Of a stretch of 64,000 nt of DNA, positions 1-64,000 are shown one piece after another. A model generated the notes under the pieces. That model was not told the DNA's origin. It ran no database searches and saw nothing but the letters and a program-made list of their open reading frames with translations. Every line of letters begins with the position of its first letter. The first letter of the stretch is position 1. Made by a program: the position numbers and the translations under genes. Origin of the DNA: Ruditapes philippinarum (Eukaryota); assembly GCF_026571515.1 (NCBI RefSeq), contig NW_026864423.1, forward strand, positions 1 through 64,000, in the 5' to 3' direction.

Positions 1-2521
1 GATTTATCTTTTAAAATTATGTAAGCATCATTGAAATTAAAAATACAATGTATACAAACAATGTACATGTACATTGAATATGATCATTTAGTTTAAAATT
101 ATATGAAATAGTTCACAATTAGGCCTGTATTTGCTGGGTTTTTTAAGTATGTGTATAAAAAATATATAAAAAGTACTAGTACTTATTCAAGACTCAAAAG
201 TTTGTTTGTAAATTTGCAGACATTTTGAGTTTTTCTTCACTCTGTAAAGTTAATTGTGTATGAAATAAACTCATACATTAAGATCTCTTAATCTAGTTAA
301 GTTTGTAATATAATGGACCGTTGAAATTTTCATCAAGGGTAAAATAAATAAACCTCCCCCCTCACCACTCTAAAATGTTTTTACCCACTGACTTTTTTTT
401 TAAAACACCATGACCATCTGATAATGGAAACCCCCTTTTTTCCCCCATAAATTCTTATAGTCAGACTTTTCCATTTGTTTTATTTTTGGGGGAAAAAATT
501 TTTACAGATTTTATATGAAGTAATTTGTTTAGAAGGACATTGCAAATTTATTTTTAAAAAATTATTATGAATTTGAAATTCTACATATACATTTATTTTC
601 CCATATGTTTATATGATTGTGAAAATAAAATGATAGGTGCTTTGATTTTTGTATAACCCTGTCTAACAATATACATGATGGACCTGTCCAACAGTTGTAA
701 AATTTGAAATCTGAGGCATTTGGTTCAGCAAGATTGGAAACTAGTGCTCATGTATCACAAAGGTTCTTATTGATAATTAAGAAATTGTGGAGATATATTA
801 TAAGTTATTTTCAAGATAATATTTTATGTAAAATGTTTGGGTGCATATTTTTTTAACTGTTCAAAGTAAAAAAAAAAGACTACAGTCTTGTTAATGTAAA
901 TAACAACATTCTGGATTATGGGATAATTGGGAAATTTGAATGCTGCATTATGACCTTGGATAAGAAGATGAAAATAAGAATCACCAAAAATCAGGTAATA
1001 ACTTTTGGATACATTTATGCAAAACACAAGTATTATTTCAGGCCTGCTAGCAATTATTTCTATCAACCTTATTCTGAAAAATAATATTTTACATTCTATT
1101 TACCCTTGAAAAATAGTTTTTAAATGTAAATTTTGTCGTTTAATTAATACAATATTGACTGTTGCTTTATGTATTTGAATACAGTCTTGAAGAGATGATA
1201 TTAAATACAATTAATTGTTTTTAACTTCTAATTAATACATGTCATAATTTATTTCCATATCTTTTATAATGAATTATGAATTTTGTTCTTAAAGGTCACA
1301 GTACACCTCCCAGAGATGTTCCCTCAGGAAACAAAGCAAAGTACTAAAATAGACAAGGTAAAACAAAATTATAGTTGAAATAATTAGAATAGTTTTGAAA
1401 GAAACTCTTGGTTAAACAAAATAAGTCTCTTTGTAACTTGCACCTTAATTATTACAGTTAAGTTACCTTTACCGCTAAAAGAAACAGTTCAGTAATATTT
1501 TTTTTATTAAGCGATGCATTAAGCAGGAAAGTTAATGTCAACAATTGGTTTAGGTTGAAGTTTATTGGTACTATTTAAAACAATAAATTGGTCAGTCACG
1601 ACCAATTTAAATGTGTAAATACGTACTTATAAATTTTAACAAGCTAGTTATTTAAATTATTTTTATAAAAGTTGATTTAATAAACTGATTTACAGTTTGC
1701 CAATTTACCAAAGTAAATGTGTTACAATTCATTTGAAATACTGTAATCCTATTGGACAAAAAATAATTTTAAACAATAAATATGTGCATTGATGACATTA
1801 GTACAAAATGCAAGCATTGAAAGTATTATTATCATTTAGTATCCATTTAATGTTAAACTATTGAAACTTTTTAATTGTTTTATTTGATGCAGGTGAAGTT
1901 GCTTCAAACGGGATCTTAAATCACAATGGCAGGGACCAGTTGAGAAGAGAAAGCACTTGCAAAGGCTTCATTCCAAGTACCTATATCAGTAGCCATTAAT
2001 TTGGCAAGAACAATTGTAAATACTGGCTGTGCCTCAGTGAAAATTACAAAAAATTGTAATGATAATTTTTTACTGGAAAAAAAAACAGTTTTAGCATTTG
2101 TGAATTTTTTTCTTCAATGACAGGATTTTGAATTGGATTTTATTGATGCAGTATCAATTGTGTAAGACTGTAACTAAATAGTAAATGTAATTAAATATAG
2201 TAATCCATTTAAGACAAAGTGAAAATTGGTTGTATTTATCCCCATCTTCAGTGATAGTGATTCTAGTTACTTCAGTGATATTTCAGCTCACCTTAGCACA
2301 GAGTGCTATTGTGAACTATTGGATTGCATAATGTCTGTTATCTGTACCTGAATCTTGTCAAAGATATTTCCCCTTCAACCATTTCTTATTTATATAGATT
2401 GAGTAGCAACAAATGCCAAAAATTTCTGACAAGTGTGCATTTTAGATTTATTCAAATGAAAAAGATATTTGCACCAAGTATTTCTGCATTAGGGTGTGTT
2501 TTTTCATCCCTTAAACAATAA

Positions 2522-2871
2522 GGACACCTGTATTTTTGACCTGTAAATTTTACACCTGTATTTTTGAGCTAAAAATTATACACCTGTATTTTTAGACCTG
2601 TAAAATTTTACACCTGTATTTTTAGACCTGTAAAATTTTACACCTGTATTTTAACAGCTGTAAAACAGTACAACTGTATTTTGGACCCGTAGAAAAATAC
2701 GGTTAATTTACATATTTCGTTCATAATACAGGTGTAAAACAGCTGTATTTTTGAAAAAACAGGTGTAATTTGCTATTCGTTTATCTAAACTGAAAAGAAA
2801 TACAGCTGTAATTTTTAACAGAAAAACAGGTGTATTTCAGGCAAAAATACAGGAGTAAAATTTCGTACAGG
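2522..2871. repeat. Cluster of short TACACCTGTATTTT-type repeats in both orientations; probable subterminal array of a DNA transposon end
   Basis: About a dozen acacctgtattt / aaatacaggtgt motifs, direct then inverted; the partner end is not seen in the window. Confidence 0.5.
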
Positions 2872-2994
2872 CCTCTATTAAACAAAAGAAATGGCCCCTT
2901 AGTCAATTTAATTGGAACGGACATATTACTAAATAAAGTATATTACTTTCATATTTGTAAATTGTTCAAGGTTAGGCTTTGTTAATTGCATTTG

Positions 2995-3905
2995 ATTTTA
3001 TTATCCCTCACTTTTTTCATGATGCTAATTTCCCAAGTTATTTTTACTGTTAATGCAAGTGTGCCACATGACTAAGAATTTTGTACTGTTACATAGGTAA
3101 CAGTATTTTTTAACAGTATAAAATCTGGTCATGTGGTCTATTTTCTAAATAAAATGAAATAAAACGGCCGCCATTTTTCTCTCGATTCATTCTTCTTTTC
3201 TTTGTTAAACCCCGATAGGACATCAATTTCTTCTCTGGAGTATCTATGACACCCATAAAATTTAGTAGTTCGCACCCTGGTGTGCTTTTCGTGTATAAAA
3301 TATCTTTTTGTTGAATAGTCAAAAAGTGAACATCCGTTTTCAACGGAAGTACTTGCAATGTAAATAATTAATTGTCAAACTGGAACATGCAGATGATTTA
3401 AGCATGCCACAAAGGATTATTTAACAATTTTAATCAGTGAAATGTACAGAGATGGTGGACAGACATAGGATATCATCGTTATTTTGTCAAAAACCATGCT
3501 AAGAATATTCTGAAAACAGAAGGATCAGATTTCACAGATCATAACCGTGTAAATGGGCTGGTGTTTTGTTTTCTAAATAAAACCTAGCTAATTGCATGTT
3601 TATGAATTGTAGATATCATCACTTGCATAAAGAATAAAAGAAAGAGAAAACTTCTCAAGTTGGCCTAAAGTACACTTAAAACTTGAAAGGTAAGGACAGT
3701 TTAATAAGTTTAAATTAGTTATCATTGACAATTTCAGATCATCGCATATTTTTGTTCGGGTTAATAAAATAAATAACACGGGTTTGTGAGTAACAGTAAA
3801 AATATCATCCCGAGGAAATTACTGTTACCCGAGGCGTAGCCTCGGGTAACAGTAATTTCCTCGGGATGATATTTTTACTGTTACCCACAAACCCATGTGT
3901 TATTT
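2995..3905. mobile_element. Non-autonomous element with a 5' IR, a subterminal IR and a ~135-bp terminal hairpin
   Basis: attttattatccc (2995) is inverted to gggttaataaaat (3758-3770); a near-perfect palindrome follows at 3771-3905. Confidence 0.55.
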
Positions 3906-4143
3906 ATATAATGTCATTAGTCCAGGCTTATTACTGAAGAATGATTCATGTGGTAGTTACATAGATTGTAATATACAGAAATAATAACAGACCACATGAT
4001 CAGCAAAATATATTTGCTATGAATGAGTTGAATAATAACTCAACATTTAACAAAACCAGGACATAACATAGAGCTGGCTACATTTTCAGATTCTACTAAG
4101 ACCCTTATACATGTATAACATATAAACGTTACACAATACTTAC

Positions 4144-4277
4144 TAGGTGGTGCAGCTGTATGGATTACCACAGGGGCTGGGTTCTTCCTACAACATCCAC
4201 AGCAGCAACAACAACAACAGGTACAGATTCCGATTATAATGAGCAATCCCACAATGCCAGACACAATCGGCACCCAC
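4144..4277 (-). CDS. Shisa-like gene copy 1, exon 3 (TM helix, poly-Cys, start of Pro-rich tail)
   Basis: AG acceptor and GTAAGT donor; WVPIVSGIVGLLIIIGICTCCCCCCCGCCRKNPAPVVIHTAAPP; phase-compatible with exon 2; no downstream exon found in the window. Confidence 0.85.
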
Positions 4278-5621
4278 CTAAAATTAAAAAAAGAAAATAT
4301 GTAAAACATTTATCAGTCCATGAGATAGCTTTTACAAGATAGCATTCTCTCAGGATTTTTGGACAAAATGTACCTAGATAGAAATAATAAAAAGTTCCTC
4401 TGCAGGTAGTTTTTTCCCTAGAATATTAAAAATTTTAACACTGGATGAGTTTTCTTCAAATAAAGTGGCTACATCCTTACCAGGAAAGCATGAGTGTTAA
4501 TGATTTTGTGAAAGTCTTATACCAGACTGATTCAATCAATGAGAAAGTTTTTCTGAACAATCAATTGGGGAATGATTATGTAAATACACAGAGACTTTAC
4601 AAGCTAACATTGTGTACACACCTCTGCTGCTTTAAACTGTTTCTCTTAACTGACACAGTGCCAGCTAGACTTCTGAGTGCCGTTTTATCAACGGTCATGT
4701 GCCTAGTCGTAGCTTAGATTTGGTAGTACGACCAATCTGACCCTCACAGCGTGTTTCATCAACATGGTCACAGCTAAGACATTGTAGATAAACGTCCTAA
4801 CTCTATGACTGCTGCAGGCCAGTCATAAGTAGGGTCACAGTTATGACTGTCTTTGTTGATAAAAAGGCACTGGTGCTTAGAGTACACAACTCTTTTCTAG
4901 CAAGGGTAAATTTCCCTATCTTCTGAGGGTCACTGATAAAGACTATTCCCAAAACAACATTTTTATCCAAAATAAGTGGAAAAGTCCAAGGATAGTAGGT
5001 CAATAACTGTGTGCATAAACATACAAGTTTCATTGGAATCATAAGGTAACCATAATACACAGACCCAACATGGAGGACCCTTCAGGTTTCTATCAGATGC
5101 ATCTACCACATACAACATCTTAACATATAGAACTATAGGCTGCCTTTATTAGCTGTGCATGCTTTAATACCAATGATTTCTTTTTATAAATTTTTTTTAA
5201 CTTTTCAAGCATTTTGTCATACATGTATTTTAAAAAAAATTTAACCACGACCCAATATTTTTTACCAGAGGGGGTTGCAAAATCTTGACACATGGTATTG
5301 TATACCCCATAACGCCCCTGTTAAAATTCTACAAGATTTCATGATGTGGTTAAGGGTCAATTTAATGCTTATTTCCACTTAATTTTAGGTATTTTTCGTT
5401 AAAAAAGGCTTAAGTTGATGTCCACCTCTCAAAGGGGTCAGCCTACATACTATCAAAATCCCATATGGGGGTCATGACCCTCAACCTCCCAACTTCCCAC
5501 CTCTGGATCCAGGCATGGCTTTACCTATTTGTAAGTATACTAAAATATAGAGCTAAGACAGGGAACTTAATATTGTGCCAACTTGTTAATCTAAATATAG
5601 AAAAACACAAAAACAACTTAC

Positions 5622-5823
5622 ATGTGTTCTTGAACCCAGTCGCGGACACAATCATCATTCTGATTTTTTGTAGCAGGAATCTGCCTCATAGGATCACTGC
5701 AACACTGCTTGTATTGTTTTGCAAATGTTAAACAGCAATAATCTGCACATAGCTCGGCCTTATGGTGATCACCATTTCCATCTGTGTAACTTCCACAGCA
5801 GTCACCTGCTTCTGATCCGTGAC
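5622..5823 (-). CDS. Shisa-like gene copy 1, exon 2 (Cys-rich ectodomain)
   Basis: 202-nt exon with AG/GT boundaries; GHGSEAGDCCGSYTDGNGDHHKAELCADYCCLTFAKQYKQCCSDPMRQIPATKNQNDDCVRDWVQEH; homologous to 20488-20689 and 41875-42076. Confidence 0.85.
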
Positions 5824-7007
5824 CTGTTGATATATTTTATATTCCTCTAATTTTTTGTTATAAATAAGAAAGGCATTTTTTAAATTAAGAAATTTCATAA
5901 AATTATCCAATGGTCAACATACTACATAACTGAAACCATGAGTAGGTTTTCATGGCTTTTACCATATCTTACCACAAAGACCTCGTTAAAACATTTTAGT
6001 ATATTATCAGGTAGGTTTTCTTGTTTCTAAAAGGAACATTATTTTCTATAGCAACACTTTAATGTGCTTCGGTGACTAATTTTAACTCTGCATCCTGCTT
6101 CCAGAAACCAATGAGTTTGCTGTGGATTGCTGTGGATGCAGTTTCAAATAATGCGTGTTTTCTGGAAGCATGCATTTTTCTAAATAGGGACTCATATCGG
6201 ATAGGAATAATTATGGCAAGTAATTAATGCAAGTTATGTCAATCTAATTAATGACAGTTCTTACTATTCTTAGAGGACATTTTTATCTGTTACTAGCCTA
6301 GTTGATGTCAACATTTTTATTTGCGTTGCCCTTGCTTGGAATTCATTTTACTGATTTGACCCACCCTGGGATGTACTATCGTATGTTCCAGACCCACCCA
6401 AAGTCGAATTAACTACATGTACTATATCATGTATATAGTAAGCAAGATTTTTTGAAACATTTTCCTATGTTCAGATAAAAAATATCTTAATAAATTAAGT
6501 TACAAACAATAAAGAAATACAACTACAATTAAGTAGACTGTTTGCTGCATATTAAAGTTGCTGTTCTGAGTATTTATTTGATTAAATTATAAAATTTTCT
6601 AAATTCATAAAGGGCCATAATTCCGTCAAAATCCATCACAGAGTATAGTGGCCTGAATTTATGACCCTGCAGATATCAGTAAGTTTGCTGTCAATACCTT
6701 TTAATAAGTTGTTTTAATATTGCAAAAAAACATTAACCAAAAACATTCAAAGTTTAGAAAGGACCATAATTCAGTCAAAATCCATGTAAGAACTATGTAC
6801 CTTGGATAGTAACCTCTGGTTATGACCCCACAGACATGCATTAAAAATCAAGTGAATTATCTTCAGTACTTTTATAACTTCTTAAGATTGATGTTGCATG
6901 CAAAACCTTAACCAATAATTTTCTATGTTCAAAAAGGGCCATTATTCTGAAGAAGAAAACTCATACTAGAGTTATAGGCCTTGGACCTCCTAGTATTATG
7001 CTCTTAA

Positions 7008-7334
7008 CCCTTTCACTGCCATAGGGACGGCTTAAGCTGCCCCTGTTATTTTCGGTGTATTTGCCATATGGACGGCTTTAGCCGTTTCTATAATAATAAT
7101 AGTAATAATAATAAATTAATGATAATAATAATAATAATGATAAATATAAAGAAAATTATACCATCGACAATAATTATTATTATAATAACAGATTTGGAAA
7201 CATATATAATTATTATAATACTAATAACAAATAATAATAATTATATTAATTAATAATATAGTAATTTCTTAGAAAATCCTCTGGCAAATAGGTGAACAAT
7301 AAAACAATAACCCTCTGGCAGCAAAATTTAAGGG
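7008..7334. mobile_element. piggyBac-like MITE containing an (AAT)n-rich tract
   Basis: TTAA|CCCTTT...TGCC and GGCAG...AAGGG|TTAA ends; AAT microsatellite at ~7088-7260. Confidence 0.55.
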
Positions 7335-7689
7335 TTAAATAAGTGTACGAAGTTACAAGCAACTATTATTATGTAGTGGTTGATATGAAGATGCATACAT
7401 CATCTAACAGTGTTATGTAGTCCAAATAATTAGCCGGGGGGGAAAAAGTTATTTAACATTTTATAGTTATCATTGTGACATATTACATTTTATATTATCA
7501 AGGGTAACATGGTAAATGAAAGATGAATATCAGATTTATGAAGGATGAACATGAAATAGGTTATGTATAATGGGTCTTATAATATAATTAGGACTACAGT
7601 GTTATGCAGACATCAATACTGACACGTGGGTGAGTAAGGTAGCCCTACTATTCTTCAATTAGTCAAGCTAAAAAAGGGGTATAACTCTA

Positions 7690-8860
7690 TACTAGATAAA
7701 AAGCAAATTCGTTGAATTTATATCCCCCGCAAAGCCGGTTATTACTAACACATAAGGCTTTATTTACATAAATTAATCATGGCATGCAAATTTCCTTTTC
7801 GTATTAATGGTTCCCATAAAATCTTGTTGAATCAATCCAACAGTTGAAAGGAAATAGTAATATTCCTCTATATGCATACTGCACAAATAATCAAGGGCCA
7901 TAACTCTGTCTTGAAGAGTCTGACTCAAACAAGGCAATGATTTGTGCATCTCCCCATGGTATTGATTGTTGCAATAAAGTTTCATTGAATTTCAGCCAGA
8001 ACATGCAGAAAAATAGAGCGCAAACGATTATTGCTCTATATGCATGTTGAAGGGTCTGACTGGAATAAGGTGACGATATGCACATCTCCTCTTGGTATTG
8101 AAGGTTCCAATAAAGTTTGGTTAAATTCCAGCTAGTAGTTGCTGAGAAGAAGCGCAGAAACTATTATTGCTCTATATGCATACTGCATAAATAATCAAGG
8201 GCTATAAGTCTGTCTTGAAGGGTCTGACATGATCAAGGCTTAAATATGCCCATCTCCTCTTGGTATTGATGGTTCCCAAAAAGTTTTATTGAATTCCAGC
8301 CAATAGTTGCAGAGAAATAGAGCTGAAACGATTACTGCTCTTTATGCATATTGCATAATAACTAATCAAGGGCCATAACTTAAAGGAGTTAAAGGATCTG
8401 ACCGGAACAAGGTGACAATATGTGCATTTCCTCTTGGTATTGTAGGTTGCCATAATGTTTCGTTGAATTTCAGACAGTAGTTACAGAAAAATATTGCAGA
8501 AATTATTATTGCTCTATATGCATACAGCATAACTAATCAAGGGCCATAACTCTGAGTTTAAAAGTCTGATCAGAACAAGGCAACAATATGCGCATCTCCT
8601 CTTGGTATTGAAGGTTCCTGCAAAGTTTCGTTGAATTCCAGTAAGTAGTTGCAGAGAAGTAGGGTGGAAACAATTATTGCTCTATATGCATACTGTATAA
8701 CTAATCAAGGGCCATAACTCAGAGTTAATGGGTCTGAATAGAACAAGGCGTCGATATGCACATCTTCTCTTGATATTGATGGTTCCCATAAAGTTTGTTG
8801 AATTCCAGCCAGGAGTTGCAGAGAACTAGTACCGAAAAAAAATTTGGACGGATGGATGGA
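7690..8860. repeat. About six ~170-bp tandem monomers (AAGGGCCATAACT motif) ending in an ACGG/ATGG microsatellite; Helentron-associated (HINE)-like satellite
   Basis: tatatgcatactgcata...tcaagggccataac recurs at ~7870, 8038, 8174, 8343, 8516 and 8684. Confidence 0.65.
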
Positions 8861-8949
8861 AATTGAAATTAAAATCACAGAAAATATTGTTTGAAAGGAG
8901 GATAACTCTTTCAATAATAATTTGATTCACGAATAACGGAATTCGCAAA

Positions 8950-9368
8950 CCTTGCTAAATGCCGTTTTCCGGTACTTTCTGTACATAGCTCTGGGGAATT
9001 CTCCAAATGGAGTGTAATAACGAACACTGTGTTTGGCCTTTTTTCATTAAAGTGAAATAAAACGGTTATTTCTTTCTATGAAAATAATTAAATACATGTA
9101 GCATTGTATGAATAATTCCATACAAAAAGATAAAGTAAATAAAAAAGTTTACACAGAAAATATCTCTATTTATCATGGAAGATGCCACTACGACTGTTTT
9201 AATTTTATTGATTTTCATTATAAACAATTTATTTTTTGAAAAATTTGCAATAGATATTATAGGAACATTGATAATTTTCAATTTCACCTTCAACGGTAAA
9301 ATAATGATAATTGGTGTAATTCCCCAGAGCTAAATCCATAACGTACCGGAAAACGGTGTTTAGCTAGG
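8950..9368. mobile_element. MITE with ~50-bp TIRs
   Basis: gctaaatgccgttttccggtac...agctctggggaatt is inverted to aattccccagagct...gtaccggaaaacggtgtttagc. Confidence 0.6.
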
Positions 9369-10112
9369 TTTTCAAAAAGGTCAATTGCTTTAAAAAATTT
9401 GAACTTGACCTGTGTTTTGATAAACAGATAAAATATACTTGCAAACACAATTATCTTTAAAATACTTCAAAGTTACCAAATGATGGGCTAAACCGATAAT
9501 ACCACCTGTTAAAATGGGGCATACCTCTTTCAATAATATTTAAGTTGGTAGCTCTAGGAGTGAAAATCAAACTTGACTTGTGTAGGCGTTCAGCACACTT
9601 GTCTTGCCAATAATTGACAAATTATCATAAAATAATCTCCCCTTGTTGAAAAAAAATCAAGGGGAGATTATTTTTTGTTAATTTGACATGATTGCACAAT
9701 TATAAAATCAAGAATTTTATAATAATTATTGGCAAGGACTCCTGTAGATATAACATACATGTAATTACATGTCAATGTATTACATTCCAAAATATCAACA
9801 CAATCGCTGAAATCCTTCAAAAATTAAATTGTCTACGGACAGACGGACACTATCAAATACCAAAGCGTGTAAAAAAAAAAAAATACTGTACTGTACCGCG
9901 CATAGATTTATACTTTAAATTTATGATAATTACCGGTATATAGGTTTAACAGTATAATAGAGTTGAGATGTACCGTAACGGCGTAAGCAAAAAACAGAAA
10001 ACACAAAGGAGTCAACAAAATAGTCCTCAAACTTTGAGCAAACTTTAAATTAATTTAGCTTAAACATTAAAATAGGATATTTACAAACATGTAAAAAATA
10101 GAAAAAGATTAC

Positions 10113-10158
10113 CTGCCAACACAACCAAAATTACGGCGAATGTACAAAGAGTCCACAT
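10113..10158 (-). CDS. Shisa-like gene copy 1, exon 1 (signal peptide)
   Basis: ATG...MWTLCTFAVILVVLA-G|GTAA; phase-1 donor matching exon 2. Confidence 0.75.
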
Positions 10159-10619
10159 TTTGCTAAGAGTAAGACACGACTTTAGTATGTTGAGCTAACC
10201 TCCTGGAAAACAGAGAATTACTGTACGTTACAGAGCGTGTCTGGGGTATGACAAGGGAAAATACATATAATAACTTCAAGTTTGTAACATCTAAACTTCT
10301 CAAAGAATTATGAGAAACATAGGCTTTTTTTACTGAACTTATCAGTGCTATTCTTATTATCTCATTTAGAACTGTTTAATTATAAAATAAAATTTCTAGA
10401 TTACGGTTTCCCTTTTTAGCGCCTCCAGATTTTCAGAAAATCGCAATTAAAGGGTGCATATAATAAGGGCGCCAGGTAATTCAAGGGAGGCAACTTACGT
10501 AAAAAAAGAATGGCCTTCGTGATAAGTTAGTTTTCTTATCTAGATCTCTTTGTGTAAAAAGGGGAAATTCACGTTACATTAAAATTATTTAGTAAGTTCT
10601 CGAACTTTAGCTCTGTTTT

Positions 10620-12030
10620 CGTACAGCCATGGAGGAAGAACCTTGAACATCGCAGATTGGACTGTAGACTGATAATGTTTTATAAGATCTGGAACATACG
10701 ATACTTTATAGTACATCCCAGATAAGATATACCATAATCTAGTTGCAATTAATCTCCCAACATATGTTCAAACCCCACATAGATTAACCAGACATATGCA
10801 CCCCTTATCCCTACGCCAAATACAGGTATCTTCCGACTATCATAGGTACTCTTTCTTCCCTCATAGCATTATACTATGGTAACATTGCCACCCTGCCCAA
10901 CTTGAGTCAGTTCAAACAGGCAGTGTTGGGTTTGCAGTATTAGTCTTACTCCCAGTGTTTTTAAACTATTTTATTTCTTATCATCTTGTTTCACTATTAA
11001 CATTTTAACCATGACTAGAATACATCTTCAGTCTCACCTTCCAAGCATGTCAATGTTTGGACTTTTCTTTTTTTTTTTTAGCTTTTCTTTTCACCTTTTA
11101 CTAACAATCCGCCGTGCACTAAACTCCTGCCTTTAACACTCGTAAGAGGGGTTGGCAGTATATTACCGACGCCAGACATGGAGTTTAACCCTTCAAAATG
11201 CCAAGTAATCCATAACCATTTATTAAACACAATTTATATATGCTCCATGGCCAAGTCCAAGAGTCTGTTACAAATGCTAAATATCTCGGACTAGATCTGT
11301 CTGCTGACCTTAAATTTAATACACATATATCTCTAATAACCTCCAATGTAAACAGATCCCTTGGCTTTATTAAAACAAATGTTATTACTAAAAATGAGAG
11401 AGTGACAGAACTAGCATACAAGTCCGGCCACATGTTGAATATGCTTCAATTACTGACATCCAGAGACGTGCAATAAGATGGGTTAAAAGGGATTAGGCTA
11501 CTCTCCTCACTCTAGTGTCACAGTCATGCAGGAAGAACTGGGCTGGCGATTTCTTGAACATCGCAGATTGGACTGTAGACTGATAATGTTTTATAAGATA
11601 TACCATAATCTAGTTGCAATTAATCTCCCAACATATGTTCAAACCCCAAATAGATTAACCATACATAATATTATGCAACCCTTATCCCTACGCCAAATAC
11701 AGGTATCCCTCATAGCATTATACTATGGAATAAACTTCCTAGTAACATTGCCACCCTGCCCAACTTGTGTCAGGTCAAACAGGCAGTGGTGGGTTTGCAG
11801 TACTAGTCTTACTCCCAGTGTTTTTAAACTATTTTATCTCTTATCATCTTGTTTCGCAATTTAACCATGACTGGAATACATTTTCAGTCTCACCTTCCAA
11901 GCATGTCAATGTTTGGACTTTTCTTTTTTAGCTTTTCTTTTCACATTTTACTAACAATCCGACGTGCACTAAATTCCTGCCTTTAACACTCGTAAGAGGG
12001 GTTGGCAGTATCCAGAGATAGATAGATAGT
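10620..12030 (+). mobile_element. Two tandem 3' remnants of a CR1-group LINE
   Basis: RT C-terminal motifs AKYLGLDLSADLKFNTHI and LGWRFLEHRRLDCRLIMFYKI...WNKLP; 3' UTR repeated at 10940-11160 and 11805-12010; GATA-repeat tail. Confidence 0.75.
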
Positions 12031-13274
12031 AATTGCTGCGGTGATGACAGAAATATAAATTTCATGGATAAGAAGTTTCCAAGGGTGAAAAATCAACATT
12101 ACGCAAATTTATAAAGACAATATCAGGTAACTTTGGACCCATGTTTTGAAATATTTTGATCTGTCTCAAAAAAATATAACAATAGATAAATTGGTTAAGT
12201 ACTATCGAAGAACAATATAGGCCTAAGAGGTCGAATAACATTTTGATTTTTTTCTTCAAAAAATTAAAAATTGTAAATCTTAATGTTCAATTTCCTGAAA
12301 TATATGGGAGTTTGGCCTAATATAATACGCTCCGTTAGGATTACTCTGGATGGGGACAGATCTATACAATTCCATGTTACTTCTATTTCTATAAATTATG
12401 TTTTGTAAATTCGTAAATGAGATATAGTGCGACATTTTTAGCATGTTGAAGTAATGTCGTGCGCTCTATTTAACTTACTTACCCTAAAAATATTGTAACA
12501 CGGACATATAATAATTATGTAATTAAATTCCGCGATGGGAGAATTCATGATAACAGGCGGACATCACCTATTATCACGTTGTATGTACTTGATAATGCCA
12601 GGCTCTGATGATTATAACAGGGTCTGGGGCTGTGAAATAGTAAAAAAGGCGCAAGAATTTCTACTTTAATCTTTTTGATTAATCCTGCCAAATTTCAATC
12701 CCGTTTTTGATCTATAAAACTGCTTTGTTTTTTGTAAACAGTTCCTGCACTGTTATGTTGTATCATGGATGATAACAAGATTCAAACTATTCTACTATTT
12801 ATTATAACCATTTTATAAATGTTGTTACGAAAGAATGCCCGGCATGATCATACAAAGATAACATAGCATTAATGCATACATCAAGTAAAGGGAAGTAATA
12901 TCATTTTACTGTACGAATAAACATGTAAAGAGTTATCTGATCTTGATATCATAACACGCACCATGGCAAAATATCAACTCTTGGCTCAAATTATATTCAT
13001 TTCCACTTATTTTCAGCTAATTGTGTAAAGAAATTACATCTATATGACCCTTTGTTTCTTTTCTGTTGGTTAACAATTCTATATGGTAACGTTTTTCTGT
13101 GAAAATGACATTAAAATTTATACATTTTTTGGAGATGCGAAAAGAGAAACTATAAATCTTATAATCGCTGGTTTCCTTGAAATTGTAAAAGGTACATGTG
13201 ATAGGTGGCTCAAACAGGATAATCAACAGAACTTTAATTGTATGTGTATCCTTTGTCTGTCGACTGTGTCAATT

Positions 13275-13509
13275 GAGCCGCGCCATGACAAAACCAACAT
13301 AATGGGTTTGCGACCAGCATGGATCCAGACCAGCCTACGCATCCGCGCAGTCTGATCAGGATACACGCTGTTCGCTTACAAACCCTATTACAAGAAAAGA
13401 AACTGATAGCGAACAGCATGGATCCTGATCAGACTGCGCGGAGGCGCAGGTTGGTTTGGATCCATGCTGGTCGCAAACCCACCATGTTGGTTTTGTCATG
13501 GCACGGCTC
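13275..13509. mobile_element. Sola-type foldback MITE
   Basis: GAGCC...GGCTC termini with ~100-bp TIRs; sister copies show a 4-bp AWWT TSD. Confidence 0.8.
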
Positions 13510-13871
13510 AAACATCTTCAAACGACACATCATCCACTGGGGGATTCACATTTGTTGAATTTCTTCCCTGACAAAATTTCCGTTTATATTGCAACCAGTA
13601 ATAAGGGCTGATCCATAATGGAATTTGAAAATATATTGTAAAAATATTAACAAATACTCGTATTTAATTGAATCAAGTGACCAAATGATACAGCTTATGA
13701 TCAGCCATTCAGCTCTCTTAAAATGTCGGCTTACAACTTACTAACATTATGATAAAAAAGCGAACTTAGTCATTATCCATAAAAATCAAATGTAACCAAT
13801 TATTTATTTTCGCAATTATCTATATCGCTTTGGGTTTATACAGAATTTATTTTAGTTCAATTGTGTAGGAA

Positions 13872-14050
13872 GCTATTAGCTTGTAAACACACTTTCGAAT
13901 CCGTTCCTGGAACCAACCAGTACAGAGCAATGAGTGTAAAGTTTCTTGCTCAAGGAAACAACGACTTGCCCATGTCAGGGTTTGAACCCATGCGGCTAGC
14001 GATCAATAGATTACAAGTCTGACGCGTTAACCACTCGGCAATGCCGCCGC
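13872..14050 (-). mobile_element. tRNA-derived SINE
   Basis: Minus strand has an A-box (GCCGAGTGGTTAACGCG) and a B-box (GGGTTCAAACCC); paralogous copy at ~36930-37103. Confidence 0.65.
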
Positions 14051-14643
14051 CTATATCGCTTTGGAATCTTCAAAGTCATGTAAAACCCTTCACATTCCGA
14101 ATATTCAGTGAGACTTCGGAAATCTGGTCTTATATAATAGCGAGTTGGTCTTGTAATGAGTTTGGTCAGACCGAAAAAACTGACAGAACGTTTACAAGAT
14201 TTTCTACACATTGTACAAGTATTTTTCTGGACTGTTTTATTTTCAAGTTTCTCTCTAACGAGAGAATAATATTTTGGTAATGCACACTTTTATTATTTTT
14301 CTATTTTGACATTACAAATCTCTTTTTTTAACAAGGAATAAGATTAACACAACTTCATCAAACAATTTTAAAATGTAAATTTCGACGAGATATGAGCAAA
14401 ACAATTTGTGCAAATATTGCCATTTTAATATTTATTATTTTTCGCTCTACAGAATATAAAAATGCATTCAGTTCTGAATATAAAACAATTATGCAATAAA
14501 AAACAACAACATAGTGACATATCGGCAAAGTCATTCAGTTATCCCAATTGTGTTATTCAGTATTATAAAATGCATGCAAACTAAACACTTGGAAGGAAAA
14601 AGGTCTTTATTCATCAATATACCTCAAATTAGAATAAAAAAAT

Positions 14644-14879
14644 GAGCCGCGTTAACGACAAAACCAACGTAATGCGTTTGCGACCAGCATGGATCCAGAT
14701 CAGCCTGCGCATCCGCGCAGTCTGATCAGGATCCATGCTGTTCGCTTATCAACCCTTTAACAAGTAGAGACACTGACAGCGAACAGCATGGATCCTGATC
14801 AGACTGCGCGGATGCGCAGGCTGGTCTGGATCCATGCTGGTCGCAAAACCATTATGTTGGTTTTGTCGTGACGCGGCTC
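14644..14879. mobile_element. Sola-type foldback MITE
   Basis: Long TIRs, AAAT TSD. Confidence 0.85.
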
Positions 14880-16854
14880 AAATGTACATTTGTCCAGCTT
14901 ATGTCTCTATGATATGTCTTGATTCATAACCAACCATAAAAAAACAACTTTGAACGTTGTTTTACACTTAACCTGCTGGAACCGGAAGTAATTATTTTGG
15001 CCTCTTCCACCAGTCAAGAACAATGCCAGTCTGCACATCCGCCCAGTTAAACCAGTCTACTGTACAATGCATTAACTATTTAATTTTTTTACTATGCCGA
15101 TATTGAAAACCCTTAACTTTAGTAAAAGTTTGTTTTAAATTAAAGCAGGAAAAATCCTTTGCATAAATTTCGAAGGTTAAGTTATTCTTGTTCTAACACA
15201 TGATATATACCATAGACTTTATACATGTATACGTTTTTTCCCCAAATTGTCTATTATTATAGTAACAGCGATTTAGTTCTGATAGGTAATATTGCCAATT
15301 GTAAGTTATTAGTTTAATTAAAAAATATCTATTTCATGCCACCTGGGATGAAAGCTTAAGGTCAATATGAGCCACCCTCTGTTCCGCTTCCTGTATAGCA
15401 TATATAACCAATGGCACAGGACGTGATTTATATAACATAAACCCATTCATATATGGCCATATAAACTGTCAAAAGTTTTTAAAACGAATTGATGATAATG
15501 TACAAATACCTCTTTATTTTGGTTATAAAAAGAGAAAATAATTTACAATTTTGCTATGCATAGCCGTGTTAATTGAAAATATAAACGTCACGATTATTCA
15601 AATCGACGTTACAGACGTGAAATTTCACAAGAATGAAGCGTTCCTTATCACTGTAAAAAATATCTAGACCAATGGTCCTACTTAGCTTAAACGTAAAGAT
15701 ACATGCCTCCATATGAGCTCAAAAAATTAAAGAAAATCAACCTTAAATAAAATGTACTAAGATTATAAGAGAAGTAGAAATATTTATAATTCACTCAATA
15801 ATTTACATGTTACATGCAATGAATGACTGATTTAGCACTTATTTATCACCCCATTTCTACTGCGTGAGTCACGGAGTAAGGGCTTTTTTTGTATATTTTG
15901 ACATTTACTTGATAATTTACGTGGACTGAAGCTGACGTTTGAAATGTGTTATTAACTTTCTTTGTTCACTTATAAAGAAAGATAATTTATTGACGTATAC
16001 ATTCAGTACATATAGTCATTTCACACACATTTGTATAACTTACAATTAAACACGATATCACGGTACATGAACAAAAGTTGTGGCACAAAATATTCAATTT
16101 ACATATTTTTGGAGAATGAACGTTAACATTAACGTTAACAGCATTTAGTACTAAAGTAAGCTTAGCTATGAAAAAGCGTTTACATTCTTAAAGATAAAAA
16201 AGTGGATTTTAAAATTAATTATATGCTGTGATAAGATTGCATTTAGCAGTGATCCATAATTGACACATTATCAAGTAACTTAAGAACTCAAATATAACGA
16301 GACAAATTTATACATTGATTTACAGAGCATTAAGTAGTTCAATTTGATGCTTTGTAGCATAAAACAAATATTTACCTAAACCTATACTGTATATAATTTT
16401 ACTTTTTAATACATTTTCCTTTTTTTTTTTTTTTTTTAATAAGCTTGAATCTGGAGGCATGCTACTTTAAACAACCCGAAAACGTATCTTTTACATCCAA
16501 GTAACCTTTCAACGAAACTAAATGATAATTATATACAATCTAATAGTCTATTATTACAATTTAATAAAACTACTTATATATATGACTACACGATATTCAA
16601 CCATAAAATAATAAAACAATTTCCCACCACAATATAATATAAACACAATGCATACAATATCCATTGAGTTTAGTCTCTGTCATGTCATTTGTTCAGATAA
16701 TCTATATAATATAAATATATAAAAATGGCTCAGCGTCATTAAAGTGCACCAAAAATCATTCACTTCTTCGGCAAATTTAGGAATGTTTACATGTAAGGCA
16801 TATGAGAAAATCTATTGTCAGCAGTTCTGTTGCAGATCTTTATAAACAGTATTT

Positions 16855-17081
16855 GAGCTGTGTCATGACAAAACACACATATTGGGTTTGCGACCAGCAT
16901 GGATCCAGACCAGCCTGCGCATCCGCGCAGTCTGATCAGGATCCATACTGTTCGCTATCAGTTTCTCTACTTGTAATAGAGTTGGTAAGCGAACAGCATG
17001 GATCCTGATCAGACTGCGCGGATTGGTCTGGATCCATGCTGGTCGCAAACGCATTATGTTGGTTTTGTCGTGACGTGGCTT
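16855..17081. mobile_element. Sola-type foldback MITE
   Basis: Long TIRs, ATTT TSD. Confidence 0.8.
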
Positions 17082-17111
17082 ATTTTATTTTTTGACACGT
17101 ATCCTCTGCAC

Positions 17112-17205
17112 TTATCGTTTGCAACAAGCACAGCAGCAACAGCAGCAGACGACAATACCGATGATAATCAGCAATCCCACAATGCCACAAACAATCGGTA
17201 CCCAT
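17112..17205 (-). CDS. Shisa-like gene copy 2, terminal coding exon (TM + poly-Cys, stop)
   Basis: AG acceptor; WVPIVCGIVGLLIIIGIVVCCCCCCACCKR*; AATAAA ~20 nt after the stop. Confidence 0.85.
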
Positions 17206-17779
17206 CTATAATAAAAGACAAAAATGCACATTAATTTTATTGTTTCATATTTTTCACATAACAAATCAATTTTGTAAGACTATAAACTATTTACTCTACC
17301 CTAATTCCATATTCCATATAATTTCTGTATATAGATCAAAAGCAAAAAAGATGTTACCATGAAAGAATCAATTTAATGAGGACAAAACCAATTTTTTTAA
17401 ATCATTCTAATCAATTTAATTTCATTGGATATATAGTATTTTATTTGAAAAATGTGAGAAGAAGTAATTAATTGGAAAATGTTTCCAAGTCCTTCAAGAT
17501 TTTAACAGGGGGGGGGGGGACACGTAACTAGTGCCGATACGAGATTTGAAAGTTTTTGTTCTATATAATAACAAGAATAACAAGTTAGGTCATGCTATGA
17601 CAAATATTTCCTTTCAGAGAATCAGACCTTTCTTTTCGTTTTATTTTTGCTTTCTTTTCGTACAGTTCTTGCGCTCTGGTATCTTCTATAATAATTATTT
17701 ACATGTAAGTAGTTCATTTTTATCACGGTCAAAATTGTATTTTACTCCACAAATAATTTTCACCAGAAAAAGGTTTGGC

Positions 17780-19203
17780 TATGGTGGCTGATTTGGAACG
17801 CTTTTGTGTTGGCGCTAGCGACAACAGGACAAAGCGCCAAACGGCGCGTTGTCGGACTTTCGTCTTGTCATCCTCTCGCTAGCGATTTACGCCAAACGCC
17901 AAATGTCACAATGCCGCTCGGTTCAAATCTAAGGATTGGCTTATAAGCCAAGCGACAGAGCGACATCGCGACAACGCTATCGACAACGCAACGCGCAATG
18001 TACCATAGAAAACGGTTTGTTTTATCATATTATAGCATAAAATCGGCTATTTTTCCCTCTTTTGCCCATGTTATAACGGGACCAAAACCATGTGTTAACA
18101 TAGTCACGCGCTCTTGTTATAGCCCGGTTTCACCTATGCGCAATACATACAGGGCCCAGTAAACAAACAAACAAAAAATGACGATTTGGCCTGTTTGCCG
18201 AAGAGTCATGCGTTCTTGTTATATTGAAATTTATTGATTCGAGGGCCTCAGTCGCATATTCCAGTAACTATGCCGGAAAAACGGCGTATAGACAGCGGTG
18301 CTAATCTTGGTTGTCGCCCTTTCTAAGAAACGGACAGTTGTCAATGTAAACAAATACAGTAGAATCTACCTGTCATTCAGTTTAACACTCCGATTAACTT
18401 ACAAAACTAGAGAACACAAAATTAATATGAGAAAATGTTTTTTATTTATGTTAATGTTGATAAATGCTCTTTATATTTCTTTGAGAGAATAATGCTTAGT
18501 GCCTGATTTTTTTATAAACTTGTTTGCTTGAGAAAAAAAAAACGATTCTGATGTCACTGATCTTTTTTCTATCGTCAATCTGAAATCACTCTAAGAATTT
18601 CTGAGGGTCATGTTTTGTCTTGGGTAGAGGGTACAGTAATGTAACGGTTTTTTTCTTGAGATAATAAATCTTCAAAGGCCAAGCTTTGTTAAATCAATTA
18701 AAATTCAAAATTTCGATCGGTTCCGAAAATTTTCCAAGTTGTTGGCCCCGGAAAAATGAAACGCATACGTAAAACATAGAATTGGATAAATACCGTCCAG
18801 GCACAAGAATTTAATGTTATTGTGTTTTGTATAAACTATGCATCACGAATCTGTTTGAAAATTTTATGCTATAATAGCGTCAACGCACGTTTATTTCGTG
18901 TTATAAAGTCTGCAGAGTCCCTCGGAACTGTTGGAGCCCTCGCCCTACCGGGCTCGGGCACCAACCGTTCCTCGGGACTCTGCAGACGTTATAACACGGA
19001 AAAACGTGCGTTAACCCTATAAAAGAAGCGTTTCATATGATGGATGATGTACACTTTGCGCGCTGCGTAGTCGATAGCGACAACACTACCTATATCGTTA
19101 TTGCCTTTTCGTATTGTCGTCTTGTCGCTAGCGGCAAACGGCGCGTTGTCGCACTGTCGTCTTGTCGCTAGCGAAGCACGCCAAATCAGCCACCATAGTT
19201 TCA
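17780..19203. mobile_element. TIR MITE with internal GTCGC-rich repeats, interrupted by a nested element
   Basis: ctatggtggctgatttgg ... ccaaatcagccaccatag; uninterrupted paralogue at 40712-41423. Confidence 0.7.
18031..19020. mobile_element. ~1-kb element with a 5' IR, a subterminal IR and a ~145-bp terminal hairpin, inserted at TATA
   Basis: Absent from duplication copy B; tattatagcataaaat is inverted to attttatgctataata (18861-18876); palindrome at 18874-19020. Confidence 0.7.
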
Positions 19204-19219
19204 TGTTCTTCTATTTATA

Positions 19220-20042
19220 TACACTCCTGCGCATCGGTCGAATGTTTCACTTAAGGCCTCAACAGACGGTAGGATTTTGAAGTACAACACCAATTAAAAC
19301 TGAGATGTACAGACAAATCTTAATGTATGAATGCTACTATTTCTTGATTTCGGAAACCTTAAGTCAAGATGTAAGGGATAGGACATGTTCTATTTTAAAA
19401 ATCTTGTCGTACAAATTTTTACAGACATACCACAATGACAAGTAACAGATAATCAAATCATCTCCTGATAATGGGTGTAATGAATGAAATTCCAGAACAA
19501 TTAGGGCTAAAAGGTAAACATAGTAGTAAGATGGGGTAAAAATGATGTTGAAAAACTCTTCAGGAGACCCAAAGTTGTGTTATGTTCGAATCCCAAATTA
19601 TTCCGAAAATGATTATGTCACGGTATTAAATTGTTCTCTAATTAGGGGAAGGGAGGTAGTTTGTATGCGGCCAGATAGCTTAGCCAGTAGAGCCGCAATA
19701 CGGTATTCCGAGGGTCCGTGGTTTGAGTCTTGGTCAGGCTTCACATAAAAAAAAATATATTATATATATTTTTTTAAATGGAGGTGTTTGAATCATTACT
19801 CATGGCGAAAAAAAAGTAGTGAGTAAAGTATGTAAAGGATCAATGTAAAGGGATCCTTTTTAGGGGAAACCTCAGATGATTCTTACAGTGTAGAATTACC
19901 GTCTGAATGCAAGTGTTGTATAGCTTTAAAGATTGTACATCTTATCTCTAATTAGTGCTGTACGTAGAACTAAATCCTCCCGTCTATTGAGGCGTGACTC
20001 ACTTCAGCGTGAGTGCATTCAGTAAGCTGTGAAGGGAGCGTA
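19220..20042. mobile_element. Non-autonomous DNA transposon with a 9-bp TSD (Mutator-like by TSD length)
   Basis: CTATTTATA at 19211-19219 and 20043-20051; short TIR TACACTCC/GGAGCGTA; empty site at ~41431; contains a tRNA-like SINE head at ~19669-19742. Confidence 0.7.
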
Positions 20043-20254
20043 CTATTTATACATTTAAGTCAAACTATTTTTCGTTTCCTGTTTGGAGCAAACAAGTTCC
20101 TGACTGCAAATAATGTCAAGTGAAAGGTTTGACGAGTGAAAGGTTTCTTCAATCTATTTTACAAAACCTATAGTTTCATGATTACAGAAATTGAAAGTTA
20201 AGAAAATATAGCAATAGACAGAGCATATTAGTTTAGTTTAAACCTATTTATTTA

Positions 20255-20420
20255 AGCTCGATTGTGAAGCAAGTTCATGCAATTTATATTAATCACTTTC
20301 GAGTCTGTTTCATGGAACCAACCAGTACTGTCATATTAAGTAACATGGTCGTGACCCGAGTATGCTTCGAACTCATGACCCCTGGGTTTCAAGGCAAACA
20401 CCTTAACCACTAGGCCACTG
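20255..20420 (-). mobile_element. tRNA-derived SINE
   Basis: GTGGCCTAGTGGTTAAGG A-box and GAGTTCGAAGC B-box; paralogue at ~41640-41810. Confidence 0.6.
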
Positions 20421-20487
20421 CTGTCCTTTTAATCCCTTCGAGTCACTGACGGATAGGAAAACTTCAAGTACCATACTAAATACTTAC

Positions 20488-20689
20488 ATATGCTGACTTA
20501 GCCAGTCTTTAACGCAATCTTCATTTTGGTTCTTAGTCGCAGGTATCTGCCTGCTGGAATCGTCGCAGCATTCTTTATATTCAATGCCTAGTCTTATGCA
20601 ACAGTAATCCGGACATAGTTCTGCTTTATGTTCTTTTCCGGAAATGTCCGTGTAACTTCCACAGCAGTCCGCGGCTTCTGAGCCCTGAC
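20488..20689 (-). CDS. Shisa-like gene copy 2, exon 2 (ectodomain)
   Basis: 202-nt AG/GT exon; GQGSEAADCCGSYTDISGKEHKAELCPDYCCIRLGIEYKECCDDSSRQIPATKNQNEDCVKDWLSQH. Confidence 0.88.
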
Positions 20690-22477
20690 CTGTCAACATA
20701 AACAATCTTTGCAGTTGAATTTTGTATGAGGTGGGCATATGCGCTATTGATCCGGATATAGATTGTATTTGACAATGCTACAGGCGAACGCGATGGAATA
20801 TCAACATTATTGAACTCGATAACACACATGCCATAATTATCTGGGAAAACTATGTACAAAAAGCAGCATTCTGAACATCTCGGCCGAAGTTTGACGGAAA
20901 GAGCCGAGAAGACGCGACTACGGACCCCAGTCATGTCAGGGTTAATTTTGAAAGATTGCCACGGAGTATTAGCCACAGATATGTATTTTTAATCAAAAGT
21001 AGGTCACTGTACGACGGCCAATGAGAACCTTAATGTATACATGTAGTAACCCGAGACAATATAAAGAGGAGGAGGTAGCCATACATCTGCAAAACTAACA
21101 ATAATAAAACACAATTAAACAATATATACAATTTAAACGCCAAACAATACGCCTACACATTTACAAGAACAACCGTCATTCTTTTGAACGTATAAATTAA
21201 TTATGATAAACACTGAAGGATGAACGATTGCTTCAAAGGTAAGTCGTGTGTGTTTATCTCGTATCTAATTTACATCAACTAAATCTTAGAGAAGCGTGCC
21301 CTAAGATTCAGCCAATGCCATTAAAATGTCTGATATTTTCGTATTAGATTATCTTCTTATAAATAGTTCATTGAAAAATAAAGAACTTTAGCGAAACGTT
21401 TTAAAAAATCGAATATTAGGTTTAAATATGCGTTTAAGAGATATTTTCAAAATCCGTATACAAAATTGTATAATTGATGAAAAATATTATTACACGTCAT
21501 AACTTTACCCCAACAAGAACACAGTCTGGGGTATTCCTGCATTTGCTGCAAGTTTATAAATATCTACAGTGATCTAGCAGATATGTTTTTACTACTGGTA
21601 AACAAAAAAACCTGATTTCATTTTGTATCTGATTTTTTTTTGTAAGAGTTAGCTCGTTTAAAAGTTTCTAGAAGTTAAAGGTGTATATAATGCGAAAACT
21701 GCCTTTTTGTGCACTGTGGGCGGCTAGGTCAACCGCACATTTTCCATAAGTATTTCAAATAATGACAAAAACAATAGAAATGTATCATTTGGATATTCTT
21801 ATTAGATGCTGCATAAAAAGTGTTGATAAAGTACTAGATCTAAGTGTTTTAGAATGATCATTAATTATCTGATAAAAAATATTATTTTGTTCTAGAACAA
21901 TTTTTTATCTGTTCTATGAATATATTTGATATTGTATCATGTATTTTCCGCTTGCCAACAACTTCCATGTTTAATTCGTTCGTGGTTTGTTGTCATATTT
22001 AATACTAAATACTATCAAATTATCAATGTATTTATATTTATTCATTGTTTTACAGACCAAATCACTTTAAACACAAACTATTTGGCATTTTGGATTTCGT
22101 TATCAAAAACAACATCATAACTATATATAGAACAGAAATGATTAGCACAAAACTGGGGGGCGTGTTACTTTAACCAAACATATTTAACCTTCAAAAAATG
22201 CCCTTAAGAATGTAAACTGTAATTAAGTACAAGTAACAACAATGACATACAAAACAAGAGTTGTTTTTAAGCCAGGACATTGTCCTTAAAGTAATACATA
22301 CATGTACACAATCGTGTTTACATACTGTATACGTATCTTGTTTTCTGATACCGTCGGAGAAGAAAATAGAAAAAAAAAACTTAACCTGTGTAATAACGTA
22401 TTATTTATAAAATATACAATTATTTTTTTTATATTTAAAACGAATCACATGTATAATTATATAAAAAAAATAATTAC

Positions 22478-22526
22478 CTGATAATACAAACAAAACAACA
22501 CCGATAATCAACAACAACTTAAGCAT
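22478..22526 (-). CDS. Shisa-like gene copy 2, exon 1 (signal peptide)
   Basis: MLKLLLIIGVVLFVLS-G|GTAA, phase 1. Confidence 0.82.
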
Positions 22527-23617
22527 TTTCACGGTATTTACACTATCACTATCGTCTACGCTATGCCGTTTGCCTTACTGTGAGTAATAATCATTTTGAA
22601 GAGGGCCCGTGAAGGGTGTTTTGATAAGCATCAATAATTAAACGGACACTATTGTTATCAATTCAATTCACTTCGAAAAAGTCATTTTGATCATGTATAT
22701 TTGATTACCATGCATTTAAACATTTTCTTATTAAGTAAATAAAAATCCTCTCAAATTCTAGGGCGTATTATTGTTTATTTTCCTTTCATTTTCTTCTAAA
22801 GTCGATAAGAAACAGCTTCGGAACGCCTCTTAGTTTCGGAAAATACGTATTTCAAAATACAGGAAAAAACACTTGATTTGAATAATGTATCTTTATGAAT
22901 AATATGTCCGGTTTCAATAGTGTTTCATTTTTTCGCATTTTTGTTTTAGTTTTTACTTAAAATGTATTATTTATTGTCTGAATCGATAGATCGGACAACT
23001 TTTATCTTGCATAATCCGATAGAAGATGAATCATTCAATCTAATTGTATTGAACATATTTCATCCGCCCGCGAGGCATGCACATATACAATTTGTTTTGT
23101 AAATCCAACCCGAGAACACAATGTTATGTCACAGATGTCATTATATACTGTCTGGACAGGCTTATAAATCAATCAATAATCGTTGCATAATTCGAAACTA
23201 TCTGATAAACTGAAATGATATATGTACAAACAATTATAACATAGACCTCTATACGTGTATAAGCTTCGATCTTTAAGTGGTTTTATTATTCTTACGTTTT
23301 GGACTTTCTTTAGGGATTCTGTATTTCTCTATTTTATTATTCTTAGATTTCTTGGAGTTCTCTGAAGTAGTGTTATTAGACTTTTTGTGAATTGAAGGTC
23401 AGTGGGGGTAATAAATCATGCATAACTTATTCTTTTAAATTGTTTTTATTATATATACATGTTTCTTATTACTCTGTATAAAGTGGCAATGTTTCAATGC
23501 TATGTAGATGTGTATACTGTTATGTATTGAAATGATAGCAGCGCAGTTGCATATCCTATAAAAAAAATTCCAAGTGTAAGTTGCGCGCCATTTTTTTTCA
23601 TTTAGATTCAAAATGAC

Positions 23618-24012
23618 TATATTTTGGTAGTAAATTGTATAGTTATATTATATTTGGTAGAAAATGTTTACATTTAATTATATTATATTTAGAAGTAAAA
23701 TGTATAATTATATTATATTTGGAAGTAAAATGTATAATTACAGTGTATATTATATTTGGTAGTAAAATGTATGATTATATTATAGTTGGTAGTAAAATGT
23801 ATGATTGTATTATATTTAGTAGTAAAATTATGATTATATTACATTTGATAGTAAAATGTATACATGTAATTATATTATAATAGTATTCGGTAGTAAAATG
23901 TATAATTATGTTATATTTAGTAGTAAAATGTACATATATATTATATTTAGTAGTAAAATGTATAATAATGTTATATTTGCTAGTAAAATGTATGATTATA
24001 TTATATTTGGTA
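23618..24012. repeat. ~30-bp AT-rich minisatellite
   Basis: About 12 units of tatatttggtagtaaaatgtataattatat. Confidence 0.85.
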
Positions 24013-24268
24013 TATTTCGAGGTAAAATTTCATTGTTCTTTTCTTTTTTAAACTAAGCTACTTTAGATGTATTACTACTTACATTAATTAATCTGATTTC
24101 TCATTGTTTTAAATGTTTCATTTAATTATTAACATAATAAAATGTTTTGTTCATAAATTTCATTTAAATATCACACTTATAATTAATCTAAATCAATACC
24201 GTTTTTATACTAAAAAGCAATAACAGTTATTTTGTATACCATTTCAGATCAAAATATGACAAGACAAT

Positions 24269-24450
24269 TGTTGTGTAAACACTAAATAATCAAAAGATTG
24301 CACTGGTTCTTCAATAACGTTGTTTATTATCGATTACCGGAAGTCAACTCCTATAATGACGTCAATACAATAACATATAAAATGGCGCGTCACGCTAAAC
24401 GTGACGCTAATATTGGCGCAATAACTCTGTACATGCATATGTACGTAACA
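24269..24450 (-). repeat. 3' LTR of the BEL/Pao element
   Basis: No difference from 30122-30303 found by eye. Confidence 0.95.
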
Positions 24451-24749
24451 CTCCGGGGGCCACAATGCTTGTTCAAGATCATATTAAATAAAATAATTAT
24501 TGTACAAACTGAAATTCAATGAAATGAAGTATTGTAACTTAGAAACTTTAAAATCAGATATATCTAGTGAATTAAATTACAAGTTCGATCAATCAAATAA
24601 ATTCATAAACTGTCTCTGATAGTAAACCACTATTACAATTAGTTTCAAATCATTGTTATTATACTCTTATTGTAATTAACCGGTAAAGCTTCACTGATTA
24701 TATATAACAAATGTCAATTTATGTTTCAAAGGCATGCGCGAAAAATTGG

Positions 24750-27700
24750 TGCCAGCAAATGCACGTGAATCACGTGTACAATGTTATTTAAGTTCTAGTG
24801 GGTACAGCTTGGCAATAGGTCGTGTAGTAATTCCTCGTCTGGATTTAACACGGGCTGCTCGAATATGTCCATCACCTCCAGTTACTACATCTTCTATAAT
24901 TCCTAATGACCAGCGATTCCTTGGTAAATACTCGTCCATGTATTTGAACCACGTCACCAAACATTGATATTGTCACCATGGTTACCAGATTTCTGTGAAA
25001 CTCTCGCAACGATGTGAGGTATTCGTGTTTCCGATCTTGACCAAAAAATGATCAAGCGTTGCAGTCTTAAATACTGAACAATTTACCGGCCGATTCTTGG
25101 GTTAATTCCTTTGTTGTGGGATCTCTGTCGTCTGGATAAATAGGGGAGGTAATCCTTCGTCCGTATAGTAGATGCGATGGTGTTAATGGTTCTTCATCTT
25201 TGGTATCTGTATATGTATATGTAAGAGGGCGGTCAATTGATAATGCATTCTATTTCTGTTACAAGTGTACGAAAGAACTTCCATGCTTATTAATGATTTC
25301 CAAAGCACTTTTCTGATACATGTCTTGGTAATACCTATAAGTCTCTCCCACCAACCACCATACCAAGGGCATGTTGCGGGATAAAAGTCCATGAAATATT
25401 GTGTGTTGCCAAAAATCTCGTCCTTCAGGATTTTGGCAGTGGCTATATATGTAAGGGCGTTATCCGACATTATAATTTTTGGAATTGATTTTCTAACTGA
25501 AGAAACGCCGTAGAGCCAAAATGAATGATTCCACAGTCATATCTGGCACAATCTCTAAATGGATAGCTCGTGTATTTGCGCCACGTGAAAAGACAAAATA
25601 TATGCCTTTTTGTAGATCTCCATGAGGTGTTTTTACTGTCAATGCTCCAGTGAAATCTATCCCTGTCACAGTGAATGGTGGTGCTTGTTTCAATCTGTTG
25701 CTCGGTAAAGGGTGTGGGCGTCGGGAATACTATATGCTTTACCTGTTACCTTGCGGCACGTGACGCACGAGCGAACAATTTTCCGGACACGTTGACGAAT
25801 ACTTGGAATCCAGTACTTTTGACGAAGAAATGTGACAGTATTTGCTGTACCGGAATGAAGCTGAACAATATGTGCGTCCTTTATGATAAGGTCTGTAAAT
25901 TGATGTTTAGACGGAAGAAGGTACGGGAATCTCGTGCTTTCTTGTAACGGTGCATTATGTAATCTACCGCCGCAACGAATTAGCTTATCGTCATCCATAA
26001 AAAGATCTAGCTGTGTTACTATAGTTGGTCTTCTTGATCTGCTAGATTTGTTTTTCTAACAGGTACTTTATCACTTCTGGGAAATTTTGTCGTTGCACAT
26101 GTATTATTAGTTTGTCTGGCTGCTACATCCATCTCGTGTGTCTCTAAAGGTCACGTATTTTCTCTGAACGTCTGCAATTGTTAACAAATCGGTTGACGTA
26201 GGCCGTAACACGTAATAGTTTCATATATGAATTATATCTCTGGAAGTCTAGAATCTCTATAATATTTGGTGTTTGTAATGAGTCTCTTGAGGCCGTCAAA
26301 ACAGTTGTTTCACATATAGGATTGTCATATTCAACAAACTGGTAATCGTTCCTTGGAAATGCTCTCTCATCCGCCAGCCATTTAGGGCCATGCATCCACA
26401 ATGGATTATTTTGAATTTTTTCGTAGGTAAGTCCTCTCGATAAAAGGTCTGCAGGATTCTCATGAGTCGGGCAATACTGCCATTGAAAACCATTAGACAT
26501 CTCTTGTATTTCCTTTACACGATTTGAAACAAATATCGGTTGTTTCTTGGCTGAAGAAATCCAACTCAACACGATTTGACTATCGCTCCATAGATATATA
26601 CTTTTACAATCAATAGCTGACTTTATATGTTGACAAAGTCTTGCTGCAAGAAGTGCTGCACAAAGTTCTAGCTTTGGAACTGTAAGCTGCTTAATTGGGG
26701 CTACTTTACTCTTCGCCATGATGAGTATGCTTTCGTTACCGGAAACGAGATATGCGCATGCTCCATACGCTTTAATGCTTGAATCGGCGAAAATATGCAG
26801 GCTTTCATCTTTGTGTGTGGATTTTGGGAAATATTGCCGGCTGAATTTTATTCCGGTGGCCTTGACTAAATCTTCTCTTATCTTTATCCATTCCGTAATT
26901 ATTTCTTCGGGTAAAACCTCATCCCAGTCGAAGTTTTGTTTCCATAGCAACTGTATCAACATTTTTCCTCTAACAGTAATTGGACAGAGCAATCCCAACG
27001 GATCAAAGATTGATGACGACTCTTTCAAAATCTCCCTTTTAGTTAATAACAAGTCATTACTTGGGTTTGAAATCTTTGGCGAATACGACATTTCATCGGC
27101 TGAAGGATCCCAACGCATTCCCAGGGTCTTTGTGACTGTATCCTTGTCGCCGACTTCATCGGACTGGATAATTCTACGTAATTTTGGGTTGTTTGAGCTC
27201 CAGGATCTCAAATTAAAGCGTGCTTGCTGGAACAGGTGTCTGCTGTCTTTGTAGAAATCCAACAGTGAATTCTCATCTGGTATGCTTGCAAGAATATTGT
27301 CTTACATATTTAACGCTTCCTTGACTCGGTCTGTAATGCTTTACATTGATGTAAAATCTAAATGTTTCAATAATAACTGGCGTTCAAGAATGATGGTGAG
27401 CACGTTGCCTCCAAAAAAGCACTGACTTGAAAACGGTATAATCTGAAGAGAACTATCTGGATCATTTGGATCTGATAGCCAAAAAAACGGGTGACGGTCA
27501 CGGTCCGTCTTGATGTAAAGGCTGACGTTTAAGAATGCTTTCTCAATAATCGCCAGTGCAGACAGCAAAAATTTGTTGTAAACCGGAAACGCAGTAATAT
27601 TGAAGTTCAAAGTTCCGTTAAGTTGTGGTGGTATATTCCATCAGAAATCATTTTTAAACTTGGAAAAATTCTTAGAATGATCTGGCAACTGCAAACTCAT

Positions 27701-29040
27701 AAACGATACGAATGGGTGTGGTTGCCGAGTCTTTTTCTCACAGGATGATGGGGAATGTAGTGTACTTTTGGTCGTGGTAATAATGGGGTCGGGACTAATG
27801 TGTCGTCTATACTATGAGACAATGGCTCTATAACCTTCTCTATAAATCCTCTCTGTTCCTGCTCGTAAATAATATCTCCATATTTCTTTAGAAGTTCTGG
27901 GTCTTTTTTCAATCTATTTACAAAATTTATAGTTCTTCGTCGGCTTATGTTCTCGTTACTTGATAGAAAAGGATGGTCATCTTTCCATGGTAATTTGGCA
28001 ATGTATTGTCCATTACTGTACGTAATACTATTGTCCTGATACTCTCTTGTTTTCTCAAAGTTTAACTGTTGGTTTGGTTTCAGTTCAACTCCAATGGACT
28101 CCACCTCCCAAAATTTCTCTAAATTTACAACATCTTGTGTTTTCATAGTAATAACGTTCATCATGGATACGGGAATCGACGTAGAATTTATTAGAGTACC
28201 TGTTTTCAATGGTCCTGATAGAAGGTATCCGATTTTAGATAGTATAGCTGTAGGCCCGTCTCCTCTAATAACTTGATCTTGTATAACGTCCCAGTAATGA
28301 TCAGCACCAATAAGAATCTCGATATCAAAATCTTCATCTCCTGAGACTGGATGTGCGAGTTTGAGCCCTTTCAGGTAAGGAAGGTGACCAGCATGTTTGT
28401 GATAAGATTTCAGTGGCATGGAAATTTCAGGCACTATCAAAACATTTATAGGAATATTTTCTTTTGCTGTTTCTATATACACGGTTGCTCTGCTTAAATG
28501 TCGCACGCGACGCTCTGTGTCTCCGAAACCCGACATGTATAATGTTTCACTTCCGGTGGGCTCCAATTGTAATTTTTGGGCTAGGTGTTCACTTATAAAT
28601 GAACTCTGGGAACCTTCATCAAATAGGATATTGGCGGAAATGGAGGTACTTTTTGAGGTTACCATGGAAACTGCTGTCTTTAATAATACAGGACCTGTTG
28701 TGGTAGAGTGAGCAGAATGTAATACCGAAGTGGAGTTCTTTTTCTCATTGTTGATAACAGGATACTTATCTGTAGATTTGGCTGCTATTTCTACTCCACA
28801 AATACTAGTATGATGTCTGCGTGAGCATATTTTACACTTGAATTTAGACTTACAGTCTGTAATCTTGTGGTTTCCCAGACAATTAAAACATAGCCTTCTT
28901 TCCTTCACTATCTTCATTCTCTGTTCACGATCTTTACATTTTACACAGTCTATACAAGAGTGCTCTCCCTTACAAAACACGCATCTTTGTCTTTGTGATC
29001 GTAAGTTGCTTGGTATGGGTGTATTTTTTCTTTCTGTTCT
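24750..29040 (-). pseudogene. BEL/Pao pol region: zinc knuckles, aspartic protease, RT, RNase H/peptidase A17 region and integrase; multiply frameshifted
   Basis: CFNCLGNH and CKICSRRHHTSIC; ILFDEGSQSSFI; HYIPHHPV; FDPLGL; LHIFADSS; WSDSQIVLSWI; ENPADLLSRG; GIDFTG; SDNA; PWYGGWWERLIG. Confidence 0.9.
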
Positions 29041-30094
29041 AGAATGTACTAGAATCAGATTTTGTTAGAAAAGTTGCTGTCGGAATTAAGTCTTGAGGCG
29101 TATTCAGCAAATTTCCAGCGTCTAAAATATTGATTTCATCATTCAGTATACATTTCATCAATTCACGCAAAGTCCACGACTGTATCCCGTGCGCACGTGT
29201 AATGTTTGTTCTGACCTCTGGCGGTAGTTTTTGAAGGATAACCGGTGTAAGTAGTGAACCGTATGTGGTCTCATTCTGATTCAGTGAAGCTAATGCTCTG
29301 ATATATGTCTCTGTTGTATCATAGAATTTTCTAACGCTCTGTATAGTATACCTGGGTGCTGGAACTTCTAGTAATGCTTTCATGTAAGTTTGTATAATTC
29401 TGTCCTTTTGACCATATCTCTCATGTAACAATGAAATAGCCTGTTCATAATTAACATTAGTTAAGGCAAATCCAGCTATTGTTTGCAAAGCTTCATTTTT
29501 AAGACACGACTTCAAGTAATTGAATTTCTGTACTCCGCTAAGTGAAAGATTCGTGTGTATAGCAGACTCGTAAGAATCCCAGAATGAACACCAGTCAAGG
29601 ACATTTCCGTCGAACTTCGGCAAATCTAACTTTGGTAATTTGTGATATACTGAGCTTTGAGATAAGGACGGTAAGAAATGCATCTGGGAACTATTCTCGC
29701 TGATACCTGGCGCACAAATCTCGGATGTTTCGCTTGAAACGGACGCTTGAAATGGCTGAGCATTAGGGTTAAGAGCCGGGGAATTGTAGTTCAAATTTGA
29801 AATTGATACCTTCCTAAAATCATGTATCTTCTGTATCTTGGTCTTTAACATGTATATATACTCATCATGCTCAAGAATTTCTGTTTCTATTTGTTCTTCT
29901 TCTTCGTCTTGAAAAGAATCAAGGATCTTTTCGTGAATCTCCGTGATCGTCTGCTGTTTCTGTTTGAGGGAATCAATGATCGTCACAAGTTCCTCGTAAT
30001 CGGCTGCCTCCCGCTGAATTATCTCGAATTTGTTCAGGAGTCGTGTAACTGCGCCTTTGTGACCCTTCTGTATAGAACGTAATTTTGTTGTCAT
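29039..30094 (-). CDS. BEL/Pao gag (DUF1759-like)
   Basis: KLPKLDLPKFDGNVLDWCSFWDSYESAIH...QKFNYLKSCL...NYEQAISLLHERYG. Confidence 0.9.
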   Translation of the reverse strand: MTTKLRSIQKGHKGAVTRLLNKFEIIQREAADYEELVTIIDSLKQKQQTITEIHEKILDSFQDEEEEQIETEILEHDEYIYMLKTKIQKIHDFRKVSISNLNYNSPALNPNAQPFQASVSSETSEICAPGISENSSQMHFLPSLSQSSVYHKLPKLDLPKFDGNVLDWCSFWDSYESAIHTNLSLSGVQKFNYLKSCLKNEALQTIAGFALTNVNYEQAISLLHERYGQKDRIIQTYMKALLEVPAPRYTIQSVRKFYDTTETYIRALASLNQNETTYGSLLTPVILQKLPPEVRTNITRAHGIQSWTLRELMKCILNDEINILDAGNLLNTPQDLIPTATFLTKSDSSTF

Positions 30095-30102
30095 AGTGTT
30101 AT

Positions 30103-30118
30103 CCGGTTCGCGGGACCA
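30103..30118 (-). promoter_or_regulatory. Primer-binding site (tRNA-Tyr-like)
   Basis: TGGTCCCGCGAACCGG begins 3 nt inside the 5' LTR boundary. Confidence 0.7.
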
Positions 30119-30121
30119 AAA

Positions 30122-30303
30122 TGTTGTGTAAACACTAAATAATCAAAAGATTGCACTGGTTCTTCAATAACGTTGTTTATTATCGATTACCGGAAGTCAA
30201 CTCCTATAATGACGTCAATACAATAACATATAAAATGGCGCGTCACGCTAAACGTGACGCTAATATTGGCGCAATAACTCTGTACATGCATATGTACGTA
30301 ACA
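30122..30303 (-). repeat. 5' LTR of the BEL/Pao element
   Basis: Adjacent to the PBS; flanked by TSD ACAAT. Confidence 0.95.
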
Positions 30304-31249
30304 ACAATATTGCACTTTTTGAAGCATTTCACACAATAAGATTAACGATCATGGACACAAATTCATATATGTCAGAAGAGAATAGATGTGCCCTCTTGGT
30401 TCAACTTGAGTAGTAATGAACAGACCAGTAAGATGAACACTAAAGAAGATTTTGCCAGATGAAAGGTACATCACAAGACTTAATTTTCATTTTTACACAT
30501 AAATAAAGTTCAGCTACAGTAAAAAAAAAACATTATAAGTGCAATTAAAATATAAATTGATATATTCTAGAAATGTCATAATTCTTGTTACCACTTCATA
30601 ATAAAATGTATATATTTTTCAGAATTTCCATTGGTAACAGTAATGAACACAAATTGACAACTGGTATTTGAATCGCCTTTAATTGTAATACCTCTTCATG
30701 GCAGTTGCAGAACAGATGAAAAAAACTATCAAACAGTTCAAAGAAGAATTACAGAAAACTGAGGAAGAAAATAAACAGTGATATTGAACTTTTGTTACAA
30801 ACAAACTTTTAAATGATAACAGTTGCATATCTTGTTTATACAGGATTTTCAACATATGTATATTCATTACAGTTTTCAATGTTTAAAACATCAGCAAAAA
30901 ACATTAAGAGCTTTTATTATGAAGCAAGCAAAACAAACAGCTTGACTGATAGAAATAGATAGATGTTGCAAGCTGACAAAATGTATTTTTAGCATATTTT
31001 AAAGGACCATTTGTTTAATCTTTTGTGTCTTAATTCAAATAAAATAATTAAAAAAGAAATCATCGCATTACTTTGTTTTTAACATTACTTTGTTTTTAAC
31101 ATTGTGCTTTGTTACATATATGGTACAGCTGCAGGGAATATGTCAACATGGTAATAACATTTAATATTTTGTCCTCTTATTGCATTATATACTGTTGAGT
31201 GAATATTTCTTGGAATGTTAAAAGAAGTGCTGAAGCTAGATGCTGTCTT

Positions 31250-31480
31250 TCCTAATACCCTCCGACTGCAAGGTCCTGCACATGTTTTCTGCAAATGTTC
31301 AGTCCCCTAAGTAAATGAAATGTCTGGGGTTGGTTAGTCCAGGCAACATCTTCTGGAAGTGCCGTGTACCCCAATGATTTGTTATATATCAGCTAGTACA
31401 GGCTTCCAACAATATGACCACATTATCAAGTCGGACCAACTGGACAAGTGCAATAAGCTAATGATACTTCAGCTTCGTCT
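31250..31480 (-). pseudogene. SWIM zinc-finger gene relic of the type found in ISL2EU/Kolobok-like DNA transposons
   Basis: Manual translation AYCTCPVGPT**CGHIVGSLY*...EDVAWTNQPQTFHLLRG (CxCx6CxH), with in-frame stops. Confidence 0.65.
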
Positions 31481-32327
31481 TAAGATTTGACTGATATTTG
31501 CAATTAAATGATTGTAATTTGTTATATACTAAGTATTTAATACTGTAATTAATTAAAACAGTTGATAATATATAAGTTTTACATCCGTTACTTAGCATGA
31601 AATGTATTTTTCCATTGCTGTAAACAACATCATGTGTTAAGATACTGAAAATCCATTGAAATGTATACGACGGGGGTGTGGTGTCATGTCTAAACAAAAT
31701 TGTTTTTTTGATTTGGTAAGGCTGCCTGTAAAGTTAACCAGTTACTAGACGGTCATCTAGAATTTTTGATTTTTAGATACAAAGTGAAAAAACTTATTGT
31801 TTTTTATTTTATTTCAATGGCTAAATTTAGGGGAAGTATGGTACAGAATTCAGCATCCAACTGTTTACATCTGTTATCAATTAATTGCTTTATACATTCT
31901 TGACCAACAGCAATTAAATACTGATAACATAGATAATGTCTGTATAAGTTGCAAAGAGTTAACCTGATATTTATACTTGACACAGAATATTAGATATTAC
32001 TTGTAATTATCATAAACATGAATTCACTTTTCAGGTCTCGAATACATGTATATCATTCACTGTATATAGCGTAAAATAAACCTTGTTGTTGATTTATTTA
32101 TCTCCAGTAGAGATAATATAACTCTCAACAAGTATATATAGTACTGTCAGTACTATATTAAGATCTCTAAATCTTTCGGCCATATATTCGGCCATATATT
32201 CGTGATATGTTTACATAGAGCAGATACTGGAGCTTGTCGTTCTGAAAAATCTATGAATATGTATGAGGTAATATTAAGAAGGGTCTATTATTAAACACAA
32301 TTTATACATGCTCCATGGCCAGGTCCT

Positions 32328-35235
32328 TACGGAGGAGCATTAGTGCCAGGTGTATGTTTTTTATTAACTCGAAATTTCGAGTTACTAACCCGAAATTTCG
32401 ACTTATTAACTCGAAATTTCGACATACTAACTCGAAATTTCAAGTTACTTATCTCGAAATTTCGACTTACTAACTCAAATTTCGACTTATTGGCGTCCGC
32501 GCCGAAGCGCGGCGCCTTTTATGTAATGAAATCAGATTTTGTGAAAGGGCGACATCAACTTCTCGAGCCTTTATAGTTGTTCATAATAAAAGCCGATCAT
32601 TCCGATCGGTATGAGGGTGCTTGATTATTAATTAGTCGCGAAATGTACAATGAATAGCGAACTGGAGAATTTCGCAATGCAAACATTTTCAAATTAAATA
32701 ACCTTTTCCGTCAATAAATCGCGCTCTTCAAGGTATTTTTATTTATACTTTGTAGTACACAGTGGATTATTATGGTATGTTATTCCGAAAGCTGTAAATA
32801 GAATGATGAGTTGATGACCTAAATATTCCGAAAATCTTTTTATAGAGGGATGTACTCCTGTCGGTAATTCCCGCTCTCTCCTGGTCTATTTTGACGACCG
32901 ACGAATAGTACCACATGTTTATTGTCCGGTCTCTCCCGGTTTTGGAGTAGATGTTTGATATCGTTACAGAACAGAACAAATATTTTACAGATAAATAAGC
33001 TTTTTTCAAAATGAATGTTTGTCACTTAGTTTGGTTACAATAATTAATAAACACAGATCAACTCTCAAAATTATTGCTTATTATTATACATAAACATACA
33101 ATTAAAAAAACCAACAACACAAATCGCATGTTTTATTTTATCTATATGAGATAAAACCAATAAATATGTACAATAATTGAGAAAAAATGTACATTTTTAT
33201 AGCGTTAATATGACACTATCAACTTTGAAACATTTTATTTAATTTGTTATTCGTGTTTAGTAAAGATGCCGAGGAATTATTCAAAGTTACAAATCAGATT
33301 TTATGAATTATTCAATTGATTGATAATTTAAGAAATGATAAAGAAAAATACAAATGTACATGTATATGGTTTAAGAATAAACAATATTATATATTGAAAG
33401 ATTAACCCTAATTTACTGACTTTTTCCAGTTAAGTTTTGACTTATAATCGTCGGTCATTATGACAATTGAATTCTTAAAATAATAGTAAACGTAAAAACT
33501 CAGTATTAAAATAGTGCATAAAGCACAAAAAAAAGAAAAGAAAACAGTATTCATAAAATCTGTATTTTTTTATTAAAAAAGATATTATAATTAGTGTATA
33601 ATAAACATTTATGCTCAACATGATCAACATGGTAATTTAACAAGTGTCATATTGCTACTAAGTGTGAACAGATACCTTAAGAGGGGGTCTTCGCTAATAG
33701 CGATAACATAATAAGGGACAATTACACAAGTGTGGTGTTGATCATGCGTTACTCATATGGATTATAAATGATTGTATACATGTATATCCGTTGCTATTAA
33801 TAATCACGATCATAAAGAAATAACAAGTAATATTCTAATTTCTAGCATGCCAATCAAATTTATAAATAATGAACAATGTCTTTCGTTCGTTCATTCATAA
33901 GTGATATACAATTCTGGTAAAAACCAACGAACCATTAAACAGTTTATCATCATATATCTACTAGTTCATCTGCACCTGCTGCATTTCTTGCTTGGACGCC
34001 CTTTGATGCTTTGCATCAATGCTTTTCTTGTAAACATTACTGGAATGGCCAAATTTATGAGTTACCATGTGTTTAGATATATAAGATATAGTACTTAGGG
34101 AGTGCGGTTTCAAGAACGATGGAGATGGAGAAACGGGGTGCCCGGACAAACTATTAAAGTTTAACTTAAACTTAGTAATGGCATGTACACGCCAGAGCTA
34201 AAAAAACACAAGGCTTCCTTTAATGTGTACGTTCAGGCGTTCTTCAGACGTTGTATGTGATTCTACCTATTCGACCATATCTTTTCACTAATCATATTCT
34301 TCTCATCCATGTGAATAAAACGATCCTATACTTCACGTGTGGGACATCTGAGGAAAGTATCACTGAGTGGCCAAAATAGGGGTGCTGGGGCTTTTGTCAA
34401 ATTTGTTGGAATGACTATATTTCTTGTAAAATTGGATGCTTTTATATTATTCCCAACATGTATATAACAACAAGTTCCACTTTTATCAACTTTTATCAAC
34501 ACAATATGAATCAAAGTCTTAGTAAATAATGAATAATGTTACAAAAACATTATTAGTATAAAGAAACGTGACAGACTAACTGGCGTATACACGCCATTTA
34601 AAACTTATTTAACACATGAATGTTGCACAGTTTACAATAGGGTGGGTTTTGGACTTGTTGTATCTCCACATGATGGTTGTATGTGTGCTTTAGAAAAAGA
34701 AACATCCGGTTAACACGGAAATGTGGAAAGTGTGATTTTACATACCCTCCCCCCCTCCACAAAAAGCGAAGGATATGTTCAGTATGTGTGGACAATTTGA
34801 CCCTATTAAATTGTTCTGTTAAATACATAGGTGCTCTGTCAATGTGCAACAGCAACACACGAAAGAAAGTATCTTGAATTCAATCCCTGTTTCACCGGTA
34901 ACCAATGAAAGTCGTGCAATTTAAGTCGAAATTTCGAGTTAATAAGTCGAAATTTCGAGTAAGTAAGTCGAAATTTCGAGTAAGTAAGTCAAAATTTTGA
35001 GTAAGTAAGTCGAAATTTCGAGATAAGTAACTCGAAATTTCGACTTACTACCTCGAAATTTCGACTTATTAACTCGAAATTTCGGAGATAAGTTACTCGA
35101 AATTTCGAGATAAGTAACTCGAAATTTCGAAATAAGTAAGTCGAAATTTCGAGTTAGTAAGTCGAAATTTCGAGTTAGTATCTCGAAATTTCGAGTTAAT
35201 AAAAAACATACACCTGGCACTAATGCTCTTCCGTA
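32328..35235. mobile_element. 2.9-kb non-autonomous TIR transposon, IS3EU-like, inserted in a LINE remnant
   Basis: TACGGAGGAGCATTAGTGCCAGG ... CCTGGCACTAATGCTCTTCCGTA; subterminal ~21-bp CTCGAAATTTCGA arrays; TSD GGTCCT/GTTCCT; empty site at ~11255. Confidence 0.8.
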
Positions 35236-36024
35236 GTTCCTAGAGTCTGTTACAAATGCTAAATATCTCGGACTAGATCTGTCTGCTGACCTCAAATTTA
35301 ATACAGATATATCTCGAATAACTTCCAATGCAAACAGGCTTTATTAAAAGAAATGTTGTTACTAAAAATGAGAAAGTGACAGATTTAGCATACAAGTCCG
35401 GTCACAGGTTGAATATGCTTCAACTATTTCGTCTCCTTACACTAAAACCAATATTGACAAAGTTGAGATGATCCAGAGACGTTAAAAGGGATAACTCCCC
35501 TCACTCTAGTGTCACAGTCATGCAGGAATAACTGGGCTGGCGATTCCTTTAACATCGCAGATTCGACTGTAGACTGATAATGTTTTATAAGATATATAAC
35601 CTAGTTGCAATTAATCTCCCAACATATGTTCAAACCCCACATAGATTAACCAGACATATGCACCCCTTATCCCTACGCCAAATACAGGTATTCTCCGACT
35701 ACCATAAGTACTCTTTCCTCCCTCATAGCATTATACTATGGAATAAACTTCCTAGCAACATTGCCCCTGTCAAACAGGAAGTGGTGCGTTTGCAGTACTA
35801 GTCTTTCTCCCAGTGTTTTTAAACTATTTTATCTCTTATCATCTTGTTTCATTATTAACATTTTAACCATGACTAGAATACATTTTCAATCTTACCTTCC
35901 AAGCATATTAATTCTTGGACTTTTCTTTTTTAGCTTTTCTTTTCACCTTTGACTAACAATCCGACGTGCACTAAATTCCTGCCTATAACACTCGTAAGAG
36001 GGGTTGGCAGTATCCAGAGATAGA
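35236..36024 (+). mobile_element. CR1-group LINE 3' remnant (duplicate of 11255-12025)
   Basis: MFYKIYNLVAINLP...YSFLPHSIILWNKLP. Confidence 0.75.
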
Positions 36025-36378
36025 TCGAAGTAATATCATTTACTGTACGAATAAACATGTAAAGAGTTATCTGATCTTGATATTATAACATGCACCAACT
36101 CTTGGCTCAATTATATTCATTTCCACTTATTTTCAGCTAATTGTGTAAAGAAATTACATCTATATGACCATTTGTTTCTTTTCTGTTGGTTCACAATCCT
36201 ATATGGTAACTTGTTTCTGTGAAAAAGACAATAAACTAAACATTATTTGGAGATGCGAAAGCGAAACTGTTTATCTTATGATCGCTGGTTTCCTTGAAAA
36301 TTGTAAAAGGTACATGTGATAGGTTGCTCACAGAACTTTAATTGTGTTTGTATCCTTTGTCTGTTGACTGTGTCAAAT

Positions 36379-36580
36379 GAGCCGTGCCATGACAAAACCA
36401 ACATTATGGGTTTGCGACCAGCATGTTTATACAGAATGCTGTTCGCTTACAAACCCTATTACAAGTAAAGAAACTGATAGCGAACAGCATGGATCCTGAT
36501 CAGACTGCGCGGAGGCGCAGGCTGGTTTGGATCCATGCTGGTCGCAAACCCACTATGTTGGTTTTGTCATGGCACGGCTC
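36379..36580. mobile_element. Sola-type MITE (internally deleted)
   Basis: GAGCC/GGCTC ends, AAAT TSD. Confidence 0.75.
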
Positions 36581-37716
36581 AAATATCTTCAAACGACACA
36601 TCATCCACTGGGGGGATTCACATTTGTTAAATTTCTTCCCTGACAAAATTTCCGTTTATATTGCAACAAGTAATAAGGACTGATTCATAATGGTTTTTGA
36701 AAATATATTGTAAAACTCTTAACAGATATTTAGTTGAATCAAGTGACCAAATGATGGAGCTAATGATCAGCCATTCAGCTCTCTTAAAATGTCGGCTTAC
36801 AACTTACTAACATTATGATATAAAAGCGAACTTAGTTATTATCCATAAAAATCAAATGTAGCCTGGCAATTATCTATATCGCTTTGGTTTATACAGAATT
36901 TATTTTAGTTCGATTGTGTAGGAAGCTATTAGCTTGTAAACACACTTTCGAATCCGTTCCTGGAACCAACCTAAGTACTGAGCAATGAGTGTAAAATTCT
37001 TGCTCAAGGAAACAACGACTTGCCCATGTCAGGGTTTGAACCCGTGCGGCTAGCGATCATTTGATTACAAGTCCGACGCGTTAACCACTCGGTAATGCCG
37101 CCACCTTTATTTGGAATCTTCAAAGTCATGTAAAGCCCTTCACATTCCGAATATTCAGTAAAACCTCACTAATGAGACCACCGAAGGGATTTCGGAAATC
37201 TGGTGTTAATAGCGAGTTGGTCATATAATGAGTTTGGTCAGACCGAAAAAACTGACATAACGTTTACAAGATTTTCTACACATTGTACAACTATTTTTCT
37301 GAACTGTTTTATTTTCAAGTTTCTCTCTAACGAGAGAATAATATTTTGATAATGCACACTTTCGTTATTTTTCTATTTTGACATTACAAATCTCTTTTTT
37401 TAACAAGGAAAGAGATAAACACAACTTCATCAAACAATTTTAAATGTACATTTCATTGAGATATGAGCAAAACGATTTGTGCAAAGATTGCCATTTTAAT
37501 ATTTATTTATTTTCGCTATACAAAATATAAAAATGCATACAGTTCTGAATATAAAACAATTATGCAATAAAAAACAACACCATAGTGACATATCGGCAAA
37601 GTCATTCAGTTATCCCGATTGTGTTATTCAGTATTATAAAATGCATGCAAACTAAACACTTGGAAAGGAAAAAAGTCTTTCTTCATCAATATACCACAAA
37701 TAAGAATTAAAAAAAT

Positions 37717-37919
37717 GAGCCGCGTCACGACAAAACCAACGTTATGCGTTTGCGACCAGCATGGATCCAGATCAGCCTGCGCATCCGCGCAGTCTGATCA
37801 GGATCCATGCTGTTCGCTTACCAACCCTTTCACAAGTAGAGACACTGATAGCGAAAATCATGGATCCTGATCCATGATGGTCGCAAAACCATTATGTTGG
37901 TTTTGTCGTGACGCGGCTC
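37717..37919. mobile_element. Sola-type MITE
   Basis: TIRs, AAAT TSD. Confidence 0.78.
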
Positions 37920-39780
37920 AAATGTACATTTGTCCAGCTTATGTCTCTATGAAATGTTTTGATTCATAACCAACCATAAAAAACTACTTTGAACGTTGTT
38001 TTACACTTAACCTGCTGGAACCGGAAGTAATTATCTTGGCCTCTTCCACCAGTCAAGAACAATGCCAGTCTGCACATCTGTCCAGTTTTACCAGTCTACT
38101 GTACTATGCATTAACTAAATTATTTACTATGCCGATATTGAAAACCCTTAACTTTCGTAAAAGTTTGTTTTAAATTAAAGCAGGACAAATCCTTTGCATA
38201 CATTTCGCAGTTATTCTTGTTCTAACACATGATAATTATATACCATAGACATACATGTATACGTTTTTTTCCAAAATGTCTATTATTATAGTAACAGAGA
38301 TTTAGTTTTGATAGGTAATATTACAATATGTCCCAAGACGCGATTTATATAACATAAACCCATTCATATATGGCCATATAAACTGTCAAAAGTTTTTATA
38401 ACGAAGTGATGATAATGTACAAATACCTCTTTATTTTGGTTATAAAAAGAGAAAATAATTTACAACTTTGCTATGCATAGCCGTGTAAATAGAAAATATA
38501 AACGACACGATTATACAGACGTGAAATTTCACAAGAATGAAGTGTTCGTTATCACTGTAAAAGTCTCTAGACCAATGGTCCTACTTAGCTAAAACGTAAA
38601 GATACATGCCTCCATATGAGCTAAAAGAATTAAAGAAAATCAACCTTAAATAAAAATTAATGTACTAAGATTATAAGAGAAGTAGAAATATTTATAATTT
38701 ACTCAATAATTTACATGTTACATGCAATGAATGACTGATTTAGCAGTATTTTCCCCCCATTTCTACTGCGTGACTCACGGAGTAAGGGCTTTTTTTGTAT
38801 AGCTTGACATTTACTTGATAATTTACGTGGACTGAAGCTGACGTTTGAAATGTGTTATTAACTTTCTTTGTTCACTTATAAAGATAGATAATTTATTGAC
38901 GTAAACTTTCAGTACATAGTCATTTTACACACATTTGTATAGTACAATGAAACACGATATCATGGTACATGAACAAAAGTTGTGGCACAAAATTTTCAAT
39001 TTACATATTTTTGGAGAATGAACGTTAACATGAACGTTAACAGCATTTAGAACTAAAGTAAGCTTAGCTATGAAAAAGCGTTTACATTCTTAAAGATATA
39101 AAAAGTGGATTTTAAGCTTAATCATATGCTGTGATAAGATTGCATTTAGCAGTGATTCATAATTGACACATTATCAAGTAATTTCAAGAATAAACAATAT
39201 CATTCTCAAATATAACGAGACAAATTTATACATTGACTTACAGAGCATTAAGTAGTTCAATTTGATGCTTTGTAGCATAAAACAAATATTTACCTAAACC
39301 TATACTGTATATAATTTTACTTTTTAATACATTTTCCTTTTTTTTCCTTTTTTTTTAATAAGCTTGAATCTGGAGGCATGCTACTTTAAACAACCCGAAA
39401 ACGTATCTTTTACATCCAAGTAACCTTTCAACGAAACTAAATGATAATTATATACAATCTAATAGTCTATTATTAAAATTTAATAAAACTACTTATATAT
39501 AATTATATGACTACACGATATTCAACCATAAAATAATAAAACAATTTCCCACCACAATATAATATAAACACAATGCATACAATATCCAGGAAGTTTAGTC
39601 TCTGTCATGTCATTTGTTCAGATAATCTATATAATATAAATATATAAAAAATGGCTCAGCGTCATTAAAGTGCACCAAAAGTCATTCACTTCTTCGGCAA
39701 ATTTACGAATGTTTACATGTAAGGCATATGAGAAAATCTATTGTCAGCAGTTCTGTTGCAGATCTTTATAAGCAGTATTT

Positions 39781-40013
39781 GAGCCGTGTCATGACAAAAC
39801 ACACATAATGGGTTTGCGACCAGCATGGATCCAGACCAGCCGACGCATCCGCGCAGTCTGATCAGGATCCATGCTGTTCGCTATTAGTTTCTCTACTTGT
39901 TATAGTTGGTAAGCGAACAGCATGGATCCTGATCAGACTGCGCGGATGCGCAGGCTGGTCTGGATCCATGCTGGTCGCAGACCCTTTATGTTGGTTTTGT
40001 CGTGACGTGGCTC
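39781..40013. mobile_element. Sola-type MITE
   Basis: TIRs, ATTT TSD. Confidence 0.8.
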
Positions 40014-40043
40014 ATTTTATTTTTTGACACGTATCGTCTGCAC

Positions 40044-40137
40044 TTATCGTCTGCAACAACCACAGCAGCAACAGCAGCAGACGACAATACCGATGATAAT
40101 CAGCAATCCCACAATGCCACAAACAATCGGTACCCAT
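40044..40137 (-). CDS. Shisa-like gene copy 3, terminal coding exon
   Basis: WVPIVCGIVGLLIIIGIVVCCCCCCGCCRR*. Confidence 0.85.
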
Positions 40138-40711
40138 CTGTAATTAAAGAAAAAAAATGCACATTCATTTTATTGTTTCATGTTTTTCACTTTACAAATC
40201 AATTTTGTATGACTATAAACTATTTACTCTACTCTAATTCCATATCAACGCGGAAGATATCTTGCGCATGCGCTTTCTGCATATAGATCAAAAGCAAAAT
40301 AGATTTTACCATGAAAGAATCAATTTAATCAGGACAAAACCAATTTTTAAAAATATTTCTAATCAATTTCATTAGATATATAGTATGGCTACTTTTTTAT
40401 TTGAAAAATTTGAGAAGAAGTAATTATTGGAAAATGTTTACAAGTCCTTCGAGGGGGGGGGGGGCCCCGGCGGGGGGGGGGGGTCACGTAACTTGTGCTT
40501 TTTGTTCTATATAATAACATGTTCTGCCATGCTATGTCAAATATTTCCTTTCAAAAAATAAGGATTTTCTTTTCGTTTTTTTTTTGCTTCCTTTTCGTAC
40601 ACTTCTTTCGCTCCGGTATCTTCTATAATAATTATTTACATGTAAGTAGTTCACTTTTATCACGGTCAAAATTGTATTTTACTCTAAATTTTCACCGGAA
40701 AAAGGTTTGAC

Positions 40712-41423
40712 TGAAAACTATGGTGGCTGATTTGGAACGCTTTTGTGCGTCGTGTTGGCGCTAGCGACAACAGGACAAAGCGCCAAACGACGCGTTGTCG
40801 GACTTTCGTCTTGTCGTCCTGTCGCTAACGGTGTACGCCAAACGGCGCGATGTCTCCAAATGTCACATTGTCGCTCGGTTCAAATCGAAGGATAGGCTTA
40901 TAAGCCAAGCGACAGGGCGACATAGCGACGACCCTATCGAAACGCAACGCGCATTGTACAAAATCAGCCACCATAGAAAACGGCTTGTTTTTAATACAAT
41001 GTAAATTATAAAAGAAGCGTTTCCTATGATGGATGATTTGGTAGTGTTTTCGCGTTGCTTTGTCGATAGCGACAACACAACCTATATCGTTATCGTCTTC
41101 TCGTATTGTCGTCTTGTCGCTAGCGACAAACGGCGCGTTGTCGCACTGTCGTCTTGTCGCTAGCAAAGCACGCCAAACGGCGCGTTGTCTTGCGGCGCGT
41201 TGTCGCCTTATCACTTGGCTTATATATATACAAATAGGCAATCCTTCGATTTGAGCCCAGTGACAATGTGACATCGCGACAATACGCCGCACGACAATGC
41301 GTTGTTTTGCGTGTTTCGTTAGCGACAGGACGACAAGACGACAGTCCGTTTGGCACTTTGTTGTGCTGTCGCTAGCGACAACACGACGCACAAAAGTGTT
41401 CCAAATCCGCCACTATAGTTTCA
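40712..41423. mobile_element. TIR MITE with GTCGC-rich internal repeats
   Basis: tgaaaactatggtggctgatttggaac is inverted to gttccaaatccgccactatagtttca. Confidence 0.75.
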
Positions 41424-41874
41424 TGTTGTTCTATTTATACATTTAAGCCAAACTACTTTTCGTTTCCTGTTTGGAGCAAACAAGTTCCTGACTGCAAATA
41501 ATGTCAAGTGAAAGGTTTGACGTGTGAAAGGTTTCTTCAATCTATTTTACAAAACCCATAGTTTCATGATTGCAGATTTGTATTATAGAAATTGAAAGTT
41601 ACGAAAGTATAGCAATAGACAGAGCATATAAGTTTAGTTTAAGCTCGATTGCGAAACAAGTTCTTGCAACTTATATTTATCACTTTCGAGTCCGCTTCAT
41701 GGAACCAACCAGTACTGTCATATGAAGTAACATGTTCGTGACTCGAGTATGCTTCGAACTCATGACCCCTGGGTTGAAAGGCAAACACCTTAACCACTAG
41801 GCCACCGCTGCCCTTTTTATCTCTTCGAGTCACTGACGGATAGGAAAACTTTAAGTACCAAAATTAATACTTAC

Positions 41875-42076
41875 ATATGCTGACTAAGCCAGTCTTTAAC
41901 ACAATCTTCATTTTGGTTCTTAGTCGCAGGTATCTGCCTGCTGGAATCGTCGCAGCATCCTTTATATGCAATGCCTATTTTTAGGCAACAGTAATCTGGA
42001 CATAGTTCCGCTTTATGTTTTTCTCCGGAAATGTCCGTGTAACTTCCACAGCAGTCCGCGGCTTCTGAGCCCTGAC
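41875..42076 (-). CDS. Shisa-like gene copy 3, exon 2
   Basis: 202-nt AG/GT exon; GQGSEAADCCGSYTDISGEKHKAELCPDYCCLKIGIAYKGCCDDSSRQIPATKNQNEDCVKDWLSQH. Confidence 0.88.
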
Positions 42077-43763
42077 CTGTCAACATAAACAATCTTTACA
42101 GTTGAACTTTGTATGAGGTGGACATATGCGCTATTGATCCGGATATAGATTGTATTTGATACTGCTACAGGCGAACGCAATGGAATATCAACATTATTGA
42201 ACTCGATAACACACATGCCATAATTATCTGGAAAACTATGTATGTATGTTGTCGAAATGAGCGCCAGGCACAAAAAGCATCATTCTGAACATCTCGGCCG
42301 AAGTTTGACGAAAGAGACGAGAAGATGCAACTACGGACCCCAGTCATGTCAGGGTTAATTTTTGAAAGATTGCCACGGAGTATTAGCTAAAGATATGTAT
42401 TTCTTAATCAAAAGTAAGTCATTGTACGTCGGCCAATGAGAACCTAAATGTATACACAAAAAATATACATGTAATAACCTGAAACAATATAAAGAGGAGG
42501 AGGTAGCCATACATCTGCAAAACTAACAATTAAACAATATATACAATTTAAACGCCCAACAATACGCCTACACATTTACAAGATCTACCGCCATTCTTTT
42601 GTTTCTTGAGCGTTAATGTATAATTATGATAAAAACTCAAGGATGAACGTACGATTGCTTCAAAGATAAGTCGTGTGTGTTTACCTCGTGTCTAATTTAC
42701 ATCAACTAAATCTTAGAGAAGCAAGCCTCCAGATTCAGCCAATGCCATTAAAATGGCTGATATTGTTGTATCAGATTATCTTCTTACAGTTCATTGAAAA
42801 GTAAAAAAATAAAATAAAAAAATAATCGAATATTAGGTCTGTATATGCGTTTAAAGTGACATTATCCCCATCCAAGTGTATAAATGAGTGAACAGGTGAA
42901 AGTCAAAATAAGTTTTCATTTTGCCATAATTCCTTCTATAATATACAATTATTTCACATAAACAATAAACAACACATGAAATCAAACGATTTTTTCGTAA
43001 ATATCCATTAGAATTTACCTGTAACGTTCAGTTCATAAAAAGAGTGGGACAGTCTTTTAATATTTTAGGCAGATTTAAAATTTTATCCTAAACAATTTTG
43101 TCCCAAACATTTTCCAATATAAATTGTTGGTCAATCACCATTTTAACAGTCAATATTTTGAAGCAAATATTCAGTTCAGCTCAAATTGACTATGAAAATA
43201 TCAGCATAATGTATGAGATATTTTCACAATCTATAAACAAAATTGTATAATTTATGATATCTTTAAGATATCATTACCAGTCATAACTTTACAGTATTTC
43301 TGCATTTGCAGCAAGTGTATAAATATCTAGCAGATATTTTTTTTTTACTGGTAAATCAAAAAAAAAAAAATCTAATTTCGTTTTGTATCTGATTTTTTTG
43401 TTCAAAAGTTTCTAGACGTTAAAGGTGTTTATCTTTCATGGATATTTTTTAACGATGTTTTTGTGCCCTGTGGGCGGCTAGGTCAACCGCCATTAAAGTG
43501 GGGCACATTTTCATTAGTATTTCAAATAATGACAAAATCGATAGAAATGTATCATTTGGATATTCTTATTAAATGCTGCATAAACAAGTGTTGATAAAGT
43601 TCTAGATCCAAGTGTTTTAGAATGATCATTTAAATTATCTGATAAATAATAATAATTTGATTTAGAACAATTTATTATCTGTTCTATGAATATATTTGAT
43701 ATTGTATCATGTATTTCACTCTTGCCAACAACTTCCATGCATGATTCTTTCATTGTTTGTTGT

Positions 43764-43900
43764 CAGTCTGATCAGGGCTTATACCAACCCTCTATTACAA
43801 GTAGAGAACCTGATAGCGAACAACATGGATCCTGATCAGATCTGGTCTGGATCCATGCTGTTCGCAAACCTAGTATGTTGGTTTTGTCGTGATGCGGCTC
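43764..43900. mobile_element. Truncated Sola-type MITE
   Basis: Right half of the MITE only; absent from copy A. Confidence 0.65.
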
Positions 43901-44314
43901 AAATACTATCAACGTAATTATTCATTGTATTACAGACCAATTCTCTTGAAACACAAACTAACTACATCATTACTATATATAGAATAGAAAAAAAACTGGG
44001 GGCGTGTTTACTTTATCCAACATAACATATTTAACCCTCAAAAATGCACTTAAGAATGTAAACTGTAATTAATTACAAGTAACAACAATGACATCCAAAA
44101 CACGAGTTGTTTTTAAGCCAGGACATTGTCCTAAAAGTAATACATACATGAACACAATCGTGTTTACATACTACGTATCTTGTTTTCTGATACCGTCGGA
44201 GAAGAAAATAAAAAAAAAACTTAAACTGTGTAATAACGTATTAATTTATAAAATATACAATTATTTATTACATTTAAAAAGAATCACATGTATAATTATA
44301 TAAAAAATAATTAC

Positions 44315-44363
44315 CTGATAAGACAAACAAAACAACACCGATAATCAACAACAACTTAAGCAT
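44315..44363 (-). CDS. Shisa-like gene copy 3, exon 1 (signal peptide)
   Basis: MLKLLLIIGVVLFVLS-G|GTAA. Confidence 0.82.
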
Positions 44364-46132
44364 TTTCACGGTATTTACACTATCACTATCGTCTACGCTA
44401 TGCCGTTTGCCTTACTGTGAGTAATAATCATTTGAAGAGGCCCGTGAAGGGTGTTTTGATAAGCATCAATAATTAACGGACACCATTGTTATCAATTCAA
44501 TTCACTTCGAAAAAGTCATTTTGGTCATGTATATTTGATTACCATGCATTTAAACATATTCTTATTAAGTAAATAAAAATCCTCTCAAATTCTAGGGCGT
44601 ATTATTGTTTATTTTCCTTTCATTTCTTCTAAAGTCGATAAATGACTTTGTTAAGAAACAGCTTCGGAACGCCTCTTATTTTCGGAAAATACGTATTTCA
44701 AAATAAAGGAAAAAACACTTGATTTGAATAATGTATCTTTATAAATAATATGTCCGGTTTCAATAGTGTTTCATTTTTAGCATTTTTGTTTTAGTTTTTA
44801 CTTAAAATGTATTATTTATTGTCTGAATCGATAGATCGGACAACTTTTATCTTGCATAATCCGATAGAAGATGAATCATTCAATCTAATTGTATTGAACA
44901 CATTTCATTCGAATCCATTAAGGCTTAATATTTAAAAGCCCGCGAGGCATGCACATATACAAAATTTTATGTAAATCCAACCCCAGAACACAATGTTATG
45001 TCACAGATGTCTTATATACTGTCGGGGCAGGCTTATAAATCAATCAATAATCGTTACATAATATGCATCATTTTCTCGTGTCAACTGTGGAAAAAAACAT
45101 TCGCCCAATATCGTTGCAAATTCGATTTTGTACAACTTTGGAGGGTCTACTTTGAACATTATAAGGCCTAAAGCCCTAACCCAAGTAATATGTCCCGGAG
45201 ATTTCCGCGTGGCTTGGTCATTTGTTTGCACCGCGATTTGTTCTTTCTCTTTATAAATTTTGGAAAAAAAACATCATTTTCACGAGCCTATAAACTGAAG
45301 TGATATATGTACAAACACTTATAACATAGACCTATAAACATGTATAAGCTTCGATCTTTATGTGGTTTTATTATTCTTACGTTTTGGACTTTCTTTAGGG
45401 ATTCTGTATTTCTCTATTTTATTATTCTTAGATTTCTTGGAGTTCTCTGAAGTAGTGTTATTAGACTTTTTGTGAACTGAAGGTTCAGTGGGGGTAATAA
45501 ATCATGTATAAATTATTCTTTTAAATTGTTTTTATTATATATACATGTTTCTTATTTCTCTGTATAAAGTGGCAATGTTTCAATGCATACTGTTATGTAT
45601 TGAAATGATAGCAGCACTGTAGGAGCACATTTGTCTCGGAGCACATTTGTCTTACGTAAGACCAATGCGGTCGCATTTGTCCCACATGAGACAAATGGGA
45701 CCTAAAATGTCTACCCCCAAAAAATCATTTGTGTAACAAATGTGCTCCGAACAAGTTTTTTAAGGGACAAGAAAGCACATTTGTCTCATGTGTTTTTAAG
45801 GGACAAAAAAGCACATTTGTCTCATGTCATTTTTCATGAATTATTTGTCACATATTTCTCCACGGCAGAAATGTTTTACCTCATGTCAAGTGTAATCATC
45901 AATAGGTTTCCTTATGCTTTCTTTATGAAAACCTGAAGTTTACTATTAATTATAATATCTCTAATTCAAAAAATTGATTGGCTTCACCTGAAGGCGTACA
46001 CTGAAACATACTAAATTCCGTTCACGGTGGTACAATGGTGACAGCGCGATGGCACGATGGTACGTTGATGAAAACGCGATGGTGCGATGGTGAAAACACA
46101 ATGGTACGAGCGTGAAACAACGATTGTACAAT

Positions 46133-46650
46133 AGTAGTATATGCGCCTCTTTAGCGCCACGACTGCGCATGCGCGACGCCATATTAGATTCTATAGTTAG
46201 AATGACATTATCGTTCTATTTTTAGAATGTTAGCATTCGTCTATTTTTAGAAATCTATTTTTTAATCTCCCGGAAGTATACGGAGCTGACTCGTACACAC
46301 GATCTAGGGCTTGAATTGCGGACATTGTAGGTCAGGTCCTCGTCCCTAGACGGAGAGATAAATATTATCATTTATAAAAGAATTGTCTGAAAATAAATAC
46401 CTGCTTAACATTTTAATAAATAAAAGCAAATAAACTAGAATTAGAAAAATACAAATAGCTTATGTTTTTTAATATGGTCAAAACGTGATCGTAGTCACAG
46501 TGTCTGGTGTATGTTTATTTAGGGACGGATGTGCGGACAATGGTCCATTCAACTGTAAAAATTAATCTCTTTAAAGTTGCCACTTGGTCTGGCGTATGTT
46601 TACTTAGGGACGGATATGGGGACAATGGTCCATTTAACTGTCAAAGTTAA
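46133..46650 (+). repeat. Polinton left TIR; runs into about four ~85-bp tandem repeats extending to ~46850
   Basis: Reverse complement of ~62710-63340. Confidence 0.92.
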
Positions 46651-46919
46651 TCCCTTTAAAGTAGCCACTTGGTCTGGCGTTTGTTAATTTAGGGACGGAT
46701 ACACTAACAAAGGACTTTTGAGATGCCAAAGTTAATCTCTTTAAAGTCGCCATTACGTTTAGCGTGTGTTGATTTAAGGACGGATGGGTTAACAATAGTC
46801 TTTTGAAATGTTAAAAATAAACCTTTACAAGGAGTCACGTGTTTGATGATGTATATATCTAAAATTAGCAATGATGTTCTATTCTAAAAATAACTACCAA
46901 TAAAAACGTTTCTTTAGAC

Positions 46920-46980
46920 AGCCAATCAAATGCAAAAAGCAAGTGACCAATCAGGAGAGACCTCTGTTGTATATAAGACA
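46920..46980 (+). promoter_or_regulatory. Putative Pol II promoter (two CCAAT boxes + TATA) upstream of the PC4 gene
   Basis: GCCAATCA at 46921, GACCAATCAG at 46946 and TATATAAG at 46970; ATG at 47030. Confidence 0.5.
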
Positions 46981-47029
46981 GTGATACACTTACACTGGTC
47001 ATAAGAGTTTTGATACTCGACCAATAAAT

Positions 47030-47521
47030 ATGACTAGCTACAGATGCAAATTCAGTATCGGTAATCAGAGATATGTACAAGTTAATGAATGAAAAGGCGA
47101 GCTGAGAGTCGATATCAGAGAATGGCAGGATGACAAACCAACAAAAAAGGGCATCAGCTTAACGTTAATGCGATGGAAAAACCTGATAGATCAGTTAGAA
47201 TATGTGGACAGAGCTTTACAAGACAAGCAACACTATAGGTCCCACGTTGGAGGAAATGTCTACTGTAACATCACCGACAACAGCGTATGTGTAGACATTA
47301 GACAATACTGGAAGCCAGAACAGGAAATAGTACCAACTAAAAAGGGTATATGTTTAAGACCCAAAGAGTATTCCTGTTTAAAGGAACTTGTTGTAGAGAT
47401 AGGACGAGTGTTACCTGAATTGGATGCAGTGGTGCCCTGTTATCTACAAAGTGATCACATGAACCAGATTGGAGCTCTACAATGCCTAGAATGCAACCCC
47501 AATGATTGTGGAAACTTGTGA
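47030..47521 (+). pseudogene. Tandem PC4 (p15/Sub1-like ssDNA-binding) domain protein with one premature TGA
   Basis: RYVQVNE*KGELRVDIREW...PTKKGISLT and CVDIRQYW...PTKKGICL; stop at 47090-47092. Confidence 0.85.
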
Positions 47522-47623
47522 AATAACGTGACTATAAATAGCAATGACAAAAGTACTATAAATAGATCGATAACCTCATTCTAAAAATAACATCAAATCA
47601 AAAATCAAACAGCGCGTATATAA

Positions 47624-48064
47624 ATGAATACCCCACGAAGCTTTGGCATACACAAACTGAACGTCACTGACTGCACACCCCTCAACAAAAATATGGAATA
47701 TTACGAAAATAGACTGAAGACGTTTGAAACCTATCCGAAACAAATGATACCAGATAAATATCAGTTAGCAAGTGCGGGATTGTATTATAGCGGAAAATCA
47801 GAGTGTTTCAGATGTCACATTAAATTGAGTGACTTAGTAAGATCAGACAACGCTTTGAGAGAACATTACAAGTGGTCACCCCATTGCGAATATATTAAAA
47901 TAGTAGGCGCTCCTCAACAAAAACCGATCCCAATAGGCGGATTTGGCGCGTTTGTATCAACACCTAAGCCAACACCTTGCGGCTTTGGAGGACTAAGTTC
48001 AACTACAACTGGAGCAAACTTGTTTGTCAATAATAAGGCTATCACGACCCACCAGACGCATTGA
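47624..48064 (+). CDS. Single BIR-domain (IAP-like) protein
   Basis: YENRLKTF...LASAGLYYSG..CFRC...D.A.REHYKWSPHCEY (CCHC Zn ligands); TATA boxes at ~47533 and ~47557. Confidence 0.85.
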   Translation: MNTPRSFGIHKLNVTDCTPLNKNMEYYENRLKTFETYPKQMIPDKYQLASAGLYYSGKSECFRCHIKLSDLVRSDNALREHYKWSPHCEYIKIVGAPQQKPIPIGGFGAFVSTPKPTPCGFGGLSSTTTGANLFVNNKAITTHQTH

Positions 48065-48267
48065 ATATGTTAACACGTGTCTGTATGGTTTGGATATGGC
48101 TGAGACACTATCAAGTGAGACGAGAATATCGCGAAGCTACAGGACATTTACTCGACATTTTGGAACGCTATATAGAAGAAACCAGAACACATACTTTATA
48201 CTCCACTGTATTGTAAAATGTGTCATAATTTTGTAAGAATGTATATTTGTATTTGTTGTCAATAAAC

Positions 48268-50415
48268 ATGTCTAACTGGAAACAATATTTGTCTTCTTTG
48301 TATTTTGACACATCCAACCCAGCAAGCTATTCAGGTGTAGAAAAATTGTACCAATATATCAAGTCTGAGGGAAAATTAAAATCGGGAGGCATAAAATCCG
48401 AAAATGGCTTCAAAGTCAGCAGGCCTATTCCCTGACTAGAGGAGCCAGAAGGAAGTTTCCTCGATCACGCGTCATTGTAGAAGGGATAGATAGTCAATGG
48501 GATATGGACTTGATGGATATGGTTGAATTTTTTTTTTCTTCTTTTTTTTTTTTATTTCTCTTTATTGTACAATGCAAACAATAAAAGTCATGAAATAATA
48601 CAATAATACAATACCATGAAATTTGATGTACTAACAATGTTGTGAAGTGATACACACAAATTCATACATTTGCAAAGTACTATATGTATTTTCTTATTAT
48701 ATTTTTTTTTAAAAGGCAAAGTTTACTCTGCACAAACGTTCAATTATTTAAGAGTTAAGTTACAACAACAATAAGTGTCACAATTTTTTACAGCTAATAA
48801 TGTTAGGTACTTTCATTTTCATTGATTAAGTTTTTGTATTCTTTCCATACATCCTGCATTGTTTCAAACCTAAGCATTTTTTTTTGGCATTGATTATTTC
48901 TGTTTTAACCAAAAATAGTAATTGATTTTTAAAAGCCTCTAAGCATGGCAATACGGACTTCATTTTACATTTGTAAATATAATGTTTTAATAATAATAAT
49001 ATATTATTCTCTGGAACTGTGAATCGGGAACAGCCGAAAACGACAGATTGTTCTGAAAAATGAAAAGATAAATTTGGAATTTTGTTTGTTAACCAGTCCT
49101 GCACGTCCCTTATAAACATGTTGACTATGTCACATTCCCAAAATAAATGTTTTATGGTTTCTGGATTGACATTACAAAATGTACAGTTGTCGTTGTCCCT
49201 AACATTAATCTTTTTCAGTACTACATTAGTACCTAAAATACGATGCGTTATTCTATATTGAAGCCATAAAAGTTTTGGATCCTTAGTCACTTTAAAGGGT
49301 AAAGAGTAGATACTTTTCCAATTAAGATAAATATTAGAAAAATCATTTTGCCATTTTATTTCTGATTTTGTCTGACGATTATTATTGACCAGCACGTCGT
49401 ATATTGCGCGACATCCTTTGCGACTTTTGTTAAGTATTTGGATGGCAATTGGCAATATCGGGTTTTTTACTTTGATATCATTTTGATTTACATGAAAATC
49501 CGTCAAAGTTTTTCTGAAGGAACGTATTATACCTTCATATTCAAGAAAGTTTGATCTAACATCAAATAATCTTTGAAATTCTTGAAAACTATAAAACAAC
49601 CCATTTTCTTTTACAAAATCGTTGACAAACAAAACACCTTTTCTTAAGTAGTGTTTAAATTCAAACGATTTTCCTGCAATTTTGAAATTAGGATTTAACC
49701 ATACCGGATTGGACAAGAAATCTGCCCAATTACCTGAACGAATTTTACATTGAAATAAATAAAATGAATTCAAAACACCCTTCCAAAACAAATTGTTTAC
49801 TCTACTTTTATGTTGTAACAAATAGTCACTACCATATTTGGTCGACTGGTAAAGAGCTGGACACAATTCTTGTACCAGAAAAGCATATTTAGTGTTTGAA
49901 GATAAAAGTCTTCTTATCCAAGTGATTTTCAAAGCACTGATGAAATGTATTAAGTCAACCGCTCTAAGCCCACCATTACATATATCTTGTGTGAGTTTTA
50001 TTCTACTTATCTTATATGGTTGACTTGGCCAAACATAATGACGGTTATAAATACGTTTTAGTGGCAATAGATATTTTTCTCGCTTTGGCTATTGTGAACC
50101 TATCAAAACCAAGAAAGAGGGTGATGTTGTTAATGCATTAGAGCGAATTTTATCCGGTCCTAGAAAACCAAATACGGTGAGAACAGACAGAGGCATGGAG
50201 TTAAGAAGCAAAGAGGTCAATAAATATCTTCAGCACAAGAACATTCATCACTTCTACGCTTTAAATACGGAGACAAAAGCGAACTTTGCAGAGATATGTA
50301 TCAAGACGCTAAAGCATAAACTGTTTAGATATATGATAAAAAACAGAACCCAACGTTACGTTGACGTGCTCAGGAATATTACACTTTCATATAACTCAAC
50401 TATACATAGAAGTCT
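48268..50415 (+). pseudogene. Polinton retroviral-like (rve) integrase; frameshifted, split by L1/Tx1 and C-terminally truncated
   Basis: YFDTSNPASYSGVEKLY...SQWDMDLMDM | DGYKYVLVAIDIFSR...VRTDRGME...KANFAE...YNSTIHRSL. Confidence 0.9.
48527..50013 (-). mobile_element. 5'-truncated L1/Tx1 non-LTR retrotransposon
   Basis: Poly(A) at 48528-48553; TSD ATATGGTTGA at 48517-48526 and 50014-50023; ORF2 C-terminus with GGL...LKITWIRRL and zf-RVT CTFC..ETIKHLFWEC. Confidence 0.92.
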
Positions 50416-50420
50416 TATAC

Positions 50421-51125
50421 AATGGCACGGAAGTGTCACATTGCAGGTTCCATGAAAACCGCCGTATGAACACATCTGCGGATGTTTCTAAATTCAAAAT
50501 TTTACTATTTCATGTTTAAATGTTGAATTCTGCTTAATCCGGTGCTAGGGGGCGTGGACGGTAACTTGCACTTTCCAGTACCGTCCTTGGATAGGCTCAA
50601 TCAAACCGAGCCTGCAACATTTTCAATATTGCCGTGTTGGGCTTTCTTTAGATATTCTGTATTTATCTATTTTATGATCACATCCGTGTTATTTGTGCCG
50701 TGTGGCGGCTGTAAAAAAGTCTCCCCGTACATTTAATCAATGATGTTATATTCTCGATCCTTGAAGATCGTTCAGCACGACATTATTGTTGTGCTTGTGG
50801 TATTTTTAGTTTCAACTTTTCGGCATTTTCTAGTTGGGTGGTTCCAATATTACTACTTGAATAATGTTGAATCACCCTTATGATATGTTGCCTGCTTTTT
50901 AAATTTGTCTTTTGACGTCTTATCTGTGATACGCAGGCTTCATAACCTCTGATCCCCTTTCAAAATTCCATTTTATTTAGTTCCGCCCATTGTTTTCTCG
51001 TTTAGGGCACACGCTTTTTATTACTTGGGGACCATACGCCGCTTTTCATGGAATGGTACGGAAGTGTCACATTGAAGGTTCCATGAAAACCGCCGTATGA
51101 ACACATCTGCGGATGTTTCTAAATT
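50421..51125. repeat. Unassigned insert bounded by ~74-bp direct repeats (631-bp period)
   Basis: aatggcacggaagtgtcacattg...gatgtttctaaatt at 50421-50494 and 51052-51125. Confidence 0.8.
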
Positions 51126-51185
51126 AGAGATATACCCCCCCCCCCCCCAGAGAAATTGTCATTAATGATATTGAAACTTTACATC

Positions 51186-51713
51186 ATGATAATTACCAAC
51201 GTCGTGTGCAGCGTTAACTTTAGCTGTTCCATTGACTTGAGGCATTTATGCTATCGTATAGCAAACGCTCGTTATGATCCAAAAACATTTTCCGGATTGA
51301 TTTGGCAACACAAAACCATTGGCGGAAAATGTTTAGTTTTCGCCAATGGTGTAATCAATTGCAACGGAAAGGCACCCAGTGCTACAGAGGGGCGTCAGAG
51401 ACTACGTCAATATGAAAGACGTATACAACGTCTCGGATTTACAGTACGGCTGAAAGAGATCAAATTGATAACAATATCCGCAAGTCATACCTTAAGTAAC
51501 GCCTTAGATCTACCATTGTTGGCAAAAGAAAGACAGATTATCTATGAACCAGAGTTGTTTCCCGCCCTAAACTTTAAAAGAGAAGGAGTCAACTTTTGTT
51601 GTTTTCATACTGGTAAAGTGGTGATTACTGGGATTAAGTCGCTTTCACAAATAGATGACATAGTCTACCCTGTACTTATTGAGCTGGAACTCTACACACG
51701 TAAGAAAGAGTGA
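51186..51713 (+). CDS. TATA-binding-protein (TBP)-like protein
   Basis: Two TBP repeats: ITNVVCS..IDL...ARYDPKTFSGLIW...LVFANGVINCNG and ISAS..LDL...YEPELFPAL...FHTGKVVITGIKS. Confidence 0.9.
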   Translation: MIITNVVCSVNFSCSIDLRHLCYRIANARYDPKTFSGLIWQHKTIGGKCLVFANGVINCNGKAPSATEGRQRLRQYERRIQRLGFTVRLKEIKLITISASHTLSNALDLPLLAKERQIIYEPELFPALNFKREGVNFCCFHTGKVVITGIKSLSQIDDIVYPVLIELELYTRKKE

Positions 51714-51732
51714 GCGCTGAGAGAAATCAACC

Positions 51733-52080
51733 ATGAATCAGTCTCAAGTGTACCGTAAACTCAATTTCCTTCTTCAGTTAAAAGATGCCACTGTAGCTGC
51801 TAGAAAAAATATGATCACTAATATGACAGGGGGTCATATGAAGGCTATAGTGCAAGTGGCCAAAAGATTGGTGAATGGAACCATTAATCCCCCGAGAAGA
51901 GATGTTCAATTACTTGAAAGAAGACAAAATTTGCTACGATCCCTAGCTTCTGAAAATGTGTCGCTGACTAGAAAGAAATCTCTGTTAAGACGTCATCACT
52001 CGTTTGTATCCGTATTGTTAAGACCACCGTATCTCTTAGACACTATTATGGACGAAATACGGACAACTAGAGAAGCGTAA
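51733..52080 (+). CDS. Small basic Polinton protein
   Basis: Intact 115-aa ORF in a compact gene array; similar to 54860-55182. Confidence 0.7.
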   Translation: MNQSQVYRKLNFLLQLKDATVAARKNMITNMTGGHMKAIVQVAKRLVNGTINPPRRDVQLLERRQNLLRSLASENVSLTRKKSLLRRHHSFVSVLLRPPYLLDTIMDEIRTTREA

Positions 52081-52119
52081 GAAGACAGTGGTCATATGTC
52101 TGTGTGAAAGCAAACAAAC

Positions 52120-52553
52120 ATGTCAGACTTTTACCTATATCTCAGTAGTAGTGATTCTCAGGACATACGTAAGAACAATAAACCCGCAGACTTTTATATT
52201 CAGTTTCCCAAATCGTACACCTTTGATGGACATTGGATTTGCGCTGTGACAGAAATTACTCTCACCTGTGACTTTACGCCTAAAAGTAAAAGACTGTATT
52301 TATGCTGCAACCTGATACAACAAACGTAAGAAATACGCAAGTACCCGTACTTAGAAATATTGAAGTCGGTTCGAGATACAAGAAACTTCAATTTTTAGAA
52401 TATAGCCACCCAGTATACGCACCAGTGACTGTGAATCATTTCAACTCCTTACATTTGTATTTGAGAGACGAAGATTTAAACTCAGTTGAGTTCATTTCCA
52501 ACGATCTTCATTGTGTATTACATTTCAAAAAGTATAGGCTCCATAGAAGTTAA
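52120..52553 (+). pseudogene. Minor capsid (penton)-like protein with one frameshift
   Basis: FYLYLSSSDS...NKPADFYIQFPK...GHWICAVTEI, LYLCCNLI, PVLR, YAPV, LYLRDE...VEF...VLHFKK. Confidence 0.75.
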
Positions 52554-52902
52554 CGATCACAAACAACAAAAATTGGTACCCTATACACCCAACCCTGAAA
52601 AATGGTATCAACATTTCAAGGATATGAGTGAGGGTTATGTAAGACCCGATCACAGAGGCCGTTACATCGTCGGTAGCGGTAATCATCTTAGAAACCTGAC
52701 CGAAATGAGACAACAACCTCCTCAAGTAAAACTGGTCTCACCCGTAGCACAAGCGATAGAAATAGCAAAGTCAGAGGTCAATCGTAAGAAGGTTGAATTG
52801 GGCAAAGAGCGTAAGAAGGGGCCTCAAAAGCGTAAGAAGACACCTATAACCGCCTACAAATCATCTAAACGAAATAGAACAAATCCAGAATTTCAATTTT
52901 AA
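52540..52902 (+). CDS. Hypothetical protein with a basic tail (candidate virion core protein); start uncertain
   Basis: YTPNPEKWYQHF...VKLVSPVAQAIEIAKSE followed by a K/R-rich C-terminus; lies directly upstream of MCP. Confidence 0.55.
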   Translation, partial: SIEVNDHKQQKLVPYTPNPEKWYQHFKDMSEGYVRPDHRGRYIVGSGNHLRNLTEMRQQPPQVKLVSPVAQAIEIAKSEVNRKKVELGKERKKGPQKRKKTPITAYKSSKRNRTNPEFQF

Positions 52903-52904
52903 AC

Positions 52905-54161
52905 ATGGAAAATTTTCATCAGAAAGAGCTGTCTTTGTTTGTTACACCCCCTGCAGACACGTCATTACAATCGAGAGAATGGATTACATACCGTCCAGTA
53001 AATCAAGTGACAAACGCATCCGCTCTCGAATTTAATATACCGGGTCATACATCGGCGTACTTGGATCTAAAAAGAAGCGTGCTCAACCTAAAACTGCAAA
53101 TAGTCCACGGGGACGGTAGTGCAGTAGATCCGGACGAAGTAGTTGGTCCTATCAATTTACCATTACACACCATATTCGGTCAGATCGATGTATCTCTTCA
53201 ACAAACGCCTTTTTCGCATACAGGAATCAATTATCCCTATAAAGCGGTCATCGACACGATATTACAGTCCAACGAAAATATGCAAATTAACCTACTGACC
53301 AGCCAACTCTTCCATAAAGATACGGGAGACGTTGGTACCAATGATGGTAAAACAGGAAGTAATGGTGGACTATTTTTCAGATACAGACTCGCTAAAGGTA
53401 GCAAAATTGTAGAAACGGAAGGACCATTACACTTTGAATCTTTTCAACAGTCGAAGCTACTCATTAACGGAGTCTCTGTAGGTATAAAACTCCATCCTAC
53501 CAGAGACCCATTTAGATTAATTACAGGCACCGTCAATCCCGATTATCGAGTGAAAATAGTGGACGCATATTTTAAACTATGTATTCAACGTCTAGCTAGT
53601 AGCGTACTTATAGCGCACGAAAAACTTATTCAAGACACACCAGCCGTATACCCTTACTTACGCACAGAGATCAAAACGACAGCTATTGCTACGGGTCAAT
53701 TCAGTTACAGCGCGGACGATATCTTTCAAGGATTAGTGCCCAGTAAACTGATTGTAGGTCTAGTTCCGAGTGCCGCGTTTAATGGTGATTACGCGCAGAA
53801 CCATTTCAACTTTAAACATTACAACTGCAGCTTTGTAGGACTCTATGTGGATGGACAGTCTTTACCTAGCCAAACGATGCAACCTAATTATACGGCTGAT
53901 CAGTATGTTGAGTGTTACAGAACATTAGCTCTCTACAGAAGCGATGTGAACATCTCCAGACAAGATTATAAGAATGGCTACTGTTTGTATGCCCTAGATA
54001 TTGACCCCTACTATTCATTCAACACGAAAAGGAGGGGCCATTGTCGTCTAGAACTCAAGTTTGCAGAGGCTTTACCAGAGAGCGTCACCTTGATTATGTA
54101 CGCCACATTCCCAGAAGTACTCAATATTGACAACCAAGGGCCGTCTATAGGAAATGAATAA
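52905..54161 (+). CDS. Major capsid protein (double jelly-roll, Polinton PY)
   Basis: 418 aa; ELSLF..P..TS, YRP, LEFNIPG..YLDL, PINLPLHTIF, YPYKA, LLINGV, FNFKHYN, LYVDGQ, GYCLYALD, RLELKF. Confidence 0.9.
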   Translation: MENFHQKELSLFVTPPADTSLQSREWITYRPVNQVTNASALEFNIPGHTSAYLDLKRSVLNLKLQIVHGDGSAVDPDEVVGPINLPLHTIFGQIDVSLQQTPFSHTGINYPYKAVIDTILQSNENMQINLLTSQLFHKDTGDVGTNDGKTGSNGGLFFRYRLAKGSKIVETEGPLHFESFQQSKLLINGVSVGIKLHPTRDPFRLITGTVNPDYRVKIVDAYFKLCIQRLASSVLIAHEKLIQDTPAVYPYLRTEIKTTAIATGQFSYSADDIFQGLVPSKLIVGLVPSAAFNGDYAQNHFNFKHYNCSFVGLYVDGQSLPSQTMQPNYTADQYVECYRTLALYRSDVNISRQDYKNGYCLYALDIDPYYSFNTKRRGHCRLELKFAEALPESVTLIMYATFPEVLNIDNQGPSIGNE

Positions 54162-54563
54162 TTTAGAACTGGAACGTTTACTTGAAGGATACCCAGTCCA
54201 GGTGTGCGCTGCTGATCAAATCCGTAAACAAAAAGGAAAATTCGTAATCGCTAATACAGACACGAGTAATGGACCAGGGAAACATTAGGTTACCTTTTAT
54301 TTTCCAAGACAAGACCGTACGAGTTCTTTAACTCTCTCGGAAAAATACCAAGTGACTACAATGTGGGCTTTGAAACTGTATTAACGAACACGTTTTGGAT
54401 GGTGTGTGATCCTATTCAGGACACTAAATCAGATACCTGTGGACTGTATTGTGTATATTATATCATGGACAGATGTACATTTTGTACAGGAAGTACTATA
54501 AAAGACCTTGTCAAACCTTTTAATGTAAATGATAGACAATGGAATGATATATATTGTAAATAA
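54154..54563 (+). pseudogene. Adenain-like cysteine (maturation) protease with a stop and a frameshift
   Basis: IANTDTSNGPGKH*(W)V...EFFNSLG...IQDTKSDTCGLYC; TAG at 54286-54288. Confidence 0.85.
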
Positions 54564-54707
54564 AAACAGACATTAAAATGTATTTATATGTATTTTATTT
54601 TGTATGTATCAATAAATATAAAAAGAGAAGAACATTGTCTTTGTTGTTTCTTTAATAAATCCAGTAAATAGTTTTGTCAATAGTTTTAAGAGTCATTTTG
54701 GGTTTCT

Positions 54708-54860
54708 TCACACTTTTTGTTTTCTTTTCACGTTCCCCAGGTGGCGGCAAGACACTTTAGGTGGGATAAAATGGTCATCTTTTACTTCTCCAAACCCTTT
54801 GTAACTAGGCTGCAGTATGCGCTGGTACTTTTCGTAAGGAAAAAGAATAAACTTTTCCAT
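54708..54860 (-). CDS. Small Polinton protein, probably frameshifted
   Basis: MEKFILFPYEKYQR; the start overlaps the stop of the upstream gene. Confidence 0.45.
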   Translation of the reverse strand: MEKFILFPYEKYQRILQPSYKGFGEVKDDHFIPPKVSCRHLGNVKRKQKV

Positions 54861-55182
54861 TATTGTAGTACAGGTTCCAAATACGCTAAGGTAATTTTCA
54901 CCAAAATATATATTGTTCTCAGGTTGCCTGGAATAGCTTCTTTTTCTTTTGAAATCCATTTTTTTGTTTCCAAGCAAGTAGATAAAACGTCTATGTCGTT
55001 TAAAAAGTGATTTTCAGTAGACGTCAATTTTATCGTGAATCGCAGAATGTTGTAGGCGATTTGAGCTAGCACTTTTAGTTGTTTTTTCGTAACTGTTCTT
55101 AACAATGCTTTCCTTTGGGACTCACTGTAGCGTCCACTAGTAAATTCAAAATATGGCGTTGCTGTTTGATGAGTTCGACCAT
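54860..55182 (-). pseudogene. Small basic Polinton protein, frameshifted
   Basis: LLRTVTKKQLKVLAQIAYNILRFTIKLT...RHRRFIYLLGNKK, pieced across frames. Confidence 0.6.
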
Positions 55183-55211
55183 AATTACTCTTACAAGTTT
55201 CGTACTGCTTC

Positions 55212-55865
55212 TTACGTTAATCTGTAGACTATAGGGTCCTCCCTCGGGAAAATTTGAGTTCGTAATCGATATTTATCCTCAGCATGTGGACTCATGTCTA
55301 CCAAAAAGTAACCGTGCTTTGTGCTTAGGGCGTCTTCATAGGCTTTAACAAATCCTTTACTTTTACCGGGATACAACTGCCGTCCCAATATTCCCACCTG
55401 AGAGACATCTCTTAAATTTTTCATCAATACCATATACCATGTATTTAAAGCAATTGTTCTAGCATGTTTACCTCCTGGATACAAGTTTTGCGTGATAAGT
55501 ATGACAGACACTCTTCTGTGATGACATCCTTGCGTGAAAAGAAGCTCCATATCTTTGTTTTTCATAACTTCGTGCATAAGATCGTCAACGATAATAAGTT
55601 TATGTCTCTTGTCTTGGGTAAAATGATCCAGTTCCTCCACTGTTGGAAGCCCTTGTTTACTATAAAAGTTTGGAATGGATCTTTCCATCTCATCAAATAA
55701 ATCCTGATGAATTCCATAAGAATATAAGATGTGTGTTGGTGGGTCTGCAGAATACATATCCTTCACGTTTTGCAAAAATTTGTACACCCATTGCGTTTTT
55801 CCGCTTCCTGTCTGACCACTTATACATATACTGGAGCATGGTTCGAACGGTAGGGATGACTTCAT
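55212..55865 (-). CDS. A32/FtsK-like DNA packaging ATPase
   Basis: Walker A GQTGSGKT; Walker B LIIVDDLM; ILITQNLY; ARTIALN. Confidence 0.93.
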   Translation of the reverse strand: MKSSLPFEPCSSICISGQTGSGKTQWVYKFLQNVKDMYSADPPTHILYSYGIHQDLFDEMERSIPNFYSKQGLPTVEELDHFTQDKRHKLIIVDDLMHEVMKNKDMELLFTQGCHHRRVSVILITQNLYPGGKHARTIALNTWYMVLMKNLRDVSQVGILGRQLYPGKSKGFVKAYEDALSTKHGYFLVDMSPHAEDKYRLRTQIFPREDPIVYRLT

Positions 55866-56146
55866 TATTTCTTTAGCTTTGGACTGGGTAAGGCGTATCC
55901 TATACAGCTACTTAATAGACTTATCCACAATTCGCTAGCACCGTTTTGAAGAGATAAGTTAATGATAGAGGTAATGATAATAATGTAGACAATGATCATT
56001 TGGCAAAAATAGACAATTTCAGCCTGGGGTACTCGTGCTCCTAATAAATGCCAACGGTCACTAGTGGACCTGCTTTCGTCTTCGTTAGAGTGTGGAAAAC
56101 GTATAAAAGTTTCCCTCTCTGGTGTGTGAGTGTCTGTAGGATTCAT
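55865..56146 (-). CDS. Small two-TM membrane protein
   Basis: IVYFCQMIIVYIIIITSIINLSL and LWISLLSSCIGYALPSP; abuts the ATPase start. Confidence 0.7.
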   Translation of the reverse strand: MNPTDTHTPERETFIRFPHSNEDESRSTSDRWHLLGARVPQAEIVYFCQMIIVYIIIITSIINLSLQNGASELWISLLSSCIGYALPSPKLKK

Positions 56147-56289
56147 ATTCTTACGTTTTATATTGAAAATAAAATACAAAGACATTATATTCTTACATAC
56201 TTTTATTCAATAATATACATTTTTCAAACAACACGTGACAAATAACAGAAAAAGTAATGACAAAAATTGAAAAAACAAAAACATAAATA

Positions 56290-56480
56290 GAAACGCTAGT
56301 GACAAAAACTGTAACGCTAGTGACAAAAACTGAAACGCGCCCTATGGAAATTTACATGTAAACGTGCAAAAACTGAAACGCTAGTGACAAAAACTAAAAC
56401 GCTAGTGACAAAAACTGAAACGCTAATGACAAAAAATGAAACGCTAGTGACAAAAATTTAAACGCTAGTGACAAAAACTT
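56290..56480. repeat. ~21-bp tandem repeat (GAAACGCTAGTGACAAAAACT) in the Polinton intergenic region
   Basis: About 7-8 units visible. Confidence 0.85.
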
Positions 56481-56543
56481 CAACATACTTGACAAAAATA
56501 GAAATGCTTATTACAAATACAGCATATTTTACATTCATTTTAT

Positions 56544-59500
56544 CTAACATCCGTATGGTACAGTATCAAATTGTTCAATTCTTCTACGTTTGGTATACAC
56601 CATCTGGTAACTTTTCTTTTCTTCTCTATTATACATTTTTCTTTTTCTTCTATCTCTACAAATTTTACTAGGATTGGTTACAATAATACTTTTATCACTT
56701 TCTCCATCTGTAACTATTTCTTTCACACTTTCAAAGTTGATAAGTTGGCTATTTGTATAATTTAATGTGAAACCCCTAACTTTACAAGTTTCGTTGTTTT
56801 TGTTGGTTATATAGGCATAATTTTTAGGACCACCCGACACAAATTATACAAAGTGCTCTCCTCCACTCAGCTCATCCGTGAGTTCACCCAAGAAATCTCC
56901 TAATGGCGGATCATACTGTTCAGGGCGACTCACATAGATGACGCTGTCCGTATCGTAATACAGTACTCGTCTATCGAGCTTTTCGAGCACACTGTAGAGT
57001 TTGAGTCTGGCCCAGCATGTAGTAAATGTAGCTAAGTAGTTGTTCGTTTTATTATCTTCGGGTTGGCAGTCTTGTTTATATTGCCATTCTATTTGTATCA
57101 TGTCATTGGTAAGTATGTGAAAATTCAGAGGTTCTTTCGTCGGATCGGCAAACAACTGAAAGAACAGGTTGGCCTGTAGTTCGTGAAAGAACTCTGTCTG
57201 GCGCATATTGAGTCTCTGACCAAACTTGTCCCAAAAACTGTTGAGACATAATTTAGCCAGAGCTCTCAAACCCGGGTTCTTCGAGATGTTTGCCCGATCC
57301 ATTGAAACTCCCTCTTTCTGTAAGTATTGAGACACATAATTTGTCATATCTTGCTCATTGTGTATCCAGTCAGGAGAACCGCTTGCCTCTTGCTTAAACT
57401 TTAAAAATGTGTTTATGTAATTGGCAAACAGTCCCCCTGATCTGGTCTTTGGGTCATATTGTGTGGATTCCTCCCAGTGGTATACTTCATAAATCTTTTT
57501 GATTTGATATCCTAATTTAACGGCCGTTTGAATCTCTGGAGTACACCACGTACCAGTCAACTCTCTTTCTTGTTCAGAACATGCGCATGGGTTTTGATTC
57601 TTAGCATCGGCGCAGGTCCTACATAGGGGAAATTTCAACTTGTTATTTGAGCGATACGGTATCACGGGATGGTATAATCCTCTAGGTGGTAGTATTTTAA
57701 CCTTAGCTATACCAAAATAGCTCTTGATATCTTTAAAATCTTTGGTTATGATGGTAGGATGTCCTACGGGATATTTACAATACTTATTCACCCATGGATA
57801 CAAGCTCGTGAAATCCACGTACTTGATTTGTTCCTGTTCGTCTGCTTTGTAATAGAGTTGACTGGCATTGGTGCGAACCCCAAAGAAAATTTCCCTCGGG
57901 TCTAACCTATAAATTATATCTAAGCTTTCTACGTATTGTTTCAGTTTAGTATTTTGAATCTTTTGTTTTTTGAATTCGTGGTCCCAAATGCAAACGTATT
58001 TCATGCCTAACTGTTGAATGTAAGCGTTCTTTTTCATTGTTTACGCATACAATTCATCTAATGATTGGTTAGTGAGTAGGTGGCGCTTTTCTTCTCGGTT
58101 ATCTGTGAATCAATCAAGGCATCCATGAAAAATACAACCATGGCACTCATAGGCCGTGTTTGTTTCTTCACAGTAACCGTCGAATTTGTAACGCGTTCCC
58201 GGTAAAGATTTCTCTCCCTTATTTAAAGCATGCTGAATTTTGACGTTTTTTGTACACGCCACCCATTCTTACCATTGTATGGACGCTTCGCTATATTGAT
58301 CATTATAACCACTAGGAGGAATTTTCGCTATGGGTGTCCTTACAAATTCTGTCTCAGTTACTTTCTCACCCGTGAGTTTGGTTTCGAGGATCCATTCATT
58401 TCCACGCAACACATAAAGCTTTCCGTCTATTAATTTTGAAGGTATCCAATCATCACTGCCCTCTAATTTTACTTTCCATTTTTCTTCTAAAAATTTGGTT
58501 CTAAAGACATTCATGCAGACGGAAGCTATGGTCACGGAATCGAATGGATCCACGGCTCCGACCCAAGTTTTTTCTTTCTTTCCTTTTTCATTCACCGCCT
58601 CTATTCTTTCACCCTAGCACTCATTAACAACTCTCTAAATTTCAAACACGCTTGTCTTAAAATATCTACATCACTCCTACAATAATCTAATATTTCTTTT
58701 CTCAAATCAAACACGTCGTCCTTTCTCTCACTCAACCACACTAACAATTCAGCTCTCTCTTTCTCACTCATAAAATCATGACCATAACACCGAGCATCTG
58801 GGTACGGGCGTACATAAGTTTGATTTTCGCTAGTATTGAAGTAATGGGGAAACCAACCTTTCTTTAATTCAGTCAATCCAAACGCTTTAGGGAGGGCGGA
58901 CAATTTCATAGGTAAAAAATTCAAACTGTCAATCACTCTGACATGTAAATCTGACTCTATTGTCATATACATAATTTTGAAGCCACTGTAAATAATCTTG
59001 TCCGGTCTCATGGATTGGTCTATTAAGTACTCTAACAGAAAATAACCGTCGTAACCTTTCATATTATGAGCAAATACTTTGAAATATTCGTGCTGGGGGG
59101 ATAACAACCATTCGCCAAATTTTTCTGCAGTGTCGGTCCCTTCGAAAGTGACTTCACTGAATCCACATTTTCCAGGACACGGTCCTGGGTCTTCATTGTC
59201 GTGTAAATCAGAGTTGTCACATTCGTCGCACCGTGAACCGCATTTTTTACATATAGATTCGGGGGTCAATGGTTTATCAATACATTTTGGACACACAGTA
59301 TGTGCTACTACAAAATTGGGACGATGAGTGGCTTTTCCGCACCAAGATGATTTACAGTGTTGACATTTAGAGCAAGATTTACATACCTCTTGTGATTGAC
59401 AGTCTTTACAATTTCGTTGTCTATTTGGTAAATATCCGTTTTCACACTCTAACACTTCATCTTGACTACATTCAAAATCAAAAAATATAAATTTAGAATT

Positions 59501-61117
59501 GTAATGTTCCTTGACTGGTGTGGCTCTCAAATAACATAAATGTCCTTCTATTACATATTGTACCTATGACGTACTCAGGTATTCTCCGCACTCCGCTCCT
59601 CTTTTTTCCTTTTATCGGTTCTTAATACTTTATAACAGGTAGGGCATTTCCAATATTTTGACACCGGATGGTCCGCTGGGGTTTTCCTTTACATTTTCCT
59701 TTTCTATGTACTGGTACTGTTTTATGTTGTTTAAAACATTTGTCTGATCTGCATGTCTTGTTACAGTCTGTGCATTTGACTGTGTTGTCTGTTTCTGGGC
59801 AGTTGTCCGTCTTACACACAATACAAGAGGTCTCACACTGATGATTTTCTCTGTGGTCGTAGCGTTTGAGGCATTTGTCGCAGAAATACCTCGCGCTGAA
59901 GAATCCTGTAATGCTGGTGATGGCGTGAAAGTGGTCTGGCACTGACCACCATCACGCGCACTCCCAACACTTCTTCAAACGCATCCACGTTGTTTAAACT
60001 GGCTGGACGATCTAAGGGCACTTCGGCTAGTTGACTGATGGCCACCGCTAATTGTCTCTGTTCGTCTCTCTGTTTATTCCTCAAATGTTTGTAGTAACTT
60101 TCTGGTACTTGCTGGGTTTCTAGTATAACTTGTACATTGGATTTCTTTTGGCGTTTTTTTAGCAATCTCTTTCCATTCTTCCGGTGTACAACTATTAAGT
60201 TTCGCCCAACTCACCCTTATTGCCCTCGCCATAAACATTTGGTGATCATTTTCGATGGTTACTATTGAGGTTTTCAATTTTAATGAATTGTTCTTGCCTT
60301 TTAGTTTGGTAATTCTTCGCCTTGCTCCGCCTTTTGGTAAATCAATAGTGCCTATGGAGATGTAAAAGCTTTCATCAATGGATAAGTTTTGGTTGCTGTT
60401 GAGTACTTTTTCAATTATTTCCATAATTTTATTGGCGTCCAACTGGTCCAAGGGCTGGAGAGGAACTATGATGGGGTCGTGTAATACTTGATGATGAATA
60501 ACGACACGACCCAAGTCATTTCCCGCTAAATTGCCCCGGGCTTCTTCCAACACGTTTTCAAACATTTGGTGAAGTCCAGCTCTTACATCTTGCAGTCTCT
60601 GTCCATTATACTGATCATCAATTTTAATCTCATATGTACGATCCACTGCCGCTTTTTTTGCATACGTCCTTTCTGATTTTTCTCTTATCGTATACTGAAG
60701 TTCCCGTGGGGCGTCGGGTCTATGAGATGGTCCTGGTTGAGTATCATCCCCACCCCCTATCATGAATGGCAACTGAGGGCTCCACTCCCCATCGTTTACA
60801 CAGGCTGTCGCCATCTCATCCATTTCTTCATCAAATAATAATGCTTTCACTGCACCTTCGATCTCCTCTTTCTCTCTTACATAATCTAGGCTAATTCTAA
60901 ATTTTTTTCATCGAGTGACCCTCCTAAACTGTGCAGTATATTGTTCAGTTCCTCCTCCACAAAGTCAGCATCGTAATGGGGGGTTCCTCAATTGAAAAAG
61001 ACGGAACCGCACCCCCGGGGAATCCTGTATCCCCCATGTCGCAGCAAAATTCATTAATTCGTCAGCGTCGGTGAAAGAATTCACCATCATTTCAAAGGTA
61101 GCTGCAATATTTTCCAT
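56544..61117 (-). pseudogene. Protein-primed family B DNA polymerase (pPolB), multiply frameshifted
   Basis: ExoI FFDFEC; ExoII AHNMKGYDGYF; ExoIII YCRSDVDIL; YVDFTSLYP; KLCLNSFWDKFGQ; YYDTDS; GGPKNYAY; KVRGFTLN; start approximate. Confidence 0.93.
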
Positions 61118-61660
61118 GTTACTTGTTCGAGTTATGAAATCAGAATGACGATGGGAGTTCGTGCGCGTTATTATATACTCTCCACAAAGCCTCATTTTCA
61201 AAACGATGTAAGATATTTTATATTAAGTAAGAACGTCATCAATCTGAATACTGATTGGTTAGATAATTATAGCACTACCGGTTCAAACTAGTCACAACTG
61301 AACAGTCACGTTATCGACAAGTTAAAAGCAAGCACAATACTTTTTGTGAGAGGATTAAATCTTTGTCAATATCTCTATTGATAAAATCAATGTCCATTAT
61401 ACCGCATTCGGGTTTGAATAAACAAACGCCAAACAGCGTGGATACTTTAAAGGGATTAATTTTGACACATGAATAGGCTATTGTTAATGTATCCGCCAGA
61501 CATTGTGACTATAATTACGTTTGATTCACTCGTGATCAGATCTAAAAATAACTAATAAAGTCATAGACCCGAGCATTTAGGAATAATACACTAATGCTTT
61601 GTGTCATTTGGTTTCAGGCCGTCAGGAGTAAACAAGTAATATTTTTATTAAATAAGCAAT

Positions 61661-61792
61661 ACCGGTTAAAGTAGTCATAACATAATAGTCACGCGATGAA
61701 CAAGTTACAAAAAAGTGCATTTTCTTTTACCGGTTAAAGTAGTCATAACATAATAGTCACGCGATGAACAAGTTACAAAAAAGTGCATTTTC
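61661..61792 (+). repeat. 68-bp tandem duplication
   Basis: accggttaaagtagtcataac...aagtgcattttc occurs twice. Confidence 0.85.
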
Positions 61793-62709
61793 ATTTAAAC
61801 TTTGAAAAGGGAAAAGTAAAATTGGTAAGTGTCCATTTAAATATACTTATCTACATAATGTTTTATTTTAATGTTTATTCATTTAAATGTATAACACAGA
61901 GTACAGAAAATATAAAGGTGATTTTTTATAAAAAAAAAATAATTTTCTGAAGAGAAAAAAAATCAAATTTTATGCATAAATGATTTTACTTCCAGCTTGA
62001 GACTACAAGCTTATAGCATTTGTCAAGACCTTTCGCTCGATACCAAACACGGCTAGCTTAGGTCCAGTTATGAAGGTGTAAATCAGTATTTTACGCATGA
62101 GTAATTTCACTTCCGGTTTGTTTGTTCTAGCTTGTAGTATTTGTCAAGACCTTTCGTTTGATATGCAATATGCCCATGTTATGTCCAAAGATAAGCGAAT
62201 AATCGTCATTTTACGCATGAGTGATTTTGTCAGCCATATTCAAACTCTCCTATCTCAAAAACAGTAAAAGGTATATCCATATAATAATACATTTTCTGTA
62301 TCTACTCACAGAGATCTTTCAAACGGCATATAAATCTAAGGGTTTTATGGACTTTGAAAAAATGGTTTAAAATCCACTAAAGGGCCATAACTCGAGAACG
62401 GCTGAAAATCGAATCGAGAACCTAGGGTTTATTTTGAAGCATTAGGTCAGGTCTATCAAATAATATGAAAAATGTCAAATTGCATATCGTAAAGTGTTGC
62501 ACAAAAGACGAAAATCGCTTTTTCTGTTGTATTTTTGTTCGGTTTTAGTTACCATTGATAATAGTTTTTTTTTATAATTTTGCACATTCGTGATGATCAG
62601 TTTTAAAAACATGTTGGCATTTCTTTTCCAAAATGTGTTTAAAATTATGCCCCAGTGGTAAACTGACACTTCAATAGCTTATTGCTTACCAGCTTTTACT
62701 TTAGACGGA

Positions 62710-63340
62710 TAAACTTTGACAGTTGAATGGAGCATTGTCCGCATATCCGCCCCTAAATAAACATACGCCAGACCAAGTGGCGACTTTAAAGAGATTAATT
62801 TTGACAGTTGAATGGACCATTGTCCGCACATCCGTCCCTAAATAAACATACGCCAGACACTGTGACTACGATCACGTTTGATACACTCGTGATCAGAGTA
62901 TTTAGAAATAATACACTAATGATTTGTGTCATTTGGTTTCGGGCCGCCTAGAAGTAAACAAGTACTATTTTTATTCAATGTATATTATTTATTTTGACCA
63001 TATTAAAAAACATAAGCTATTTGTATTTTTTAATTCTAGTTTATTTGCTTTTATTAATTAAAATGTTAAGCAGGTATTTATTTTCAGACATTTCTTTTAT
63101 AAATGATGATATTTATCTCTTCGTCTAGGGCCGAGGACCTGACCTACAATGTTCACGATTCAAGACCTAGATCGTGTATACGAGTCAGCTTCGTATACTT
63201 CCGGGAGATTAAAAATAGATTTCTAAAAATAGACGAATGATAACATTCAAAAAATAGAACGATAATGTCATTCTAACTATAGAATCAAATATGGCGTCGC
63301 GCATGCGCAGTCGGGGCGCTAAAGAGGCGCATATACTACT
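62710..63340 (-). repeat. Polinton right TIR
   Basis: Inverted copy of the left TIR with ~112 extra bp. Confidence 0.92.
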
Positions 63341-63595
63341 TACGATAGTGAAACACCGATTGTACGATGGTATAAACAACGAAGTCTCGATGATGAAAAC
63401 GTGATGTTACTATTTTGAAAGACGATGTTACGATGGTGAAAATACGATGGTACGATATGATGAAACTGCGATGGTATGATGATGAAAACGCGATATTATT
63501 TTCTCTATCGTATCATCGCATCATCGTGATTTCACCATCGTGCCATCGTGTTTTAATCATCGTACCATCTCAATTTCACCTTTGTACCATTGTGC
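63341..63595. mobile_element. Right part of the GATGGT-repeat MITE hosting the Polinton (left part at 46020-46132)
   Basis: Same cgatggtgaaaac repeats on both flanks; ggtggtacaatggtga is inverted to tcacctttgtaccatt. Confidence 0.65.
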
Positions 63596-64000
63596 ATAGC
63601 TGTTCAGGGAGACAAAAATGTAACTATGTCCAAACGGAACACCGTAATCGGTTGATATTGAATGATACAATATCGTGACTCGTTTCGCATCACGCCGAAA
63701 TCTCGCGTCTAGCGAAATGTCGCGTCTCTTTCGTCGACGCCAGACAAGAAATTGATTATAGGTCATATACCGCTAAGTAGTATTCCCTTTATAGTCTACA
63801 TAAAATCACTTAAAGGCCAGTTATGCCAGAGAAATGCTTTTATTTGTATTCTTAAAGCTTTTTTGCTTTTGGTATACTTTTATAGCTCCAAAAAGTTACT
63901 CATTGGCTAATTACTAGTACCTGAAGCATTTTTTCATCTGCTGCTTTTTTGCAGTTTGTACAGTTGAAGTGAATTTAGAATGTCAAAATACTACTTTGTT

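Follow-up and report, generated by a model that had tools for sequence, protein, structure and literature searches.

The window analysed here is a 64,000-nucleotide stretch of a Ruditapes philippinarum contig, and it raises the question of why a Polinton/Maverick element should carry genes for a TBP-like protein, a tandem PC4 and a BIR protein. The preliminary description proposed that these might serve host takeover; our evidence favours, instead, regulation of late genes that belong to the element itself.

Structure of the element

The element (Table 1) is 17.2 kb long, of which ~1.5 kb is a retrotransposon fragment, and has the Polinton/Maverick hallmarks of long terminal inverted repeats (TIRs), AG-type ends and a 6-bp target-site duplication. 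The TIR arms (46133-~46815 and ~62697-63340) are 94-97% complementary, the ends read AGTAGT, and the flanks TACAAT and TACGAT form the duplication, with one mismatch. Its genes place it in the same group, and include pPolB (PF03175), an rve integrase (PF00665 plus chromo in a sister copy, with remnants in the window), a packaging ATPase (Pox_A32) and an adenovirus-type protease (a weak Peptidase_C5 match). Polintons/Mavericks correspond to the adintoviruses (Polintoviricetes), for which the available text of Starrett et al. 2021 (PMC8502044) gives TIRs, pPolB, rve integrase, ATPase, protease and capsid-sized genes in common with this element.

The window copy is dead, with a stop in PC4, a deletion in BIR, broken integrase and PolB genes, and the TBP promoter gone. 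The family is multi-copy, however, and the three genes of interest, which are intronless, co-oriented and within the TIRs as first described (matching PF02229, PF00653 and PF00352), are neither confined to this copy nor neutral; open sister genes have dN/dS values of 0.07-0.29, similar to core genes and reflecting family-wide purifying selection, with a median of 0.17 for TBP. They are not all next to one another, since the stretch 48268-51143, with the broken integrase gene, lies between PC4/BIR and TBP. A GTDB scan confirmed three relatives but yielded no loci, and none was found in IMG/VR scanned with the TBP alignment and with the ATPase.

Table 1. Features of the Polinton copy and its sequence motifs, in window coordinates
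Feature	Position	Strand	Basis or remark
Polinton/Maverick element, degraded copy	46133..63340	.	TIRs and target-site duplication
Left terminal inverted repeat	46133..46815	.	right partner ~62697-63340
Early-type PC4 promoter	46922..46977	+	CCAAT at 46922 and 46947; TATATAAG at 46970-46977
Tandem PC4, two ssDNA-binding domains and CHCC tail	47030..47521	+	PF02229
Single-BIR protein, no RING found	47624..48064	+	PF00653, E 2.5e-15
YGTAAGAA box	48232..48239	+	36 nt ahead of integrase ATG (48268)
Integrase (rve) remnants, frameshifted, with an insertion, 3′ end missing	48268..50416	+	rve and chromo match in a sister
Non-LTR retrotransposon fragment, inserted, ~1.5 kb	48527..50013	-	zf-RVT
Sequence missing from sisters	50417..51143	.	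in place of integrase 3′ end and TBP E-box/TATA
TBP-like protein, 175-aa core only, altered DNA-reading face	51186..51713	+	PF00352, E 1.5e-26
YGTAAGAA box	51699..51706	+	34 nt ahead of orf115
orf115, conserved Polinton protein, unknown family	51733..52080	+	no Pfam match
YGTAAGAA box	52076..52083	+	44 nt ahead of penton candidate; more copies at 52168, 52325
Putative minor capsid (penton), frameshifted	52120..52553	+	synteny only
orf121, conserved basic protein	52534..52902	+	conservation
Three YGTAAGAA boxes in orf121	52783, 52810, 52831	+	122, 95, 74 nt ahead of MCP ATG
Putative major capsid protein (MCP), 3′ end altered	52905..54161	+	source label 'F54H12.2-like'
Adenovirus-type cysteine protease, broken	54154..54560	+	Peptidase_C5 E 0.0015, below cut-off
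orf107, frameshifted	54863..55182	-	comparison with sisters
YGTAAGAA box of orf107	55209-55216	-	34 nt ahead of its ATG
A32-like packaging ATPase, open	55212..55865	-	Pox_A32
Small predicted membrane protein	55865..56185	-	prediction
YGTAAGAA boxes at small membrane protein	56148-56155, 56190-56197	-	motif match
Protein-primed PolB, broken by stops and frame change	56544..61147	-	PF03175

Integrase, virion and replication genes

The integrase gene is broken in three ways, by a frameshift, by the retrotransposon fragment and by loss of its last ~150 codons, and the E-box and TATA of the TBP gene were lost together with this 3′ end. The virion module, originally reported as full, is not so in this copy, where the penton candidate and the protease are frameshifted; the PolB alignment contains 11 stops. 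We name the putative MCP and penton by their size and synteny and by the source label 'F54H12.2-like', a label that marks Polinton MCPs; neither candidate has a match in Pfam, PHROGs or PDB. Their order also fits the double-jelly-roll MCP and penton of Polintons, with the penton one gene ahead of the MCP (PMC4028283). We considered orf115 as a hidden TFIIB and rejected this, as Pfam (TFIIB included) gives no match and the nearest atlas clusters are unnamed.

The TBP-like protein

The TBP reading frame is open from 51165, and the two-repeat organization noted earlier is borne out by a predicted saddle fold (pLDDT 94, TM 0.90 to human TBP), with ~30% identity to eukaryotic TBP. Assuming that residue roles (intercalating phenylalanines, TFIIB stirrup, phosphate contacts) are as in TBP, the protein combines conserved and altered features. 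Among the 15 nearest homologs, F99, F116 and F190 are present in all 15 and F207 in 13, and E186/E188 of the TFIIB stirrup (E-x-E-L) are kept throughout; TBP and TFIIB are a textbook pair, with an interaction that is DNA-dependent. The canonical base-reading set (N159, V161, V203, L205, V122 and T124) is not conserved: in the same 15 homologs position 205 is never Leu, 194 is never Ile and 203 is N, H or T in 14, and family-wide N159 is T in 78/90 and V161 is S or T in 86/90. Two phosphate-contact positions, R105 and K110, are also lost. In every locus with sufficient context the gene adjoins integrase, capsid-block or ATPase genes.

In a FastTree phylogeny (midpoint-rooted, built from 127 of 162 sequences), which carries a long-branch risk, the element TBPs (~165-185 aa) form a separate long-branched group far from cellular TBPs. 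This position, together with the introns of the host TBP gene and the 39-50% identity of its exons, led us to reject recent capture of the host gene. The TBP-like proteins of Nucleocytoviricota, which serve a virus-encoded RNA polymerase, have the same fold (Foldseek BFVD matches, 11-21% identity), although the Polinton TBP is nearer in sequence to cellular TBP.

Distribution of the YGTAAGAA box

The motif YGTAAGAA occurs 11 times in the element, all on the coding strand, compared with 1.8±1.3 (maximum 6) in 200 shuffles, and in 11 metagenome loci there are 41 copies on the coding strand and none on the opposite one. It is present in 24 of 28 upstream regions of the integrase, orf115, penton, MCP and orf107 genes from seven TBP-bearing lineages (interval -80 to -28, chosen after the data were seen, with genes lacking a placeable start dropped) and in 0 of 23 from TBP-less Polintons of the same genome, although this amounts to little more than one evolutionary contrast, with overstated Fisher P values, because the TBP-bearing elements are one clade in both integrase and MCP trees. 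None of ten regions ahead of PC4, TBP, BIR and PolB genes contains the box, and ordinary TATA+Inr promoters precede several of these, including PC4 and TBP, which carry Pol II-type CCAAT/E-box/TATA/Inr signals; TATATAAG of the PC4 promoter sits 60 nt 5′ of the ATG, with TCATT at -31 in sisters. There is no box within 100 nt of the ATPase, protease or orf121 genes in autonomous elements, or in the most distant TBP locus (L061; 1.3 kb, TBP 38-42% identical), which by itself represents the distant TBP contexts.

The distance from box to gene start in the tabulated regions is mostly 34-49 nt, with a peak at 34-39 and none at 20-33, and if transcription is assumed to start ~28 nt 3′ of the box, the first ATG encountered is usually that of the gene itself. 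The motif is retained whether it lies in RKK codons, over a TAA stop or between genes. Second copies are found at -7 to -19, where an initiator role fits as well. Four of four non-autonomous TIR elements without TBP, PolB or MCP have a box at -39/-40 ahead of orf121, and its retention in these satellites without a TBP of their own is as expected of a trans-acting factor.

A candidate late-promoter factor

From these sequence patterns, we think it probable that the family's own TBP-like protein is a late-promoter factor that reads YGTAAGAA and works with host TFIIB and Pol II, and its predicted site would then be YGTAAGAA in preference to TATAAAAG. Host TBP and Pol II would first transcribe PC4, TBP and PolB as early genes; the element TBP would then bind the box at a TATA-like distance ahead of the genes for integrase and the putative virion proteins, and would bring in TFIIB and Pol II of the host, so that morphogenesis and integration genes would be switched on late. 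A matching promoter box lends independent weight to the earlier suggestion that a TBP encoded by the element diverts host Pol II, but with the element's late genes as the likely target rather than the host.

A precedent for the proposed specificity is yeast TBPm3, in which I194F/V203T/L205V permit recognition of TGTA (PMC1636458). The element TBP is altered at all three positions, and both sites have G at position 2 (TGTAA). There are differences too: TBPm3 is engineered and has other substituted residues, whereas the element TBP is natural and is also changed at N159, V161, V122 and T124, and its box has an additional G at position 6. A functional likeness is to KSHV ORF24, the beta/gamma-herpesvirus TBP mimic with which a nuclear DNA virus lacking an RNA polymerase steers host Pol II to late variant-TATA promoters, and which, in the available text (PMC7498053), contacts the Pol II CTD by way of an additional N-terminal domain and depends on a six-protein complex. 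The element TBP is unlike ORF24 in being a bare 175-aa core without the CTD-binding domain, with the TFIIB stirrup kept and YGTAAGAA as its box; the distribution of boxes, judged by position, fits a herpesvirus-style late-only variant TATA.

If this is correct, a 16-kb element has its own early-to-late gene switch, built on a natural altered-specificity TBP and resembling herpesvirus late transcription by convergence, in far simpler form, and in mollusc genomes the box would be a marker of satellites and of late genes. The broader picture, to which we give an even chance, is of a large animal Polinton clade with an orthogonal TBP-promoter pair, in which a single 175-aa protein drives a late program like that of herpesviruses, and of a satellite family, resident in the same genome and itself without TBP, that exploits this program in trans. 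Such a pair would bear on capsid-gene timing in animal Polintons.

An unlikely alternative is that the box does serve late promoters but is recognized by some other protein, of the host or of the element, and that TBP and box are simply co-inherited in one clade. The monophyly of TBP-bearing elements and the boxes in TBP-less satellites are compatible with this, but the fixed, TATA-like spacing and the alteration of TBP at the positions reading TATA base 2 are not readily accommodated, and other DNA-binding candidates were not found among the late-block ORFs. We attach low probability to a virophage-like element in which the box is a late initiator used by the RNA polymerase that a large DNA virus would supply on co-infection. 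The box does contain TAAG, the baculovirus late initiator motif, its proximal copies lie 7-19 nt ahead of ATGs, and virophages are described as having promoter motifs in common with their helpers; however, the sharp lower edge at 34 nt is unexpected for an initiator, the Pol II-type signals at PC4 and TBP do not fit, and the element's own TBP is left unexplained. An element that encodes a TBP and carries a promoter box to match it speaks for an autonomous nuclear cycle, which bears on the dependence of animal Polintons on a helper virus.

PC4 and BIR genes

Both domains of the double PC4 recognized in the preliminary description are found in an open sister ORF, but in the window copy codon 21 (47090-47092) is an in-frame stop. 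The first domain begins at residue ~5-10 such that the N-terminal region, a regulatory region needed for coactivation by PC4, is missing. The beta4-alpha repeat occurs twice, and the top structural match is Pur-alpha (Z 11.2, rmsd 3.7 over 125 residues). The same repeat pair is seen in PC4/Sub1, the phage T5 PC4 homolog (implicated in DNA replication) and Pur-alpha-type intramolecular PC4 dimers (PMC7549692, in its available text), from which the element protein differs in joining both PC4 domains in a single chain, in its conserved CHCC motif at the C-terminus and in the missing N-terminal region. It is more likely a ssDNA-binding protein than a Pol II coactivator, and it probably coats single strands displaced by pPolB or assists promoter melting. 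The Fig S2 text of Starrett 2021 (PMC8502044) has SSDBP labels on two cnidarian adintovirus maps.

The BIR domain of the window copy has 3 residues deleted relative to the sisters. The gene is a gained-and-lost mobile accessory, present in three TBP-less Polintons and one satellite element and missing from the TBP-bearing C1073 element, and its product probably dampens apoptosis. Co-occurrence of the three genes, a check proposed in the preliminary description, holds in 9/10 fetched sisters, but BIR was found in none of 11 metagenome stretches, which are incomplete. We therefore do not retain TBP, PC4 and BIR as one takeover cassette, with TBP as a decoy draining TFIIB, PC4 as a coactivator and BIR blocking apoptosis, and consider it improbable: the TFIIB stirrup is conserved, and PC4 is directly 5′ of TBP in 6/11 metagenome loci, but BIR is found without TBP and TBP without BIR, PC4 is without its N-terminal region and is relocated to the opposite end of the element in C1722, and the box is unaccounted for. 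The Fig S2 text of Starrett 2021 already has IAP labels on the adintovirus maps of the bivalves Mytilus and Pinctada; 'TBP' occurs there only as a label in the legend of Fig 5, where non-animal datasets are treated, and the available text has no promoter analysis, PC4 or proposed function (PMC8502044).

RNA records and annotation

No holder among those listed is on record as RNA, and four contig sets guessed to be RNA have low, flat cover and count neither way, as contigs cannot show starts; no GT..AG joint is present in the 15 joints shown of 18. That the motif is an RNA signal (a splice donor GTAAGA or a 3′-end signal) is very improbable, for although it resembles GTRAG and often overlaps an upstream stop codon, the base 5′ of GT is C/T in 33/34 and never the G that splice donors have at -1, a donor just 5′ of the ATG would remove the ATG, and the motif is missing from the ends of PC4, BIR, INT and MCP and elsewhere lies 170-350 nt past stops.

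The host TFIIB gene is split over exons. In one clam genome these intronless element genes bear the name of a host gene, 'TBP-like 1', and such annotation can distort counts of host TBP genes, and probably those of PC4 and IAP too.

A shared upstream box in TBP-bearing Polintons

The motif YGTAAGAA, a candidate late-promoter box, lies upstream of the integrase (INT), orf115, penton, MCP, orf107 and membrane genes irrespective of reading frame. There are 17 copies in the window compared to 6.4 ± 2.6 in shuffled sequences, and 11 within the Polinton (see table) compared to 1.8 ± 1.3 (maximum 6 in 200 shuffles), all 11 on the coding strand. Metagenome loci holding Polinton TBP genes have 41 boxes on the coding strand and none on the opposite strand; the most distant of them, L061, has no YGTAAGAA. 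Taking one element per lineage and scoring YGTAAGA starting 80 to 28 nt before the ATG (a range chosen after inspection), the box is present in 24 of 28 upstream regions from seven TBP-bearing lineages. The four misses are the integrase of locus L058, two MCP genes whose boxes lie at -81 and -86, and an orf107 whose sole box is at -13.

No box occupies this interval in the 23 upstream regions of nine control Polintons picked from ATPase matches, which are TBP-free by profile within the stretches taken (some incomplete), nor in ten upstream regions of PC4, TBP, BIR and PolB genes. The best control is in contig C9746, where the INT-orf115-penton-MCP-protease order is unchanged and TBP and box are both absent. 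Because both the integrase tree and the MCP tree group the TBP-bearing elements as one clade, the association of TBP with the box amounts to roughly a single evolutionary contrast.

In contigs C14730 and C1073, a TATA lies 57-63 nt before the PC4 and TBP genes, with TCA(T/G)T at -31. Several genes of one TBP-less Polinton (C2745) have an ordinary TATAAA ~50 nt upstream, apparently an alternative promoter strategy. Across four lineages, ATGs are scarce in genes that overlap a following gene with no box of its own (penton, 4 observed versus 27.0 expected; orf107, 2 versus 19.2; membrane gene, 5 versus 16.3), which fits either leaky scanning or transcripts whose long leaders stem from proximal boxes.

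The element TBP

An AlphaFold model of the element TBP (pLDDT 94) has a TM score of ~0.9 to human TBP. We compared the 15 nearest homologs and 24 cellular TBPs at residues, in yeast numbering, to which functional roles are ascribed. F99, F116, F190 and E186/E188 are kept in all 15 nearest homologs, and F207 in 13. In all 15, N159 is T, V161 is S, and L205 and I194 are changed; V203 is changed in 14, V122 and T124 are also altered, and R105 and K110 are lost (13 Q and 14 G, respectively). N159, V161 and L205 are unchanged in all 24 cellular TBPs.

PMC1636458 describes binding of TGTA by a yeast TBP triple mutant, I194F/V203T/L205V, and YGTAAGAA likewise has G at that position. We infer from these residues that the element TBP may bind YGTAAGAA. 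The preliminary proposal that the viral TBP redirects Pol II is strengthened and becomes more specific; herpesvirus late transcription (PMC7498053) is an analogy.

TBP is named in a figure legend, and IAP homologs are labelled at the Mytilus and Pinctada maps, in the accessible portion of the adintovirus work (Starrett 2021, PMC8502044; preprint). We found no statement on Polinton TBP, TATA or PC4 in the available text of PMC11131425, PMC11161782, PMC12220804, 10.64898/2026.10.13.758929 or 10.64898/2026.06.19.733378, and nothing relevant in narrower excerpts of PMC8905726, PMC11296320, PMC11662393 and PMC4028283. Among the matches listed, no publication deals with GTAAGAA or pairs a late box with a Polinton TBP; Repbase, subscription journals or supplements may annotate such.

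The window copy and its family

Features and their coordinates (contig positions outside the window are labelled)
Feature	Location	Strand	Description
Polinton	46133-63340		Inverted arms, AGTAGT ends, flanking TACAAT/TACGAT
BIR protein tail	47920-48030		Repeated GGFG/GFGG motifs, kept in sisters
Extra stretch	50417-51143		~730 nt, not in sisters; ~65-nt direct repeat close to both ends
MITE-like dispersed repeat	13270-17023; 36436-40021		~100-170 nt, terminal inverted arms; host flank
Short ORF	41871-42086	-	Weak Shisa N-terminal match (E 0.0011, below cut-off); probably a host exon
TBP-less Polinton	C2745:205400-225399
Candidate satellite	C7548 ~91000-99300; others in C5835, C11380, C4055		Non-autonomous, ~7-8 kb

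The preliminary description is confirmed in part. It located the PC4, BIR and TBP domains correctly, in an element with inverted arms of 130-190 nt (94-97% complementary). This copy is dead, with a stop at codon 21 of the PC4 gene and three residues missing within the BIR domain. Between BIR and TBP, the integrase has a frameshift and contains a piece of a retrotransposon; its 3′ end is missing, along with the E-box/TATA of the TBP gene. The genes for the penton candidate, the protease, orf107 and PolB are likewise broken. Bivalve sequences are the nearest named relatives of the TBP, PC4 and MCP, which points to a bivalve host.

Searches of the 1.4-Gb genome gave 50 matches among 55 candidates for TBP and 103 among 120 for PC4, and the order PC4-BIR-INT-TBP-orf115-penton-orf121-MCP is present in nine of ten of the best TBP loci. 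The sister genes have dN/dS below 1 (Nei-Gojobori; open ORFs only, broken copies excluded, non-independent pairs with dS>0.08), with medians of 0.10 for PC4 (16 of 21 pairs, many close to saturation), 0.17 for BIR (17 of 28) and 0.17 for TBP (33 of 36); the core genes give 0.13 (integrase), 0.15 (MCP), 0.08 (ATPase) and 0.145 (PolB). The TBP-like family is large (121 matches among 182 candidates), and many representatives of 165-185 aa, most known without genomic context, cluster apart from cellular TBPs. In one element pair PC4 has a dS of ~1.7 and the neighbouring BIR one of ~0.2, and dS is also high in orf107, ATPase and membrane genes of sister elements, a gene-by-gene mosaicism pointing to module exchange.

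PC4 and BIR in relation to TBP

A takeover cassette of TBP, PC4 and BIR is not supported, as BIR is separable from TBP and the place of PC4 varies. C1073 has PC4-INT-TBP without BIR, and in C1722 a PC4-like gene lies at the opposite end of the element. BIR is present in three Polintons that lack TBP (C13927b, C8727, C9746), as well as in the candidate satellite C7548. In 11 metagenome loci, all incomplete, the neighbours of TBP are integrase, capsid-block or ATPase genes; PC4 lies before TBP in six, and no BIR is seen. Internally deleted derivatives (C3865, C13550, C8776, C9905) have PC4, with or without BIR, in or between long inverted arms, and may account for PC4 matches outnumbering those of TBP.

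The tandem PC4 is modelled as an intramolecular pair (pLDDT 85) whose closest fold is Pur-alpha (Z 11.2, rmsd 3.7, 125 residues); the CHCC tail is conserved and the N-terminal region absent. PMC7549692 implicates a PC4 homolog of phage T5 in replication. We give an even chance to the tandem PC4 being an SSB for strand-displacement replication, and regard a promoter-melting or coactivator role as only slightly less likely. The BIR protein has one domain without a RING, and a putative anti-apoptotic role is plausible.

Candidate satellites

The ~7-8 kb family is a candidate satellite of the TBP-bearing Polintons, with TIRs up to ~85% like those of the helper (three of four compared). Its members encode a 450-490-aa ATPase fusion with a zinc-finger-like N-terminal start, orf121, protease and either a BIR or a PC4-like ORF, and are without PolB, integrase, MCP and TBP. 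YGTAAGAA is retained upstream of satellite genes, and dozens of ATPase matches in long frames suggest that the family is abundant.
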